This document shows positions 1 through 64,000 of a stretch of 64,000 nucleotides of DNA, in pieces (positions within the stretch are counted from its first letter, which is position 1; each line of letters opens with the position of its first letter). The position numbers and the translations under genes are program-made. The notes under the pieces were generated by a model, which was not told the origin of the DNA, did not search any database, and saw nothing but the letters and a program-made list of their open reading frames with translations. Origin of the DNA: a bacterium (lineage in GTDB: Bacteria > Vulcanimicrobiota > Vulcanimicrobiia > Vulcanimicrobiales > Vulcanimicrobiaceae); contig JAJYRH010000010.1 of assembly GCA_021794205.1 (NCBI GenBank), positions 5,566-69,565 of the forward strand. The letters run 5' to 3'.

Positions 1-1129
1 GCCCGGCGATCATGTTGGTCGCGTGCCCGGTGACCGAGGCCTTGGCGATGCGCTGCACCGGCGAGAACTGCGAGCCGGTGTAGTACTCGGTGATGAACGT
101 GATGAGCCCCGTCACCGCGAGGCCGACGAACGCACTCACGACGATCGCCGTCGGGCTCAGGCTGCTTCCGGCGAAGACGCTCTGCGCGAGGAAGTAAATG
201 CCGATCAGCGAGAGGACGCTGGCGACGACCATTCCGCGATAGAGCGCGCCCATGACTTTGCCCTTCACGACGGTTCCGAGCGTGACGGCGAAGACACCGA
301 CGATCGAAGCGACGATCGATACCGCGCCGATGAGCAGCGGGAAGGTCGGCGCTCCGGGGAGCGAGGAGCCGAAGACGAGGTTGCCGAGCAACATCGCCGC
401 TACGGTGGTCACGCAGTAGGTTTCGAAGAGATCGGCGGCCATACCGGCGCAGTCGCCAACGTTATCACCGACGTTGTCGGCGATCACGGCGGGGTTACGC
501 GGATCGTCCTCGGGGATGCCGGCCTCGACCTTGCCGACGAGATCGGCACCGACATCGGCGGCCTTCGTATAGATTCCACCGCCGAGGCGTGCGAAGACCG
601 AGATCAACGAGCATCCGAAGGCGAGGCCGACCATCGCGTTGAGCGAGGTCGTGACGTCGCCGTTATTCACCTGAAGGAGAATGCCGAAGTATCCCGCGAC
701 TGCGAGCAGGCCGAGCCCGACGACGAGCATGCCGGTGACCGCGCCGCCGCGGAAAGCGACGGCGAGTGCCGGCGCCATGCCGCCTCGCGCGGCTTCGGCG
801 GTACGCACGTTGGCGCGCACCGAGACGAGCATGCCGATAAAACCGGCGGCGCCCGAAAGAATCGCGCCGATCAAAAATCCGATCGCGGCTTCTTTGCCGA
901 GCGTTGGGGCGACGGCGATGACGATTGCCAGAACGATCGCGACGATCGCGACGGTCGTGTACTGCCGTTTGAGGAAGGCCATCGCGCCCTCTTGAATCGC
1001 GGCGGCGATCTCCTTCATGCGGTCGTTCCCCTGCGGGCGCGAGAGAACCCAGAAGATGAGCGCGATGCCGTAGACGACGGCAAGAAGGCCGCCGAGCAGG
1101 GCAATCAGGATCGCTAGCTGTGTGGTCAC
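1..1129 (-). CDS. hppA: Membrane-bound proton/sodium-translocating pyrophosphatase (N-terminal ~376 codons; continues beyond the window start)
   Basis: Minus-strand translation from GTG 1129, with AAGGAAG just upstream, gives [14 protein letters not shown]... It contains [19 protein letters not shown] (reverse complement of ~557-583 and flanks) and DNVGDNVGD (reverse complement of ~452-487), the signature motifs of H+/Na+-PPases. The ORF is absent from the track because it is open at the window edge. Confidence 0.9.
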
Positions 1130-1247
1130 ATTGCTTCCTTTGAATTATAGATAAGAGCGCGGAAAACGGGGCCCCGGTCCGACGGCACGGGGCGCTGGTA
1201 GAGTGGTCGCTCGGCCGCTACGGCGGTACGAGCCGGGAGTCCTCCCT

Positions 1248-1808
1248 TTAGGCGCTCGGCGCCGCCTCGGCGCGCTCGAGAAAGCGCTGGTGCGACTCCG
1301 CGATGACGCGGCGGGCGCTTGCGGCGTCGTGCCATCCCACCACGCGCGTCTGCTTGCCTTCGAGGAGCTTGTAGCTCTCGAAGAAGTGCGAGACTTTTTT
1401 GAGGAGGTGCGGAAAAATCTGCGTGAAGTTGTGGATCTCCTCGAATGCGGGTTCGCCGACAGGGACGGCGAGCACCTTATCGTCCTCCTTGCCCTGGTCG
1501 AACATCTCGAGTAAGCCGATCGGGCGTGCGGCGACCAAACAGCCGGGGAAGGTTGGTTCGATCGTCAAGACGAGCACGTCGAGCGGGTCGTCGTCGAGCG
1601 CGAGCGTTTGCGGAGCGAAGCCGTAGTCGCCGGGGTAGTGGATCGCCGAATGAAGGACGCGGTCGAGGCGAAAGATATCGAGTTCCTTGTCGTATTCATA
1701 TTTATTGCGAGATTTTTCGGGGATCTCGACGACCACGTTGATCTCTTCGGGGGCGCGTAGGCCGAGCGGAAGATCGAGATAATTTCGAGGTATGCGATCC
1801 TTCATCAT
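1248..1808 (-). CDS. ppa: Soluble family I inorganic pyrophosphatase
   Basis: The 186-aa track ORF has EIPEKSRNKYEYD, DGDPLDVLVL-like (DDDPLDVLVL) and DDKVLAV segments typical of family I PPases. Confidence 0.9.
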   Translation of the reverse strand: MMKDRIPRNYLDLPLGLRAPEEINVVVEIPEKSRNKYEYDKELDIFRLDRVLHSAIHYPGDYGFAPQTLALDDDPLDVLVLTIEPTFPGCLVAARPIGLLEMFDQGKEDDKVLAVPVGEPAFEEIHNFTQIFPHLLKKVSHFFESYKLLEGKQTRVVGWHDAASARRVIAESHQRFLERAEAAPSA

Positions 1809-1872
1809 GTGCCCGGAGGTTCTGGTCGGCCTCCGGCGCTACCTGGAACGGAGTGACGCAGGTGCGGCGCGA

Positions 1873-3081
1873 ATGGCAGCATGGATGATCGAGTCGACCG
1901 ACCTGCTTATCGTTGGCTGCGGTCCTGCCGGCGGCGTTGCCGCCCGCGAGGCGGCGTCGCGCGGATTGCGCGTCGTGGTGCTCGAGAAGGATGCCGTCGT
2001 CGGGAGCAAGCGCGTCTGCGCTGCGGGGCTTCGGCCGGGTTTCTGCCGTGAATTCGATCTCCCCGACTCGTTGGTTCATTGCAATACCCCCCGTCTCGCG
2101 CTCTTCGATCCGTATGGCGATGAGTACGCCGTGCGTTTCGGGCCCGGACATACATCGACGCGCGAGGAACTCGATGGAACGATTGCGGCGCGGGCCGTAA
2201 CGGCGGGTGCGGAGATTCGTACGAACGCGCTCTTTCGCGAACTCTCGTCGGAGGGCGGGCGCACGCTCGTCGAATACGCCGACACGGCGCGCGGCGAACG
2301 CCGTCGCATCGCCGCACGGCATGTGTTTCTCGCCCAGGGATCGACGGCGAAATTGGAACGCCATCCGCGATTTGCATTCTCGGGATGGGCGTCGGGATTG
2401 ATGACGACCTTACAGCAACGGTGGTATCTCGCCCGCCCCGCAGCGCCGATCGCCTACGAGACGTTGGAGCTGCACTACTATCCCGCGCGCGACGGGCGCA
2501 CCGTGGTCGCGTGGATGTTTCCCAAACGCGACCATCTCGCTATCGGCTTAGGGATCACCGGTAAGGTTCCGGGTGCCGAGCTTCGCGAGGAACTCGACGA
2601 ATTTGCGGCGCGAACGATCCGTCGCCTCGCTCCGGGGATCGAGGCGCGCGTGAAACTCGAGGGGCACCTGCTCTACGGCGGGATGCCGCGCCCCACCGTT
2701 GGGGCCGATGGTGTCAGTATCGGGGGCACGGCGGCCGGGCTCGTCGACGCCACCAACGGCGAAGGGATCTACGAAGCGGCGACGAGCGGGAGGATGCTCG
2801 CGGATTTCGTGTGGCGCTATCGCGACGACGCGACGCGAGCCTCGGCCGCCTACTCTCGAGCGCTTCACGATCGTTTTTATGCACGGCTCGCACGGCGCGT
2901 GAAATTGATCGAATTTTTGAGCCGCCGTCCGAAGCGATTTCGCTTGCTCTTCGAACAGTTCGCTGCCGCGCCGCGTTTTGCCGAGCTCGTGGCGAACGAA
3001 CGGTTCGACCGTACGTGGGCCGACCGCATCTTTCTTTACGCCCAAGCCGCGCGCTTCGGGGCGAGATCTTTGCTTGCGTAG
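1873..3081 (+). CDS. FAD-dependent oxidoreductase, geranylgeranyl-reductase-like family
   Basis: Rossmann dinucleotide motif DLLIVGCGPAGGVAAREAASRGLRVVVLEKD near the N-terminus. The start is moved to ATG 1873 (in frame with track ORF 1792..3081) to avoid overlap with ppa. Confidence 0.7.
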   Translation: MAAWMIESTDLLIVGCGPAGGVAAREAASRGLRVVVLEKDAVVGSKRVCAAGLRPGFCREFDLPDSLVHCNTPRLALFDPYGDEYAVRFGPGHTSTREELDGTIAARAVTAGAEIRTNALFRELSSEGGRTLVEYADTARGERRRIAARHVFLAQGSTAKLERHPRFAFSGWASGLMTTLQQRWYLARPAAPIAYETLELHYYPARDGRTVVAWMFPKRDHLAIGLGITGKVPGAELREELDEFAARTIRRLAPGIEARVKLEGHLLYGGMPRPTVGADGVSIGGTAAGLVDATNGEGIYEAATSGRMLADFVWRYRDDATRASAAYSRALHDRFYARLARRVKLIEFLSRRPKRFRLLFEQFAAAPRFAELVANERFDRTWADRIFLYAQAARFGARSLLA

Positions 3082-3087
3082 GCCGCG

Positions 3088-3927
3088 ATGTCGGTAATGC
3101 CGATCACCTCGGAACAGTACGCGCGCTTGCGGGATATGATTCGCGAGCGGTTCGGTATTTATTACGACGACACGAAACAGTTTCTCTTACAGAGCAGGCT
3201 GCAGACGCGACTTATTAAATGCCGGGTCGCCGATTTCGACGAGTACTATCGCTATCTGACGATCTCTCCGGAACGAGAGGCGGAGTGGGACGAACTCGCT
3301 TCGGTGCTCTCCAATAACGAGACCTATTTCTTTCGCGAACGCGCCCAACTCGACGTCCTGGCGAGCGAGGTTGTCGACGAGGCTGTGAAAAATCACCGAC
3401 GGCTGCGGATCTGGTCGGCGGCCTGTTCGACGGGAGAAGAACCGTACACGATTGCGATGCTGCTCCTCGCCGGCGGGCGGATCGCGCCCTCGGAGATCGA
3501 TATTCGGGCCGGAGATATCTCGCCCCGTGCGTTGGAGAAAGCGAGGACCGGGTTTTATCGCGAGCTTTCCTTTCGCGCGACGCCGCCGGAGGTGATGGCG
3601 AAGAATTTCCGTCCCTTCGAGAGCGGGTATTTTATCTCCGACGAGATTAAGAAAATGGTCGAGTTCTCGCGCGTCAATCTGCTCGACCAGAAAGCGGTCG
3701 CGGCGTACGGACCGGCCGACGCGATATTCTGTCGAAACGTGCTGATCTATTTCGATAAACCGACGCAGAAGCGGGTGGTCGAGAATTTTGCAAAAGCGCT
3801 GCGGCCGAACGGGTATCTCTTTCTCGGCCATGCCGAATCGATCATCAGGCTCACCGACCTCTACGAGCCGATCGTGACGCCGAAGGCAATCTATTACCGT
3901 TTGCGAGGGAACGATGGCGCGCGTTAA
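3088..3927 (+). CDS. cheR: Chemotaxis protein methyltransferase CheR
   Basis: 279 aa with NETYFFRE and RIWSAACSTGEEPYTIAMLL SAM-methyltransferase motifs characteristic of CheR. Confidence 0.9.
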   Translation: MSVMPITSEQYARLRDMIRERFGIYYDDTKQFLLQSRLQTRLIKCRVADFDEYYRYLTISPEREAEWDELASVLSNNETYFFRERAQLDVLASEVVDEAVKNHRRLRIWSAACSTGEEPYTIAMLLLAGGRIAPSEIDIRAGDISPRALEKARTGFYRELSFRATPPEVMAKNFRPFESGYFISDEIKKMVEFSRVNLLDQKAVAAYGPADAIFCRNVLIYFDKPTQKRVVENFAKALRPNGYLFLGHAESIIRLTDLYEPIVTPKAIYYRLRGNDGAR

Positions 3928-5002
3928 GGTGCTCGTCGTCGACGACTCGGCTTTCATGCGCCAAGCGATCGTCAAGATGCTGGAGGGCAGCGAGGAAATT
4001 GAAGTCGTCGGGACCGCGCGCAGCGGCGAAGAGGGCGTCGCACGTGCGGCCGAACTCGAACCCGACGTGATCACGATGGACGTCGAGATGCCGGGCATCG
4101 GCGGTCTGGAGGCGGTTCGGCTCATTCACGAACGGTCGCGTACGCCGATCATCATGGTGAGCGCGCTCACCCGCGAGGGTGCGGAGACGACCTTCCGCGC
4201 TCTGGAACTCGGAGCGGTCGATTTTATTGCGAAACCCGATAGCGTCTACGCCAATATCAAGGACGTGCAGCGCGATTTGCTGACGAAGATCGCGATCTTC
4301 GGCCGGCGAACCGCGCGCCCCGCACCGGAACGTCGCGCGACGATGCCCGCGCCGGCGCCGGCTCCCGTACCTCCGTCGCCGCCCGCTCCGCCGCGCGCGT
4401 CCCACGAATTTTTCGAATGCACGGCGATCGGCACCTCGACGGGCGGCCCGGTCGCGCTCTCAAAAGTTATTCCGGCACTGCCTGCGAGCTACCCGACGCC
4501 GATTCTTTTGGTGCAGCACATGCCGTTAGGTTTTACTCGACCGCTCGCCGATCGTTTGAACGCACAGAGCTCGTTGCACGTCGTCGAAGCGGCCGAAGGG
4601 ATGATCGTCGCTCGCGGTACCGTCCTGGTCGTGCCCTCGGGAAAACAGCTCGAATTACGGCGATCCTTCGGCGAGATCGTCGTCGCCCTGCGCGAAGACG
4701 ATGGAACTTCGTTACACGTTCCCTCCGTCGACGTGCTCGCGGCGCAGACCGCTGCCGCCTTCGGGGCCGGATCGCTCGGCGTCATCCTCACCGGCATGGG
4801 ACAGGACGGCGTCAAAGGATTGCGCGTGCTCAAGGATCGCGGCGGATACGTTCTCGGGCAGAATGAAGCGACCTGCGTCGTCTACGGGATGCCGCGCGCG
4901 GCCGCCGCGGCGGGGTTGGTCGACCGCGTCGAACCGCTCGAACGCATAGCGCCGTCGTTAGTAGAGCTAACGCATCGCTCGTTTGGTGAGAACGTGCGAT
5001 GA
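3914..5002 (+). CDS. cheB: Chemotaxis response regulator protein-glutamate methylesterase CheB
   Basis: N-terminal receiver domain (VLVVDDSAFMR ... DVEMPGIGG), a Pro/Ala linker, and a C-terminal methylesterase domain (IGTSTGGP ... LTGMGQDG). Confidence 0.9.
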   Translation: MARVKVLVVDDSAFMRQAIVKMLEGSEEIEVVGTARSGEEGVARAAELEPDVITMDVEMPGIGGLEAVRLIHERSRTPIIMVSALTREGAETTFRALELGAVDFIAKPDSVYANIKDVQRDLLTKIAIFGRRTARPAPERRATMPAPAPAPVPPSPPAPPRASHEFFECTAIGTSTGGPVALSKVIPALPASYPTPILLVQHMPLGFTRPLADRLNAQSSLHVVEAAEGMIVARGTVLVVPSGKQLELRRSFGEIVVALREDDGTSLHVPSVDVLAAQTAAAFGAGSLGVILTGMGQDGVKGLRVLKDRGGYVLGQNEATCVVYGMPRAAAAAGLVDRVEPLERIAPSLVELTHRSFGENVR

Positions 5003-5823
5003 CCGATCGTACGTCGGGACGCTACTGCATTGCCGGCGAGATGTACTCGCGCGAAGAACTCATTCACAAATACCTTCACTTGGTGAAATATGTCGCCGGG
5101 CGCATCTCGTCGAACTTGCCGCCGAACGTCGAGATCAACGACCTCATCAACGATGGAATCGTCGGGCTCATCGACGCTATCGAAAAATACGACGACGCGC
5201 GCGGCGTTAAATTTGAGACCTACGCGATCACGCGCATCAACGGAGCGATCCTCGATGCGCTGCGTTCGCTGGATTGGGTGCCTCGTGCCGTGCGACAGCG
5301 CGCGCGCGAGGTCGAGCGCGCGATCGGAGCGTTGGAGGCGCAACTGGGGCGCGTACCCAGCGACGACGAACTCGCCGCGCATCTCGGCGTTCCCCGGCGA
5401 GAGCTCGACGGAATTCTCCAGCGCGTGCGCGGCACGGCTCTGCTCTCGCTCGAAGAATACCTTCCCAACGAGCGCGGGTACGATATTCCGCTCGTCGATA
5501 CGCTGCGGGACGACCTCGCCGATGTCGGCGACGATGTCGAACGCCGGGAGATCGTGCAAGAACTCGTCCGAGCCGTCGATGCGCTGCCGCCGCAAGAACG
5601 TACCGTCATCACGCTCTATTATTTCGAGGGGCAGACGCTCAAAGATATCAAGGGCGCGCTCGGGGTCTCGGAATCGCGGGTCTCGCAGATCCACGCGTCG
5701 GCGGTGATCCACCTGCGGGCAGCCCTCCGTCGGCTACGGGCCGACCTCGGATTTCGCGAAGACGATCCGACGATCAAGCGAAAATATCTCAGGAAGCCGA
5801 GCGTCGAGGCCGAAAACCCGTAA
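4999..5823 (+). CDS. fliA: Flagellar sigma factor, sigma-28 (FliA/WhiG family)
   Basis: Sigma-70 region 2 (DLINDGIVGLIDAIEKYD, FETYAITRINGAILD) and region 4 (LPPQERTVITLYYFEGQTLKDIKGALGVSESRVSQIH). It sits behind cheR-cheB, and its ATG overlaps the cheB stop. Confidence 0.85.
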   Translation: MTDRTSGRYCIAGEMYSREELIHKYLHLVKYVAGRISSNLPPNVEINDLINDGIVGLIDAIEKYDDARGVKFETYAITRINGAILDALRSLDWVPRAVRQRAREVERAIGALEAQLGRVPSDDELAAHLGVPRRELDGILQRVRGTALLSLEEYLPNERGYDIPLVDTLRDDLADVGDDVERREIVQELVRAVDALPPQERTVITLYYFEGQTLKDIKGALGVSESRVSQIHASAVIHLRAALRRLRADLGFREDDPTIKRKYLRKPSVEAENP

Positions 5824-5876
5824 TAGGAGGATCCTCAGGAGGAGTAGAGGAGGCCTCGGAAAGGGAAGAAGGCGGT

Positions 5877-6191
5877 ATGGCTATTCGCCCGGCCGATCTC
5901 CAACTCGCCTACCTGGCTGCTCCGCAAAACGCGGCTATCGTGGCCAACATTGCATTGGCTCCGCAAGCAGCGCAGCAGGCGGCCGCGCTCGCCTTCGCTC
6001 AGCAAGCCACCGAACGCGAAGAATCGATCGCCGAAGCCTCGAGCTCGGAGCACGACGGCGCGGTTCGCGAACGCACCCAAGGCGAGAGCAAGGGCTTCTA
6101 CGAGGCCCCCGAACGCCGCCAGGGCGGCGGAGCCGAGGATGACTCCTCGGACGGCGGCGGAGAGCAACACTTCATCGATACGATGGCGTAG
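5877..6191 (+). CDS. Small acidic hypothetical protein (104 aa) between fliA and fliK-like
   Basis: ATG 5877 is preceded by a purine-rich GGAGGA/GGAAAGGGAAGAAGG tract and lies in frame with the tail of spurious track ORF 5274..6191. No family recognised. Coding status is inferred from position and the RBS only. Confidence 0.4.
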   Translation: MAIRPADLQLAYLAAPQNAAIVANIALAPQAAQQAAALAFAQQATEREESIAEASSSEHDGAVRERTQGESKGFYEAPERRQGGGAEDDSSDGGGEQHFIDTMA

Positions 6192-6197
6192 AGGATC

Positions 6198-8162
6198 GTG
6201 GCGGGCATCGACCCGAGTGCCCTTGCGATGCAGGCGGTGCTCGCGGCCCAAACGTCGATCGCGGAAGCGACGCTCGATCTCGGTGCTATCGCACAGAGCG
6301 TCGTCGCTCAACTCAAGACCGGCGATCTCCTCTCGGCGATCGTTTTGCCCCCTTCGGGCGGCGTCGACCACATCTCGCTCTTCGGTCAATCGCTTCCAGC
6401 ACAACTTCCGCCTGGAATCGCGCCGGGCGAGACGTTGGCGCTTCAAGTGACCGGGTTTTCGCCGACACAGATTTTCGTACGGAATTTGGGGCCGATCGAT
6501 CCGCAGAATCCCCCCGAAACGGCGAACGTCGAGATTCCCCCCGAGAACGCGGCTTCGCTCTCTCAGGCGACGCTGATCGCACGGACGCCCGCTGCGAGCG
6601 CGCCGAGCAATCCGGTGCCGAGCGGGAATGCGTCGGCGAGCGTGGCGGAATCGACGCAACGCTCGGCGATCGCCCCGCCGGTCGAGGTCTTCGTCGCCGC
6701 CTCCGTGCAGCCGTCGCGCCGCGATCTGGCGAGCCCTTCGGTGCAAGAACCCGTCGCGCACGATGGTGCGACGACCGAAGCGGAACCTGCGACGAGCGCG
6801 CCCGCACAGAACGCCGCCCCGTCCGGCGGCGCGGCGCCGAGAGCGGTGCCAGCGCAGCAGCAGATGGCGAATCCAGCGATTGCCTCGGAGTTGGAGGCGC
6901 GGCTGGCGACCGCACGGGGAGCGCGCATTCTGCCGCGTGCGCCGGGGATGCAGGCTCCGGCGGAAGGCACTCCAACGACGAAGGGGCAGAGCGCCGCGCG
7001 CTCCGCTCCGCTCGAGTCACCTCCTCCGCAGATTGCGGCGCGTCTCGTGACGCCGATGACGGAAGAGAACCTTGCGAGCGCGTCGGCACAACCGAGCGCT
7101 CCGACGCCGCCGCCGAGTAGTGAAGAGGCGGTGTTGCTCGCGCGTCTCAATCTTCCGACGACGCCCGCGTTGCTCGCGGCCGCGCGCGCGGCGCAGAATG
7201 CACCCGCGAACCTCGCATCGGCTTTCGCGCGCGCGCAGAACGCGCTCGCGCGCTTCGCATCGCAACCCGCGGTGAGCACGGTGCGAGCCGCGATGGCATT
7301 CGTCAGCTCGCTCGATCCCGCCAATGCAGTAGCGTTACCGCAACAACTCGCCGCATACGTGCGCACGATCCTTAGCTCGACCGAGGGTGCGCTGACGACG
7401 CTCGCCGAGAACCTCGCGACGCTCGAGCCGAACGCCGCGGGGACGCACGTGGCCGGAACGCTCGCGTCGACGCTCGAGGCTGCCGCTGCGTCGCCGCTGC
7501 CCGACGCCGCGCGCGTGGTCGCCGCAACGCAGCGCCCGGGTGAGATCGCCGCACCGCCGCTGCCGACGGTCGCTTCACCGGCGCACGAAGCTGCCGTCGT
7601 CGCGGCGCAGAGCGTCCTGAACCAAGATGTCAAGAGCGCGCTCATCGCGCTCGCGCGCGATCCGCAGAGCGCGGCGATACCCGGTGCCGCGAGCGCGCTC
7701 GGCGATGCGGTCACCGCGATTGCCGCCGCTCAAGTGCACGTGCTGGCGGCGAATGTCGCCGCCGATCCGCGAACCTTGGTTGTACCGCTACCAGTCTTCT
7801 TTCGCGAAGGTGGTGCGGCGACGCAACTGCGCATCGGTCGCGACGCACCCGGTTCGCAGAACGCGATGAACGCCGATAATTTCACGCTCGGATTTTTGCT
7901 CGATACGAAGACGCTGGGAACCGTCGCCATCGAGATCGAGACGAGCGGTCGCGCGGTGAGCGTGAAGGTGAAGACCGAACGCGATGGCGCTGCAAAACGT
8001 TTTCGCGAGTCGTTCGTTGCGTTGCGCGATCGCTTCGAAGCGCTCCGTTATCGCGTCGCGACGATGCAGGCCGCCGTCGCCGCGCGGAGCATGCCGCCCG
8101 TTCCCGGAAAGGCGAAGCCGGAGGGAGCTGCGCCGCGATCTCACCTCGACGCGCAGGCATGA
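6198..8162 (+). CDS. fliK: Flagellar hook-length control protein FliK-like (Ala/Pro-rich, 654 aa)
   Basis: A long low-complexity A/P/S region is followed by a C-terminal segment (LVVPLPVFFREGG..TQLRIGRD ... LGTVAIEIETSGRAVSVKVKTERDGAAKRFRESFVALRDRF) resembling the FliK C-terminal Flg_hook domain. It is followed by a translationally coupled FlhB-C-like gene. Confidence 0.6.
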   Translation: MAGIDPSALAMQAVLAAQTSIAEATLDLGAIAQSVVAQLKTGDLLSAIVLPPSGGVDHISLFGQSLPAQLPPGIAPGETLALQVTGFSPTQIFVRNLGPIDPQNPPETANVEIPPENAASLSQATLIARTPAASAPSNPVPSGNASASVAESTQRSAIAPPVEVFVAASVQPSRRDLASPSVQEPVAHDGATTEAEPATSAPAQNAAPSGGAAPRAVPAQQQMANPAIASELEARLATARGARILPRAPGMQAPAEGTPTTKGQSAARSAPLESPPPQIAARLVTPMTEENLASASAQPSAPTPPPSSEEAVLLARLNLPTTPALLAAARAAQNAPANLASAFARAQNALARFASQPAVSTVRAAMAFVSSLDPANAVALPQQLAAYVRTILSSTEGALTTLAENLATLEPNAAGTHVAGTLASTLEAAAASPLPDAARVVAATQRPGEIAAPPLPTVASPAHEAAVVAAQSVLNQDVKSALIALARDPQSAAIPGAASALGDAVTAIAAAQVHVLAANVAADPRTLVVPLPVFFREGGAATQLRIGRDAPGSQNAMNADNFTLGFLLDTKTLGTVAIEIETSGRAVSVKVKTERDGAAKRFRESFVALRDRFEALRYRVATMQAAVAARSMPPVPGKAKPEGAAPRSHLDAQA

Positions 8163-8452
8163 GCCGCTTTTTCGATTTTCGCAAACGACGCTTCACGCGG
8201 CCGGCGGCAGCGGCGCTCCAATACGATCCGCTGAAGCCCGCCCCGCCGGTCGTACTCGCCTCGGGGAAGGGGCGCGTCGCCGAAGAGATCGTGCGGATCG
8301 CCCGGGAGCGCGGAATTCCGCTCTTTGAGGACGCCGCGCTCGCCGATGCGCTCTCACGGCTCGAACTCAACGAGAGCATCCCGCCGGAGCTCTATGCCGT
8401 CGTTGCGGAGGTCTTGGTCTTCGTCTATCGGCTCGACGCACGTAGGGCATAA
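8159..8452 (+). CDS. FlhB C-terminal-domain-like protein (EscU/YscU/HrcU family, standalone)
   Basis: 97 aa. PPVVLASGKGRVAEEIVRIARERGIPLFEDAALADAL ... IPPELYAVVAEVLVFVY matches the cytoplasmic C-terminal domain of FlhB. The ATG overlaps the fliK-like stop (ATGA). Confidence 0.75.
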   Translation: MSRFFDFRKRRFTRPAAAALQYDPLKPAPPVVLASGKGRVAEEIVRIARERGIPLFEDAALADALSRLELNESIPPELYAVVAEVLVFVYRLDARRA

Positions 8453-8494
8453 TATCGAACAGGAGTTCGATAGAAACCCACGAAGTCGGGGCCT

Positions 8495-9406
8495 ATGAGT
8501 TGGATTGGTCGCCTCGGCGATCGGCTGAAAAAAGCGGGAAGAAGCTTCGCCGAGGTACTCGCGCTCGGGCAATCGGAACGCCCGCTCGACGAGGCGTTCT
8601 GGGAGGAGTTCGAAGAAGCGCTGCTCGCCGCCGATCTCGGCGTCGGGACGACCGAGCGGATTCTCGACGGGCTTCGCACGGTCGCGCGGCAGGAAGGCTG
8701 GCACACGGCGGATCGGGCGATCGAACGATTTCGGCGCGACGTCGATCGCTTTCTCGATCTTCCCGGGGGCCCGATTCTTCTGGAGCATCAACCGACCGTC
8801 GTTCTCGTCGTCGGGGTCAACGGCACCGGCAAAACGACGAGCATCGGCAAACTCGCGGCGCGTTTCAGCGCGCAAGGGAAACGCGTCCTGCTCGTCGCCG
8901 GCGATACCTTTCGGGCCGCCGCCGCCGAGCAGCTCGCCATCTGGGCCGAACGGAGCGGCGCCCAGATCGTGCGCGGCCCGGAGAACGGCGATCCCGCAGC
9001 GGTCGTCTTCGACGGAATCACGGCGGGAATCGCTCGCGGCGTCGATCTCATTTTCGTCGACACCGCCGGGCGATTGCAGACGAAAAACAATCTCATGGAA
9101 GAGCTCAAGAAAATTCGCCGCGTCACCGAACGCGCTCTCGGGCGCCCTCCCGACCGGACTTTGCTCGTCGTCGATGCGACGACCGGCCAGAACGCGATCT
9201 CTCAAGCGATGCTCTTCAATGAGGTCACCCCGTTGGATGGGCTGATCGTGACCAAGCTCGATTCAACGGCGAAGGGTGGCGTCGTTCTCGGCGTCGTCGA
9301 GCGAATCGAGCGCCCGATCGCCTACGTCGGCCTCGGCGAGGGGATCGAGCAACTCGAGCCCTTCGAAGCCCGCGAATTCGTTGCCAGTCTCTTCAATCCG
9401 CAATAA
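8495..9406 (+). CDS. ftsY: Signal recognition particle receptor FtsY
   Basis: NG domain motifs [33 protein letters not shown] and [10 protein letters not shown]. Confidence 0.9.
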
Positions 9407-9498
9407 AGAGTGCCACCCCCTTGGCAGAGTGCCTATCTAGAGTGAATGAAAGAACGGACCGCTTTACCAGCATCGTGAGCAAGAAAGAGAGAACCGAC

Positions 9499-10545
9499 AT
9501 GGCCTCCCAAGACGATCGACAGATAGCCCTCGCCAATGCGCTCGCCCAAATCGAGCGGCAGTTCGGCAAAGGGTCGATCATGAAGATGGGCGAGATCCAC
9601 GAACGAATGGCGTACGACGTCGTTCCGAGTGGCAGCATCGCGCTCGATCTCGCGCTCGGCGTCGGCGGTTTTCCGCGCGGACGCGTCGTGGAGATCTACG
9701 GTCCGGAATCGAGCGGTAAGACGACGCTCGCGCTCCACGCAATCGCTGAGGCGCAGAAGACCGGCGGAACGGCAGCCTTCGTCGACGTCGAGCACGCGCT
9801 CGATCCCAACTATGCCGCCGCGCTCGGTGTCGATCTCGACAACTTGCTGGTCTCGCAACCCGATACCGGCGAGCAGGCGCTGGAGATCGCCGAGATGCTC
9901 GTCCGCAGCAACGCGGTCGACGTCGTCGTCGTCGACTCGGTCGCGGCGCTGGTCACTAAGGCCGAACTCGAGGGCGATATGGGCGATGCGCACGTCGGGC
10001 TGCAGGCGCGCTTGATGTCGCAGGCGTTGCGGAAGTTGACCTCGGCGATCTCGCGCAGCAAGTGCATCATGATCTTCATCAACCAGTTGCGCGAGAAGGT
10101 CGGCGTGATGTTCGGCAATCCCGAGACGACCTCGGGTGGCCGCGCGCTGAAATTCTACGCATCGATTCGCCTCGACGTACGCAAACTCGAGCAGATCAAG
10201 ATCGGTCAGGAAGTCGTCGGCTCGCGCACTCGCGTAAAAGTGGTGAAGAACAAGGTCGCGCCGCCCTTCCGACAGGCGGAGTTCGATATTACCTACGGTC
10301 ACGGAATATCGAAGATGGGCTCGATCCTCGATATCGCGCTCGAGCGGAATATCGTCGGGAAGAGCGGCTCGTGGTACACCTACGGCGAGCAGCGAGTCGG
10401 GCAAGGGCGCGAGAACGCGAAGAGCTTTCTCGAAGAGCATCCCGAGATAGCGGGAGAGATCGAAGGGCGCATTCGCGAGGAACTCGCCGCGCTAACCTCC
10501 CGGAATGGCTCCACGCCCGAAGCGGTCGAAGCGCCGATCGAGTAA
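9499..10545 (+). CDS. recA: Recombinase RecA
   Basis: [25 protein letters not shown] (Walker A), VVVDSVAAL and [16 protein letters not shown]. The start is set at ATG 9499, in frame with track ORF 9421..10545. Confidence 0.95.
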
Positions 10546-11013
10546 ATGCAGGCCTATGCGGCGGCGCTCGGGCTTTTAGCGCGGCGCCGCCTTACCGAGG
10601 CACAGTTACGGACGCGCTTGGAGCGTCGCGGCTACGACGACGATGCCATCGGCACGGCGGTCGCGCGTTGCAAAGCTGAGCGCTATCTTGACGATGCGCT
10701 CTTCGCCGCGCTCTACGTCGAGCGCGCGCGCGACGCGAAAGGGGATCGGCGGCTCGTCGGCGAGCTCGTTCGGCGAGGACTCGATGCGGAGTGCGCGCAG
10801 CGCGCGGTCGCCGACGCACCGCACGGCGAACGCGACCGCTGCCTCCAAGCGCTCGCAAAACTCCGCCGCGCGCAGCCGCACGCAAGTTATCCGAGCCTCG
10901 CGCGCTCGCTCGAACGGCGCGGTTTCCCGGCCTCGCTCATCTACGCCATCCTTCGCGAGACGGCGATCCACGATGGTGCGCTCGAAGGCATCGAGGCCAT
11001 CATTCGCTTCTGA
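10546..11013 (+). CDS. recX: Recombination regulator RecX
   Basis: 155 aa immediately after recA. It shows the RecX-like three-repeat helical pattern (LLARRRLTEAQLRTRLERRGYDDDAI ... RYLDDALFA). Confidence 0.85.
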   Translation: MQAYAAALGLLARRRLTEAQLRTRLERRGYDDDAIGTAVARCKAERYLDDALFAALYVERARDAKGDRRLVGELVRRGLDAECAQRAVADAPHGERDRCLQALAKLRRAQPHASYPSLARSLERRGFPASLIYAILRETAIHDGALEGIEAIIRF

Positions 11014-11019
11014 GAATTC

Positions 11020-11600
11020 TCGCCCGCGCCGCTCGCGACTCGCTGCGGCGAGCATTCTCGCTGGTTGGCACGGTTGCGTCGTCTGCGTCGCGAGCAATGC
11101 GCGATGACGCGCGCGAGCCGTTTGGCCTGGTGCGCGCAGCGAGCGGTTATCTGAAGGCTTTAGCGAGCTGCGCGTGCCGGGCCGCACGGCGAGCGCGGGC
11201 ATCGCCCGCGCCTTTCCCGACTCGCCGCCGCGCGATTTGCAGTTCGTCGCGACCGTTGTGCTCGCGTCACGGGCAACGCGGGGCGTGCTCGCTAAAACCT
11301 TGAGTCAATCGCTCGCCCGCCCCGCATCGCCCGCGCCGCTCGTGACTCGTTGCGGCCAGCATGTTCGCCAGTTAGCGTGGCTGTGCCGCCTGCGTCACGA
11401 CCTATGCGCCGTTGGCGTCGGCGCGATGTGCGTGTGGCCCGGTACGCGCAGCGAGCGATTAACTGAAGGCTTTAGCGAGCTGTGCGTACCGGGCCACACG
11501 CACGGTGCGAGTGAGCATTTAACGATGAACTCAAAGCTTTAGCGAGCTGCGCGTGCCGGGCCACACGGCGAGCGCGGGCATTGCCGGCGTCGCTTGCGAC
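11020..11600. repeat. Degenerate tandem intergenic repeats (unit ~180-190 bp, plus fragments)
   Basis: Copy A (~11020-11201) and copy B (~11327-11516) align end to end (TCGCCCGCGCCGCTCG[C/T]GACTCG[C/T]TGCGGC ... GAAGGCTTTAGCGAGCTG[C/T]GCGT[G/A]CCGGGCC). A more diverged unit lies at 11202-11326. A third copy of the GCTTTAGCGAGCTGCGCGTGCCGGGCCACACGGCGAGCGCGGGCAT module lies at ~11537-11580. Confidence 0.6.
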
Positions 11601-11684
11601 TCTCCGCGGCGCGCTATATTCGGCCCGACGATAGGTGGCGAAAATGTCGCGAGAACGGCGTGTTGGGGAATCGCTGGCGATGTG

Positions 11685-12374
11685 ATGAAGCGTACGGTGG
11701 TCGTTGCTGAAGATGATGAGGCGATTCGCGAATTAATCATCCATCATTTGGCGTGCGAAGGCTTCGATGGCGTTGGGGCACCGGATGGTTTGAGCGCGAT
11801 CCGCAAGGTGCGCGAAGGTTGCGACCTGATCGTGCTCGATCTCGGGCTACCGGGAATCGACGGCTTCGAAGTCGCGCGGCGCGCGAGAGAGATCCGGGCG
11901 GGGTTGCCGATCTTGATTCTCAGTGCGCGAAGCGGCGAGATCGATCGACTCTTAGGCTTCGAACTGGGGATCGACGATTTCGTTGCGAAGCCGTTTTCGC
12001 CGCGCGAACTGGTCGCGCGGGTGCGAGCGATCTTGCGCCGGCATGGGCTCGATGCCGAACTTCCCGTCGATCGCGTGTTGCGTTTCGGCGACCTGGAGAT
12101 CGACGTCGCCGCGCGCGAAGTGCGAATGTACGGGCTCGACCTCGCGTGCAAGCCGCGTGAATTCGCGCTACTGTTGGAGCTCGCGCGCAATCCGGGAGTC
12201 GCAATCGCGCGCGAGCGCTTGATCGATCGCGTCTGGGGTGCCGCGTTCGTCGGCGACGAGCGGACCGTCGACGTTCACGTGAGCCGTTTGCGCGCGCGCC
12301 TCGAAGGGCACGCTCCGTTGCGTTCGACGCTGCGCAGCGTTCACGGCTTCGGCTATAAGTTCGTTCCGCCGTAA
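11685..12374 (+). CDS. OmpR-family response regulator
   Basis: Receiver domain (VVVAEDDEAIRELI ... LIVLDLGLPGIDG) plus a winged-helix output domain (LEIDVAAREV ... KPREFALLLELARNPG ... TVDVHVSRLRARL). The start is chosen at ATG 11685, within track ORF 11553..12374. Confidence 0.85.
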   Translation: MKRTVVVAEDDEAIRELIIHHLACEGFDGVGAPDGLSAIRKVREGCDLIVLDLGLPGIDGFEVARRAREIRAGLPILILSARSGEIDRLLGFELGIDDFVAKPFSPRELVARVRAILRRHGLDAELPVDRVLRFGDLEIDVAAREVRMYGLDLACKPREFALLLELARNPGVAIARERLIDRVWGAAFVGDERTVDVHVSRLRARLEGHAPLRSTLRSVHGFGYKFVPP

Positions 12375-12375
12375 C

Positions 12376-13512
12376 GTGGATCGCTGCGAACGGAATCCAG
12401 CGGCGCTTGCGGGGGGCGCCCCCATCGGCAGTCGCGTCCGCCCGTTGTTGCTCTGGCGCATCCCCGAGATCGGTGCGCGCGCACTGCGCGATGGGCGGCG
12501 CCGGTCGCGTTCCCTCGAACGGCGAGCCGAATCGCTCTTTCTCGACGCCGCGCGAACCTTGCTGCGAGGAAGCGATCGCCTCGCGCATCGCTGCGACAGC
12601 GATCTCTTCGTCGCCTATCTCGACGTTCGCGGACGCTCGGGAGCGTCGCAACGGGTCGCGCTTCCGGTCGATTTGCGCGGCGCGCTCGAACGTATTGCGG
12701 CGCGCTTGCACGCGCGGCTCGACCAGGCCGTGCTCGTGGGATGGACCTACGTCGCGCCCGCAGATCTCGCGTGCGATCCCGATGCGGCACTGAACGAGGC
12801 GCTCCAGCGCGGGGAGCGCGAACGCGAGCGGGTCGCGTTTCTCGCGGCGGTCGGCCACGAATTGCGCACTCCGCTCAGTTCGATTCGCGGGTATATCGAA
12901 ACCTTACTCGATGCGCCGCACGACGCGCCGACCGCGCGTCGCTTTCTCGAGATCGCGCAATCGGAGACGCTGCGAATGGCACGGTTGGTCGACGGAGTCC
13001 TTGAGTTCTCGTTGCTCGATTGCAGCGCGCTCCATCTCGCCGATGCACGTTGCGACCTCGCCGCGGTTCTCCGCCGCGCGATGGGATCGTTAGCTCCGGC
13101 CCTCGCCCGTGCGGGTACGCGCGTCGAGCTTCGCGGAGCGCGTCGACTACATATTGCCCTCGATGAAGATGCCGCCATGCACGTCGTTCTCAACGTCTTG
13201 CAGAACGCGCTCGTCCACGGCGCGCGAGCGGGTGAGATCGTCGTCTCGTTGGCGCGCGCTCGTCCGTTCGCGCGCTTGCGCGTCGACGACGACGGAGCGG
13301 GTATTCCCCCTGGAGAGCGAGCGCGCGTTTTTCAGCGAGGAGCCCGTATCGGAGCGGGCGATGGCCGCGGCCTCGGGCTCGGCTTGGCGATCGTCGAAAG
13401 CATCGTGGCGCGCGCCGGCGGCGAGGTGCGCGTCGGCGATGCGCCTCTCGGCGGTGCTCGCTTTGAAATCCTTCTGCCGCTCCAAGCGGAGAAAGGTGGA
13501 GCGGAGTCGTAG
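12376..13512 (+). CDS. Soluble sensor histidine kinase (no predicted transmembrane segment)
   Basis: H-box FLAAVGHELRTPLSSIRGYIETL and an HATPase_c domain (VLQNALVHG ... DDDGAGIPPGERARVFQRG ... GLGLGLAIVESIV). The N-terminal ~150 aa are hydrophilic. Confidence 0.8.
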   Translation: MDRCERNPAALAGGAPIGSRVRPLLLWRIPEIGARALRDGRRRSRSLERRAESLFLDAARTLLRGSDRLAHRCDSDLFVAYLDVRGRSGASQRVALPVDLRGALERIAARLHARLDQAVLVGWTYVAPADLACDPDAALNEALQRGERERERVAFLAAVGHELRTPLSSIRGYIETLLDAPHDAPTARRFLEIAQSETLRMARLVDGVLEFSLLDCSALHLADARCDLAAVLRRAMGSLAPALARAGTRVELRGARRLHIALDEDAAMHVVLNVLQNALVHGARAGEIVVSLARARPFARLRVDDDGAGIPPGERARVFQRGARIGAGDGRGLGLGLAIVESIVARAGGEVRVGDAPLGGARFEILLPLQAEKGGAES

Positions 13513-13522
13513 CAGCCCGCTC

Positions 13523-13939
13523 ATGACCAGCGTACCAACCGACCTCCGGCGCAGCGAGCGAACGCTCGCACTTGCGCTCGACGTCGACCGGCGGTACGGC
13601 GGGAGCGCACCGATCGCGATCTCGGAGATCGGCTCGGGGCTCTTTTTTCTCTCCGATTTCGTTCGTAACGTGAATGTTCCGTGCGAAATCGACTTTCTCT
13701 CGATCGGCGGCGATGCCTCGGCACGTCGCTTCGTCACCGATCTCTCTCGTCCCATCGACGGCCGTGACGTGCTGATCGTCTGCGACCGAATCGAGGATAT
13801 CCAACGAATGAACTTCTTGTTGGGGGCGCTGCGCGAACGCGCTCCGCGCTCGCTCGCCTTGGTCTCGTACGAACCGCTCGCCGACGAAGATCGTGCCGCG
13901 CTTGGATCGATTGCGATCCTCGGCGAGAGCGCATCGTGA
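13523..13939 (+). CDS. Short, degenerate hypoxanthine-phosphoribosyltransferase-like protein (138 aa)
   Basis: IAISEIGSGLFFLSDFVRNVNVPCEIDFLSIG and GRDVLIVCDRIEDIQRMNFL align with the HPRT core, but the PRPP loop (VEDIxDTG) is degenerate and the C-terminal purine-binding part is missing. ATG 13523 is in frame with track ORF 13109..13939. Confidence 0.55.
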   Translation: MTSVPTDLRRSERTLALALDVDRRYGGSAPIAISEIGSGLFFLSDFVRNVNVPCEIDFLSIGGDASARRFVTDLSRPIDGRDVLIVCDRIEDIQRMNFLLGALRERAPRSLALVSYEPLADEDRAALGSIAILGESAS

Positions 13940-15249
13940 TGCGGCGCGCTATCGCGGCATTCTTTGCAATGCTGATGGCGGCAGCGATGCTTTCAACGAG
14001 CGGCAGCGCGCTGCAGCTTCCCTCCATCGAAGCGGCGGCGACCGATTTTCGTAGCCCGAACGCGCACTTACAGGAGATGTTTCGCGCCGCTCTGCTCGAT
14101 ACGACGACGCTCGCCGAGTACGCCCCCGACGGAACGGCCTACGTCAAGACCGGAGATATCCCCGCCGAATGGCTGCGCGACGCGAGCGCGCAATTGCGGC
14201 CGTATCTGTTCTTCGCCAAACAGGATCCCAGCGTTCGGAAACTTTTGCGCGCGATCTTAGCGCGCATGGCGAAGTACATTCAAATCGATCCCTACGCGAA
14301 TGCGTTCACGCTCGATTATCGCGTCTGGGAACAAAAATTCGAGCTCGATTCGCTCGCCTATCCGGTGACGCTCGCATGGAGCTATTGGAAAACCACGGGA
14401 GATACGTCGATCTTTACTCCCGATATGGAGCGAGCGCTCGAAGATATCCTCAATACGATGGAGCGCGAACAGGACCATCCGCGCGATTCACATTACACCG
14501 AACCCGAACTCGCCGACGGCGGGAAGGGGCGCCCGGTCGCATATACCGGAATGATTTGGACGGGATTCCGCCCCTCCGACGATGCCTGTTATTACAACTA
14601 TCTCATTCCTTCGGAGATGTTCGCGGTGGTCGCTCTCGGCGATATCGCCGACATCGAACGAAACGTCTACCGCAACGTCATCCTCGCGCGCTCGGCCGAC
14701 GCGCTGCGCGACGAGGTGCAACGCGGCATTCAAACCTACGGGCTCGTCTTCGTTCCGAAATACGGCTACATCTACGCCTACGAAGTCGACGGCCTCGGGC
14801 ATGCGATTCTCACCGACGACGCAAACATACCGAGCCTGCTCTCGGCTCCCTACATCGGCTATACCTCGAAATCCAACGTCTACTACCAAAACACGCGGCG
14901 CTTTCTGCTCTCCGACGATAACCCATCGTTCTATTCGGGTCGCTACGCCTCGGGTATCGGGAGTTTCCACACGCCCGATCATTGGATATGGCCGCTCGCA
15001 CTGATCGTGCAAGGGCTCACGGCGCGATCGCAAATCGAAAAGCAGGACGTTCTCAACGAATTGCTCGCGAGCGATCCGGGCGACCATCTCTTGCACGAAT
15101 CGTTCGATCCGAACGATCCCAAGCATTTTACGCGGCCCAATTTCGGGTGGCCCAATGCCCTGTTTTCAGAATTCGTAATGACGTCGTTCGAAGGGAAACC
15201 GGAGATCCCGATGGGGAGCGGCGCAGACCTGGAGTTTCGTAGCCAATGA
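13936..15249 (+). CDS. Secreted glycoside hydrolase family 125 (DUF1237, exo-alpha-1,6-mannosidase-like)
   Basis: N-terminal signal-like segment (AIAAFFAMLMAAAMLS). GDIPAEWLRDASAQLRPYL and later PDHWIWPLALI resemble GH125 conserved blocks. Confidence 0.7.
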   Translation: MMRRAIAAFFAMLMAAAMLSTSGSALQLPSIEAAATDFRSPNAHLQEMFRAALLDTTTLAEYAPDGTAYVKTGDIPAEWLRDASAQLRPYLFFAKQDPSVRKLLRAILARMAKYIQIDPYANAFTLDYRVWEQKFELDSLAYPVTLAWSYWKTTGDTSIFTPDMERALEDILNTMEREQDHPRDSHYTEPELADGGKGRPVAYTGMIWTGFRPSDDACYYNYLIPSEMFAVVALGDIADIERNVYRNVILARSADALRDEVQRGIQTYGLVFVPKYGYIYAYEVDGLGHAILTDDANIPSLLSAPYIGYTSKSNVYYQNTRRFLLSDDNPSFYSGRYASGIGSFHTPDHWIWPLALIVQGLTARSQIEKQDVLNELLASDPGDHLLHESFDPNDPKHFTRPNFGWPNALFSEFVMTSFEGKPEIPMGSGADLEFRSQ

Positions 15250-16508
15250 GCGGACGCATCGATGCCGTACTCGGCATGCAATGGGGCGATGAAGGGAAAG
15301 GGCGCATCGTCGATTGGTACGCGCGCGGCTACGATGTCGTCGCACGTTTCGGCGGCGGCGATAATGCCGGCCATCGCATCGAAGTCGGCGAGACGAAGCT
15401 CGCCTTGCGCCTCGTGCCCTCCGCCGCACTCCATCCGACCGTCGAGCTCTTCGTCGGCTCCGGCTGCGTCGTCAATCTCGAAGGCGCGCTCGACGAACTC
15501 GCGCGTCTCGCCGAAGTCGGCGTCGACATTTCACGCGTTCGTTTCTCCGACCGCGCGCATATCGTTCTGCCCGATCACGGCGTTCTCGACCGAGCCGCGG
15601 AGAGCGCGCGTGGGGAGCAACGCATCGGCACGACGGGGCGAGGCATCGGGCCGGCGTACGCCGATCGCGTCTCTCGCATCGGCATCACGCTGGGCGAGAC
15701 CCTCGATGAGAGCCTCTTTCGCAGCCGGCTCCGTGCGATTCGCTCCGCTCACGAGCGCGCGGTGCCGGAGCCCTCGGTTTTTCCCGATTTCCGGGAAATG
15801 GAAGATCGCTTGCTCGCTGCCGCGGCGCGCTTGCGCGCGGCGATCGTCGATGGAGTCGCCTACGTGCACGACCGGCTCGCCGCCGGCAAGCGCATACTCG
15901 CCGAAGGTGCCCAGGGAACGTTGCTCGATCTCTCGTTTGGCAGTTATCCGTTCGTGACGTCTTCGCAATGCACCGCGGGGGGAATCTGCACGGGTCTCGG
16001 CGTCGGGCCGAGTGCGATCGGACGCATCATCGGTATCCTCAAGGCTTACACCACCCGGGTCGGCGAGGGGCCGTTCCCCTCCGAACTTCACGACGCCGCG
16101 GGCGAGCATCTTCGTGCGGCCGGGCGAGAATTCGGCACAGTGACCGGGCGCCCGCGTCGATGCGGATGGTTCGATGCCGTCGCCGCCCGGTACGCCGCCG
16201 CCCTCAACGGGGCACATGCGATCGCACTCACCAAACTCGATGTACTCTCCGGCCTCGACCGCGTCGGCATCGTTACCGGGTATCGACGCGGCGGGAGCCC
16301 CGCCACGCTCGCCGAGGCCGGTTCCCCCGATTTTGCCGTCGAGATCGAGTACCTCGATGGCTGGAACGAGGAGATCGGCTCGGCGCGGAGGCTCGGCGAT
16401 CTTCCCGATGCGACTCGGCGCTATATCTCCCGTCTCGAAACGCTCGTCGGCGTGCCGATCGAGCTCTTTTCCGTCGGTCCGGAGCGCGAATCGTTAATCA
16501 GAGCTTGA
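15246..16508 (+). CDS. purA: Adenylosuccinate synthase
   Basis: GMQWGDEGKGRIVD, GGGDNAGH, TTGRGIGPAY and GTVTGRPRRCGW are canonical PurA motifs. Confidence 0.95.
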   Translation: MSGRIDAVLGMQWGDEGKGRIVDWYARGYDVVARFGGGDNAGHRIEVGETKLALRLVPSAALHPTVELFVGSGCVVNLEGALDELARLAEVGVDISRVRFSDRAHIVLPDHGVLDRAAESARGEQRIGTTGRGIGPAYADRVSRIGITLGETLDESLFRSRLRAIRSAHERAVPEPSVFPDFREMEDRLLAAAARLRAAIVDGVAYVHDRLAAGKRILAEGAQGTLLDLSFGSYPFVTSSQCTAGGICTGLGVGPSAIGRIIGILKAYTTRVGEGPFPSELHDAAGEHLRAAGREFGTVTGRPRRCGWFDAVAARYAAALNGAHAIALTKLDVLSGLDRVGIVTGYRRGGSPATLAEAGSPDFAVEIEYLDGWNEEIGSARRLGDLPDATRRYISRLETLVGVPIELFSVGPERESLIRA

Positions 16509-16533
16509 CGAATCCTTGATGGATTCGGATAAG
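16505..16533 (+). promoter_or_regulatory. Possible sigma-70-type promoter for the fliF block (TTGACG-17-GATAAG)
   Basis: Hexamer match by eye in the 190 bp purA-fliF gap. It overlaps a GAATCC-ttgat-GGATTC hairpin (16511-16527). Confidence 0.2.
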
Positions 16534-16701
16534 CCTTAAAATTGACGGAGGACGACGAAGGGCCTGTGGAGAGTGCGGATAATAATCCCACCTAATGACA
16601 TGGACGCGGGCCTCGGAACGCGCGCATGGACGCTCCAACAGGGATGTGGAGCGAGCACAGCCAGGGTCGGCTGCCTGACCGTAGAGTAAAGAGGACACGT
16701 C

Positions 16702-18369
16702 GTGGAGCAACTGCGGGCGATACTTGCGACCCTGCAAGCGCGAATCCTGAATTTCTGGGCAGGACAGAATAGACAGGGCCGAGCGCTCGTTACCGGCGGG
16801 GCGATTGCCGTACTACTCGCTCTCGTTGCCTTTGGCGCGCTTGTTTTCGGTCGCGGTCCTTCGTACTCAACGCTGTTCTCCAATCTTTCGTCGAGCGATG
16901 CCAACGCGGTACTCGGGCACCTCAAGGCCGACAAAGTCCCCTACCACATCTCGCTCGATGGGAAGACGATCTCGGTTCCCTCCGCCGATGTTAGCGCGGA
17001 GCGCATAGCCATCGCCGGCTCGGGCTTGATCAAAGGCGCGGGCGTCGGATACGAAATTTTCGACCGTACCAACTTCGGTATGACGCAGTTCCAGGAGCGG
17101 ATCGACAAAACGCGAGCGATCGAAGGCGAACTCGAACGCACGATCGACGGGCTCACGCCGGTTGAAGCATCGCGCGTCAGCATCGTCACTCCCGACCACA
17201 CGCTCTACAGCGATTCGCAAGAGCCGACCACCGCCTCGGTCGCCATCAAGTTGCGTCCGGGCCAAGGGCTCGATGGTTCGCAGGTCGAGGGCATTACGAT
17301 GCTCGTCGCGCGCTCCGTTGAAGGCTTGAAGCCGGTCAACGTTACGATCGTCAACCAGGACGGACAGATTCTTTTGCCGACGCAGGTCGCCGCGAACAAC
17401 GCCTCGGCGCAAGATAACGCGCTGCAGCTGACCCAAGAGCAGTTGATCGCCAAAGAACGCTACGAATCGAGCCTCCAACAGAGCATCCAATCGATGCTCG
17501 ACAGCACCTTGGGCAAGGGGCGCGCCGTCGCGCGCGTCTCGACGAAGATGTCGTTCGACGTCAACTCCTCCGACGGAAAAGTCTACGCTCCGCAAGGGAC
17601 CGTACTCTCGCAGCAAAGCTCGCGCGAGTCCTACAACGGCACGCAACCGGCGCAGCGCGCTGCGGTCGGGGTGCCCGGCACGACCAGCAATATCGGAACC
17701 TATCAAGCGCTGCAGAACGCTACCACGAACGGGCGCTACAATAAATCGAAGACGACGACGAATTACGATATCTCGGTTCAAAACGTCAAACATATCGACG
17801 CGCCCGGAAAAGTTTTACAGACCAGCGTCGCCGTTCTCGTGAACTCGACTCCACAAACGTCGACCTCCGGGACCGGTCCCGCTGTCGCCGCGGCGCCCTA
17901 TGTATTGACGCCGGCGAACGTCACGCAGATTCGAAACGTCGTTATCGCTGCCGCCGGCCTCGATCTCGCGGCGGGCGATCAAGTCAGCGTCGAAGCGATA
18001 CCGTTTAATCCGGCGCTCGCCCAGCGCACCGTCGCCACCGGCGTAACCACGGTCTTAGGGATTCCGCTCTGGGTACTGCTCGCCATCGGCGGGCTCGGGC
18101 TCCTCGGAATCGTCGGCTTCCTGGCGACGCGGGCGCGCGAATCGAAGTTCGTTCCCAGCACCGATCTGCCGTCCTTCGACTCCAGCCTTACCGACGAGTT
18201 GCCGCCGTTCGAAGAGCATCCGCTGCTGGAAGGTGCTCCGGGTTTAAGTGCCCCCATGCGTTCCACCGCCGATATGACGAGAGAGCAAATGATCGAATAC
18301 GTTACCACCGTCGCACAAGAGAGCCCCGACAGCATCGGGAAGCTCGTCAAGCTCTGGCTCGCCGAGTAG
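16702..18369 (+). CDS. fliF: Flagellar M-ring protein FliF
   Basis: 555 aa with an N-terminal TM segment. YSTLFSNLSSSDANAVLGHLKADKVPY ... ISVPSADVSAERIAIAGSGL and a C-terminal TM segment plus FliG-binding tail are typical of FliF/YscJ. Confidence 0.9.
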   Translation: MEQLRAILATLQARILNFWAGQNRQGRALVTGGAIAVLLALVAFGALVFGRGPSYSTLFSNLSSSDANAVLGHLKADKVPYHISLDGKTISVPSADVSAERIAIAGSGLIKGAGVGYEIFDRTNFGMTQFQERIDKTRAIEGELERTIDGLTPVEASRVSIVTPDHTLYSDSQEPTTASVAIKLRPGQGLDGSQVEGITMLVARSVEGLKPVNVTIVNQDGQILLPTQVAANNASAQDNALQLTQEQLIAKERYESSLQQSIQSMLDSTLGKGRAVARVSTKMSFDVNSSDGKVYAPQGTVLSQQSSRESYNGTQPAQRAAVGVPGTTSNIGTYQALQNATTNGRYNKSKTTTNYDISVQNVKHIDAPGKVLQTSVAVLVNSTPQTSTSGTGPAVAAAPYVLTPANVTQIRNVVIAAAGLDLAAGDQVSVEAIPFNPALAQRTVATGVTTVLGIPLWVLLAIGGLGLLGIVGFLATRARESKFVPSTDLPSFDSSLTDELPPFEEHPLLEGAPGLSAPMRSTADMTREQMIEYVTTVAQESPDSIGKLVKLWLAE

Positions 18370-18398
18370 CGGGCCGGTAGGAAAGAACGAGCATCGAC

Positions 18399-19478
18399 GT
18401 GGATTCACCGATCGTCAACCTTTCGAACGCGGGGTTGCCCGAAACTCCGGCGCCGCTGCCGTTCGGCGACAGCGAGTCGCTCGAGATATCCGGCCCGGAG
18501 AAGGCGGCGATCCTCCTGATCACGCTCGGGCTCGAACTCTCCGCGACGATCTTTAAGTTTTTGCGTCAGGACGAAGTCGAGCGGATCGTTTTAGAGATTG
18601 CAAAAATTCCGACGGTTTCATTGGAAAAGCGCGATGCCGTCATTCAAGAAGCGTACCAGCGCGCGATCGCCCTAAAATATATCAACGAGGGCGGCATCGA
18701 GTACGCCAAGGAGATCCTCGAGCGTTCCTTCGGGGCCGGGCAGGCCGACGATATGACGAGCCGCCTCTTCGCGGCGCTCAAACACGGCAATCCGCTCGAG
18801 CTCATTAAAAACACCGAGCCCGCCCAACTCCTGCAGTTCATTCAAGACGAGCACCCGCAAACGATTGCGTTGATCCTCGTCTATATGCAGCCCGAACAAG
18901 CCGGCGCGGTCATCTCGGCGCTAACGCCGGAGTTGCAAGCCGACGTGGCGATGCGAATCGCTATTCTGCAGAAAACCGCTCCGGAGGTGCTCGAACAGCT
19001 CGACGAGTTGCTCGGCCGTCGCTTGCTCATCAGTGGCGCGGATTTCTCAAAGGCCGGCGGCGTAGCGTCGTTGGCTTCGGTGATGAATTTCGTCGATCGC
19101 GAAACGGAGAAGAATATTCTCGACGGCCTGACCAAGCGCGATCCCGAACTCGCACAAGAAGTCAAAAACCTGCTCTTCGTTTTCGAAGACATCATCAACC
19201 TCGACGATCGTTCGATCCAGCGCATCCTCAAGGAAGTCGACGGGAAAGAACTCGCGCTCGCGCTCAAGGTCGCCAACGACGATCTCTTGGCACGCATCTA
19301 CAAAAACATGTCGACGCGCGCCGGCCAAATGCTCAAAGAAGAGATCGAGGTTCTCGGACCGACGCGTATGCGCGAGGTTGGGAAAGCGCAGCAACAGATC
19401 GTCGACGTCATTCGCACGCTCGAGGAGAATGGCCAAATCGTCATCGCTCGCGGTGCGAAAGACGAACGATTGGTTTAA
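18399..19478 (+). CDS. fliG: Flagellar motor switch protein FliG
   Basis: GPEKAAILLITLG, EHPQTIALILVYMQPEQAG, RSIQRILKEVD and MSTRAGQMLKEEIEVLGP match FliG N, M and C domains. Confidence 0.9.
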   Translation: MDSPIVNLSNAGLPETPAPLPFGDSESLEISGPEKAAILLITLGLELSATIFKFLRQDEVERIVLEIAKIPTVSLEKRDAVIQEAYQRAIALKYINEGGIEYAKEILERSFGAGQADDMTSRLFAALKHGNPLELIKNTEPAQLLQFIQDEHPQTIALILVYMQPEQAGAVISALTPELQADVAMRIAILQKTAPEVLEQLDELLGRRLLISGADFSKAGGVASLASVMNFVDRETEKNILDGLTKRDPELAQEVKNLLFVFEDIINLDDRSIQRILKEVDGKELALALKVANDDLLARIYKNMSTRAGQMLKEEIEVLGPTRMREVGKAQQQIVDVIRTLEENGQIVIARGAKDERLV

Positions 19479-19499
19479 CGGGCCCGGCAAAGGTACTCG

Positions 19500-20333
19500 A
19501 TGGGAAAGATCGTACGGGGAGCTCGCATCGCCGAGGAAGCCTATCGCGTTGACGTGCCGGATACGCGCGACTTCGCGGCGCCCGCCGACGAACCGCACGA
19601 CCTCGCATTTCCCGCCGCCGAAGAGATGGGCGATACGGAGCTCCACGCCCCCATTCCGGAGCCGACGGTAGAGGTTATCGATTGGGATGCGTTACGCAGC
19701 GAAGCGACCGCCGCCTTAGAACGGGCGAAGAATAGCGCTCGCGAGATTTTAGAGGGTGCGTTTCGTACGGCGAGCTCGCTGCTCGACCAGGCGCGCCGCG
19801 ACCGCGACGCGATCGCCGAGGCGGCGCGCTCCGAAGGGCACGAGGCGGGGCGCCAGGAGGGCATCGCCCGCGTCGATGCCGAGCTCAACGAGTTGCTCGG
19901 CCTCTTGCACGGCGTCATCGACGCCGTGCGCGAAGATCGCGACCGCTTCTTACGGAGCGCCGAACCCGAACTCGTGCGGCTCGCGCTGGGAGCCGCGGAG
20001 CGGATCGTGCACCACGAAATTTCACAGAACGATCAATTCGTCGTCGAGACCGTGCGCTCGGCGCTGACCCGCGCGATGTCGCGCAGCGATATTTCGATTC
20101 GCGTGAATCCCGACGATATGGCGGTGATGCGCGAGTATCGCGAGCGGCTGCTCGCAGCAGGCGATTTCGAGCACCTGCGGCTCATCGAAGACCAACGCAT
20201 CGACCGCGGTGGAGCGGTGTTAGAGAGCGATTCGGGAACGATCGACGCCAAGGTCGCAACGCAGTTGCGCGAGGTTCGTGGCGCGCTCATCCCCGCCGAC
20301 GAATTCCCCGAAATCACTGCGACGGCGAGTTAG
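19500..20333 (+). CDS. fliH: Flagellar assembly protein FliH
   Basis: Position between fliG and fliI. Coiled-coil central region and a C-terminal FliH/YscL-like segment (IRVNPDDMAVMREY ... IEDQRIDRGGAVLESDSGTIDAKV). Confidence 0.7.
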   Translation: MGKIVRGARIAEEAYRVDVPDTRDFAAPADEPHDLAFPAAEEMGDTELHAPIPEPTVEVIDWDALRSEATAALERAKNSAREILEGAFRTASSLLDQARRDRDAIAEAARSEGHEAGRQEGIARVDAELNELLGLLHGVIDAVREDRDRFLRSAEPELVRLALGAAERIVHHEISQNDQFVVETVRSALTRAMSRSDISIRVNPDDMAVMREYRERLLAAGDFEHLRLIEDQRIDRGGAVLESDSGTIDAKVATQLREVRGALIPADEFPEITATAS

Positions 20334-20337
20334 AACG

Positions 20338-21654
20338 ATGGAAGCGCTCGCTTTTCGGGCCGACCGGTATCTCGAGGCGCTTCACGACGTCGACTGCATG
20401 CGCCAAAACGGGCGCGTCTCGCAGGTGATCGGTGTTGTGGTCGAGAGCAACGGTCCCGCGATGGCCGTCGGCGAGACCTGTTGGATTCGGTACCGAAGGA
20501 ACGCCGAGCCGGTGCTCGCGGAGGTCGTTGGATTTCGGGACAATCGCGTGCTGATTATGCCGTTAGGCGATCTTTCGGGGATCGGCGCCGGTAGCGACGT
20601 CGCGGCATGCGGTAAGCCGTTGCAGATCCGAGTTGGCGACGAACTACTCGGGCGCGTCCTCGACGGACTGGGAAACCCTATCGACGGGAAGGGCGCGATC
20701 GATTCACTCAGGCTCGCTTCGGTGACCGCCAATCCGCCGGCAGCGATGCAACGCCGAAGGATTTCGGAGGCGCTTCCGCTCGGCATCCGCGCCATCGATG
20801 GCTTACTCACCTGCGGGAAGGGGCAACGCGTCGGCGTCTTTGCCGGTTCCGGAGTGGGCAAATCGACGATCCTCGGCATGATCGCGCGTAATACCGCCGC
20901 CGACGTCAACGTCATCGCGCTGGTCGGCGAGCGCGGTAAAGAAGTGCGCGATTTTCTCGAGCGCGATCTCGGCGACGAAGGGCTCCGTCGCAGCGTCGTC
21001 ATCGTCTCGACGAGCGACCAACCGGCGTTGGTTCGTATTAAGGCGGCCTTCGTGGCGATGACGGTTGCGGAGTATTTCCGCGATCTCGGCCTCGACGTCA
21101 TGTTCATGATGGATTCGGTGACGCGCTTCGCGATGGCTCAACGCGAGGTCGGTTTGGCGATCGGCGAACCGACGACGACGCGCGGCTACACGCCGTCGGT
21201 CTTCGCGACGCTTCCGCGATTGCTCGAACGAGCCGGAACGTCGAGCCGGGGCAGCATTACGGGGCTCTTTTCGGTGCTCGTCGACGGGGACGACATGAAC
21301 GAACCCGTTAGCGATGCGGTACGATCGATTCTCGACGGGCACATCGTCCTCTCGCGCAAATTGGCTTCGGCGAATCACTATCCGGCGATCGACGTCCTCG
21401 AGAGTATCAGCCGAGTCATGCCCGATGTCGCCGACGAGAATCACCTCGCAGCCTGTTCGGCGATTCGCGAATTGATGGCGACCTATCGCGAAGCCGAGGA
21501 TCTGATCAATATCGGTGCCTACGTCGCCGGAAGCAACCCACGCATCGATTTAGCGCTCTCGAAAATTGAGGCGATTCGCCATTTTCTACGACAGGGAATG
21601 TACGAGCATTCCGACTACGGCGCGACCCTTGCCTCCATGATGAGCGTGGTATAG
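20338..21654 (+). CDS. fliI: Flagellum-specific ATPase FliI
   Basis: Walker A GSGVGKST, Walker B VMFMMDSVTRFA and SITGLFSVLVDGDDMNEP. The start is set at ATG 20338, in frame with track ORF 20278..21654. Confidence 0.9.
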   Translation: MEALAFRADRYLEALHDVDCMRQNGRVSQVIGVVVESNGPAMAVGETCWIRYRRNAEPVLAEVVGFRDNRVLIMPLGDLSGIGAGSDVAACGKPLQIRVGDELLGRVLDGLGNPIDGKGAIDSLRLASVTANPPAAMQRRRISEALPLGIRAIDGLLTCGKGQRVGVFAGSGVGKSTILGMIARNTAADVNVIALVGERGKEVRDFLERDLGDEGLRRSVVIVSTSDQPALVRIKAAFVAMTVAEYFRDLGLDVMFMMDSVTRFAMAQREVGLAIGEPTTTRGYTPSVFATLPRLLERAGTSSRGSITGLFSVLVDGDDMNEPVSDAVRSILDGHIVLSRKLASANHYPAIDVLESISRVMPDVADENHLAACSAIRELMATYREAEDLINIGAYVAGSNPRIDLALSKIEAIRHFLRQGMYEHSDYGATLASMMSVV

Positions 21655-21657
21655 CGC

Positions 21658-22128
21658 GTGGCGACCTTTCACTTTCGACTCGATCCCGTACTCGTGCAAC
21701 GCAAGCGGATCGTCGAGCGCGAGCAGGGTTTGGTTGCGATCGCTCAGCGCGCTCACGATGCGGCGCTTGCGGAATTCCGACGGCTCGACGGGGAATTTGC
21801 CGAGAACTCACGGATCCTTCGTCACGAGCACGCGCGCCTGACGACCGATGAATTGGTGCTGCTCTACGGGCATATCAGCTATCTCGATCGGGCGATGGAT
21901 GCCGCCAAACGCGATCTCGACCTTCGTAAAAGCGAACTCGATGCCGCAATGTACGCCCTTCACGAAGCGATGAAGCGGAGGAAAGTCGTGGAGACCCTCA
22001 AAGATCATGCGCTCGACGCGTTTCGCCTCGGGGAGATGCGGCGCGAGCAAAACGAACTCGACGACGGTAACGCGCGTCGCGACGAACGCCGGAGCGCGCT
22101 CGACGCCAAGAAAGGAGGCCCCCGGTGA
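21658..22128 (+). CDS. fliJ: Flagellar export chaperone FliJ-like
   Basis: 156-aa coiled-coil protein beginning FHFRLDPVLVQRKRIVEREQ, directly after fliI. Confidence 0.65.
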   Translation: MATFHFRLDPVLVQRKRIVEREQGLVAIAQRAHDAALAEFRRLDGEFAENSRILRHEHARLTTDELVLLYGHISYLDRAMDAAKRDLDLRKSELDAAMYALHEAMKRRKVVETLKDHALDAFRLGEMRREQNELDDGNARRDERRSALDAKKGGPR

Positions 22129-22775
22129 TCGTCACACGCCAGCGTCGAAAACCCTTTCCGGTCGGGCGACTCGTCCTGCCGCTCGTCGCCATTTTGGCGA
22201 TCGTCGGAGCGTTGCTCTGGCCGCCCTCCCGTGCAGCAATCACTTCGGGGCCGCTCTCGCCGATCTGGCAGAACCTCGGAGCGCGATTCGCGGTCGTCGC
22301 CGCGCCATTTCATTTTGCGGCGCAGAATCAACTGATCGCGCGACGCAATCATGAAATCGTGACGCTCCAGGCACAGCTCGCCGACGCCCAGCGGAGATTA
22401 GCCGCTGCGCGGAGCGCCTCGACGGCATTAAAATCGCGCGTGCAGAAGCTCGATGCACAGGTCGCGCAGGCGCGTTCGAAAGCGCCGCCGGCACTCGTGA
22501 CGCCCGTCGCCTCCCCGGGCCCCTTTGGGAGCACGGCCGCTGCGCCGGGTTCCGACCTGGCCGCATCGGCGACCCCCAACGACCGGCGCGTCGCCGCCGA
22601 TTGGGCGGCGATGGATCCGACCAACGCCGCAAAGGTGGTTCAGCGCCTCCCCGTTCCATACGATGCAAAGATTTTCTCGCTGATGTCCGCGAGCGACGTC
22701 GGCGCGATACTCGACAAACTGCCAGCGGCGTTCGCGGCGCGCATCACGCAAGAAAACCCAACCCTCAAGCCATAA
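22125..22775 (+). CDS. Membrane-anchored flagellar operon protein, YlxF/MotE (MgtE_N-like) candidate
   Basis: One N-terminal TM segment, a coiled coil, and a C-terminal WAAMDPTNAAKVVQRLP...IFSLMSASDVGAILDKLP resembling MgtE_N-type repeats. RBS AAAGGAGG lies at 22111-22118. It occupies the position that ylxF holds after fliJ in Bacillus-type operons. Confidence 0.45.
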   Translation: MIVTRQRRKPFPVGRLVLPLVAILAIVGALLWPPSRAAITSGPLSPIWQNLGARFAVVAAPFHFAAQNQLIARRNHEIVTLQAQLADAQRRLAAARSASTALKSRVQKLDAQVAQARSKAPPALVTPVASPGPFGSTAAAPGSDLAASATPNDRRVAADWAAMDPTNAAKVVQRLPVPYDAKIFSLMSASDVGAILDKLPAAFAARITQENPTLKP

Positions 22776-22778
22776 CGC

Positions 22779-24140
22779 GTGCGCTCGACTCTCACTCAAA
22801 ACGTTCGGACGCGCACGATCGCATCCGATACGCTGACGCCGATCCTCGCCTATCGCGCGCTCGCACAACGCGGCGCGAGTTGCCTGTTGGAGAGCGTCGA
22901 TGCGGGCGGCACGCTATCGCGCTATTCGTTCGTCGGTTTCGATTATCGTGCGACCCGGCGCTTCGAAAGCACCGCGACGATGTACGACGAGATGCGCGCC
23001 TTCGTGGATGCCCATCGTCCGCCTGCCGATGCTCCGCCGGGCGGAGGAGCTTTGCTCGCGTTCGCTTACGATGCCGCGCGCGCACAGGCGCGGCTCCCCG
23101 CGCGGAGCCCCGACGCCCCGCAGATGCCCGCGGCGGTCGTTTCGATTCCCGGAACCTGGCTGATCTTCGATCACTACACGCATAGTCTCACGCTCTGGTG
23201 CTGCGGCGATGCCGAAAGAGAGCTCGATGCCCGGATCGACGAGTACGTTGCACGATTGCTCGACGCGCGCGCTTCGCTGCCGGGCGCATTCCGAGCGAAC
23301 GGGCCGATTCGCGCGAGCATGGATCGCGATGCGTATCTCGGCTTGGTCGATCGCGCGCAGCGGGCGATCGAGGACGGCGACGTCTACCAGCTCCAACTCG
23401 GTATTCGCTTCGATGCGGCGCTGGAAGGCGATCCCCTCGATTGCTATCGCGCGTTGCGCCGCCGCAACCCATCGCCGTATATGTTCTTCGTCGATACGGA
23501 GTTCGGCGCACTCTTCGGCGCATCGCCGGAGTTTCTGGTTCGTCTCGACGGACGGCGCGCGCGCATTCGCCCGCTCGCCGGCACCCGCGCGCGCGGCGAG
23601 GGGCCCGAGAGCGACGCGCGTATCGCTGCGGAATTGCTCGCCGACGAAAAAGAGCGCGCCGAACACGTGATGCTCGTCGATCTCGGGCGTAACGATCTCG
23701 GATCGGTCTGCAAACTCGGCAGCGTGCGCGTCGAGGAGTTGTTGCAGATCGAACGCTACAGCCACGTCATGCATATCGTCTCCGATTGCGTCGGCGAATT
23801 ACTCGAGGATTGCGACGCCCTCGATCTTTTTGCCGCGGGCTTTCCCGCCGGAACGGTGACGGGGACGCCGAAAGTTCGGGCGATGGAGATCATCGATGCG
23901 TGGGAGCCCGTCACGCGTGGATTCTATGCGGGCAGCGTCGGCCGTTGGAGCTTCGAAGGCGACTTCGATTCGTGCATTACCCTGCGCAGTCTCCACGCAT
24001 TTGGGGGGCGTATCTGGTGGCAGGCATCCGCAGGTATCGTCGCCGATAGCGTTCCGTCCTCGGAGTATGCCGAGATTCTGCAAAAGACGCGCATCGCGCG
24101 CGCGATGCTCGGGCTCGAGGATGAGGCGGCGACGAAGTGA
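22779..24140 (+). CDS. trpE: Anthranilate synthase component I (chorismate-binding enzyme; PabB not excluded)
   Basis: LLES motif (SCLLESVDAGG..RYSFVG), ERAEHVMLVDLGRNDLG, GTVTGTPKVRAMEII and a GFYAGSVGRW-type C-terminus. Confidence 0.8.
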   Translation: MRSTLTQNVRTRTIASDTLTPILAYRALAQRGASCLLESVDAGGTLSRYSFVGFDYRATRRFESTATMYDEMRAFVDAHRPPADAPPGGGALLAFAYDAARAQARLPARSPDAPQMPAAVVSIPGTWLIFDHYTHSLTLWCCGDAERELDARIDEYVARLLDARASLPGAFRANGPIRASMDRDAYLGLVDRAQRAIEDGDVYQLQLGIRFDAALEGDPLDCYRALRRRNPSPYMFFVDTEFGALFGASPEFLVRLDGRRARIRPLAGTRARGEGPESDARIAAELLADEKERAEHVMLVDLGRNDLGSVCKLGSVRVEELLQIERYSHVMHIVSDCVGELLEDCDALDLFAAGFPAGTVTGTPKVRAMEIIDAWEPVTRGFYAGSVGRWSFEGDFDSCITLRSLHAFGGRIWWQASAGIVADSVPSSEYAEILQKTRIARAMLGLEDEAATK

Positions 24141-24715
24141 GAGTGCTGTTCGTCGATAACTACGATTCCTTTTCCTATAACGTCGTGCACCTACTCGCTT
24201 CGCAGGGCGCTACGGTGCGCTTCGTGCACGCCGACGATCCCGCGCTCGGAATCGAGACGCTCGACGAGGTCGATGCGATGACGGTCGGGCCGGGGCCGGG
24301 GAAGCCGCAGGATACGCCGATGCTGGGGCGGCTGATCGCCGCCGCGATCGAACGGGATCTGCCGACGCTCGGGGTCTGCCTCGGGCAGCAAGCGATCGGC
24401 GAGAGCCTTGGGGCGCGCGTCGTCCACGCGCCGAAGCCGATGCACGGGAAGACCGACGCGATCGAACACCTCGGACGCGGCCTCTTCGCCGGGCTGCCGA
24501 ATCCATTTCGGGCGACTCGCTATCACTCGCTCGCGCTCGATCCGACCTCGCTGCCCGCGGGGATCGAGGTCCACGCTCGGAGCGCGGACGGGGTGGTCCA
24601 GGGGATCGCCGTGAGCGGGAAGCGCTGCTTCGGAGTCCAGTTCCACCCGGAATCGGTGCTGAGCGAGTGCGGCGAGGCGCTCGTCGCCAACTTTTTCGCC
24701 CTCGCCTCGCGGTAG
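24137..24715 (+). CDS. trpG: Anthranilate synthase component II / class I glutamine amidotransferase
   Basis: VLFVDNYDSFSYNVV, LGVCLGQQAI (catalytic Cys) and FGVQFHPES. Overlaps the trpE stop. Confidence 0.85.
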   Translation: MRVLFVDNYDSFSYNVVHLLASQGATVRFVHADDPALGIETLDEVDAMTVGPGPGKPQDTPMLGRLIAAAIERDLPTLGVCLGQQAIGESLGARVVHAPKPMHGKTDAIEHLGRGLFAGLPNPFRATRYHSLALDPTSLPAGIEVHARSADGVVQGIAVSGKRCFGVQFHPESVLSECGEALVANFFALASR

Positions 24716-24784
24716 AGCGGGCGCCGGGTTGGCAGGGCGCTGTAGGGTTTGCTCGTCCCAAGAATGAGGCAGGCGGAGGCGCCG

Positions 24785-24860
24785 GGGGGTGAGGTGGTCC
24801 TCGGTGGGCGAGCGATGAACTCAAGATGTAAGCAAGCCCACCGAGGACCACCTCACCCCC
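24785..24860. repeat. Perfect 25-bp inverted repeat (stem-loop with a 26-nt loop)
   Basis: GGGGGTGAGGTGGTCCTCGGTGGGC (24785-24809) and its exact reverse complement (24836-24860). No T-tract follows. It lies between the trpG stop and the rpoB promoter region. Confidence 0.7.
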
Positions 24861-24909
24861 TCCGGCCGCTCGACCCGCCCCGCGGCCCCGCCCGTCGCGC
24901 CGGGGGGCC

Positions 24910-24938
24910 TTGACTCCTTTGGCGACCTTTGATACGTT
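24910..24938 (+). promoter_or_regulatory. Possible rpoB promoter (TTGACT-17-TACGTT)
   Basis: Hexamer match by eye, about 150 bp upstream of the rpoB ATG. Confidence 0.3.
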
Positions 24939-25084
24939 ACTCGCCTATGCCCTTCGGCGCGTAAGCCAAAAAGAGAGCGCGAGCCAATCCGACCGGCCGG
25001 ATCTGCTCGTGCTTTGATGTTGCGCGAGATTCGCGAAGGACACGTGCCCACCCCTGTCTGGACAAGGTAATAAAGAGAGAACGA

Positions 25085-28000
25085 ATGGCGACGACGAAGG
25101 CAGCGAAAACCGCAACCACGACGAGCAGCGGGGGGACGAAAGCAAAAGGGAAGCGCTCCGGAGGCGAGGGCAAGAGCACGCCCATGGCCTCGCATTTTCC
25201 GATGCCCACCGGCGCGTTCACCGTTGAGGTTCCGGTCGATCCGGGCCCGAAGCGCTCGCGCCACTCCTTCTCGAAGATCCCGCACGTTCTCGAGCTCCCC
25301 AACCTGATCGAACTCCAGAAGGCGAGTTTCGAGTGGTTCAAGACCGAGGGGCTCGCCGAGGCGTTCGCAGCGATCTCGCCGATTAAAGATTTCACCGGCA
25401 ACCTGATTCTGATGTTCGGCGAGCACTCGCTCGGCGAACCGAAGTTTTCGATCGAGGAGTGCCGCGAGCGCGACATGACCTACAGCGCTCCGCTGCGCGT
25501 CCGCGTCCGCCTCATTACCGCCGAATCCGGCGAAATTAAGGGCATCCCCGACCAAGAGATCTTCATGGGCGATTTCCCGCTCATGACCGATAAGGGCACC
25601 TTCATGATCAACGGAGCCGAGCGCGTGATCGTGAGCCAGTTGGTGCGCTCGCCGGGCTTCTTGGTGGAGAAGGCCAAACCGGCCGAAGGCAAGGGCTACA
25701 CCGCGAAGATTATTCCGAAGCGCGGTGCGTGGGTGAAGTTTTTTGCCGGTGCGAGCGACGAAGGCGACCGTTTCGGCTCGATCAACGTTTCGTTCGATAA
25801 GAGTCGCGCCGTCTCGATGATCGCGTTTCTTCGCGCGGTCTCCTCGCCCGAGCACTTCCCGCTCGACGACGCTCCGGCTACCGCCTACGATGCCGACGGC
25901 CTCACGCGCCCGTACATCGAAAAAGTTCTGCGCGCCTGTGCCGATATGTTCCCCTGGAAGGGCATCGGCCGCCAGGCGACCGCCGCCAGCGATGCCATCG
26001 AAGTTCCGCGTCCGCAATCGCAGCACGAGCGCCAGGTACGCGACGCGTTCGCGACGCTCTTCCCCAATCGTATCGCACGCGGCGAAGCGTTCGATCTCGT
26101 GGTGGATCTGGGGGACAAGAACAAACGTGCGGCCGCTGCGGAAAAACTCAGCGCGCTCTACCACCGGAACTGCGTCTGGAACTCCGACGAAGCGATCCTG
26201 AAACTCTTCGCGGGCACCTATCCGCGCCGCCGCGTTGACGACGGGACCTCGCGCCCGCTCGGGCGCGCTCCGCGCGGTTTGAAGAAGAAGCAGCAGACGA
26301 GCGATCGCGCCGCGGAGCTGCGCGAACTCTTCGATCGGCTCTTCCCCGATGCGAGTCCCGATAATCTCATTCTCAATACGCTCATCGAAGACGGCGACAC
26401 CGTCAATCGCGAAACCGCGCTCGAAGCGGTCTACGGCGCGCTGCGTTACGGCGAGCCGTTCACCTCGCACGAGGATGCCGAGAAGCTCATCCGCACCCTC
26501 CTGTTCGACGAGAACAAGTGCGAACTCGGGAAGGTCGGGCGCTTCAAGGTCACCTCGAAACTGCATTATCGCATTCTCAATCCGGAGAAAGATTCGCGAA
26601 TTCGCGCCAAGAGCGAAAAGAAGGGCTTGAACCTTTCGCTGCTCACCGTCGAAGGCGATCGTTCGGAATTTGAAGTCGATGAATTCGAACCGTTCAGCTA
26701 TCGGCCCGAAGGTGCGCCGGGGCTGACGCGTGCGGATTTCATCGCGATCGTCCGCCGGCTCTGCCGCGTCGCGGTGCGCGATATCTCACCCGACGACGTC
26801 GACCATTTAGGCAATCGTCGCGTGAACACCGTCGGCGAATTGTTACAGAACCAGTTCCGCGTCGGCCTGCAGCGCCTCGAACGCGTCGTGCGCGAGCGCA
26901 TGACGACGCAAGAGATCGAGACGGTCACGCCGCAAGCGCTCATCAATATTCGTCCGGTCGTCGCGGCGATTAAGGAGTTCTTCGGCTCGAGCCAGCTCTC
27001 GCAATTCATGGACCAAACCAACTCGCTGGCGGAGCTCACGCACAAGCGTCGTCTCTCGGCCCTCGGGCCGGGCGGTCTCTCGCGCGAACGCGCGGGCTTT
27101 GAAGCGCGCGACGTCCACACCTCGCACTACGGCCGCATCTGCCCGATCGAAACGCCGGAAGGCCCGAATATCGGTCTCATCGGTTCGTTGGCGACCTACG
27201 GGCGGGTCAACAGCCTCGGATTCATCGAAACGCCGTACCGCATCGTTCGCGACGGACGCGTTACCGATGAGATTCGCTATTTCACCGCCGACGTTGAAGA
27301 AGAATTCATCATCGGTCAGGCCAACACGCCGCTTGCAGCCGACGGCACGATTCTCGCCAAGACGGTCGTCTGCCGTCATCGCGGCGACGATATCGAAGAG
27401 CCGGCGGGCCGCGTCGAGCTGATGGATATCTCGCCCAAGCAGATCGTCTCGGTCGCGACGGCGTTGATTCCGTTCCTCGAGCACGACGATGCAAACCGCG
27501 CACTCATGGGCGCGAACATGCAGCGTCAGGCGGTGCCGTTGCTTCGTCCGCAGGCGCCGATCGTCGGCACCGGCATGGAGTATCGCGCGGCCAAGGACTC
27601 CGGCAGCCTCGTCGTTGCCGAAGAAGCGGGCACGGTGGTCGCCGTCGATGCGACGCAGATCGTTCTCGAGACTGCAGATGGCGAGAAGAACTACGACTTG
27701 CTGAAGTTCGTACGCAGCAACGCCGGCACGTGCATCAACCAGCGCCCGATCGTCACGATGGGCGAGAAGGTCGTTGCCGGGCAGGTGCTCGCCGACGGCC
27801 CGACCTCCGACGAAGGCGAACTCGCGTTGGGCCAAAACGTGCTCGTCGCGTTCATGCCGTGGGAAGGCTACAACTACGAAGACGCTATCTTGATCAGCGA
27901 ACGCATGGTCAAGGAAGATCGCTTCACCTCGATTCATATCGAAGAGTACGAATGCGAAGCGCGCGATACGAAGCTCGGCCCCGAAGAGATCACGCGCGAT

Positions 28001-29473
28001 ATTCCCAACGTCGGCGAAGATGCGCTCAAAGATCTCGACGAGCGCGGCATCATTCGCATCGGTGCGGAGGTGCGCCCCGAGGATATTCTCGTCGGTAAGG
28101 TGACGCCGAAGGGCGAGACCGAACTCACCGCCGAGGAACGTTTGCTGCGCGCCATTTTCGGCGAGAAATCGCGTGAAGTACGCGACACGAGCCTAAAAGT
28201 TCCGCACGGTGAAAAAGGCAAGATCATCGACGTCAAGGTGTTCTCGCGCGAGAACGGCGACGAGCTTTCGCCTGGCGTCAACCACCTCGTTCGCGTCTAC
28301 GTCGCGCAGAAGCGTAAGATTCTGCAGGGCGATAAGATGGCCGGGCGTCACGGCAACAAGGGCGTGATCGCCAAGGTTCTCCCCGAGGAGGACATGCCGT
28401 ACCTCGAGGATGGTACGCCGGTCGATATCGTTCTGAACCCGCTGGGCGTGCCTTCGCGCATGAACATCGGACAGATTCTCGAGACGCATCTCGGGTGGGC
28501 CGCGCGGATGCTCGGCTTCCGGATCGCGACGCCGGTCTTCGACGGTGCGACCGCCGAAGATATCGAGGATTGGTTGCAGGATGCGGGGCTCCCCGCAGAC
28601 GGCAAGGCGTGGTTGCGCGACGGGCGCAGCGGCGATCGTTTCGATCGTCCGATTACCGTCGGCATGATCTACATGCTCAAGCTCGCGCATCTCGTCGACG
28701 ACAAGATCCACGCACGCTCGACCGGCCCGTACTCGATGATCACGCAACAGCCGCTCGGCGGCAAGGCGCAGTTCGGCGGACAGCGCTTCGGCGAGATGGA
28801 GGTCTGGGCGCTCGAAGCGTACGGCGCCGCCTATACGCTGCAGGAGTTGCTGACGGTGAAATCCGACGATGTCGTCGGCCGCGTCAAGACCTACGAAGCG
28901 ATCGTCAAAGGCGAGAACGTGATGGAACCGGGCGTTCCCGAATCGTTCAAGGTGCTGATCAAGGAACTCCAGTCGCTCGCGCTCGACGTCAAAGTGCTGA
29001 CGGAGTCGCGCGAGGAGATCGACACGCGCGAGCTCCGGCTCGGCAACGACGACCTCGGGCTCAACGAAGAGGTCGCGTACGGCGTCCTGATGGGAGCCGA
29101 GGATCCGCTGCTCTCGCAAACGCAGGTTGCCGCGGCGGAAGCCGTTGCGGCGGCGGCGGCGGAGGGAGCGCTTCCCGAGATCGAGGCCGAGGACGAAGCG
29201 GAGGAGGAAGAAGAGGAGATCGACGACAGCAAACCGTTTGTCGCGGGTCCGATTCCGGCAACTCCCGCAGTCGCTCGTACCGCTGAGATCGAAGGCGACG
29301 ACATCTTCACCGCCGATGAAGAACTCGCCGTCGACGACGACCTCGAGGGGCCGCAAGGCTACGAACTCGAGGAAGAAGAGGACGAGATCGTCGATGACGA
29401 TGCACCGGCCTTCGCCGTCGACGATGACGAAGTCGTCTATCCCGATGCAGGCAGCGTCGAGGAAGAGTTCTAA
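25085..29473 (+). CDS. rpoB: DNA-directed RNA polymerase beta subunit, with an acidic C-terminal extension
   Basis: [85 protein letters not shown], and [23 protein letters not shown]. The start could also be M34. Confidence 0.95.
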
Positions 29474-29486
29474 GAACTCTTCCTCG
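29458..29486. terminator. 13-bp palindromic hairpin spanning the rpoB stop codon
   Basis: CGAGGAAGAGTTC-TAA-GAACTCTTCCTCG; the loop is the rpoB TAA. It lies between convergent genes. No clear U-tract. Confidence 0.4.
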
Positions 29487-29515
29487 TAGCTCCAATCGCC
29501 TCGGCGTGGCTTGCG

Positions 29516-29881
29516 TTAGAAAACGCGATACGCGCTGAGGCGATCCTTTTTGTCGAGGCGCACGACGACGCGCGCGTTTCCCTTCGTGAAGTTCGCTTGA
29601 AAGGCGAACTCATTTTTTGCTGCGTTGAACGCGAGCAATTTGAGCCCCTCGTACTTCCCGAGGGCGTTGAACTTATCCGAGAGCAGCCCAACCTCGGCGC
29701 GCGAGATCGACCCAACGCCGGTGAGATCGTGAGCGACCGTCCTGGGGTTGTCGTTGACGATCGCGCGCGTCATGCTGTCGGCGAGTCGCTCCGCCTGGCC
29801 CTGCGGGGCAGCCGCGCAGCCCGCGAAGGCGGTGGCTGCCAGGATGATGGCTGCGGCGCGGGGGTTCAGAGCGTCCCCCAA
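29516..29881 (-). CDS. Small lipoprotein (hypothetical)
   Basis: 121 aa with a lipobox-like LAATAFAGC after a short signal peptide. No family recognised. Confidence 0.5.
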   Translation of the reverse strand: MGDALNPRAAAIILAATAFAGCAAAPQGQAERLADSMTRAIVNDNPRTVAHDLTGVGSISRAEVGLLSDKFNALGKYEGLKLLAFNAAKNEFAFQANFTKGNARVVVRLDKKDRLSAYRVF

Positions 29882-30318
29882 CCGAGACCGTCGCTCGCGA
29901 CGACCTGCGGGTTCCCGTGCGAGCCGGTCGTCGCAACGACGTGGGTGAAGTTCGAGCCGACGTGGAGCGCGGCAAGCTGCCGTTGTTGCTGCGCGACCAC
30001 GCTCTTCTCGAAGGCGAGCTCCTTATGAAGCTCGGCGTTCGCCAAGGCCTCTTGGTGCGCGCTGCGTTCGGCGGCGCGATAGGCGGCCCAGGCGTCGTTC
30101 CGTTGCTGGGCGATCGCCGCTTGCTGGGCGGCGGCGGCCGCTTCGCGCTGGTGGACGACCCGGTTGTGCTGGATGATCAGGTAGGTGGCGGCCCCGATAC
30201 CAAGGAGGATGTTCCGCGTACTCGCCGCGCCATTTGCCAGCGCGGGTCGAGGGAGAAGCCCGGCTCCTAGGCCGAGTACTGCCAGGAGGGCGAGGGCTAT
30301 GGTGAGCTGTCTTTTCAT
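29866..30318 (-). CDS. Secreted Ala/Gln-rich coiled-coil protein (hypothetical)
   Basis: 150 aa with the signal peptide MKRQLTIALALLAVLGLGAGL. No family recognised. Confidence 0.45.
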   Translation of the reverse strand: MKRQLTIALALLAVLGLGAGLLPRPALANGAASTRNILLGIGAATYLIIQHNRVVHQREAAAAAQQAAIAQQRNDAWAAYRAAERSAHQEALANAELHKELAFEKSVVAQQQRQLAALHVGSNFTHVVATTGSHGNPQVVASDGLGWGTL

Positions 30319-30369
30319 GCCGTCGTTCTACCCAAGAGCCCGAAGATGAAAACACCCGGGGCTGGGGCG

Positions 30370-30398
30370 TTGCGCGGGAGCGCCGTGCGACGTATAAT
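30370..30398 (+). promoter_or_regulatory. Candidate independent rpoC promoter (TTGCGC-17-TATAAT)
   Basis: Perfect -10 hexamer TATAAT at 30393-30398 with a 17-nt spacer. It is followed by a ~140-nt leader containing short hairpins (ATGAGG/CCTCAT and CTCGCG/CGCGAG). Confidence 0.45.
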
Positions 30399-30539
30399 GT
30401 GGGTTCGTGCCCCCGCATGAGGTCGCTCCTCATCGGGAGTCGTCCGGAAGCACCGGTGGACCCCCTCGCGCGACCGCGCGAGATCGTGAGTGTCCTGCGG
30501 AAGCGAACGGTACCGGCACGGTGACCTGCGGGAGTCCTC

Positions 30540-33500
30540 GTGAACAACAACCTGATCGACGTGAACAACTTCGACGCGATGCGCATCGGTTTGGCATCGC
30601 CCGAGCACATTCGTGCTTGGTCCTTCGGCGAAGTGAAGAAGCCCGAAACGATTAACTATCGCACGCTCAAGCCCGAGCGCGACGGCCTCTTCTGCGAGAA
30701 GATTTTCGGCCCGACCAAAGACTGGGAGTGCCATTGCGGCAAGTACAAACGCATTCGCTTCAAAGGGATGATCTGCGACCGCTGCGGCGTCGAAATCACC
30801 CGCGCGAAAGTGCGCCGCGAACGGATGGGGCATATCGAACTCGCAACCCCCGTCTGCCATATTTGGTACCTCAAGGGCGTGCCGAGCCGTATCGGCATCC
30901 TGCTCGATATGTCGCCGCGGCAGCTGGAGAAGGTGATCTATTTTGCCGCGTGGGTCGTGATCGATCCCGGCAATACGCCGTTGCAAAAACGCGAGGTGCT
31001 CTCCGAGCAGAAGTATCGCGAACTCTCCGACAAGCATAAAGACGATCGCGGTCGCGTGCAGTTCAAGGCGGGGATGGGCGCCGAAGCGATTCGGGAGCTC
31101 CTGAAGGATCTCAACCTCCAGAAGGTTCGCGACGAACTGCGCTCCGAACTCGACGGCGGCCCGAACGGCTCGCGCCGCACGCGCGCCGGCAAAGATACCG
31201 TCAGCCAGAAGCATCTCAAGACGATCAAGCGTTTGGAGATCGTCGAAGCGCTCATCACCTCGGGCAATAAACCGGAGTGGATGGTACTCGAAGCGGTTCC
31301 GGTCATCGCGCCCGAACTGCGCCCGATGGTGCAGCTCGACGGCGGCCGATTCGCCACCTCCGATCTCAACGATCTCTATCGCCGCGTCATCAATCGCAAC
31401 AATCGCCTCAAGCGTTTGCTCGATCTCAACGCGCCGGAGATCATCATCAAGAACGAAAAGCGCATGCTGCAAGAAGCGGTCGATGCGCTGATCGACAACG
31501 GCCGTCGCGGTCGCCCGGTGACGGGCCCCAACAATCGCCCGTTGAAATCGCTCTCCGATATTCTCAAAGGCAAACAGGGGCGTTTCCGCCAGAACCTACT
31601 CGGAAAGCGCGTCGATTACTCCGGCCGTTCGGTGATCGTGGTCGGCCCGACGCTGAAACTCCACCAGTGCGGTCTCCCCAAAGAGATGGCCCTCGAGCTC
31701 TTCAAGCCGTTCGTGATGAAGAAGCTCGTGGACCGGCAGCTCGCGCATAACATCAAGAGCGCGAAGCGCATGGTCGAGCGCGTGAAGCCCGAGGTGTGGG
31801 ACGTTCTCGAAGAGATCATCAAGGAGCATCCGGTGCTGCTCAACCGCGCCCCGACGCTCCACCGTCTCGGTATTCAGGCCTTCGAGCCGGTTCTCGTCGA
31901 GGGCAAGGCGATCCATTTGCATCCGTTGGTCTGTACGCCGTACAACGCCGATTTCGACGGCGACCAGATGGCGGTCCATCTTCCGCTTTCAGCGGGCGCG
32001 CAAGCCGAAGCGCGGATCCTCATGCTTTCCTCGAACAATACCTTGCTGCCGGCGTACGGAAACGCCGTCTCGATTCCGACGCAAGATATGGTGTTGGGCC
32101 TTTACTACATCACGTTCCAACGCGATGAATATAAGGGCCCGGCGCGCGGCGAGATTACCGAAAACTTCGATATCAGCGATCGGCCGACGAAGAAGAACGC
32201 TCCCACGGCCGATGCTCCGGGCTCGCTGCCGACGTTCTCGAGCTTTAACGAAGTCATGCTCGCGTACGAAAGCCATGCGGTGAAGCTCCAGGAGTGGATC
32301 TACGTGCGCTTTAACGGCGAGTTGATCAAAACGACCGCGGGGCGCGTGATCTTCAATAGCTCGTTCCCCAAACATTGGAACCACGCGTTCGTCAACCAGA
32401 TCATCGATAAGAGTGCGCTCAAGAAGCTCATCACGCTCTGCTACCGGAACTACGGAAATGCAGAGACCGCAATGTTCCTCGACTCGGTCAAAGAGCTTGG
32501 GTTCCGGTACGCAACGCGTTCGGGCACCTCGGTCTCGGTGAGCGATATCGTCGTTCCTCAAGCCAAGCATGCGATCATCGAAAAAGCGCAGAGCGAAGTC
32601 GACGAATTGCATCGCTTCTACGAGCAAGGCTTCATCCGCCAGTCGGAGCAGTACAACAAGACGATCGAGATCTGGTCGAAGGCCTCCGAAGACGTCACGC
32701 AAGCCATGCAGAAGGCGCAGGAGCCGCTCAACCCGGTCTTCATGATGGCGACCTCGGGCGCTCGCGGTTCGATCGCACAGGTCAAGCAGCTCGGCGGTAT
32801 GCGCGGACTGATGTCCGATCCGAGCGGCGAGATTCTCGAAATCCCGGTGAAGGCGTCGCTCAAAGAAGGCTTGACGATGTTCGAGTACTTCATCTCGACG
32901 CACGGCGCTCGTAAGGGGCTCGCCGATACGGCGCTCCGTACCGCCGACTCCGGCTACCTCACGCGCCGCCTCGTCGACGTCGCGCAAGACGTCATCGTTC
33001 GCGAGGACGATTGCGGCACCGCCGACGGCATTCTCGTCTACGATATCCGCGTCGGACGCGAGATTATCGAACCGATCACCGACCGTATCATCGGTCGTCG
33101 CTGCGCCGAGGACGTCGTCCACGGTAAGGAGACGCTCGTCAAGCGCGGTGAAGAGATCGACGAAGATAAGGCCAAGGAAATCGTCGATGCGGGCGTTCCG
33201 ACGGTGAAGATCCGTTCGGTATTGACCTGTAAGTCGAAATACGGCGTCTGCTCGGCGTGCTACGGGCGCGATCTCGCGACCGGCAAACACGTCGATATCG
33301 GCACCGCTGTCGGTATTATCGCCGCGCAATCGATCGGCGAACCGGGCACGCAGCTAACCCTGCGTACCTTCCATACCGGTGGCGTGGCGACCGAGGATAT
33401 CATCACCGGTCTCCCGCGCGTCGAAGAAATCTTCGAAGCGCGCAAACCCAAGGGTGAAGCGATCGTCGCCGAGATCGCGGGACGCGTCTCGTTCGGTGAG

Positions 33501-34397
33501 GATAAGGTCCATCGCACCGTGATCGTCACCGACGAAGCCGCGCTCTACGATGAGAAAAACCAGCCGCCGGTCTACGAGATTCCGCAAGGGACGCATCTCG
33601 CGGTGACCGAGGGGCAACTCGTCGAACCCGGCGACCGTCTCACCGAAGGATCGCTCAATCCGCACGTCATCCTTCGCTTTAAGGGCGAGACCGCGCTTCA
33701 GGATTATCTGGTTCAAGAAGTGCAGAAGGTCTATCGTTCGCAAGGCGTCGATATCAACGACAAGCATATCGAAGTGATCGTGCGTTCGATGCTGCGCAAG
33801 GTGAAGATCACCGACGGCGGTGCGACGCACTTGCTCCCCGGACAGACGGTGGAATCCTCGGTCTTCAACGACGCAAACGAAAAAGCGCGCGCCGAGAAAA
33901 AAGATATCGCGGAAGCACTTCCGGTGCTCCTCGGCGTCACGAAAGCCTCGCTCGCGACCGATTCGTTCCTCTCGGCGGCATCGTTCCAAGAGACGACGCG
34001 CGTCCTCACCGACGCAGCGATTCGCGGAAAATACGATCCGCTGCTCGGGTTGAAAGAGAACGTGATCATCGGCAAACTCATTCCCGCAGGAACGGGTATG
34101 TCGCGCTATCGCAACCTCACCATTCAACCGCAGGGCGAAGAGATCGATCCGGACGGACGTCCGCTTCACCCGCAGTTCGATACCGCGTACGCGATGACGG
34201 CCGACGAAGCGGCCCTCATCGAAGCGATGGCGGTCGGCGGCGGCGATACCAGCCGGCTCGCGTCGGCATACGAGCGCAATAACGCACCCCCGACGGTGCA
34301 TTACGAGGGCGAGTACGCGGAGCACGAATCGGTACACGTCGCGAAACCGCGGACTCAGTACGACCAGCGCAACGGGATCAGCATCGAAGAGCTCTAA
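30540..34397 (+). CDS. rpoC: DNA-directed RNA polymerase beta-prime subunit
   Basis: Zn-finger [22 protein letters not shown], the catalytic motif [13 protein letters not shown], and bridge-helix and trigger-loop segments ([26 protein letters not shown]). GTG start. Confidence 0.95.
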
Positions 34398-34418
34398 GCT
34401 CCACGAGGCGGGGATTCG

Positions 34419-34457
34419 AAAGGGGCGGGGGCGATGTTCGTCCCCGCCCCTTTGCTG
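34419..34457 (+). terminator. Rho-independent terminator after rpoC
   Basis: AAAGGGGCGGGG (34419-34430), an 11-nt loop, CCCCGCCCCTTT (34442-34453), then TGCT. Confidence 0.7.
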
Positions 34458-34467
34458 TGCCAGACAG

Positions 34468-35037
34468 GTGGCAGAGCCGACTGAGAGAGTAGCGGTGATG
34501 GACCAGCTCGAACTCGCCGCCCGCCTTCCCCGTTATCGCTCTCGTGCCGCCCGCGATGCGATCGCCGGTGCGCTCGGATATCCGAATCGTTGGCAGGAGC
34601 GCTCGCTCGCCGCCGCCGGCGCCGAGCGTTTCGAGGCGCTCTTGGCAGAGGAGGTCCGCGACGGCATTCGCCCGGGGCTGCTCTTCGATGCACGCAATGC
34701 GCTCGTCGCCGAGATGCGTCGGTTCGCGCGCAGCGCGCTCGCGCGACGCCTCCGCCGGCTACGGCCGGTGCAGATTCTCGCGCGCGGTGCGAAGGCGCGC
34801 CCCTTCGATGCGCTTGTCCGCGCTCCGGATGGGCGAAGCGTCGCCATCGTGGTTCGCCCGATGCCGACCGGCGAAGCCCGGCTCGATATCTATCGCGCAC
34901 TCCGCGGAGCGATCGAGCGAGCGGGCGGCAGCGAGGCGCTCGCCGCGCTTCTGTTGATCGACCCGCTCACTGGGGCCTCGCAGAGTATGCGGCTCGACGA
35001 GATCGCGCGGTTACAACGGGGGAGCACCGCGGCGTAA
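34468..35037 (+). CDS. Hypothetical protein (189 aa; start may be ATG 34498)
   Basis: Track ORF in the only sensible frame for this gap. No family recognised. Confidence 0.4.
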   Translation: MAEPTERVAVMDQLELAARLPRYRSRAARDAIAGALGYPNRWQERSLAAAGAERFEALLAEEVRDGIRPGLLFDARNALVAEMRRFARSALARRLRRLRPVQILARGAKARPFDALVRAPDGRSVAIVVRPMPTGEARLDIYRALRGAIERAGGSEALAALLLIDPLTGASQSMRLDEIARLQRGSTAA

Positions 35038-35055
35038 TGTCGGAAGAAGGTCGCC

Positions 35056-35388
35056 GTGGTCGAGGTTTTCTATCGTTATCGCGTTCATCCACAGCAGGCG
35101 TCGGCATTCGAACATGCCTTCGGCTCCAATGGGCCCTTTGCAAACCTGTTTAAAAGTCATCCCGGATATCGGCGCACGCGTCTCTTCCGCCATCGCGCCG
35201 AAGAAGATATCTATCTTTCGATCGATGTGTGGGAGAGTAAGAGCGACTGGGATGCCTTTCGCGCCGCTCACGCCGAACGTTACGCGCAGCTCGATCGCGA
35301 GCTCCATTTGCTCTACCTCGAAGAGCATTTACTCGGCTTCTTTGAAGGCGACGAAGAGTACCGCGAGCCATTCGAGGCCTCCGTCTAA
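35056..35388 (+). CDS. Antibiotic-biosynthesis-monooxygenase (ABM/Dabb-fold) domain protein
   Basis: 110 aa with a ferredoxin-like ABM pattern (FYRYRV...FEHAF ... LSIDVWESKSDWDAFRAAH). Confidence 0.5.
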   Translation: MVEVFYRYRVHPQQASAFEHAFGSNGPFANLFKSHPGYRRTRLFRHRAEEDIYLSIDVWESKSDWDAFRAAHAERYAQLDRELHLLYLEEHLLGFFEGDEEYREPFEASV

Positions 35389-35444
35389 CGCTTGAGGTTG
35401 CGGGGCGAGAGGGGCATCATGCACGCGCAGGCAAATGGGGGCCC

Positions 35445-35945
35445 ATGAGTACAACCTTTGGCCGCACGTCGACGGCCTCGCAGAGTTCGACGTTGAAAGC
35501 GGGCGATGCCGCCCCCGCGTTCAAGCTTGAAAGCCATCTCGGCGAAAAATTTTCGCTCGCGGATCGGAAGGGCGTCGGCGCGACGGTGCTGGCCTTTATC
35601 CCGTTCGCGTTCACGCCGACTTGAACGAATGAAATGCCCGGCTTCGAACGCGCGCTGCCGCGTTTCGCCGAGCACGGTGCCCAGGTCGTGGGCATCTCCA
35701 TCGATTCAGTACACTCGTTGCGCGCCTGGGCTCTCAGCATGGGCGGCATCACCTACCCGCTGCTCGCGGATTTCTGGCCGCACGGTGAGGTAGCGAAGGC
35801 ATATGGCGTGCTGCGCGACGGCGGCTTTGCCGAGCGAGCGGTCTTCATTATCGATCGGAACGGCGTCGTCCGCTACATCGATATCCATGCGATGGGCGAG
35901 GCGCCCGATCCCGAGCAGATTCTCGAGGAACTCGCAAAACTCTAA
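35445..35945 (+). CDS. AhpE-like peroxiredoxin with in-frame TGA (35622-35624) at the peroxidatic Cys position; candidate selenocysteine peroxiredoxin (alternatively a pseudogene)
   Basis: I translated codon by codon from ATG 35445: MSTTFGRTSTASQSSTLKAGDAAPAFKLESHLGEKFSLADRKGVGATVLAFIPFAFTPT-TGA-TNEMPGFER... This continues in the exact frame of track ORF 35634..35945. PFAFTPT[TGA] matches the Prx motif PxxxTxxC. Downstream, YPLLADFWPHGEVAKAYGV and AVFIIDRNGVVRY resemble M. tuberculosis AhpE. Confidence 0.75.
35639..35670 (+). promoter_or_regulatory. Candidate SECIS-like stem-loop downstream of the in-frame TGA
   Basis: The upper stem pairs 35645-35652 with 35659-35667. It has a bulged U at 35665 and a 6-nt loop CGCUGC. 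A 3-bp lower stem pairs 35639-35641 with 35668-35670. A second hairpin at 35679-35693 (GCCC-AGGUCGU-GGGC) has a GGUC-containing loop but is farther from the UGA. Folded by eye only. Confidence 0.3.
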
Positions 35946-36007
35946 AATCGCATCGGTGCCGCGCACTCTGCCATACATCTGGCAGGGTGCGCGAGCAGAA
36001 TCGGGGC

Positions 36008-36448
36008 ATGAACGCTTTTCATGCCAGCGGACTTCTCGTGGATCCGCAACCCGATCGGAGCCCTCAGCGGATCGCCCTCTATGCGTGGGGCGGTAGCCTC
36101 GCGAACGCCGCCGTCGAGGCCGCGATCGTCGAACTCACGCCGCGCTCCTCCCAGCACTCCGGCTCGTTTGCATTGCTGCTGCGCGGTTCGGGCGTCGCCG
36201 AGCTCCACCCCACGGCGGCCCAGCGTGCTCGCGGTGATATCGCGGCCTACGCGCGCGATCTCGCTCGGCGGGGTGCCACCCGTTCCGTCCACCTCTTCAC
36301 CCGGAGTCTCCCCGAGCCGAGCGCGCTCCGTCGAGCCCGGCGGGCCGGGGTGGAGATCATCGTCAGCCCCATCGACGTGCTCGGCGCGATGACGCTGGTC
36401 CACGGGGAAAGAACCCTGCCTTCAGCGTCGGCCCAGGATGCGGCGTGA
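36008..36448 (+). CDS. Hypothetical protein
   Basis: Track ORF 35987..36448, trimmed to ATG 36008. No family recognised. Confidence 0.35.
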   Translation: MNAFHASGLLVDPQPDRSPQRIALYAWGGSLANAAVEAAIVELTPRSSQHSGSFALLLRGSGVAELHPTAAQRARGDIAAYARDLARRGATRSVHLFTRSLPEPSALRRARRAGVEIIVSPIDVLGAMTLVHGERTLPSASAQDAA

Positions 36449-36464
36449 TACTTGCGCAAGAGCC

Positions 36465-37157
36465 ATGATAGCTATGCAACAACACGCCAAGATTGCCGTC
36501 GTCGACGACGACCGGATGCTGCGCGAGATGATCGAGCTCGGCCTCACCCAAGAAGGCTACGAGGTCAAGAGCGCCTCGGATGGTCAGGCCGCGCTCGATC
36601 TGGTGCGCTCGTTCAATCCCGACGCGATTCTCCTCGATATCATGATGCCGAAGATCGACGGCGTAACGCTGGTGCCGATGCTGCGTAACATCACGCAGGC
36701 GCCGATCCTCATGCTGACCGCAAAGGGCGATCTCGACGACAAGCTCAAGACGTTGGGTTCGGGAGCGGACGACTACGTCGTAAAGCCCTTCTTGTTCGAA
36801 GAACTGATCGCGCGGCTGCAGGCCCATTTGCGACGCCCGCAGATCCACGAAGACGAGCAGATCCGTTGGAACGACCTCGCGCTCGACCTGGGATCGCGCG
36901 AGCTCCGTCGCGGAAGCGAACGGATCGAATTAACGCAACGCGAATTCGATTTGCTCGCCGTGTTTATGCGCGATCCACGACGCATTTTCAGCAAAGAGCA
37001 TCTGCTCGAACTCGTCTGGGGACACGATTTCGAGGGTGGCCCGAATATCGTCGAAACCTACATCTCCTATTTGCGTGCGAAAGTGGACCGGGCGGGCTCG
37101 AGCACCTCGTTTCTCCGAACGGTTCGCGGCGTCGGGTACGGTTTAAGTAACGTATGA
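36465..37157 (+). CDS. OmpR-family response regulator
   Basis: Receiver domain (IAVVDDDRMLREMI ... ILLDIMMPKIDG ... LTAKGD) and a winged-helix domain (LTQREFDLLAVFMRDP ... VETYISYLRAKV). Confidence 0.85.
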   Translation: MIAMQQHAKIAVVDDDRMLREMIELGLTQEGYEVKSASDGQAALDLVRSFNPDAILLDIMMPKIDGVTLVPMLRNITQAPILMLTAKGDLDDKLKTLGSGADDYVVKPFLFEELIARLQAHLRRPQIHEDEQIRWNDLALDLGSRELRRGSERIELTQREFDLLAVFMRDPRRIFSKEHLLELVWGHDFEGGPNIVETYISYLRAKVDRAGSSTSFLRTVRGVGYGLSNV

Positions 37158-38575
37158 CCGGGCGCGGTTCGCTCGCCGTTCGCCTCGCCTCCCTGTACGC
37201 AACGATGCTCGCCGTCGTCGTGCTTTTGGTGATCGTCGCATCCTCGATCGCATTGGTCTTCGAACTCTCGCAGTTCACGCACGATATCATCGTCGCCAAA
37301 CACGACGAGGCGCGCTTCCTCGCCGAGACCGCCGAGCGTGACGGCCAAACGCTCAAGAGCGCCGCACCGCGAATGATTCGCGAACTCTCCGGGATCGGGC
37401 TCGATGTCGCGGTCTTCGACGAGCAGGGAAAATTGCTCGCGGGAGACCCCTCGCTCCATCCCCCGTTGCTCGCCCATATGATCGCCCAACGTCGGCGAGA
37501 GCGGCTGCGCCCGCCTCAGCCTCCCGGAGCGTTCCCCGAACATCGCGAACCGTTCGGCCTCGCCGTCGTCCAGGGCGGCTACGTCGCATTCGTTCCGTCG
37601 ATGCCGCTGGTCTTCGTTGCGCTCTTTCCGTATTGGCGGACGGTTCTCACCATCGGCGTCCTGGCGATTCTCGGAACCTTCGTCGTCGGGCGCATCTTCG
37701 CGCGCGAAGCCTTGCGACCGCTCGATGACGTCGCCGCAGCGCTCCGGTCGCTCGCGCAAGGCGACTACACGCCGCGCACCTTCATCATGGGCGGCGGCGA
37801 CGAGATCGGTAATCTCACCGGCGCGTTTAACGACGCTGCGGCGAACGTCCATCAAGCGATGGAGGAGCGGCGCGCTACCGAGGACCGCATGCGGCGTTTC
37901 GTCGCCGATGCCGGCCACGAATTGCGAACGCCGTTGACCGTCATCAGCGGCTATATCGACGTGCTGCGGCGCGGCGCGTTGAACGACGAGAAAATCGCGC
38001 GACAGATTTTGGGAACCATGACGCTCGAGAAGGAGCACATGCGCAACCTGATCGATCGGCTCGTGCGCCTCTCGCGCCTCGATTCCGAAGCCGCGCCGCT
38101 CGCGGAGCGGCTCGACGTCGCACAATTGCTGCGCGACCAGGTCGATGCGGCGCGCCGTTTTGACGAGCATCGCAATATCGATTACCGCGTCGATGGCGAG
38201 CTCGCGGTCTTTGCCGATCCACGCGAGATCGGTGAAGCGCTCTGGAACGTCGTTGAGAATGCGCTCAAATACGCCCCGGACGCGGCGATCCACCTCCGCG
38301 GCTCGCGCGAAAACGGCCGCGTACGCATCGTCGTTCGCGACGAGGGGCCGGGGATGAGCGAACTCGAGCGACTCCACGCCTTCGAGCGTTTCTACCGCGG
38401 CGATCAACGCGGCGAGATTACCGGTAGCGGCCTCGGGCTCTCGATTGCGAAACGCGCGGTCGAACGCGCGGGTGGACGTATCGAGATCGAGAGTGCACCG
38501 GGGCGCGGCACCGGCGTGACGATCGAACTCGCCGCCGCTCCCGTTTCGTCGCTCGGCGTTCCTCAGCAAATATAA
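37154..38575 (+). CDS. Membrane sensor histidine kinase (2 TM segments + HAMP + HisKA + HATPase_c)
   Basis: FVADAGHELRTPLTVISGYIDVL, NALKYAP, RDEGPGMS and GSGLGLSIAKRAVE, plus two hydrophobic segments and a HAMP-like linker. Confidence 0.85.
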   Translation: MTGRGSLAVRLASLYATMLAVVVLLVIVASSIALVFELSQFTHDIIVAKHDEARFLAETAERDGQTLKSAAPRMIRELSGIGLDVAVFDEQGKLLAGDPSLHPPLLAHMIAQRRRERLRPPQPPGAFPEHREPFGLAVVQGGYVAFVPSMPLVFVALFPYWRTVLTIGVLAILGTFVVGRIFAREALRPLDDVAAALRSLAQGDYTPRTFIMGGGDEIGNLTGAFNDAAANVHQAMEERRATEDRMRRFVADAGHELRTPLTVISGYIDVLRRGALNDEKIARQILGTMTLEKEHMRNLIDRLVRLSRLDSEAAPLAERLDVAQLLRDQVDAARRFDEHRNIDYRVDGELAVFADPREIGEALWNVVENALKYAPDAAIHLRGSRENGRVRIVVRDEGPGMSELERLHAFERFYRGDQRGEITGSGLGLSIAKRAVERAGGRIEIESAPGRGTGVTIELAAAPVSSLGVPQQI

Positions 38576-38599
38576 AGTTCGAGCGGGGATGATGGTGCG

Positions 38600-41500
38600 A
38601 TGAATCGCGCCGTTCTCTCCGCCATCGCTTTCGCGCTCGCTGCTGCCCTCGTTCCCGCCTGGGTCGTCGCGCAAAGCTCGGGCGGTACGATCGCCATTAC
38701 GGTGACCGATGCAAAGACGAAGAACCCCGTCGCGCTCGCACGCGTGGTGCTCGACGGGCCGATTCTCGCGAGCGAAAATGCTACGAGCGCCGGAAAGGTC
38801 ACCTTTACCGAGGCGCCGTCCGGAATCTATCGCGCGCGCGTCTTCGCACGCGGATATCGCGCGGTCACTTCGGCTCCCTTCGAGGTGCTCGACGGCGAGC
38901 GCGTGAACCTCGAGGTCGCGCTCGCTCCGAGCAGCGACTTGCACGTCATCGCCGTCGTTCATTCGGTTTCGAGCGTCCGCATCAGTACGAACTCGATCGA
39001 CGCGAACTCCGCCCAGCGTAAGCTCTCCGGCGATCTCGCCGATGCGCTCTCGAAACTCTCGGGCGTCAGCATTACCTCGAGCAGCGACGACACCGATGCC
39101 GCACAGACGATCTCGCTCGACGGCCACGACGCAAGCCAGACCGCGATGACGCTCGACGGCATTCCGCTCAACGCGCCGGGAAGCGCGGGCGATCTGCGGA
39201 TGTTTGCGAGCGATCTTTTTACCGGCGCAGCGGTACGCCACGGGCCGCAGATCGGTGGGCTCGGCGGCGGCGTCGATTTTCGAACCCTCGAACCGACGCT
39301 CTCCTGGCAGAGCCAGGGCACGCTCGCGACGGGAAGTAACGGGCGCAACAATGAGTCGTTGGGGATCAGCGGTTCGTTGGGAAATCTCGGGATCGCGGCG
39401 ATGAGTACCACGCGCACGAACCCGAGCCTCGCCGACGGCATGCGCTACCTCGACGCGAGCGGACTCGATTACGTCCACGACGGCGGCCGCTGGGTCGCCG
39501 GGGATCTGCTCAAAGCGAACCTGCGTCTCCCGGGCGATCAGACGCTCGCAGCGAGTTTTATCAACTCGACGCGCAGTATCGGGTTGCTCTGTCTGCGCGT
39601 CACGGCGGCGTTGCCCTGCGGCTACGGCCCTGGGAATGACGTCTCGGGCAGCTTCTCGCTCTATTCGCTCGGCGACCAGCTCTTAACCGGTGCGACGGCG
39701 ATCTCGGCGACGCTCTACGGCACCGTCGGCAGCAATCTTTTCGACCTACGGAATCGCTTCGTCGACGGCGTCGCATCGCCGGCGGGGAGCAGCATGCAGA
39801 TGCGTTCGACCGGGTTTACGATCTCCGCCGAGCTTCCGGCGATGCGCAAGCATACGCTCTCGATCCTCGCATACGATACCAACTCCTCGCAGGTATCGAC
39901 GCCGCTCGTTACCAGCAACGCCGCATTCTATAGCGCGCAGCGGCACGGCAGTTACGGCGCCTTGCAACTCACCGATCGCATTCGGGCGAACGACCGCCTC
40001 GCGTTGAATGCATCGTTGGGCCTGACGCACGCGAGCTCTAGCGGCGGAAGCGCGCTGGGCAGCATCGGTGCGAGTTGGCGCGCGTCGGCGAACGATAGCT
40101 ATGCGATCTCGTACGCGCTCTCGGGGAGCGCACCGAATTTCGGCCGGAGCCGTGCGTTGAGCGATCCCGCCTCGCTGCAGTTCGATTGCCAGGGGAGCGA
40201 GAGCGTCGGATACGGGGTCGCGCCCGGGGATCAACCCGGCGCGAGTTCTTCCTCCTCGCTCGACGCGAGCGTCACCCATCGCTTCGCGCGCAGCGCGCTC
40301 TCGCTCGCCCTCTATCGCCAGGTGCAGAGCGGCGTCGTGCTGCCGACCCAGGTCAACGGCAGCGTTCTTCTCGCCGACGGAACGCTCTCGCCGAGCTATC
40401 TCGCGCTGGTGGAGGGCGCCTATGCATCGGCATCGGGATGCGGCGTCGGCGCGCCGCCGATCGCCGCGTCGCAACTCTATTTCGCCACGCCGGTTGGCGG
40501 CGTCACGCGCATCTATTCCGGCGCCGATCTCACCGGGTTCGTGCAAATCGGGAACCTCGTCGCCGAACCGTTCTTCGATATTACCTCCACCACGCTGCGC
40601 TCCAACGATCCGCGCATCGATAACCCGTTCGCCATTGCGATCTCGGGAGCTCAAGCACCGAACGTCCCATTACATCGAGCAGGACTCACGCTCGATTATC
40701 GCGCTCCCCATTCCGCGGTGGAATGGCTCGCCGACGCACAGTACACCGGGGCGAATAATCCGAACAATCTCCCCGCCTACACCACCTACGATGCGGCCGC
40801 AAACGTGAAATTCACCCGCGGTACGCTAACGATTGCGGCGAGTAATATCACCGATGCGTACGCCGGGATCTTTGCGAGTTCGCAGTACGCGGTTCCGTAC
40901 ACGACCCTCGGGGGAACGGAGGTTCCGACGATCGCACGGCCGCTCGCTCCGCGCTCCTATAGCGTCACCTACTCCTTTGCGGTCGGCCGCCACGCCGTTC
41001 TCTCGCTCCCGAGCCCCGCGCGCGGCGGGCCGCGCCGGCGGGGGCCCTTCGCGCGCTTTACGGCGCTGCCGGCTGCGGCGCCGAGCGATCCCTACGCACT
41101 GGCGGCATCGGCGTTCTGCACGCCCGACCGCGCGCGCGTCGCGCGCGGTGTGTTCGATGCATTGCGCGCGCAGGTCGCGCGGGTAGAGAAGGCGCGCGCC
41201 GCTTCGCCTACTGCGGCGATCGTTCTCTCCTCGCCGGCGGGCGTGACCTTTACCTACCATCCGCTGGCGACGGGATACGCCGTGTCGATCGCTCCGACGA
41301 AGATCGATGACGTTCGCGCGCTCTTTACCTGCGCGACGATCCACCGAACCGATGCCGCGATCGCCGCCGGGCGAGGGCTCTACGTTGCTCCGCCGGCGAG
41401 CTTCTTCCGGCCGGAGATTTCATTTTCGCCGAGCGTGGGACTCTATTTTATCCGTCGGCAGCCGCAGCCCGGGAAAGAAAATTTCCGCGTCTTCACGCTC

Positions 41501-41881
41501 GCGGCGCAGGCCCCGAAAGAACCATTCGCCGCGATCGCCGGGCCGCAGTGTACCACCGCTCTGCGCGATGTTGCGATACAGAGCCTCGACGATCTGCGCG
41601 CGCATTTTACGGCGGCAACGCCATCGACGCGCTGGCAGATCGTCGCACACGGGTCGGGAGCGAAGCGATGGTTCGCGCTGACCCCCAACGATCTCGGCGA
41701 TTTCGGCGCACTCATGGCCTGCGCCCACGTTGCAGCGGCGACCGCCGTGCAATTGCAGGCGCGTGGGCTCGGTGGCACGCCGCCCCCAGAGCTGAATTAC
41801 GCCCCCTCGATCGGGCTCTATATCGAGCGGCGCACTCCGCCGCCACCGCCGGGAGGGGCGCCTCCGCCGAACGGCGCATGA
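38600..41881 (+). CDS. TonB-dependent-receptor-like outer-membrane protein with an N-terminal CarboxypepD_reg-like domain and a ~300-aa C-terminal extension
   Basis: Signal peptide; GTIAITVTDAKTKNPVALARVVL (carboxypeptidase-regulatory-like); plug-like ISLDGHDASQTAMTLDGIPLNAPGS...FRTLEP; a long beta-rich region ending in the barrel-terminus-like RSYSVTYSF (ends at 40978); then a duplicated ~130-aa module and a Pro-rich tail. Confidence 0.6.
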   Translation: MNRAVLSAIAFALAAALVPAWVVAQSSGGTIAITVTDAKTKNPVALARVVLDGPILASENATSAGKVTFTEAPSGIYRARVFARGYRAVTSAPFEVLDGERVNLEVALAPSSDLHVIAVVHSVSSVRISTNSIDANSAQRKLSGDLADALSKLSGVSITSSSDDTDAAQTISLDGHDASQTAMTLDGIPLNAPGSAGDLRMFASDLFTGAAVRHGPQIGGLGGGVDFRTLEPTLSWQSQGTLATGSNGRNNESLGISGSLGNLGIAAMSTTRTNPSLADGMRYLDASGLDYVHDGGRWVAGDLLKANLRLPGDQTLAASFINSTRSIGLLCLRVTAALPCGYGPGNDVSGSFSLYSLGDQLLTGATAISATLYGTVGSNLFDLRNRFVDGVASPAGSSMQMRSTGFTISAELPAMRKHTLSILAYDTNSSQVSTPLVTSNAAFYSAQRHGSYGALQLTDRIRANDRLALNASLGLTHASSSGGSALGSIGASWRASANDSYAISYALSGSAPNFGRSRALSDPASLQFDCQGSESVGYGVAPGDQPGASSSSSLDASVTHRFARSALSLALYRQVQSGVVLPTQVNGSVLLADGTLSPSYLALVEGAYASASGCGVGAPPIAASQLYFATPVGGVTRIYSGADLTGFVQIGNLVAEPFFDITSTTLRSNDPRIDNPFAIAISGAQAPNVPLHRAGLTLDYRAPHSAVEWLADAQYTGANNPNNLPAYTTYDAAANVKFTRGTLTIAASNITDAYAGIFASSQYAVPYTTLGGTEVPTIARPLAPRSYSVTYSFAVGRHAVLSLPSPARGGPRRRGPFARFTALPAAAPSDPYALAASAFCTPDRARVARGVFDALRAQVARVEKARAASPTAAIVLSSPAGVTFTYHPLATGYAVSIAPTKIDDVRALFTCATIHRTDAAIAAGRGLYVAPPASFFRPEISFSPSVGLYFIRRQPQPGKENFRVFTLAAQAPKEPFAAIAGPQCTTALRDVAIQSLDDLRAHFTAATPSTRWQIVAHGSGAKRWFALTPNDLGDFGALMACAHVAAATAVQLQARGLGGTPPPELNYAPSIGLYIERRTPPPPPGGAPPPNGA

Positions 41882-41888
41882 GCGAGCT

Positions 41889-42320
41889 ATGACGAAAGCG
41901 GAACTCTTTAGCGAATATGGCGCGTACCATCGCGACCCGCGCAATCGGCTCTGCCACTTCATCGGCATTCCGACAGTCGTGCTCGGCCTCATCGCGATAA
42001 CCGGAACGCTCCGGCTCGGGCCGATCGATCTCGCGCTCGTCTTGCTCGTAGCGACGCTCGCGTATTATGCGACGATCGATTTTCTCGGCACGCTGCTCTC
42101 GGCGATCGCGTTCGCGATTCTGTATGCGCTCGGATCGCATCTCGGTTGGCAGATTGGTTTGGCGGCCTTCGTTATCGGTTGGGGCTTCCAACTCGTCGGC
42201 CATCGCTTCGAAGGCAGCAAACCGAAATTTCTGGAGAACGTCATCTACCTTCTGATTGGGCCGATCTACATCTTCGAGGAGTGGTTCGAGATGGCGACCC
42301 GCCGAGGCGGCGCGGTGTAA
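41889..42320 (+). CDS. DUF962 / Mpo1-like membrane protein
   Basis: YHRDPRNRLCHFIGIPTVVLG ... GHRFEGSKPKFLENVIYLLIGPIYIFEEW matches the DUF962 (YGL010w-like) pattern. Confidence 0.6.
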   Translation: MTKAELFSEYGAYHRDPRNRLCHFIGIPTVVLGLIAITGTLRLGPIDLALVLLVATLAYYATIDFLGTLLSAIAFAILYALGSHLGWQIGLAAFVIGWGFQLVGHRFEGSKPKFLENVIYLLIGPIYIFEEWFEMATRRGGAV

Positions 42321-42394
42321 GAGCGCGAGTGGTGAGGCAGCCAAGGTGCTCGGCGTGCAGAGCAATCGGCATTTCGGGTAAAAACGGCGTTTTC

Positions 42395-42887
42395 ATACCA
42401 GAGCCGATCGGGGGCAGAGGCGGTGACTTTTCGGTTGACCAAGTCGGGCGCCGGTCGTGCCTCCTTGTCGCGGATCGTCGTATTCAAAGCCGTACGACGG
42501 CTGGCGTCCTGAATGTTGCGCTCGCGCGTGAATCTCGCCACACGCTTATCGCTTACGAAGATCTTCTCATCGCGAAGATCGGCTTGGATACGCGGGCGTC
42601 CGTAGTTTTCGAGCGATGCTCGATGCAAAGCGACCATATGATCGCGAGCGAACCTGGCTGCGGCTTTTCCCAAACTTTCGTGCTCGATCTTGAGCTGTCG
42701 GTTTTCCTTGCGAAGCTCCGCAAGATCTTCATGCTCGGCGGTCGTCAAGCCCTCGCTGCGGCGTTCGGTGTTCAAATCGGCTTATTCGATCCACTCCCGA
42801 AACGTCTGCCCCGCGAGCTTGAACTCCGCCTCGACAACATTCTTCCGGAAGCCCGCCGGGTACGGGTGGGTGTGTTTTCTGGCCATG
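42395..42887 (-). pseudogene. IS3-family transposase relic (OrfA remnant plus the N-terminal part of OrfB; DDE core missing)
   Basis: Minus-strand reading from ATG 42887 gives MARKHTHPYPAGFRKNVVEAEF...REWIE, then a stop, then LTTAEHEDLAELRKENRQLKIEHESLGKAAARFA and ENYGRPRIQADLRDEKIFVSDKRVARFTRERNIQ...PAPDLVNRKVTASAPDRLWY. Family similarity ends at ~42395, before the catalytic domain. Confidence 0.7.
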
Positions 42888-42956
42888 GGCGGACCTTTCT
42901 CAGCCAAGCGAAGAGTATCCACGGAACCGGGCCAGCTTCAGCTCTGAACGAAAAAC

Positions 42957-43700
42957 TTAACCGTGCGTGCTTATGTCTTTTACTGCTTTGCCGTGCTTAT
43001 CGAGAAATTCGATCTTAGCGCGGCCATTCGACGTAACGATAAAGGCGAGTCGTGGTCGCCCCTGAGCGTCCGCCAGGTAGAGAACCGATCGACCGTCCTC
43101 CGTAAGGCCTGTGAACATGCGAAGGTGCCCAAATGCGCCCTCGTTGCGAAGTTTAGCGAGCGCTGCCGCGCGTGCAGATGAACCCTTCGGAAGTCGAAGA
43201 GCCGCATGAATAGCGGGGCGGAATGCTGCAATTGGGGCATTTGCCTGCTGCGTAACCATGAGCCCCTCGCTGCGGTTCGCGCCATTACGGCTGTAGACCA
43301 ACTGCACCGCTTCGTTGCTCTCGAAGTCGTCAAAATTTAGCATCGATTGGGCAACGGGTACTCCGGCGATCTTTCGGCCCTTCAAAACGATACCGCCGCT
43401 TTCGTCTCCCCGATCGTTATAGAAAAGAATACCGGCAAGGCCATGATTGTCTCGGCTTCCGGTGGGTTTGCCATGCTCTAGAGGCGGCGGGAAATTATCC
43501 TTGTTGGCCAGCACCATGCGTAGGACACCGTCGTTGTCAACGATATTAATGCGGTGAACGGTTATCTCGTTGAAAGACGCAGCGTTTGTCATATAACCTG
43601 CCGTGCCAAGCAATGCCAGGCTGAATAACGCAGTAGCTCCAACGATGAGGAGCCGAAGCCGCCGCACTTCTTTGCGCAGTGATACAACTTCCATTTCCAT
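42957..43700 (-). CDS. Membrane-anchored hypothetical protein (247 aa) in a lower-GC islet
   Basis: One N-terminal TM segment (LLIVGATALFSLALLGTAGY). Recurrent I-x-I-V-D-x-D-G-type beta-strand motifs. No family recognised. Local composition is visibly less GC-rich than the flanks. Confidence 0.5.
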   Translation of the reverse strand: MEMEVVSLRKEVRRLRLLIVGATALFSLALLGTAGYMTNAASFNEITVHRINIVDNDGVLRMVLANKDNFPPPLEHGKPTGSRDNHGLAGILFYNDRGDESGGIVLKGRKIAGVPVAQSMLNFDDFESNEAVQLVYSRNGANRSEGLMVTQQANAPIAAFRPAIHAALRLPKGSSARAAALAKLRNEGAFGHLRMFTGLTEDGRSVLYLADAQGRPRLAFIVTSNGRAKIEFLDKHGKAVKDISTHG

Positions 43701-44004
43701 GTCAGAACGCTTTCAAAGCGTCGCTCTAGTTTACCCTTCACTGCGGGTCGCTATCGCATCGATCCGGCCATTGGACTCCCTTCGACGAAAAGCAGTCGGC
43801 CTGATACGCGACTGGGCCAGAATCACGGATAGATGTGCAGGGGGCAATGAAGGCGCGTGGGCTCAGACGTAGCTCCGAGGAGCGGGCTGACGATACAGGG
43901 GAGCCCCATGGCGGCGCATCTCGCGCGCCCCGGCTCCTCTGGAGAGTCGGCAGCCTCGCATCGGTCCCAACCCCCGTGGGGCTGCTCGCCCGCGCTTGAG
44001 GCGA

Positions 44005-44034
44005 TTGCAGAGGAGCCCTCTTTTGTGCTATGGT
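44005..44034 (+). promoter_or_regulatory. Candidate promoter with extended -10 (TTGCAG-18-TGcTATGGT)
   Basis: Hexamer match by eye, ~95 nt upstream of the zinc-ribbon gene. The leader contains a CGGGGA-tact-CCCCG hairpin. Confidence 0.35.
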
Positions 44035-44130
44035 GGCGCCCGGGGATACTCCCCGATAGGTTTCGAAGTCCGCGGGTCCGGTTTTACATGGCGTACCAGG
44101 CGAGTCGAAGAAACGTGTTCTTACTAGGAA

Positions 44131-44481
44131 ATGGAAAGGTCTCGTCTAGTGTACGTTGATGAAATGCTGAACTGCGTTGATTGCGGCAGCAAATTCGCGT
44201 TTACCGCTGGAGAACAGCGGTTTTACGAACAAAAAGGGTTCCAGAATAAACCCAACCGGTGTCTGGATTGTCGCCAAGCGCGTAAAGCGCAGCGCGGCAG
44301 TGCGGGCGGCGGCAGTGGTGCTGGCATGGGCGGTGGCGCAGGTCGCCAGCGCGAAATGTTCACCGCAACCTGCAACGGGTGCGGCGGCGTCGCCGAAGTG
44401 CCCTTCAATCCGCGCGGCGATAAGCCCGTGTACTGCCGCGACTGCTTCCAGTCGCAGCGGAGCGCTCCCAGCTACCGTTAA
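44131..44481 (+). CDS. Double zinc-ribbon protein (CxxC...CxxC twice)
   Basis: LNCVDCGSKFAFTAGEQRFYEQKGFQNKPNRCLDCRQ, then a Gly-rich linker, then CNGCGGVAEVPFNPRGDKPVYCRDCF. The start may be ATG 44164. Confidence 0.6.
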   Translation: MERSRLVYVDEMLNCVDCGSKFAFTAGEQRFYEQKGFQNKPNRCLDCRQARKAQRGSAGGGSGAGMGGGAGRQREMFTATCNGCGGVAEVPFNPRGDKPVYCRDCFQSQRSAPSYR

Positions 44482-45962
44482 TCGGTCGTAGGAGCTTCGA
44501 AAGACGAGTTCGCCATCGGCGGGCTCGTCTTCGTTTTTGGGGCGAGCCATTCGACGAGCGCGACGACGAGCAGGTTTGCGATCAACCCGCCGAAACCGGG
44601 ATTGAAGCCGAGATGGGCGAGCACGTAGGTCAGCAACGCCGCAGTCACGACCCCCGCCGCAAGGCCGAGCGTCACCGCGATGCCGCGCAACCGTAGGCCG
44701 AATGCCGCTCCGACGACGCCGGGCAGAAACTGCGTGATCCCGCTGTAATAGACCAGCAAGAGTGATCCGAGCGTCTCCGGTGCGAGCCACCAGGCGAGTA
44801 ACGCCGCTGCGGAGATCGCGATCACCGCCACGCGCATCGCCATGGTTTCGTGTCGCTCGTCGATGCGACCGGGGAAGGCCGGGCGCACGATATTGCGCAC
44901 CACGATCGCCGCCGAGGCCAAAATGAGTGCCGAGGATGGCACCAGCGCCGCGAGCGCTCCGGCGCCGGCGACGAAGCCCATCACCCAGGGCGGATAGTAG
45001 CGCGCGATGACGAGCAAAAACGATTGGTCGGCGGCGTGACCGTGCAGCCCCGGCACCAGCAATAGCGCCGCGTAGCCGGCGAAGAAGATGACGATCAACA
45101 CGATCGAGTAGAGCGGCAAGAGCATGGCATTCCGCCGCAGCGTGTTGTCGCTGCGCGCGGAGAACGTCGCGGCGATCGAATGCGGACCCATGTAAAAACC
45201 AATGCCGGTAAACAACACCGTCGTAATGAACCACACTTGCCCGAACGGTGCATCGCCGGTCGGAAGCGTGAGCAGCGCGGCATTCGTGCGTTGCAGTTGC
45301 GCGAACATTCCGCCGAGCGAGCCGAAGAAGTGGATCGGCAGGGCGATGCCGGCGAAGAGCACGACCGCGAGCACCAAGCCGTCCTTCACTAAGCTCGCCC
45401 ACGCCGTGCCGCGCAGCCCTGCGGTGAACGTGAAGAGCGCGATCGCCGTAAAGGCGACCGCCGCGCCGATCGCTCCATCGAGCCAGCCGTATCCCGCGCT
45501 CGAGAGCACGATCTGCAGTCCGCTGAGTTGGAGCGTCACGTACGGCAGCGCGAGGATCACGTAGAGGATCGCCGCGAGCACGCCGAGCCGCGGGCTGCGA
45601 TAATAATTTGCAAGCAGATCGGGCGCCGTGACGAGGCCGCGCTCGGCGCCGAGGCGCCGAATGCGCGGGAGCAACGCGTAGCCCACGAGGTAGCCGATCG
45701 CGCCGTACGCCGGAATGTAATACGCTGCGGCACCATGCAGATAGACCCAGCCTGCGGCCCCAAGAAAGGTGAAGGCGGTGTAGATCTCACCCGCGAGCAG
45801 CACCCACAGAAAGATGGTGCCGAAACTCCGTCCGCCGATCGCGTATTCGGTGGGGTCGACGCGGCCGCGCTTGAGATTGAGCAACGCGAAGGCGATCGTC
45901 CCGGCGATCACCACGGCGACGATGGAGAGTGCGATGCGCCCTGCGAGCGCCGACGAAAGCAT
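44478..45962 (-). CDS. Sodium:solute symporter family (SSF) transporter
   Basis: This is the last 494 codons of the 1181-aa track ORF, starting MLSSALAGRIALSIV. It is multi-TM with GGRSFGTIFLWVLLAGEIYTAFTFLGAAG, typical of SSF. The ATG overlaps the stop of the DUF3311 gene (TAATG). Confidence 0.85.
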   Translation of the reverse strand: MLSSALAGRIALSIVAVVIAGTIAFALLNLKRGRVDPTEYAIGGRSFGTIFLWVLLAGEIYTAFTFLGAAGWVYLHGAAAYYIPAYGAIGYLVGYALLPRIRRLGAERGLVTAPDLLANYYRSPRLGVLAAILYVILALPYVTLQLSGLQIVLSSAGYGWLDGAIGAAVAFTAIALFTFTAGLRGTAWASLVKDGLVLAVVLFAGIALPIHFFGSLGGMFAQLQRTNAALLTLPTGDAPFGQVWFITTVLFTGIGFYMGPHSIAATFSARSDNTLRRNAMLLPLYSIVLIVIFFAGYAALLLVPGLHGHAADQSFLLVIARYYPPWVMGFVAGAGALAALVPSSALILASAAIVVRNIVRPAFPGRIDERHETMAMRVAVIAISAAALLAWWLAPETLGSLLLVYYSGITQFLPGVVGAAFGLRLRGIAVTLGLAAGVVTAALLTYVLAHLGFNPGFGGLIANLLVVALVEWLAPKTKTSPPMANSSFEAPTTD

Positions 45963-46165
45963 TAGGTTTTTACGTTCCGCAGCCGCTCGATCGCCAACAG
46001 GCAGAGCGGCGTCAGCAGAATCCAGAGAATGATCCAGGCGAGGTTGAGCGGCAGTCCCACGATGCGGGGCTCGACATGGTTGAGCAACGGGGTGCCGACG
46101 GCGAAGGCGAGCACCGGTAGCAGAGCGATGGCGATGCGAAGTGCGCGGAGCCGCCAAGAGTTCAT
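45962..46165 (-). CDS. Small DUF3311-like membrane protein (SSF partner)
   Basis: 67 aa with two TM segments and a GLPLNLAWIILW motif, immediately upstream of and coupled to the SSF gene. A paralogous pair lies at 54802-56465. Confidence 0.65.
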   Translation of the reverse strand: MNSWRLRALRIAIALLPVLAFAVGTPLLNHVEPRIVGLPLNLAWIILWILLTPLCLLAIERLRNVKT

Positions 46166-46190
46166 CGCCTCTGGCTTGTATAGAACGGGT

Positions 46191-47705
46191 ATGGAAACCT
46201 ACGACGCGCTCGTGATTGGGAGCGGGCATAACGGCTTGGCCGCCGCCGCACTGCTCGGTGAAGCCGGCCTTCGGGTTCTTATCCTCGAGCGCTCCGAGCG
46301 TATCGGCGGCGCCACGGTGAGCGAGCGCGACCGCTGGCCGGGCTATACGATCTCGGCGGCGAGCTACGTCTGCAGCCTGCTCGACCCCTGGCTGATCGAT
46401 CGGCTCGATCTGCGCGCGCACGGCTACGATGCCTACCGCAAGGATCCCGCGTCCTTTACACCGCTGCTCGATGGGCGCTCGCTCTTGCTCGGCGCCGACG
46501 ACGAGAAAAACGCCGCGGAGATCGCACGCTTCGATTCCGCCGATATCGCAGGCTTTGCCGCCTTCGAACGCGAGGCAACGGCGCTCGGTTCGGCGCTCTT
46601 CGAAAGCTTCGCGGATATGGAGCCGCGCTTCGATCGCTTCGATGCACACGTGCGCGCTGCATTGGAGGGGAGTGCCGCCGAGCTCGTGGAGCGACACGTG
46701 CGCACGCCGGTGCTCCAAGCGACGTTGGCGACCGATGGGCTGATCGGCACCTACCGGGGGCCGTTCGACGCCGGTACCGGATACGTACTCGCCCATCATT
46801 ACGCTGGGCGCGTCTTCGGCGTGCAAGGCGCGTGGGGCTTCGTGCGCGGCGGAATGGGCGCGATCTCGCAAGCACTGCTCTCGGCGGCGCAGGCGCGCGG
46901 TGCTCATGCGCTCACCGAAGCAAATGTCACGCGTTTGTTGCGTGATGGCGATTCCATCGTCGGCGCCGTTACCGCAGACGGGCGCGAGTTTCGCGCGCGC
47001 GCGGTGCTCTCGAACGCGCACCCGATAACGACCTTCCGCGATCTGCTCGGCGAAGAGCATCTCGACGATGCGAGCAAACGCAGGCTCGTAGCCTGGCAGA
47101 GCGTCGGGCCGGCGCTCAAACTCAATCTCGCTCTCGGCGAGCTGCCGAATTTTACTGCGCGCCCGGGGACGACGCCGCAATCCCATCATCGCGCGACGAT
47201 CCACGTCGCGCCGGATCTCCCGTTTTTGCAGCGGGCGCACGACGATGCGCGCCGTCTCGGCGAGAGCGAGGAGCCGATGCTCGAGTGCTTCATGCAGACG
47301 CCGACCGATCCCAGCCTCGCCCCGCAGGGAAAGCATATTCTCTCGATCTTCGCGCAGTATTTTCCCTACGATCGCCCCGATGGTTGGAGTGCGGCGCGGC
47401 GCGATACGGCCGCAAAGAAGATCGTCGCCATGCTCGCGCGCTACGCGCCGAATATTCCCAACGCGATCGAGGCGCAACAGTTGATGGCCGCTCCCGATCT
47501 CGAAGAGCGGTTCGGGCTCGTCGGCGGGCACATCTTTCACGGTGAGTTGCTCCCCGGGCAGATCTTCGAAGCGCGCTTCGGCGTGCGCGCGCCGGTGCGC
47601 GGGCTCTATCTCTGCGGTTCGGGGACGCATCCGGGCGGCTGCGTGAGCGGCTTTCCGGGGCGCCGCGCCGCGCAGGCGGTGCTCGCCGATCACGTCCTCG
47701 CATGA
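46191..47705 (+). CDS. Phytoene-desaturase-family (CrtI-like) NAD(P)/FAD-dependent oxidoreductase
   Basis: [38 protein letters not shown] dinucleotide motif and a C-terminal [17 protein letters not shown]. The start is set at ATG 46191, in frame with track ORF 46029..47705. Confidence 0.7.
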
Positions 47706-49978
47706 ACCCGAACGGCTCGCTGCACCTGCGCGTGCTCGGAGGCGGCCCCGGCGGGCTCTACGCGGCACTGCTTGCGAAGGCGCGCTTTCCCGAATGGCGC
47801 GTCGAACTCGTCGAACGCAATCCGTTCGGTGATACCTTCGGCTGGGGGGTCGTCTTCTCCGACGCAACGCTCGACGGGCTCGCGGTCGCCGATCCGGAGA
47901 GCTTCGCGCGGATCGAGCGCAGCTTCGTGCATTGGGACGATATCGAGATTCACGTTCGCGGCGCGCGCGTTCGCTCGAGCGGGCACGGGTTCGCGGGCAT
48001 CTCGCGCAAACATCTGCTCGCAATCCTTCACGAACGGGCTCTTGCGCTCGGCGTCGAGCTGCGCTATCGCGAACGCGTCGAGGATCTCGATGCTTTTCGC
48101 GCTGGTTGCGATATCGTTATCGCCGCCGACGGCGTCCATTCGTCCACCCGCGATCGCTACGCCTCCGTTTTCCAGCCGACGGTCTCGGGCGGACGTTGCA
48201 AATTCGTCTGGCTGGGAAGCACGATTCCGCTCGATGCGTTCACGTTTTTCTTCAAGCGCACCGAACACGGATGGTTTACGGTTCACGCCTATCGGTTCGA
48301 TGAAAGCACCAGCACCTTCATCGTCGAGTGTCGCGAAGAGACGTGGCGAGCGCACGGCCTCGACCGTGCCGATGCGGCCGCGACGGTTGCGTTCTGCGAG
48401 GCGCTCTTCGCCGAAGAATTGGGCGGCCATCGATTGAGAGTAAACCCCGGGCACCGCCGCGGCAGCGCGTGGATCGATTTTACCTTTGTGGAGAACGAGC
48501 GCTGGTACGACGGCAATCTCGTCCTCGTCGGCGACGCCGCGCATACGGCGCATTTTTCGGTGGGCTCGGGAACGAAGATGGCGATGGAAGATGCCATCGC
48601 GCTCGTCGAGTCCTTCGAGCGTTGCGACCGTCTCGATGAAGCCTTTGCGGGGTACGAGAGCGAGCGGAAACTTGAAGTGCTCAAATTACAGAACGCCGCG
48701 AGAAATTCGACGCGTTGGTTCGAAAATGTCGAGCGCTACGCGCGGCTCGATCCCGAAACCTTCGCCTATAGTCTGCTGACGCGGAGCCAACGGATCGGGC
48801 ACGAAAATCTTCGCGCGCGCGACGCCGCGTACGTCGAGAGCGTGGAGGCGCGCTTCGGCGGTCCTCCGATTCCGCCGATGTTCTCGCCGTTCGCACTGCG
48901 CGGGCTCACGCTGCGCAATCGGGTCGTCCTCTCGCCGATGGATACCTATAGTGCCGTCGACGGCACTCCCAACGATTTCCATCTGGTGCATTATGGAAGC
49001 CGCGCGCTCGGCGGCGCCGGGCTCGTCGTTACCGAGATGACCTGCGTGAGCGCGCAGGGGCGGATCACGCCGGGATGTACCGGCATGTATGCCACGGAGC
49101 ACGTTGCCGCCTGGAAGCGCATCGTTGAATTCGTGCACCAGAACACGCCGGCGAAGATCGCGCTCCAACTCGGGCATTCGGGTCCGAAAGGCTCGACGAA
49201 ATTGATGTGGGAGGGGATGGACGAACCGCTCGAGGAGGGGAACTGGCCGGTCGTCGGGCCCTCGGCGATTCCGTATGCTCCCGGAAACCAGGTTCCACTC
49301 GCACTCGACGAGGCGGGGATGCGCGCGATTCGCGATGCGTTTGTCGCGGCGGTCGATATGGCGATCGAGGCCGGCTTCGATATGCTCGAGCTTCACTGTG
49401 CGCATGGCTACCTGCTCTCGTCCTTCCTTACGCCGCTCCGGAACCGGCGTACCGATCGCTATGGCGGATCGCTGGAAAATCGATTGCGCTTTCCACTCGA
49501 GGTCTTTGAGGCGATTCGCGCGCGTTGGCCCGCCGAGCGCCCGATCTCGGTGCGAATCTCGGCGACCGATTGGTGCGAGGGCGGAAACGACGAACGCGAC
49601 GCGCTCGACATAGCGCGCGCGTTCAAAGCCGCGGGTGCCGATCTCATCGATGTTTCGACCGGTCAGACCGATCCGAAGAGCCGCCCGCGCTTCGGGCGCA
49701 TGTTTCAAGCGCCGTTCGCCGATGCGATTCGCAACGAGGTGGAGATCGCAACGATCGCCGTTGGAAACATCACCGATCACGAGCAGGTGAACGCGCTGAT
49801 CGCAGGAGGGCGCGCCGATCTCGTCGCGCTCGGGCGACCGCATCTCGCCGATCCCTACTGGAGCCTTCACGCGGCGGCCGAACTCGGCTATCGCGATCCG
49901 GGATGGCCGAAACCCTACCTGCCCGGAAAAGAACAACTCGAACGCGCGATCGCGCGCAGACTGGAGCAACCATCATGA
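47702..49978 (+). CDS. Fused FAD monooxygenase + Old-Yellow-Enzyme-type reductase (2-aminobenzoyl-CoA monooxygenase/reductase or salicylyl-CoA 5-hydroxylase type)
   Basis: The N-terminal half has [13 protein letters not shown] and [22 protein letters not shown] (aromatic-ring hydroxylase type). The C-terminal half has [15 protein letters not shown]...[21 protein letters not shown]...[10 protein letters not shown]...[14 protein letters not shown] (OYE/NADH:flavin oxidoreductase type). Confidence 0.8.
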
Positions 49979-50700
49979 ACGGATTCGATCTTCGGGGACG
50001 GCACGTCGTCGTAACCGGTGCGTCGCGAGGCATCGGGCTCGCGATCGCTCGTGCCTGCGCCGAAGCCGGCGCTGCGGTGAGCGGACTGAGCCGCGCCGGT
50101 GCGAGCGAGCCGGGTATCGATGCGATCGCGTGCGATGTCGGCGACGCGGCGAGCGTGGAGCGAGCCTTCGCCATGGCGCGCGAGCGGCACGGAACGATCG
50201 CAATGCTCGTCAATAATGCCGGGATCGCCGCCTCGGCGCCACTGGGGCGCACGAGCGATGAGCTTTGGCAGCAGATCATCGCCACGAATCTCACCGGAAC
50301 GTTTCTCTGTTCGCGCGCCGCTATCGGCGAGATGCGTGCCAACGGTTTCGGGCGCATCGTCAACATTGCATCGATCGCCGGACTCTACGGAGCGCCGTAT
50401 ATCGCCGCCTACTGTGCGAGCAAGCACGGCGTCATCGGGCTGACGCGCGCGCTCGCCGCCGAATTCGCGGGATCGGGGGCTTGCATCGGCGCGATCTGTC
50501 CGGGATATACCGAGACCGATATGATGCAGCAGGCGGTCGATCAGATCGTCGGTCACACCGGCGCGAGCCCGGAAGATGCGCGCGCGCAGCTTGCGGCGAT
50601 GAATCCGAGCGGGCGCATCATCGAGGTCGCAACGGTCGTCCGCGGCGCGATGGAGTTCTTAACCGGAGATCGGAACGGCGAAGAGCTGGTCCTCGCATAG
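49975..50700 (+). CDS. Short-chain dehydrogenase/reductase
   Basis: [17 protein letters not shown] and YCASKHG. ATG 49975 overlaps the preceding stop. Confidence 0.85.
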
Positions 50701-50812
50701 CGCGGAGCGGAAGGTTCGTCGTCTCGAAGAATATGGCAACGGTGGGGATAGTGAAGAGGTCGCTCTCGCATGGCGGCCCGCGGAGCGAGCGAAAGCCTCG
50801 GTCGGTGATGCG

Positions 50813-51610
50813 ATGATCGAGACCGACGGCCTCGAGCGGTCGCTCGACGGAGGCGTCATGACGCTGACGCTCGCGCGTCCCGAGCGAAAAAATCCGCTGA
50901 CGTTTGAGATCTACGCGGCCTTACGCGACGGTTTCCGGGAGTTAAAAAGCGATCGCAGCGTGCGCGCGGTGGTGCTGCGCGGCGCGGGCGGAAATTTTTG
51001 CTCGGGGGGCGACGTGCGGGAGATCATCGGCCCGCTGGTAGCGATGGAACCCGACGAACGTTTGCAATTTACCGAGATGACCGGTGCCGTCGTAACGGCG
51101 ATGCGCGCGTGCCCGCAGCCGATCGTTGCCGCCGTCGACGGCGTCTGCGCGGGTGCGGGCGCGATCCTCGCGATGGCCTCCGATCTCCGCCTGGGCACCG
51201 CGCGGGCTCGGGTCGCGTTTCTCTTCGTGCTAGTCGGGCTCTCCGGGGCGGATATGGGCGCCTGCGCGATGCTGCCGCGCATTCTCGGGCTGGGCCGAGC
51301 GAGCGAATTGCTCTACACCGGGCGCGAACTCTCCGGGGAGGAAGCGCTCTCGTGGGGGTTCTTCAACCGGCTCTGCACGCCGGAACTGCTCGATGAAGAA
51401 GCGCGATTGTGCGCGCGGGAGATTGCGAACGGACCGACGCGCGCACACGAGGTCACCAAGGCGATGCTCGAGGCGGCACCGGGAATGGAGCTCGGCGAGG
51501 AAATCGCGATGGAAGCGCGCGTTCAAGCCGCGTTGATGGCGAGCGGCGATTTCCGCCGCGCGTACGAGGCCTTCATCGCGAAACGCCGGCCGCATTTCGA
51601 GGGAAATTAA
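50813..51610 (+). CDS. Enoyl-CoA hydratase/isomerase (crotonase) family protein
   Basis: [26 protein letters not shown] and [21 protein letters not shown]. Confidence 0.85.
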
Positions 51611-52767
51611 TGCGGCTCGACGCGACCCTCGCCTGGCCGTTTTTCGATCGCGCGCATCGCGAGCAGGCCGAGGCATTCGAGCGGTGGCTCGACGCCGTGC
51701 CGCGCGAGCGTTTTAATGACGATGGGATCGACGATGCCTCCGTCGCCGCGCGGACGCGCTCGTGGGCGCGAGAGCTCGGAGCGGGCGGTTGGCTCGCGCC
51801 CTGCGAACGCCTCGACGTTCGCGCGATCGCGCTCTCGCGCGAACAGCTCGCCTATCGCAGTGCGATCGCGGATTTTGCATTCGCGATGCAAGGGCTGGGT
51901 AGCGGAGCGATCTCGCTTTTTGGAACGACGGCGCAGCGCGAACGCGTTTTGCCGGGCATCTTTGCCGGAACCTCGCTCGCGGCGTTCGCACTCTCGGAGG
52001 AGCGCGCGGGCTCCGACGTAGCGGCGCTGACGACGCGCGCGCACCGAAGCGGCGATGGGTACGAAATCACCGGCGAGAAATGCTGGATCAGCAACGCCGG
52101 TATCGCCGATGCGTACGTGCTCTTCGCACGCACCGGCGATCACCCGACGAAGGGATTGAGCGCGTTCATCGTAGAGGCCGGGCGACCGGGCATCGTGCAA
52201 ACGCGGTCGATTCAAACGATCTCTCCGCATCCCTTAGGGGCGCTGCGTTTCTCGGGCGTGCGGGTCGGCGCGGACGCGCTGCTGGGGAACGAAGGGGACG
52301 GCTTTCGGATTGCAATGGCGACGCTCGATCTCTTTCGGACCACCGTCGGCGCGGCGGCGCTCGGGTTCGCGCGACGCGCCTTCGACGAGTCGCGAAGGCA
52401 CGTCATGCAGCGCGAAATATATGGAGCGAAACTCGCCGATCTCCAACTCGTATCGGGAACGATCGCCGAGATGGCGACCGAGATCGATGCCGCGGCGCTG
52501 TTGGTCTATCGAGCAGCTTATACGAAAGACGCGGGAGCGGAACGGGTCACTCGGGAGGCGGCGATGGCAAAATGGTATGCGACCGAGGCAGCCGGCCGCG
52601 TCTGCGACCGAGCGGTGCAACTCTTCGGCGGGCGCGGTGTGACGCGAGGAGAGATCGTCGAGCGGCTCTATCGAGACGTTCGCGCGCTGCGTATTTACGA
52701 AGGAGCCAGCGAAGTGCAACAAATCGTTATCGCTCGTAGCCTCTTCAATGAGGCTTCGCGTGGCTGA
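51610..52767 (+). CDS. Acyl-CoA dehydrogenase family protein
   Basis: [26 protein letters not shown], and a catalytic-base region [17 protein letters not shown] 51610 overlaps the preceding stop (TAATG). Confidence 0.85.
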
Positions 52768-54376
52768 GAGCGCGCATCTCGACACCTTCGCTCGCGACCG
52801 GCTTCCCGCCGAGGCTTTGCTTCCGCGCTTCGCCTTCACGCTGCCGCGCATGCGCTATCCCGACCGGATCAACGCCGCATGGTATTTTCTCGATCGTCAT
52901 ATTGAAGAGGGGCGCGGAGATCGTCCCTGTGCGATTGCCGAAGACGGCACGACCTACAGCTATCGGGAGATGATGGAGTGGGCGAATCGGATCGCTCGCG
53001 TTCTCGTCGAAGATTTCGCGCTGGTGACCGGAAATCGCGTTTTGCTGCGCTCGGCGAATACGCCGACGTTGCTCGCGTGTTGGTTCGCGGTTCTCAAGGC
53101 CGGAGGCATCGTCGTGACGACGATGCCCCTCTATCGCACGCAGGAACTGCAGACCGTGAGCGAACGCGCTCGCGTTGCGATCGCGCTCTGCGACGCTCGC
53201 CTCGCGGAGGAGCTCGAACGCGCACGCGCATCCCGGCCCGAGATGACGATATGCTATTGGGGCGACGGAAGCGACGAGTCGCTCGAACGTCGCGCCGCGC
53301 ACAAGAGGCCGAATTTCGAGAACGTTGCGACCGCCGCGGAGGACGTCGCGTTGATCGCTTTTACCTCCGGGACGACCGGGCTTCCCAAAGCGGCGATGCA
53401 CGTCCATCGCGATCTTCTCGCTACCTGCGACAGTTTCGGCGCGGAGGTGCTCAAAGCCGATCCGGAGGATCGTTTTAGCGGCTCGCCGCCGCTCGCATTT
53501 ACCTACGGTCTCGGCGGGATACTCTTATTCCCGTTCGCTATCGGAGCATCGACCGTGCTTCTGGAACGCGCGGGGACCGAAGAACTCGCAGCGGCGATCG
53601 AACGCCACCAGATCAGCGTGCTCTTTACCGCACCGATTGCGTATCGTGCGTTGACGTCGCATGCGTCGAAGCGCGACTGGTCGAGCTTGCGCATCTGCGT
53701 CTCGGCCGGCGAGACCCTTCCGGGCGTCGTTTGGGAAGCGTGGCGTGCCGCGACCGGAATCTCGATCGTCGACGGGATCGGCAGCACCGAGATGCTGCAT
53801 ATTTTTATCGCCTCACCGGCCGACGCGACGCGCGCCGGATCGACCGGGCGCGTCGTGCCGGGGTATGTCGCGCAGATTCACGACGAGTTCGGTAATGAGG
53901 TGCCCGCCGGGACGGTCGGTCGACTCGCGGTATACGGGCCGACCGGATGTCGCTATCTCGATGACGAGCGGCAGCGCACCTACGTTCGGAACGGGTGGAA
54001 CTATCCCGGCGACGCCTATTCGGTCGACGGCGACGGGTATTTCACCTACGTCGCTCGCGCCGACGATATGATCGTTTCAGCGGGGTTTAACGTCTCGGGC
54101 CCGGAGGTGGAGCAGGCGCTCTTGCTTCACGCCGACGTTCTCGAATGCGCCGTCGTCGGGAAACCCGATCCGGCCCACCACACAACGATGGTGAAAGCGT
54201 TCGTCGTACTGCGCGCTGGTCGTAACGGCGACGACGCATGCATTGCCGAATTGATCGAGCACTGCAAGGCGACGATCGCTCCTTTTAAGGCGCCGCGCGA
54301 GATTGAAATTATCGATGCGCTTCCGCGAACGGCGACGGGGAAGCTGCAGCGCTACAAACTTCGCGAGCGTTCCTAG
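52748..54376 (+). CDS. AMP-dependent aromatic acid-CoA ligase (benzoate / 2-aminobenzoate-CoA ligase family)
   Basis: AMP-binding motif [23 protein letters not shown], and a C-terminal [14 protein letters not shown]. The N-terminal [10 protein letters not shown] is typical of this subfamily. Confidence 0.85.
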
Positions 54377-54400
54377 GAGCCGGCCTGAAGCATTCGGGAA

Positions 54401-54805
54401 CTACTGGTCGAGCGCGGGAAGGATCGCCGTCGCTTCGATTTCCAACCGCGCACCCTCTTCGAGCAGTCCGGCAACGACGATCAACGTCATCGCCGGAAAA
54501 TGGCTGCCGAAAATCTCCCGATAGGCTGCGCCGAGCGCTTTTGCGTTCGCCCGATACTCGGCAGCGTCGAGCACGTACCAGGTCATTCGCACGAGATGCT
54601 CGGGATCTCCGCCGGCGGCGCGCAGCACGTCGGCGACGTTGCGCAGCGCTTGGGCGGCTTGCGCGAGGAAATCGTCGGAGACGAGATGCTGCCGCGCGTC
54701 CCAGCCGACCTGTCCGGCGATGGCGAGCATCCGTCCCGACGCGAGCATGGCGTTTGCATAGCCGCTCGGCGGCGCCCATCCATCGGGTTCGATCCGCTCG
54801 CTCAT
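54401..54805 (-). CDS. RidA/YjgF-family reactive-intermediate (enamine/imine) deaminase
   Basis: 134 aa with the typical RidA fold pattern (LAIAGQVG ... NVADVLRAAGG ... VRMTWYV ... ARLEIEATA). Confidence 0.85.
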   Translation of the reverse strand: MSERIEPDGWAPPSGYANAMLASGRMLAIAGQVGWDARQHLVSDDFLAQAAQALRNVADVLRAAGGDPEHLVRMTWYVLDAAEYRANAKALGAAYREIFGSHFPAMTLIVVAGLLEEGARLEIEATAILPALDQ

Positions 54806-56274
54806 GCAATCTCACTTTGCGGCGAGCGAACGCGCAGGAGCGCGGTGGCGACGAGCGCGACCCCGAGATTGATCGCCACGGCATAGATCGCGATAAATCC
54901 GACCAGCGTCCACGAGCCGACGTGCAGCGCGATGTTCGGCGAGAAGCCGTCGACGAGCGCGAAGGAGGTTGCCGCGATCATGCCGGCGAGCCAGCCCGCG
55001 AGCAACGCCCGCGCTGGGAGCGAGCGTTCGCCGAGGCCGAAGAATATCGCGGGCGCGGTTTGGAGCACCCACGCTCCGCCGAGCAGTTGAAAGTAGATGG
55101 CGAATTTTACGTTTACGAAGAGCACCAGAACCAATGAAAGCGCGCAGAACGCGAGCGTCAACCATTTCGTGCTCTTCGCATCGCGGCTCGGTGTGCGCCC
55201 CGAGAGCGGCGAAACGACGTTGCGAAGGAAGAGATTCGCCGCGCCGAGCGCCATGATCGAGGCCGGCACGAGCGCGCCGATCACGATCGTGGCATCGGCG
55301 AGCCCCGCGAACCACGGTGGGAAAAATCGAGCGAAGAGAATCGGCACGATTTCGTTCGGAGGTGCGTGGATGCCGGCGGCGAGGGCGGCGAAACCGAGGA
55401 GTGCGATGATGCCGAGCAAGATCGAATAGAGTGGAAGGAGCGCGGCGTTGCGCCGCACGACATCGGCGCTGCGAGCGGAGAGCAACGACGTAATGGCGTG
55501 TGGGTACAGAAAGAGCGAGAACGCCGAGCCGAGCGCGAGAGTCGCGTAGGCAAACTGCATCTGCGGTGCGACGAGCAGCGGGAACGGGTGCAGCGGGCTC
55601 GCCAGCGCGCGATCGGCGGCGGTGAAGATGGCGCGCCATCCGCCGAGTGCGTGCGGGATGACGACGATGGCGGCGGCGATCGTGAGATAGATCAGGATGT
55701 CTTTGAAGACCGCGATCGTTGCCGGTGCGCGCAGCCCGCCGATATAGGTGTACGCCGCGAGTAACGTAAAGGCGACGGCGAGCGGCATCGCACCGCCGCC
55801 GATGGCGAAGATGCCGCCGAGTTGGGCGAGGACGGCTTTCATACCGACGATCTGCAGCGCGATATAAGGGAGCGCGGCGAGGACGCCGGTCGCGGCGATC
55901 GCGAGTTCGAGCGAACGGCTCCGATAGCGGCCGCGGACGAAATCGCCGGCGGTCATGTATCCGCGTTCGTGAGCGATGCTCCAAAAACGCGCGAGGAGAA
56001 GAAAGACGATGGGATAGGCGATCGTCGCGTAGGGGACGGCGAAAAAACCGAGAGCGCCGACGCCGTAGACGAGCGCCGGGAGCGCGATGAAGGTGTAGGC
56101 GGTATAGAGATCGCCGCCGAGGAGAAACCAGGAGAGAATGGTGCCGAAGCGGCGCCCGCCAAGCGCCCATTCATCGAGGGCGCGCAGGTCGCCGCCTTTG
56201 CGGCGCGCGGCGGTGAATCCGAGCGCGCTGGCAACGAGCACGAGCGCGACGAAGACCGAAGCGGTGAGGCTCAT
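54802..56274 (-). CDS. Sodium:solute symporter family (SSF) transporter, paralog 2
   Basis: This is the last 490 codons of the 927-aa track ORF, starting MSLTASVFVALVLV. GGRRFGTILSWFLLGGDLYTAYTFIALPAL matches paralog 1. Confidence 0.85.
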   Translation of the reverse strand: MSLTASVFVALVLVASALGFTAARRKGGDLRALDEWALGGRRFGTILSWFLLGGDLYTAYTFIALPALVYGVGALGFFAVPYATIAYPIVFLLLARFWSIAHERGYMTAGDFVRGRYRSRSLELAIAATGVLAALPYIALQIVGMKAVLAQLGGIFAIGGGAMPLAVAFTLLAAYTYIGGLRAPATIAVFKDILIYLTIAAAIVVIPHALGGWRAIFTAADRALASPLHPFPLLVAPQMQFAYATLALGSAFSLFLYPHAITSLLSARSADVVRRNAALLPLYSILLGIIALLGFAALAAGIHAPPNEIVPILFARFFPPWFAGLADATIVIGALVPASIMALGAANLFLRNVVSPLSGRTPSRDAKSTKWLTLAFCALSLVLVLFVNVKFAIYFQLLGGAWVLQTAPAIFFGLGERSLPARALLAGWLAGMIAATSFALVDGFSPNIALHVGSWTLVGFIAIYAVAINLGVALVATALLRVRSPQSEIA

Positions 56275-56465
56275 CGGGCGCGCTCGCGCGTTGCGAGATA
56301 GACGATGCCGAGTAGCACGGCGGTCAGCACGACCCACGCTAGCTGGTACCAGTAGAAAAATGGGATTCCGTTCCAGCGCGGATCGATCCGATCGTAGAGC
56401 GGAACGTCCAGCAAGGCGATGAACGGTAACGCGAGGAGCCAATACCATGCGCGGCGAGCCATCAC
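56271..56465 (-). CDS. Small DUF3311-like membrane protein, paralog 2
   Basis: 64 aa with two TM segments and an IPFFYWYQLAWVVL motif. Its stop overlaps the SSF start. Confidence 0.65.
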   Translation of the reverse strand: MMARRAWYWLLALPFIALLDVPLYDRIDPRWNGIPFFYWYQLAWVVLTAVLLGIVYLATRERAR

Positions 56466-56480
56466 GGCGGCGCCTTCGCG

Positions 56481-57413
56481 CTAATGCTCGATATCTCCGG
56501 CTCGCTGTGCCCAAGCCTCCGCAACGGAGAGATGCCCGAGCAGAGTGGCGACGGCGAGCCCGACGAGTGAGATCGCGGCGCCGAGCAGCTGGTGAGGTTG
56601 GAAGTGCGCGTGGAGCATCGGAATCGAGAGTGCGCCGGAAACGATGGGGACCAAGAAACTGAAGAGCGCGACGCGCGCCGCGCCGATCCGCGCGATGCCC
56701 GTACTCCAGACGGGGTAGGTGAGGACGATGGGAAAGACGACCGCGAATGCAAAGACCTCCCAGACCACCGGCGGCCAGAGCGTGGGCGGGTCGGCGACGA
56801 GCGCGGGAATCCCGGCCGGTAAAATCATCGCCGTGCCGATGAGCAATGTGGCGGCGAGGAGCGCGACGGGATGATAGCGCGGAGCCAAACGCGCGCTGAT
56901 GACGTTGAACCCGGCGAAGGTCATCGCCGCGAGCAGCGTCAGTGCGTCGCCGATACGGAAGGTTGCGTGCCCGGCGAAGGCGCCTTCGAAGACCGCGATG
57001 CCAAGCAGGGCGATGCCCGCGCCGATCCACCGCGTGCTGCGCACGCGCTCCCACCCGAGGGCGACGAGATAGATCATGGTAAAGATCGGCGTGCTGCTTC
57101 CGAGCAGCGACGATGCAAATGCCGTCGTGTGGGCGAGGCCGATGACCCAAAAGTATTGATAGATGCCGAATCCACACGCTCCGCTTGCGAGCAAGAGCAG
57201 CCAATCGCGACGTTCGAAGCTCAGGCGGGCGCCGGAGAGCCGAACCCACAACAACGCGAGCGGTGCCATCGTTGAAAAACGCAGCGCCGTAAATGCGAGT
57301 GCGTCGACGTGCGAGACGGCGATTTTGACGAGCACGGTGTTCAACCCCCAAACGAACACGACGTACAGCAGGCCGAGATAGGTCGGCAGGCGCTTTTCCA
57401 CGGTAGCGCGCAT
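56481..57413 (-). CDS. EamA/DMT-family transporter
   Basis: 310 aa, ~10 TM segments, duplicated EamA pattern (VVFVWGLNTVLVKIA ... ALTFTALRF). Confidence 0.8.
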   Translation of the reverse strand: MRATVEKRLPTYLGLLYVVFVWGLNTVLVKIAVSHVDALAFTALRFSTMAPLALLWVRLSGARLSFERRDWLLLLASGACGFGIYQYFWVIGLAHTTAFASSLLGSSTPIFTMIYLVALGWERVRSTRWIGAGIALLGIAVFEGAFAGHATFRIGDALTLLAAMTFAGFNVISARLAPRYHPVALLAATLLIGTAMILPAGIPALVADPPTLWPPVVWEVFAFAVVFPIVLTYPVWSTGIARIGAARVALFSFLVPIVSGALSIPMLHAHFQPHQLLGAAISLVGLAVATLLGHLSVAEAWAQRAGDIEH

Positions 57414-57424
57414 AATTCGTCACC

Positions 57425-58210
57425 ATGCACCAGGTATCCGGCGAGAGTATCGAACGCGATGGTACCGGCCTTTGGCTGGAACGTATGGGAGAGGGAACTC
57501 GGCATCTGCTCTTCGCGCACGGCTGGATCAGTTCGCGTCGCATGTGGGACGCCTCGGTCGAGCGACTCGATCTGCGGCGGTACACGATCCACCGTTTCGA
57601 CGCTCGCGGATGCGGCCGCAGCGACCGCCCCGCCGAGGGACATTCGCTCGAAGGCTACGCCGCCGATTACGAAGCGATCCTGACGCATATCGGCGTGCCG
57701 GTAACGCTGGTCGCGCATTCGATGGGTGGACGCGTCGGCCAATATCTCGCCGCTCGCGCTCATCCGCTCATCGAACGGATGCTCCTCGTCGCGCCGGGTT
57801 CGGCGCGCGGATCGCGTGGAAACCAACGCCATCGCGACCTCGCGCTCGAGGCCTTCGGTTCCCGCAAGCGGATCGCGCGATTCGTTGCGGGTGCGATGCG
57901 GCGCCCCATCGATGACGCGATGCGCGACGTGCTGATCGACGACGCCCTCATCGCCTCGCGCGAACACTGGTTCGGCTGGTACGATGCCGGGCGCGCGCTC
58001 GATTTTCGCGACGAGCTCGGCGCCATCGCTATTCCGACGCTCGTCCTCGCCGGTGCGAGCGATCCGCTCGCGAGCCTTCCGCGGTTGCGAACCGACGTTG
58101 CGGATCGAATCGCCGGGAGTATTTTCGTCGTCTTGCGCGATTGCGGGCACAACATTCCCATCGAGGCACCCGCGGAACTCGCCGGCGCGATCGACCGTTT
58201 CGTGCCGTAA
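57425..58210 (+). CDS. Alpha/beta-fold hydrolase
   Basis: HLLFAHGW, the nucleophile elbow VAHSMGG, and a C-terminal CGHNIPIE. Confidence 0.8.
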   Translation: MHQVSGESIERDGTGLWLERMGEGTRHLLFAHGWISSRRMWDASVERLDLRRYTIHRFDARGCGRSDRPAEGHSLEGYAADYEAILTHIGVPVTLVAHSMGGRVGQYLAARAHPLIERMLLVAPGSARGSRGNQRHRDLALEAFGSRKRIARFVAGAMRRPIDDAMRDVLIDDALIASREHWFGWYDAGRALDFRDELGAIAIPTLVLAGASDPLASLPRLRTDVADRIAGSIFVVLRDCGHNIPIEAPAELAGAIDRFVP

Positions 58211-58216
58211 CGGAGC

Positions 58217-58825
58217 TTATTGCGGCCAGGGCGCGGCGCTCGCCGGCGCCGCCGTCGAGCTCCGCCAAATGTTGCCGGGCATGCTCGCGCCGCTCGTGAC
58301 GTTCTCGTAGCGCACGTCAACCAGCGTCCCGGCCGCCGTCGAGCTCGGTGCGAGTCCCGAACTCTCCGCATCGCCTTCGTAACTCGCGTAGGGTGGCCGC
58401 GCAAAGGTTCGTAGGAGGGCGGTGCGATTCGCAATGACGAGGATGCTTCCGGCGGAGTCGGTGATGACGCTTCGCAGCGAGATCGCGACGCGCGCTTCAT
58501 CGACGCTGGCGTTATCTTGGAGAATCGCGCCCGCGCCGCTCGCTTGCAGGGAGATCGTCGTCGTGGCGCGCAGGGCGCACGCGTTCGCTCCGATCGCCGT
58601 GCAGCCGAGGATCGGCGCGATCGCTGCGAGTGGATCGCTGCCCAATGCGATTCGAGAAGCGACGATCTGCTGCACGACGACCGGCGCCGCACCGAGCGCG
58701 TCGCGCGCGGTGTCGCGTGCGGCGTGAAGCGATGCCGAACGCGCGAGCGAGAGCGCGAGTGCGGCGAAACTTTGGGCGATCGCCGCAGCGATCGCGGCGA
58801 AAAAAAGTGCGCGAAGGATCGTCAC
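58217..58825 (-). CDS. Membrane-anchored hypothetical protein downstream of a pseudopilin gene
   Basis: 202 aa with an N-terminal hydrophobic helix (ILRALFFAAIAAAIAQSFAALAL). Its start overlaps the stop of the upstream pseudopilin-like gene. No family recognised. Confidence 0.4.
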   Translation of the reverse strand: MTILRALFFAAIAAAIAQSFAALALSLARSASLHAARDTARDALGAAPVVVQQIVASRIALGSDPLAAIAPILGCTAIGANACALRATTTISLQASGAGAILQDNASVDEARVAISLRSVITDSAGSILVIANRTALLRTFARPPYASYEGDAESSGLAPSSTAAGTLVDVRYENVTSGASMPGNIWRSSTAAPASAAPWPQ

Positions 58826-59271
58826 GGTGCCCCAAAGGGTGCCGCAACCGGCGCAGCCGCGGTAATGCTGCTGCCCGGCACGGGCATTCGCCGTTCGACG
58901 ACCAACGTCGCCTCGCGCGCGAGGGTTCCCGAAGCACCGCGACCGCTCGCGCGCACGCGTATCGTAAACGCGCCGTCCGGAAGCGATGCGATTGAAAGCG
59001 AGATCTGCGCGGGAATCGGCGAGCCCGCCGGCATCGGCAACGCCGTCGCGATCTCGGCGGGTTGGAGCGAGGACCCCTCGTATTTCATCGCATCGGCAGC
59101 GATGCGAACCTCCTCGTGCGCCGCCGCAGCGAGAACGTCGGCGGTGACGCCGCTCTGAAACGCCGCGCCTTCGCGCACGAGCCCGCTGCCGACCGCGGCG
59201 AAGAGCACCGCGATGAGGCCTGCGGCGATCGTCGTCTCCAATGCGGTAAAGCCTCGCGCGCGTACCCTCAT
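58822..59271 (-). CDS. Prepilin-type N-terminal cleavage/methylation domain protein (pseudopilin-like, 149 aa)
   Basis: From ATG 59271, MRVRARG|FTALETTIAAGLIAVLFAAVG matches the G/FTxxE class III signal peptide plus hydrophobic helix. The track ORF 58822..59454 extends the N-terminus implausibly. Confidence 0.6.
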   Translation of the reverse strand: MRVRARGFTALETTIAAGLIAVLFAAVGSGLVREGAAFQSGVTADVLAAAAHEEVRIAADAMKYEGSSLQPAEIATALPMPAGSPIPAQISLSIASLPDGAFTIRVRASGRGASGTLAREATLVVERRMPVPGSSITAAAPVAAPFGAP

Positions 59272-59374
59272 GCGGGCGGAGGTTCCCACTTTGCGGCGCG
59301 ATGCGACGGATCGATGTGCCTCTGCTTGGACCGCTTGCAGAGCAAGCGAGCGCGCGCTATAGTGAACCTGGGCT

Positions 59375-59878
59375 ATGAAGCGATCCCTTCCGCTCTCGGT
59401 TGTGTTCCCCGCCCTCGCCGCGGCGCTCGTTGCGATCGGCCTCGCTTCCGGCATGCCGTCTCCGAGAACGAATCCCTGCGCGTTACTGACGCGAGCGGAT
59501 GCGCGCCGCGCCCTTGGGGTGCAGCCGCGCCCCGGCGTCGCCGCGCCGGCAGGCGATTATGCGCCGCCGAATGCGCCGAAGACGACTTGCGCGTACTTTG
59601 GCGCTCCGAAGGGCTACGTGCGCGTCAGCTATATGGGAGACGCGCGTAGCTACGAAACGTTTCGCAAACAGGTAGCCGGCGACGTCGTCGACCTTCATGG
59701 GATCGGAGATGCAGCCCTTTGGGTGAAGAGCGACGCGGAGATCATCCACGTCCTGAAACACGGGTTTGCATTTGCCGTTCTGCTGCACTTCCAAAGCGAT
59801 AACGCCGCCCTCAACGATCCGAAGATGCCGTTGCCGCAATTAATCCAACTCGCCACGGTTGCCGCATCTCGGCTCTGA
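59375..59878 (+). CDS. Secreted hypothetical protein
   Basis: Signal peptide MKRSLPLSVVFPALAAALVAIGLASG. No family recognised. Confidence 0.45.
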   Translation: MKRSLPLSVVFPALAAALVAIGLASGMPSPRTNPCALLTRADARRALGVQPRPGVAAPAGDYAPPNAPKTTCAYFGAPKGYVRVSYMGDARSYETFRKQVAGDVVDLHGIGDAALWVKSDAEIIHVLKHGFAFAVLLHFQSDNAALNDPKMPLPQLIQLATVAASRL

Positions 59879-59879
59879 G

Positions 59880-60464
59880 ATGCGCACGAGAGGAGCTATC
59901 GTGAATCGCATCGTTCTTGTCGCCGTTCTCTTTCTCGCCTGTTCGTCGTTCGTCTCCGCCGCCCCATTCGTTCCCACGCGCGGCGCGGTCAAGGGCGATA
60001 TCGTTCGCATGAATCAACTCTTTCACATCGAGGACGATAATCTGCGCGTCGCCTCGATTCGATGGATTTCATCCTCCGATCCACTCGCGACGACGATTTC
60101 GAATCTTCCGCAGATGCCGTCGCCGACCGCCCCGAACGGCTATCTCCTTTTTACCGTGCCGCAAAAGAATACGTCGAAAAATCCGCAGCCCGCTCAGTAT
60201 TTGAAGATTACGGTCTTTTATAAGGACGGAACCCAGGCCGACGACGGCGATGGCGTGCCGTGGTCGACGGCGTACAAACAATTACTCTATAACACGACGT
60301 ATTATCCCGGCGAAGGGGTGACTACCTATTTTATCATCGCGAACGTGCCGCAGCCGACGCAGCAAAATCCGATTACCAAGCTCGTTTTGAGCGATCCGGA
60401 GATGCAGAACGATCCCGGATATCCGAAGCTCTATCGGTTGCTCGAACCGATCGTAACGCCGTAA
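59880..60464 (+). CDS. Secreted hypothetical protein (lower-GC gene)
   Basis: From ATG 59880: MRTRGAIVNRIVLVAVLFLACSSFVSA signal peptide, then a beta-rich mature part. No family recognised. Confidence 0.45.
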   Translation: MRTRGAIVNRIVLVAVLFLACSSFVSAAPFVPTRGAVKGDIVRMNQLFHIEDDNLRVASIRWISSSDPLATTISNLPQMPSPTAPNGYLLFTVPQKNTSKNPQPAQYLKITVFYKDGTQADDGDGVPWSTAYKQLLYNTTYYPGEGVTTYFIIANVPQPTQQNPITKLVLSDPEMQNDPGYPKLYRLLEPIVTP

Positions 60465-60471
60465 CGATCCA

Positions 60472-61608
60472 TCACGGGCGCTCCGAGCGGCGATTTCCCC
60501 AGGTTTGCAACGGGCGCTCGAACCAGTAGGTGAGTGCCGTGGCGACGGCGATGGAGAGCGCGAAGGCGAGCAGCGTAAACGACCATTGCCACTGCGGATC
60601 GTACTGCGGCGTTCCGATATAGGGCGGGAAGCGATGGATGAGGAGTTCCCGCGCGATCATCTGATGGTAGAGATAGAGCGCGTAGGAAATCGCACCGAAG
60701 AACACGAGCGGGCGATTGGCGAGGAGGCGTTGGAGCGGGCGAGGCGCGAGCAACGCGCCCAATGCGATCAGCGCAAACGCGAGCGCCAAGAGATCGCGAT
60801 GGGTCGCCGCCCAAACCGCCGCCCACTGATTGGCGAGGCGAAAGGCGTAGAGCGACTCCAGGAGCGCGATGCAGCCGATCGTCCCGACGACGAAGGAGCC
60901 CGTCCCAACGAGGTGTTGTCGCGTTTCGCTCCAGCGCGCGCGCGCTTCGAAAAGGAGCGACGCGGAGAGCATGCCGAAGGCGAAGCAACTGAGGAATGCC
61001 GGAAGATCTTGATCGAGGTAGACGATTCCAGCATGCGCGCAGCACGCGACCGCATGCAAACGCCAGAGGAGTGAGAGCGCGACCAGGGTCGCCGCGGTCG
61101 CGAACCGGGCGCGACGGAAGCACCACCACATCAGCGGAAAGATCGCGTAGAACTCGACCTCGACGGCGAGCGTCCAGAGCACGCCGTTAATCGCACCGGC
61201 GCTTTGCGGAAACCACGTGTGGATGAAGAGCAGATGCGTGAGGAGATCGGGAATGGCTCCGGCACCGCCCTGCCGTGCCGCGTACCCGATCGCGTAGGCG
61301 ACGGCGATGGAGAGCAGATAGGAGGGGGCGATCTTCCAAAATCTGCGGAGATAAAAATGCCGCCACGAAGGTGGCGGCGTTCCCGCTATTGCGGCGCGTG
61401 CGAAGGGCAGCGTGATGACGGTACCGCTCAAAAAGAAGAAGAGCGCGACACCGATGAAGCCCGTCTCGGGAAGAAACTCGAGCTGCGACAGCGGAGCGGG
61501 AAGCCATGAGATCTCCCAGACGTGATACCAGAGCACGAGCAGAATCGCGACGCCGCGGAGGCCGTCGAGGACGTCGAACCGTGGGGCGTGCGTCGCGGGC
61601 GCGTTCAA
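60472..61608 (-). CDS. Acyltransferase family 3 (OafA/YrhL-like) membrane O-acyltransferase
   Basis: FDVLDGLRGVAILLVLWYH at the N-terminus and ~10 TM segments. Confidence 0.8.
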   Translation of the reverse strand: MNAPATHAPRFDVLDGLRGVAILLVLWYHVWEISWLPAPLSQLEFLPETGFIGVALFFFLSGTVITLPFARAAIAGTPPPSWRHFYLRRFWKIAPSYLLSIAVAYAIGYAARQGGAGAIPDLLTHLLFIHTWFPQSAGAINGVLWTLAVEVEFYAIFPLMWWCFRRARFATAATLVALSLLWRLHAVACCAHAGIVYLDQDLPAFLSCFAFGMLSASLLFEARARWSETRQHLVGTGSFVVGTIGCIALLESLYAFRLANQWAAVWAATHRDLLALAFALIALGALLAPRPLQRLLANRPLVFFGAISYALYLYHQMIARELLIHRFPPYIGTPQYDPQWQWSFTLLAFALSIAVATALTYWFERPLQTWGNRRSERP

Positions 61609-61625
61609 ATGTATGTATTAACCTA

Positions 61626-61664
61626 TTGACACAAAAACGAGGTTTGTATTAGTATAGCAATACA
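61626..61664 (+). promoter_or_regulatory. AT-rich promoter with perfect -35 TTGACA and an overlapping palindromic operator TGTATTAG-TA-TAGCAATACA
   Basis: TTGACA lies at 61626-61631, and TATTAG/TTAGTA candidates for the -10 lie 15-17 nt downstream. The palindrome TGTATT...AATACA at 61645-61664 has the GT...AC symmetry typical of GntR-family operators. A GntR gene lies in the downstream operon. Confidence 0.45.
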
Positions 61665-61697
61665 ATAGAAAACCAAATACACCTTTAGGAGCTCGCG

Positions 61698-62417
61698 ATG
61701 CCGTCGTTGCCTTTCATGGAACGAATCATGGTCTCTGCCGTGTCGATCTTTTCCGGGATCATCTATCTCTTGGTCGCCCTGCGCGTGAAGGGGAGCGGCA
61801 AGGTATCCGCCTCGGCGCGAATGGTGACTGCGGCGTTCGCATTCCTGATCGCGGGGCTCGTCGCTCTACGCGAGCTCGATCCGGTCGTAGGGTATAGCCT
61901 CACCGCGCTCTCGCTCGTCGCCGTCTCGATCGCCGACTTCGTTCGCAGCGAGCGCACGCGCGTGCGACGCATCGCCGCGCTCGCTCCTCGACCGGTCGTG
62001 GAGTATGTACCCATGGTGTGGATCGCCGTTACGCTGCTCTCGTCGTTGGCACTCATGCCGTTTTTACAGTTCGGAATCGAACGTCTTCCCGCGGCGATCG
62101 CGGGTGCGTGCGTGCTCGCGATGGCTACTATAGCGTGGCGCATCGCGAGTGCTCCGACGCAGCTCACCAGCGCGAATCCCGCGAGCGAGCGAATCTGCGA
62201 GCAAGTCTCGCGCATTCGCGATAGCGGCATGGCGTGCGTGTTGGCGTGCGGCATCGTGTTCGTTTTCGTCAATTTCGTGAACGGGACGCTCCCGACGATC
62301 GTAGGAGTCGAACGCTTCTGGGCGCTAGCGACGTTCGTTGCCTGGGTCGGGATTTGGATTTGGACCATCGCGTACGCAAAACGGCTCTCTCGCACGATGC
62401 CCGTCGTCGCCCCATGA
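61698..62417 (+). CDS. Multi-pass membrane protein (hypothetical), first gene of the GntR operon
   Basis: 239 aa with ~6-7 hydrophobic segments. Its stop overlaps the GntR start (ATGA). Confidence 0.5.
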   Translation: MPSLPFMERIMVSAVSIFSGIIYLLVALRVKGSGKVSASARMVTAAFAFLIAGLVALRELDPVVGYSLTALSLVAVSIADFVRSERTRVRRIAALAPRPVVEYVPMVWIAVTLLSSLALMPFLQFGIERLPAAIAGACVLAMATIAWRIASAPTQLTSANPASERICEQVSRIRDSGMACVLACGIVFVFVNFVNGTLPTIVGVERFWALATFVAWVGIWIWTIAYAKRLSRTMPVVAP

Positions 62418-62803
62418 GCGAACTCTTTCTCGCGGTCGATCCCGATCTCGAACTCCCGCCGTTTCAACAGATCGTCGATCAACTACGTGCGTTTATCGAA
62501 CGCGGCGAACTTCGGCCGGGCGATCCATTGCCGACGGTTCGCCAGCTCGCGGGCGACCTCGGCGTCGCCCCGAATACCGTCGCGCGCGCGTACGCCGAGT
62601 TGCAAGAACGTGGGTGGCTATCGAGCGAAGGCCGCCGCGGAACGCACGTCGCTCGGGAGACGCCGGCGAGCAACAAGCGCGCGCGCGCGACGGCGTTGCG
62701 CGAAGCGATCGTGCAATTTCTCACCACCCTCGCGCATCGCGGGTACTCGCCGAAGGAGATCGCGGTGCAAATAGAGAGCGAACTTCGAACGCGAACTCAA
62801 TAA
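62414..62803 (+). CDS. GntR-family transcriptional regulator, short YtrA-like type
   Basis: From ATG 62414: PPFQQIVDQLRAFIERGELRPGDPLPTVRQLAGDLGVAPNTVARAYAELQERGWL is a GntR winged helix-turn-helix, followed by a short C-terminal domain (129 aa in total). Confidence 0.85.
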   Translation: MSELFLAVDPDLELPPFQQIVDQLRAFIERGELRPGDPLPTVRQLAGDLGVAPNTVARAYAELQERGWLSSEGRRGTHVARETPASNKRARATALREAIVQFLTTLAHRGYSPKEIAVQIESELRTRTQ

Positions 62804-62816
62804 TGAGGAAAGAATT

Positions 62817-64000
62817 GTGAAACGACCGATCTCCGCGATGCTCGCGCCGGCCATCCTGCTCGCTCTCGTACCGCTTTCGGTGAGCGCGGCGCACGACGAC
62901 GGCGTCGTTCCCAACCCGGCGCTCGGCGCCGTCGCCGCGAAGGCGTTCGCTCGCGCGTTTACGCCGGGGCTCGCCGTCGCCGTCGTGCACGATGGGAAGC
63001 TCGTGTACGCCGAGGGATTCGGCTATGCCGGCCCCGCGCGTTCGGAGCGCGTCACTCCGCAGACACCGTTCGCCATCGGATCGATTACCAAGCAAATGAC
63101 GGCGTTGCTCGCACTCCGACTCGTGCAACGGCATCGGCTCGCGCTCGACGAGCCGATCGCGCGCTGGTTGCCGATGCTGCCGAACGCTCGCGCGATAACC
63201 GTGCGCGAGCTGCTCGATCAAACGAGCGGCTTACACAACTATCCCGATTTGATGGAACATCGGTGGCCGACGCAGGGGCGCATTCGCCTCGCACGGATCT
63301 TGGCGATTCTCGCGAAGGATCGCTCCGATTTCGTACCCGGCACGCGATGGGAGTACTCGAACGCGAATTACACCGCGCTCGCCGCGATCGAATCGGCGGT
63401 GACCGGCGTACCGTACGGCACGCTTCTTCGGCGGGAGATCTTTTCGCGATTACGCATGAAGCGAAGCGGCTATGGCGTTTCGGCGCAAGCGCTCCCGGGC
63501 ATCGCCGTTCCCTTTCTCGCGGCGAAGAACGGCTTCCAGCCCGTGCCCGCGACGCAGCGCCTCTCGCTCGATCTCTACTCGGGCGCGGGCGGCGTCGTCG
63601 CGAGCGCCGACGATCTCGCTCGATGGGATATCGCGCTGCTCGGAGGGCATCTCCTCACGCCGGCGATGGACCGGCTCTGGTGGAGCCCCGGTCGCCTCGC
63701 CGACGGCGCGGCGACGCAGTACGGCATGGGCTGGGTCGTCGGTCGCCTCGATGGGCAACGCGAGCTCTGGCATAACGGCTTCGCGCCGGGGGCCGGCGGC
63801 TTCTGTTGGAACGCCCTCTTCCCCGATGAGGGCCTGGGGATCGTCGTCCTCGCCAACGCCGGCAGCTTCGCGGCGGCGGGCGACGCGCCGCTGCGCCGAC
63901 TCGTCGCGGCGATCGCCCGCGCGGCGCTCCCCTCAGCCTTCGCGGAGCGCCCGGCGGCCGGGGAGAACCCCGCCGTGACGCGCCTCGTCGAAGCGCTCTG
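62817..64000 (+). CDS. Beta-lactamase-family serine hydrolase (class C / PBP-like), partial; runs off the window end
   Basis: My translation from GTG 62817 (RBS GAGGAAAG) shows a signal peptide, then FAIGSITKQMTA (SxxK), WEYSNANY (YxN), and later LWHNGFAPG (HxG-type). It is not in the ORF track because it is open at the window end. Confidence 0.8.
   Translation, partial: MKRPISAMLAPAILLALVPLSVSAAHDDGVVPNPALGAVAAKAFARAFTPGLAVAVVHDGKLVYAEGFGYAGPARSERVTPQTPFAIGSITKQMTALLALRLVQRHRLALDEPIARWLPMLPNARAITVRELLDQTSGLHNYPDLMEHRWPTQGRIRLARILAILAKDRSDFVPGTRWEYSNANYTALAAIESAVTGVPYGTLLRREIFSRLRMKRSGYGVSAQALPGIAVPFLAAKNGFQPVPATQRLSLDLYSGAGGVVASADDLARWDIALLGGHLLTPAMDRLWWSPGRLADGAATQYGMGWVVGRLDGQRELWHNGFAPGAGGFCWNALFPDEGLGIVVLANAGSFAAAGDAPLRRLVAAIARAALPSAFAERPAAGENPAVTRLVEAL

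Follow-up and report, generated by a model that had tools for sequence, protein, structure and literature searches.

A 64-kb stretch of DNA from a member of the Eremiobacterota (hereafter the window, meaning all of the DNA that was analysed) contains a peroxiredoxin frame that is broken by a single TGA at the position of its catalytic residue. Is this codon the mark of a decayed gene, the boundary between two small genes, or a site at which an amino acid, possibly selenocysteine (Sec), is inserted? A previous sequence-only reading of the window had favoured the last of these, and we consider it here against the homologues of the gene, the RNA structure downstream of the TGA, and the distribution of the Sec machinery.

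Reading frame and protein family

Translation of positions 35445–35945 (+) confirmed a single frame with one TGA. Specifically, 59 sense codons are followed by the TGA (35622–35624), by codons for T-N-E, and by ATG 35634, the start codon of the listed 103-aa ORF, giving 166 codons in total before the TAA stop (35943–35945). The N-terminal start (MSTT...) is kept in a relative with 79% identity (L167). As had also been claimed, TGA is a normal stop in the window, where the 33 longest non-overlapping ORFs end in TGA (13), TAG (11), or TAA (9). We also screened the window by GC3 for other TGA-interrupted ORFs, which returned 29 candidates; these were dropped, as at 64% G+C the criterion has no discriminating power.

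With Cys substituted at the TGA, the product was a full-length AhpC/TSA peroxiredoxin (Pfam AhpC-TSA, PF00578; E = 2.5e-36; 124.8 bits vs. 26 for the cutoff; profile positions 2–124 of 124). The single-TGA frame, the Pfam domain, and the PDB match together indicate a complete AhpE-like gene at 35445–35945 (+), with 166 residues when codon 60 is read as Sec. The AhpE-like assignment held in PDB comparisons, in which the best solved relative was Mycobacterium tuberculosis AhpE (Rv2238c; PDB 1XVW, 1XXU, 4X0X; aligned residues 14–163, E = 5e-27). The top seven matches were all AhpE (E = 5e-27 to 8e-26; six M. tuberculosis Rv2238c/MT2298 entries and 4xih, which is labelled AhpC/TSA family protein), and 2-Cys Prx followed as the next class at 6e-18. 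Every NCBIfam model was below its cutoff for the window protein (best NF009668, 67.9 bits vs. 211), which is a member of neither the PrxU model NF040737 (52 bits vs. 270) nor the Prx-SUH model NF045827 (43.9 bits vs. 298).

The TGA lies at the catalytic-Cys site of the motif, as proposed, in the string F-I-P-F-A-F-T-P-T-* that is followed further on by D-F-W-P-H-G. By frame translation and PDB alignment, the active-site motif is P53-F-A-F-T57-P-T-U60 (35601–35624, +), that is, the PxxxTxxU motif named for Sec-peroxiredoxins (PMC13188914). The AhpE strings quoted in the sequence-only reading proved accurate in the PDB alignment, with FPLAFTGIC opposite IPFAFTPT[C] and identical DFWPHG residues (D109–G114; 35769–35786, +). 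The codon of Arg131 (CGA; 35835–35837, +) is aligned with an identical Arg of M. tuberculosis AhpE (a-e-R-a-v-f opposite a-n-R-g-t-f), which we take to be the conserved active-site Arg of peroxiredoxins. The two proteins thus share (F/I)PxAFTxx[C/U], DFWPHG, the aligned Arg, a length of ~150–170 aa, and one redox residue, and they differ in that AhpE has Cys at the peroxidatic site whereas the window gene has the proposed Sec codon. The window protein has no Cys residue at all, and the Prx domain is Cys-free in 19/26 stand-alone Sec-type orthologues.

The claim that standard gene callers miss this gene was borne out. Every database copy examined is split into pieces of 50–66 aa and 91–104 aa (59 aa and 103 aa for the window gene itself); among these copies, from at least five phyla, the larger piece is named 'redoxin domain-containing protein' and fused forms are called as 197–207-aa products. 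Taken at face value, this annotation would mean two separate small proteins of 59 aa and 103 aa, which act independently or assemble after translation, and an ATG does occur three codons past the TGA. However, the Met encoded by that ATG belongs to a conserved (E/Q)-(M/I)-P motif, and many orthologues have Ile or a different residue at this position; those without the Met are called from later Met codons, which yields the 91-aa products. One Pfam domain also spans the junction (positions 1–39 upstream and 42–124 downstream), and both pieces would lack the catalytic residue. We therefore give the two-protein interpretation practically no credence.

Conservation of the TGA codon among homologues

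The orthologue comparison that the Sec proposal called for showed an alternation of TGA and Cys at the codon homologous to 35622–35624 (+), the proposed Sec codon at the peroxidatic position. TGA was found in 66/177 sources (57 distinct sequences) from at least five phyla, and TGC or TGT in 109 homologues. The TGA carriers included Eremiobacterota (the phylum of the window), Chloroflexota, Sulfobacillus, Bacilli, Limnocylindria, and Acidobacteriota. The closest full-length homologues (P0002, P0003, P0005, and P0006; 54–61% identity) carry Cys at the codon 60 site, and in a neighbour-joining tree the actinobacterial FTGVC group fell outside the smallest clade containing all Sec forms. Within the species of the window, the identical split was present on 21 contigs, and the six of these that were read differed by 0–1 nt across 498 nt.

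It is conceivable that the locus is a pseudogene, in which a TGC/TGT to TGA nonsense mutation hit a Cys-peroxiredoxin and both fragments are now decaying. Either Cys codon becomes TGA by a single nucleotide change, and the Sec machinery is unconfirmed for the window's genome. Decay had been named in advance as an outcome that would speak against Sec, and it was absent: the frames were open on either side of the TGA in every TGA-type gene with complete sequence, and an extra stop occurred in only 1/57 distinct TGA-type sequences, namely an additional in-frame TAG eight codons past the TGA in a metagenomic relative (L103), which is itself a point for the pseudogene. Ratios of pN/pS were 0.19–0.57 upstream of the TGA, not about 1 as expected from decay, and 0.09–0.37 downstream outside the hairpins described below, indicating purifying selection on either side of the TGA, the upstream segment included. 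Because the same TGA occurs at the same codon in 66 sources, with intact flanking frames and a selected upstream segment, the in-frame TGA appears to be no lesion. The pseudogene reading is already disfavoured at the clade level, and the RNA structure specific to TGA-type genes, which is selected at synonymous sites, adds to the case against it; we regard it as very improbable.

RNA structure downstream of the TGA

Both stem-loops that had been proposed downstream of the TGA exist, although in larger form: the proposed 35639–35670 is the middle of a proximal hairpin 1, and 35679–35693 is the core of a distal hairpin 2. Hairpin 1 (35635–35674, +), as seen in folds and in z scores from synonymous resampling, has ~14 bp in three helical segments and an apical loop CGCUGC (35653–35658) located 28 nt past the UGA (24–30 nt across sequences). 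Hairpin 2 (35676–35696, +), which is based on pairing, covariation, and loop pattern, has an 8-bp stem (GGUGCCCA/UGGGCAUC) and a GGUCG loop (35684–35688) located 59 nt past the UGA (59–60 nt across sequences); no bulged U was evident in it.

Taken alone, the window region folded at -33.2 kcal/mol (z = -1.75), only marginally better than shuffles (7/200 dinucleotide shuffles folded equally well), and the weight of the evidence for an RNA signal lies in the comparison with other loci rather than in the window sequence alone. Within the 64 kb, the hairpin-2 core CCCAGGTNNTGGG appears a single time, where 0.01 occurrences would be expected. The hairpin-2 motif was also sought elsewhere, on both strands of 4.6 Mb, and the 20 matches had no association with TGA. 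Rfam searches of the whole window at gathering thresholds and of 35560–35760 at E up to 10 returned chance-level matches only.

Compared across loci, TGA-type genes carry a conserved, covarying RNA structure 3' of the TGA that is absent from Cys-type genes, as the sequence-only reading would predict. Relative to synonymous resamples encoding the same peptide, the median z was -2.63 in TGA-type vs. 0.00 in Cys-type genes for hairpin 1 (Mann-Whitney p = 1.5e-18) and -3.32 vs. -0.10 for hairpin 2 (p = 3e-22). In hairpin 2, 98.6% of cells were paired, with GC/AU/GU covariation and compensatory changes at three pairs. Hairpin-forming codons for the same [ATV]QV[LV]G peptide were used by 52/55 Sec-type vs. 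0/10 Cys-type genes, and in the closest pair synonymous divergence was ~3-fold lower over the hairpins. A covariance model separated the two classes incompletely: training TGA-type sequences scored 44–94 bits, held-out TGA-type sequences 36–74, and Cys-type sequences at most 36, such that the held-out Eremiobacterota-like L167–169, at 36 bits, equalled the best Cys-type locus.

The two hairpins differ in what is conserved. The strict loop pattern G[G|U] was found for hairpin 2 in 56/57 sequences and for hairpin 1 in 4/57; the loop of hairpin 2 is almost invariant, and those of hairpin 1 have no common motif. We attempted to fit one fixed-register hairpin 1 structure to all clades, but only 51.6% of cells were paired since the pairing register shifts between clades, and hairpin 1 was evaluated by the per-sequence energy test instead. 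In that test, z was below -2 in 92% of the sequences for hairpin 2 and in 67% for hairpin 1.

Position of the hairpins relative to bacterial SECIS models

In the published bacterial SECIS model, a loop of 3–9 nt with G in its first two positions lies 16–37 nt from the UGA (MFE <= -7.5 kcal/mol). Hairpin 2 carries the usual G[G|U] loop yet sits outside this range, behind a hairpin of ~40 nt. In MFE folds, closure of hairpin 1 most often left 10–11 unpaired nt between the UGA and hairpin 2, within a broad range of 4–16 nt. We tentatively suggest, at a little under even chance, that the family may use a new class of bacterial SECIS, in which a SelB-binding minihelix with a GGU loop ~60 nt from the UGA is returned to a working distance by a closed hairpin of ~40 nt.

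Hairpin 2 resembles the SelB-binding minihelix of the Escherichia coli fdhF SECIS in its A-U closing pair, GGU... loop, and short G+C-rich stem (GCA-GGUC-UGC in fdhF, sequence verified). The fdhF minihelix starts 11 nt past the UGA with its loop at positions 22–25, whereas hairpin 2 starts at 55–56 with its loop at 63–67 and, unlike in fdhF, a hairpin of ~40 nt lies between it and the UGA.

It is also possible, though we lean against it, that hairpin 1 is an ordinary single-hairpin SECIS and that hairpin 2 is accessory, acting for example in ribosome pausing, in mRNA stability, or in the pre-loading of SelB, and makes no contact with SelB; this concerns mechanism only and is nested within the Sec explanation. 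It would be consistent with the loop of hairpin 1 being at the canonical distance, with the basic bSECISearch rules being satisfied by hairpin 1 in 32/51 sequences (the window included), and with a divergent member (L133) that is without hairpin 2 and has GU in its hairpin 1 loop. On the other hand, the scarcity of the strict loop pattern in hairpin 1, its drifting register, and the stronger constraint on hairpin 2 with its nearly invariant loop argue for hairpin 2 as the element in contact with SelB.

We found no published description of a two-stem-loop bacterial SECIS in our literature search. In 1.4 Mb of sequence flanking Sec-type genes, a search for other in-frame TGA codons followed by a GGU-loop hairpin at 8–16 nt gave six candidates, all of which had junk-like translations and were rejected.

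Sec machinery and identity of the inserted residue

No selA, selB, selD, or tRNA-Sec was found in the 64-kb window or in the other ~2.1 Mb of flanking sequence. In tblastn searches, E. coli SelD, SelA, and SelB had no match below E = 0.06 in the 2.19 Mb made up of the window and 166 loci, while the positive control worked; the probe sequences were validated against their NCBIfam equivalogs at 621, 632, and 921 bits. ARAGORN detected 14 tRNAs, none of them tRNA-Sec, in the window and the other loci, and sel genes were also absent from the neighbour annotations on the contigs of ten further relatives. The published Sec users include Anaerolinea, Sulfobacillus, and several Acidobacteria, such that the carrier lineages include ones with SelA, SelB, and SelD. 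Our literature search returned no published report of Sec use in Eremiobacterota and no published description of a Sec-containing AhpE.

For bacteria, recoding that delivers Cys in place of Sec has been proposed. The UGA could be decoded as a residue other than Sec, either by a SelB-like factor with a Cys-charged UCA-anticodon tRNA or by Trp/Cys/Gly read-through, with the downstream structure promoting either event. The sequence data point to read-through of the UGA and to a role of the downstream RNA and are compatible with more than one inserted residue, and selA and selD are unverified in the window's genome. Against such decoding, the codon falls on the redox-active residue in a family whose Sec/Cys alternation is established (PMC13188914, PMC1794560), the hairpin-2 loop fits the SelB-type G[G|U] pattern, and documented Sec users with SelA, SelB, and SelD are among the carrier lineages. 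We consider insertion of another residue unlikely.

What we observed is a conserved TGA/Cys pair, intact and selected frames, and an RNA structure specific to Sec-type genes. The orthologue and RNA-structure comparisons both favour the Sec interpretation, and, on this comparative evidence, UGA codon 60 very probably encodes Sec at the peroxidatic site of an ~18-kDa AhpE-type peroxiredoxin of the Eremiobacterota (WPS-2, Baltobacteraceae).

Proposed mechanism and recycling of the peroxidatic residue

We infer a mechanism in which SelB dependence, a separate role for each hairpin, and the nature of the reductant would be as follows. Translation would begin at the ATG at 35445, and the UGA would enter the ribosomal A site with the downstream RNA still folded, since hairpin 1 begins 11–13 nt past the first base of the UGA. 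The downstream structure would then recruit SelB with Sec-tRNA(Sec), and Sec would be inserted with no termination. The signal appears to be bipartite, comprising a hairpin 1 of ~40 nt that is variable in sequence and in which the pairing ability alone is conserved, and a nearly invariant hairpin 2. In our preferred reading, hairpin 2 would be the SelB contact and hairpin 1 a clamp, and in the clamp view the unpaired path of 10–11 nt comes close to the 11-nt spacing in E. coli fdhF.

Once formed, Sec60 would reduce peroxides and be oxidised to a selenenic acid, to be recycled by a thiol partner outside the protein. This partner is probably a glutaredoxin-like protein, because 27/53 distinct orthologues, annotated Chloroflexota loci included, carry a fused C-terminal CxxC glutaredoxin domain (the Prx-Grx fusion was confirmed by Pfam); the window itself has no gene for a homologue of this glutaredoxin domain. 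AhpE depends on mycoredoxin and mycothiol for its recycling, and the glutaredoxin-type partner hinted at here would set the window family apart from it. A hybrid peroxiredoxin-glutaredoxin protein is known in Haemophilus influenzae PGdx, a Prx5-Grx fusion. The presence of the same kind of fusion in the orthologues suggests intramolecular recycling of the oxidised peroxidatic residue, although PGdx is of the Prx5 type with Cys, the module of the orthologues is AhpE-like with Sec, and the window gene is stand-alone and unfused.

Relation to known Sec-peroxiredoxins and implications

The novelty of the gene had been overstated in the sequence-only reading, as the TxxU family of Sec-peroxiredoxins was already established (PMC13188914, PMC1794560, PMC5029168), and the use of Sec extends beyond anaerobes (PMC5029168). 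The known members (Prx, PF00578, TxxU/PxxxTxxU; e.g., PrxU of Eubacterium acidaminophilum) share with the window gene the Pfam family, the peroxidatic Sec after Thr-x-x, Sec/Cys alternation among homologues, and a SECIS within the coding region. The window gene differs from them in its AhpE-like branch, its lack of a resolving Cys, its GGU-loop hairpin at 59–60 nt from the UGA, and its host phylum from aerobic soil and mine drainage, in which Sec use is unreported. What is unusual here is the two-hairpin layout of the signal; the selenoprotein type itself is known.

The split annotation leaves the catalytic residue invisible to functional predictions, and this error is concrete and widespread, affecting at least five phyla. 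If the far-hairpin class is real, gene finders that look for a SECIS under the 16–37 nt spacing rule overlook one class of these signals, and such a class might explain part of the selenoprotein genes without a canonical SECIS, reported as ~13% of those catalogued in bacteria (PMC13326102). The conserved two-hairpin arrangement is also a natural test case for the distance from the UGA, and the geometry, that a hairpin bound by SelB can tolerate, which bears on SECIS prediction tools and on the engineering of Sec insertion. In addition, the stand-alone and Grx-fused forms, with their close Cys-type homologues, offer matched pairs to gauge the benefit of Sec in a 1-Cys peroxiredoxin. If the Sec interpretation is true, this would be the first indication that we found of Sec use in Eremiobacterota (WPS-2), a largely uncultured phylum of soil and mine drainage, which would be spending it on peroxide defence.

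TGA at the catalytic position of an AhpE-like peroxiredoxin

One reading frame extends across 35445-35945 (+) of the window; in translation, it runs from an ATG through 59 sense codons to a TGA (35622-35624), directly after F-I-P-F-A-F-T-P-T, and then through three codons to the ATG (35634) of the listed 103-aa ORF and on to a TAA stop (35943-35945). With Cys in the TGA position, the 166-residue product matched Pfam AhpC-TSA (E = 2.5e-36, profile positions 2-124 of 124). The best solved relatives in a PDB search were seven AhpE entries (E = 5e-27 to 8e-26), six of them M. tuberculosis Rv2238c/MT2298, and the next class, the 2-Cys peroxiredoxins, was nine orders of magnitude weaker. The AhpE alignment spans residues 14-163 and pairs FPLAFTGIC with IPFAFTPT[C]; DFWPHG is identical in the two proteins, and R131 is aligned with an identical Arg. 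Every checkable detail of frame and motif described in the sequence-only reading was accurate (translation, Pfam, PDB alignment). Its remark that TGA is an ordinary stop elsewhere also held: 13 of the 33 longest window ORFs end in TGA, which is a normal stop codon in this DNA.

To weigh a lesion against a codon, DNA of relatives was taken from genomes, metagenomes and specific contigs, and the codon aligned with position 60 was read. It was TGA in 66 sources, representing 57 distinct sequences, and a Cys codon (TGC or TGT) in 109, in keeping with the Sec/Cys exchange proposed from the window. The TGA carriers were Eremiobacterota-like contigs, many Anaerolineae and other Chloroflexota, Limnocylindria, the isolate Sulfobacillus harzensis DSM 109850, a Bacilli MAG and Acidobacteriota MAGs. 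Cys was carried by Eisenbacteria, Syntrophia/Desulfobacterota, Omnitrophica and the actinobacterial AhpE group, and also by those full-length homologues that are nearest to the window protein among the matches listed (54-61% identity). At least nine Sec/Cys switches are needed on a rough neighbour-joining tree, where Cys forms are scattered among Sec forms; this interspersed pattern agrees with published views of the Sec-peroxiredoxin family (PMC1794560).

Both flanks of the TGA were open in every TGA-type gene with complete sequence. Across ten pairs, pN/pS 5' of the TGA was 0.19-0.57 (44 codons; 24 in one pair), unlike the value near 1 expected for a dead N-terminus and of the same order as in the downstream part (0.09-0.37). 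A second stop occurred in one metagenomic contig only (L103, 2033-2122), where an in-frame TAG lies eight codons past the TGA (SAQIPSY*EQ) and both RNA hairpins 3' of the TGA are intact; the gene is a genuine pseudogene here, or else the assembly is wrong.

A structured RNA element downstream of the TGA

Because the stretch from the TGA to the QV[LV]GIS segment is free of indels, the 57 distinct TGA-type sequences could be aligned without gaps, and 56 of them adopt a two-hairpin fold. In the window, hairpin 1 occupies 35635-35674 (+) and hairpin 2, with loop GGUCG, 35676-35696 (+). The window fold alone (-33.2 kcal/mol, z = -1.75) is modestly better than shuffles; it is the comparative tests, not this fold, that decisively carry the case for RNA structure.

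When codons were redrawn synonymously with the peptide and GC3 of each gene held, the median z in TGA-type genes was -2.63 (hairpin 1) and -3.32 (hairpin 2), versus 0.00 and -0.10 in 108 Cys-type genes (Mann-Whitney p = 1.5e-18 and 3e-22, respectively), so the stem-loops first noticed in the window are conserved and specific to TGA-type genes. The RNAalifold consensus was hairpin 2, with 98.6% of cells paired and with compensatory changes, as at one pair that reads GC in 34 sequences, AU in 14 and GU in 2. Among genes encoding the same [ATV]QV[LV]G peptide, the hairpin-forming codons CCAGGTnnTGG were used by 52 of 55 TGA-type but 0 of 10 Cys-type genes, with mean energies of -11.0 and -3.3 kcal/mol. 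In the closest pair compared, the window and L167 (79% identical), synonymous divergence falls from 0.62-0.69 to 0.21 over the hairpins. Finally, a covariance model scored 44-94 bits on training TGA-type sequences, 36-74 on held-out ones and at most 36 on Cys-type genes, with no convincing match outside these peroxiredoxin genes in ~2.2 Mb. Taken together, these five tests (resampling, covariation, same-peptide, divergence, covariance model) establish a structured RNA element tied to the TGA, as a bacterial SECIS would be. No Rfam family covers the two-hairpin element.

The [ATV]QV[LV]G peptide, which is encoded by hairpin 2, occurs in 55 of the 57 TGA-type proteins versus 10 of the 108 Cys-type homologues; at this point the protein sequence appears to be set by the constraint on the RNA.

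Roles of the two hairpins

In the published bacterial SECIS model, an apical loop of 3-9 nt with G in its first two positions (usually G[G|U]) lies 16-37 nt from the UGA, with MFE <= -7.5 kcal/mol (PMC13188914). Hairpin 1 conformed to the basic rules in 32 of 51 sequences, the window among them, where the loop is CGCUGC, the distance from the UGA 28 nt and the energy -19.3 kcal/mol; its loops share no common motif (G[G|U] in only 4 of 57), and its pairing register drifts from clade to clade. Hairpin 2, located 59-60 nt from the UGA, conformed to the rules on loop, stem and energy in 50 of 51 sequences, and 56 of 57 showed the strict loop pattern. An A-U pair closes its GGU loop, which is similar to the loop that SelB binds in E. 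coli fdhF; we checked the fdhF SECIS sequence against 5,413 genomes. When hairpin 1 is closed, the stretch left unpaired between the UGA and hairpin 2 most often measures 10-11 nt (8-14 nt in 38 of 56 sequences; range 4-16, one outlier of 29), and the corresponding UGA-to-minihelix distance in fdhF is 11 nt. Given this fdhF-like loop and the 10-11-nt path, the signal that we favour is bipartite: hairpin 2 would bind SelB, and hairpin 1 would act as a clamp that restores the distance.

Alternatively, hairpin 1 could be the SECIS and hairpin 2 an accessory, a reading to which the divergent member L133 lends support with a GU loop in hairpin 1 and no hairpin 2. This TGA-type sequence (L133, 989-1078; FTGG-U-SNQ...) instead has, at the canonical distance, a hairpin of 7 bp with the loop CGUGC, and it may have been converted from Cys to Sec independently, with a SECIS of its own. 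With regard to the favoured bipartite signal, we found no literature description of a two-stem-loop bacterial SECIS; in BSepDB, 12.6% of catalogued bacterial selenoprotein genes have no canonical SECIS (PMC13326102).

Genomic setting and database annotation

The peroxiredoxin gene is flanked by a 179-aa ORF with no Pfam match (34498-35037) and an ORF with an ABM (antibiotic biosynthesis monooxygenase-like) domain (35056-35388), and is followed by a 136-aa ORF with no Pfam match (36038-36448). Synteny of the first two extends to the 79%-identical relative (L167-L169), where an unannotated 153-164-aa ORF takes the place of the 136-aa ORF; these flanking ORFs may form an operon. Pfam annotation of the identical contig L001 places rpoB and rpoC upstream (25085-34397); downstream (36473-41881) it shows genes for an OmpR-type response regulator, a HAMP/HisKA histidine kinase and a TonB-dependent receptor that has a CarboxypepD_reg domain. 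In another group of TGA carriers (L170-L172, ~10524-11030, - strand), the Sec-peroxiredoxin gene adjoins an opposite-strand methionine sulfoxide reductase A gene (PF01625), a setting that suggests an oxidative-damage repair neighbourhood.

Named cluster members of the 103-aa fragment and of the neighbouring RpoC came from Candidatus Eremiobacteraeota/Baltobacteraceae MAGs and a mine-drainage metagenome. The exact fragment is present on 21 contigs; the six that we read are all split into 59 aa + 103 aa, with 0-1 nucleotide differences between their copies of the gene. Public labels are 'redoxin domain-containing protein' or 'alkyl hydroperoxide reductase/thiol specific antioxidant', and the halves are joined in none of the database records seen for the locus. 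Among the matches listed in a large protein search, dozens of distinct homologues (57-90% identity) were likewise called as 91-105-aa fragments, spanning just the C-terminal 53-62% of the query.

Predicted mechanism and glutaredoxin partner

As the translated window protein has no cysteine, Sec60 (the proposed selenocysteine) is its sole redox residue; the Prx domain likewise lacks Cys in 19 of 26 stand-alone Sec-type orthologues. On the model of 1-Cys peroxiredoxins, peroxide would oxidise Sec60 to selenenic acid, which an external thiol protein would then recycle. A C-terminal glutaredoxin domain with CxxC is fused in 27 of 53 distinct TGA-type orthologues (Pfam PF00462, E = 7e-16), including L009:9998-10759 (Anaerolinea MAG), L008, L011, L012, L016, L018-L022, L024, L029 and L031, all annotated Chloroflexota loci; an example of the motif is YCTSWCPDC. 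Such a 'Rosetta stone' fusion strongly hints at the reductant of the stand-alone forms. No glutaredoxin domain is encoded in the 64-kb window.

Selenocysteine machinery and relation to known Sec-peroxiredoxins

ARAGORN found no tRNA genes in the 64-kb window, Rfam at gathering threshold returned no family anywhere in it, and there was no tRNA-Sec in any flank fetched. SelD, SelA and SelB probes (E. coli sequences, validated against NCBIfam) had no match in the window or in 2.19 Mb of window and flanks in total, while the positive control worked. Sec machinery or selenoproteins are listed for Anaerolinea thermophila, Sulfobacillus species and several Acidobacteria (PMC5029168, Tables S1 and S2); we found no published report of Sec in Eremiobacterota.

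Sec-containing peroxiredoxin (PF00578, TxxU/PxxxTxxU) is listed among the experimentally verified prokaryotic selenoprotein families (PMC13188914). The founding member is PrxU of Eubacterium acidaminophilum, and published surveys report 91 Sec-peroxiredoxins in 78 organisms, with several independent Cys-to-Sec conversions. The window protein scored 52 bits against the PrxU model (cutoff 270) and 44 bits against the Prx-SUH model (cutoff 298), and is thus a member of neither; it belongs to the AhpE-like branch. We consider it very probable that the gene is functional and that its UGA is decoded as Sec. The proposal of a selenocysteine AhpE-like peroxiredoxin is therefore supported in its interpretation but not in its estimate of novelty, since Sec-peroxiredoxins are already a known family. 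What goes beyond the ordinary is the phylum of the host, how widely the gene is misannotated and, if the favoured reading of the two hairpins is right, a bipartite SECIS with non-canonical spacing.
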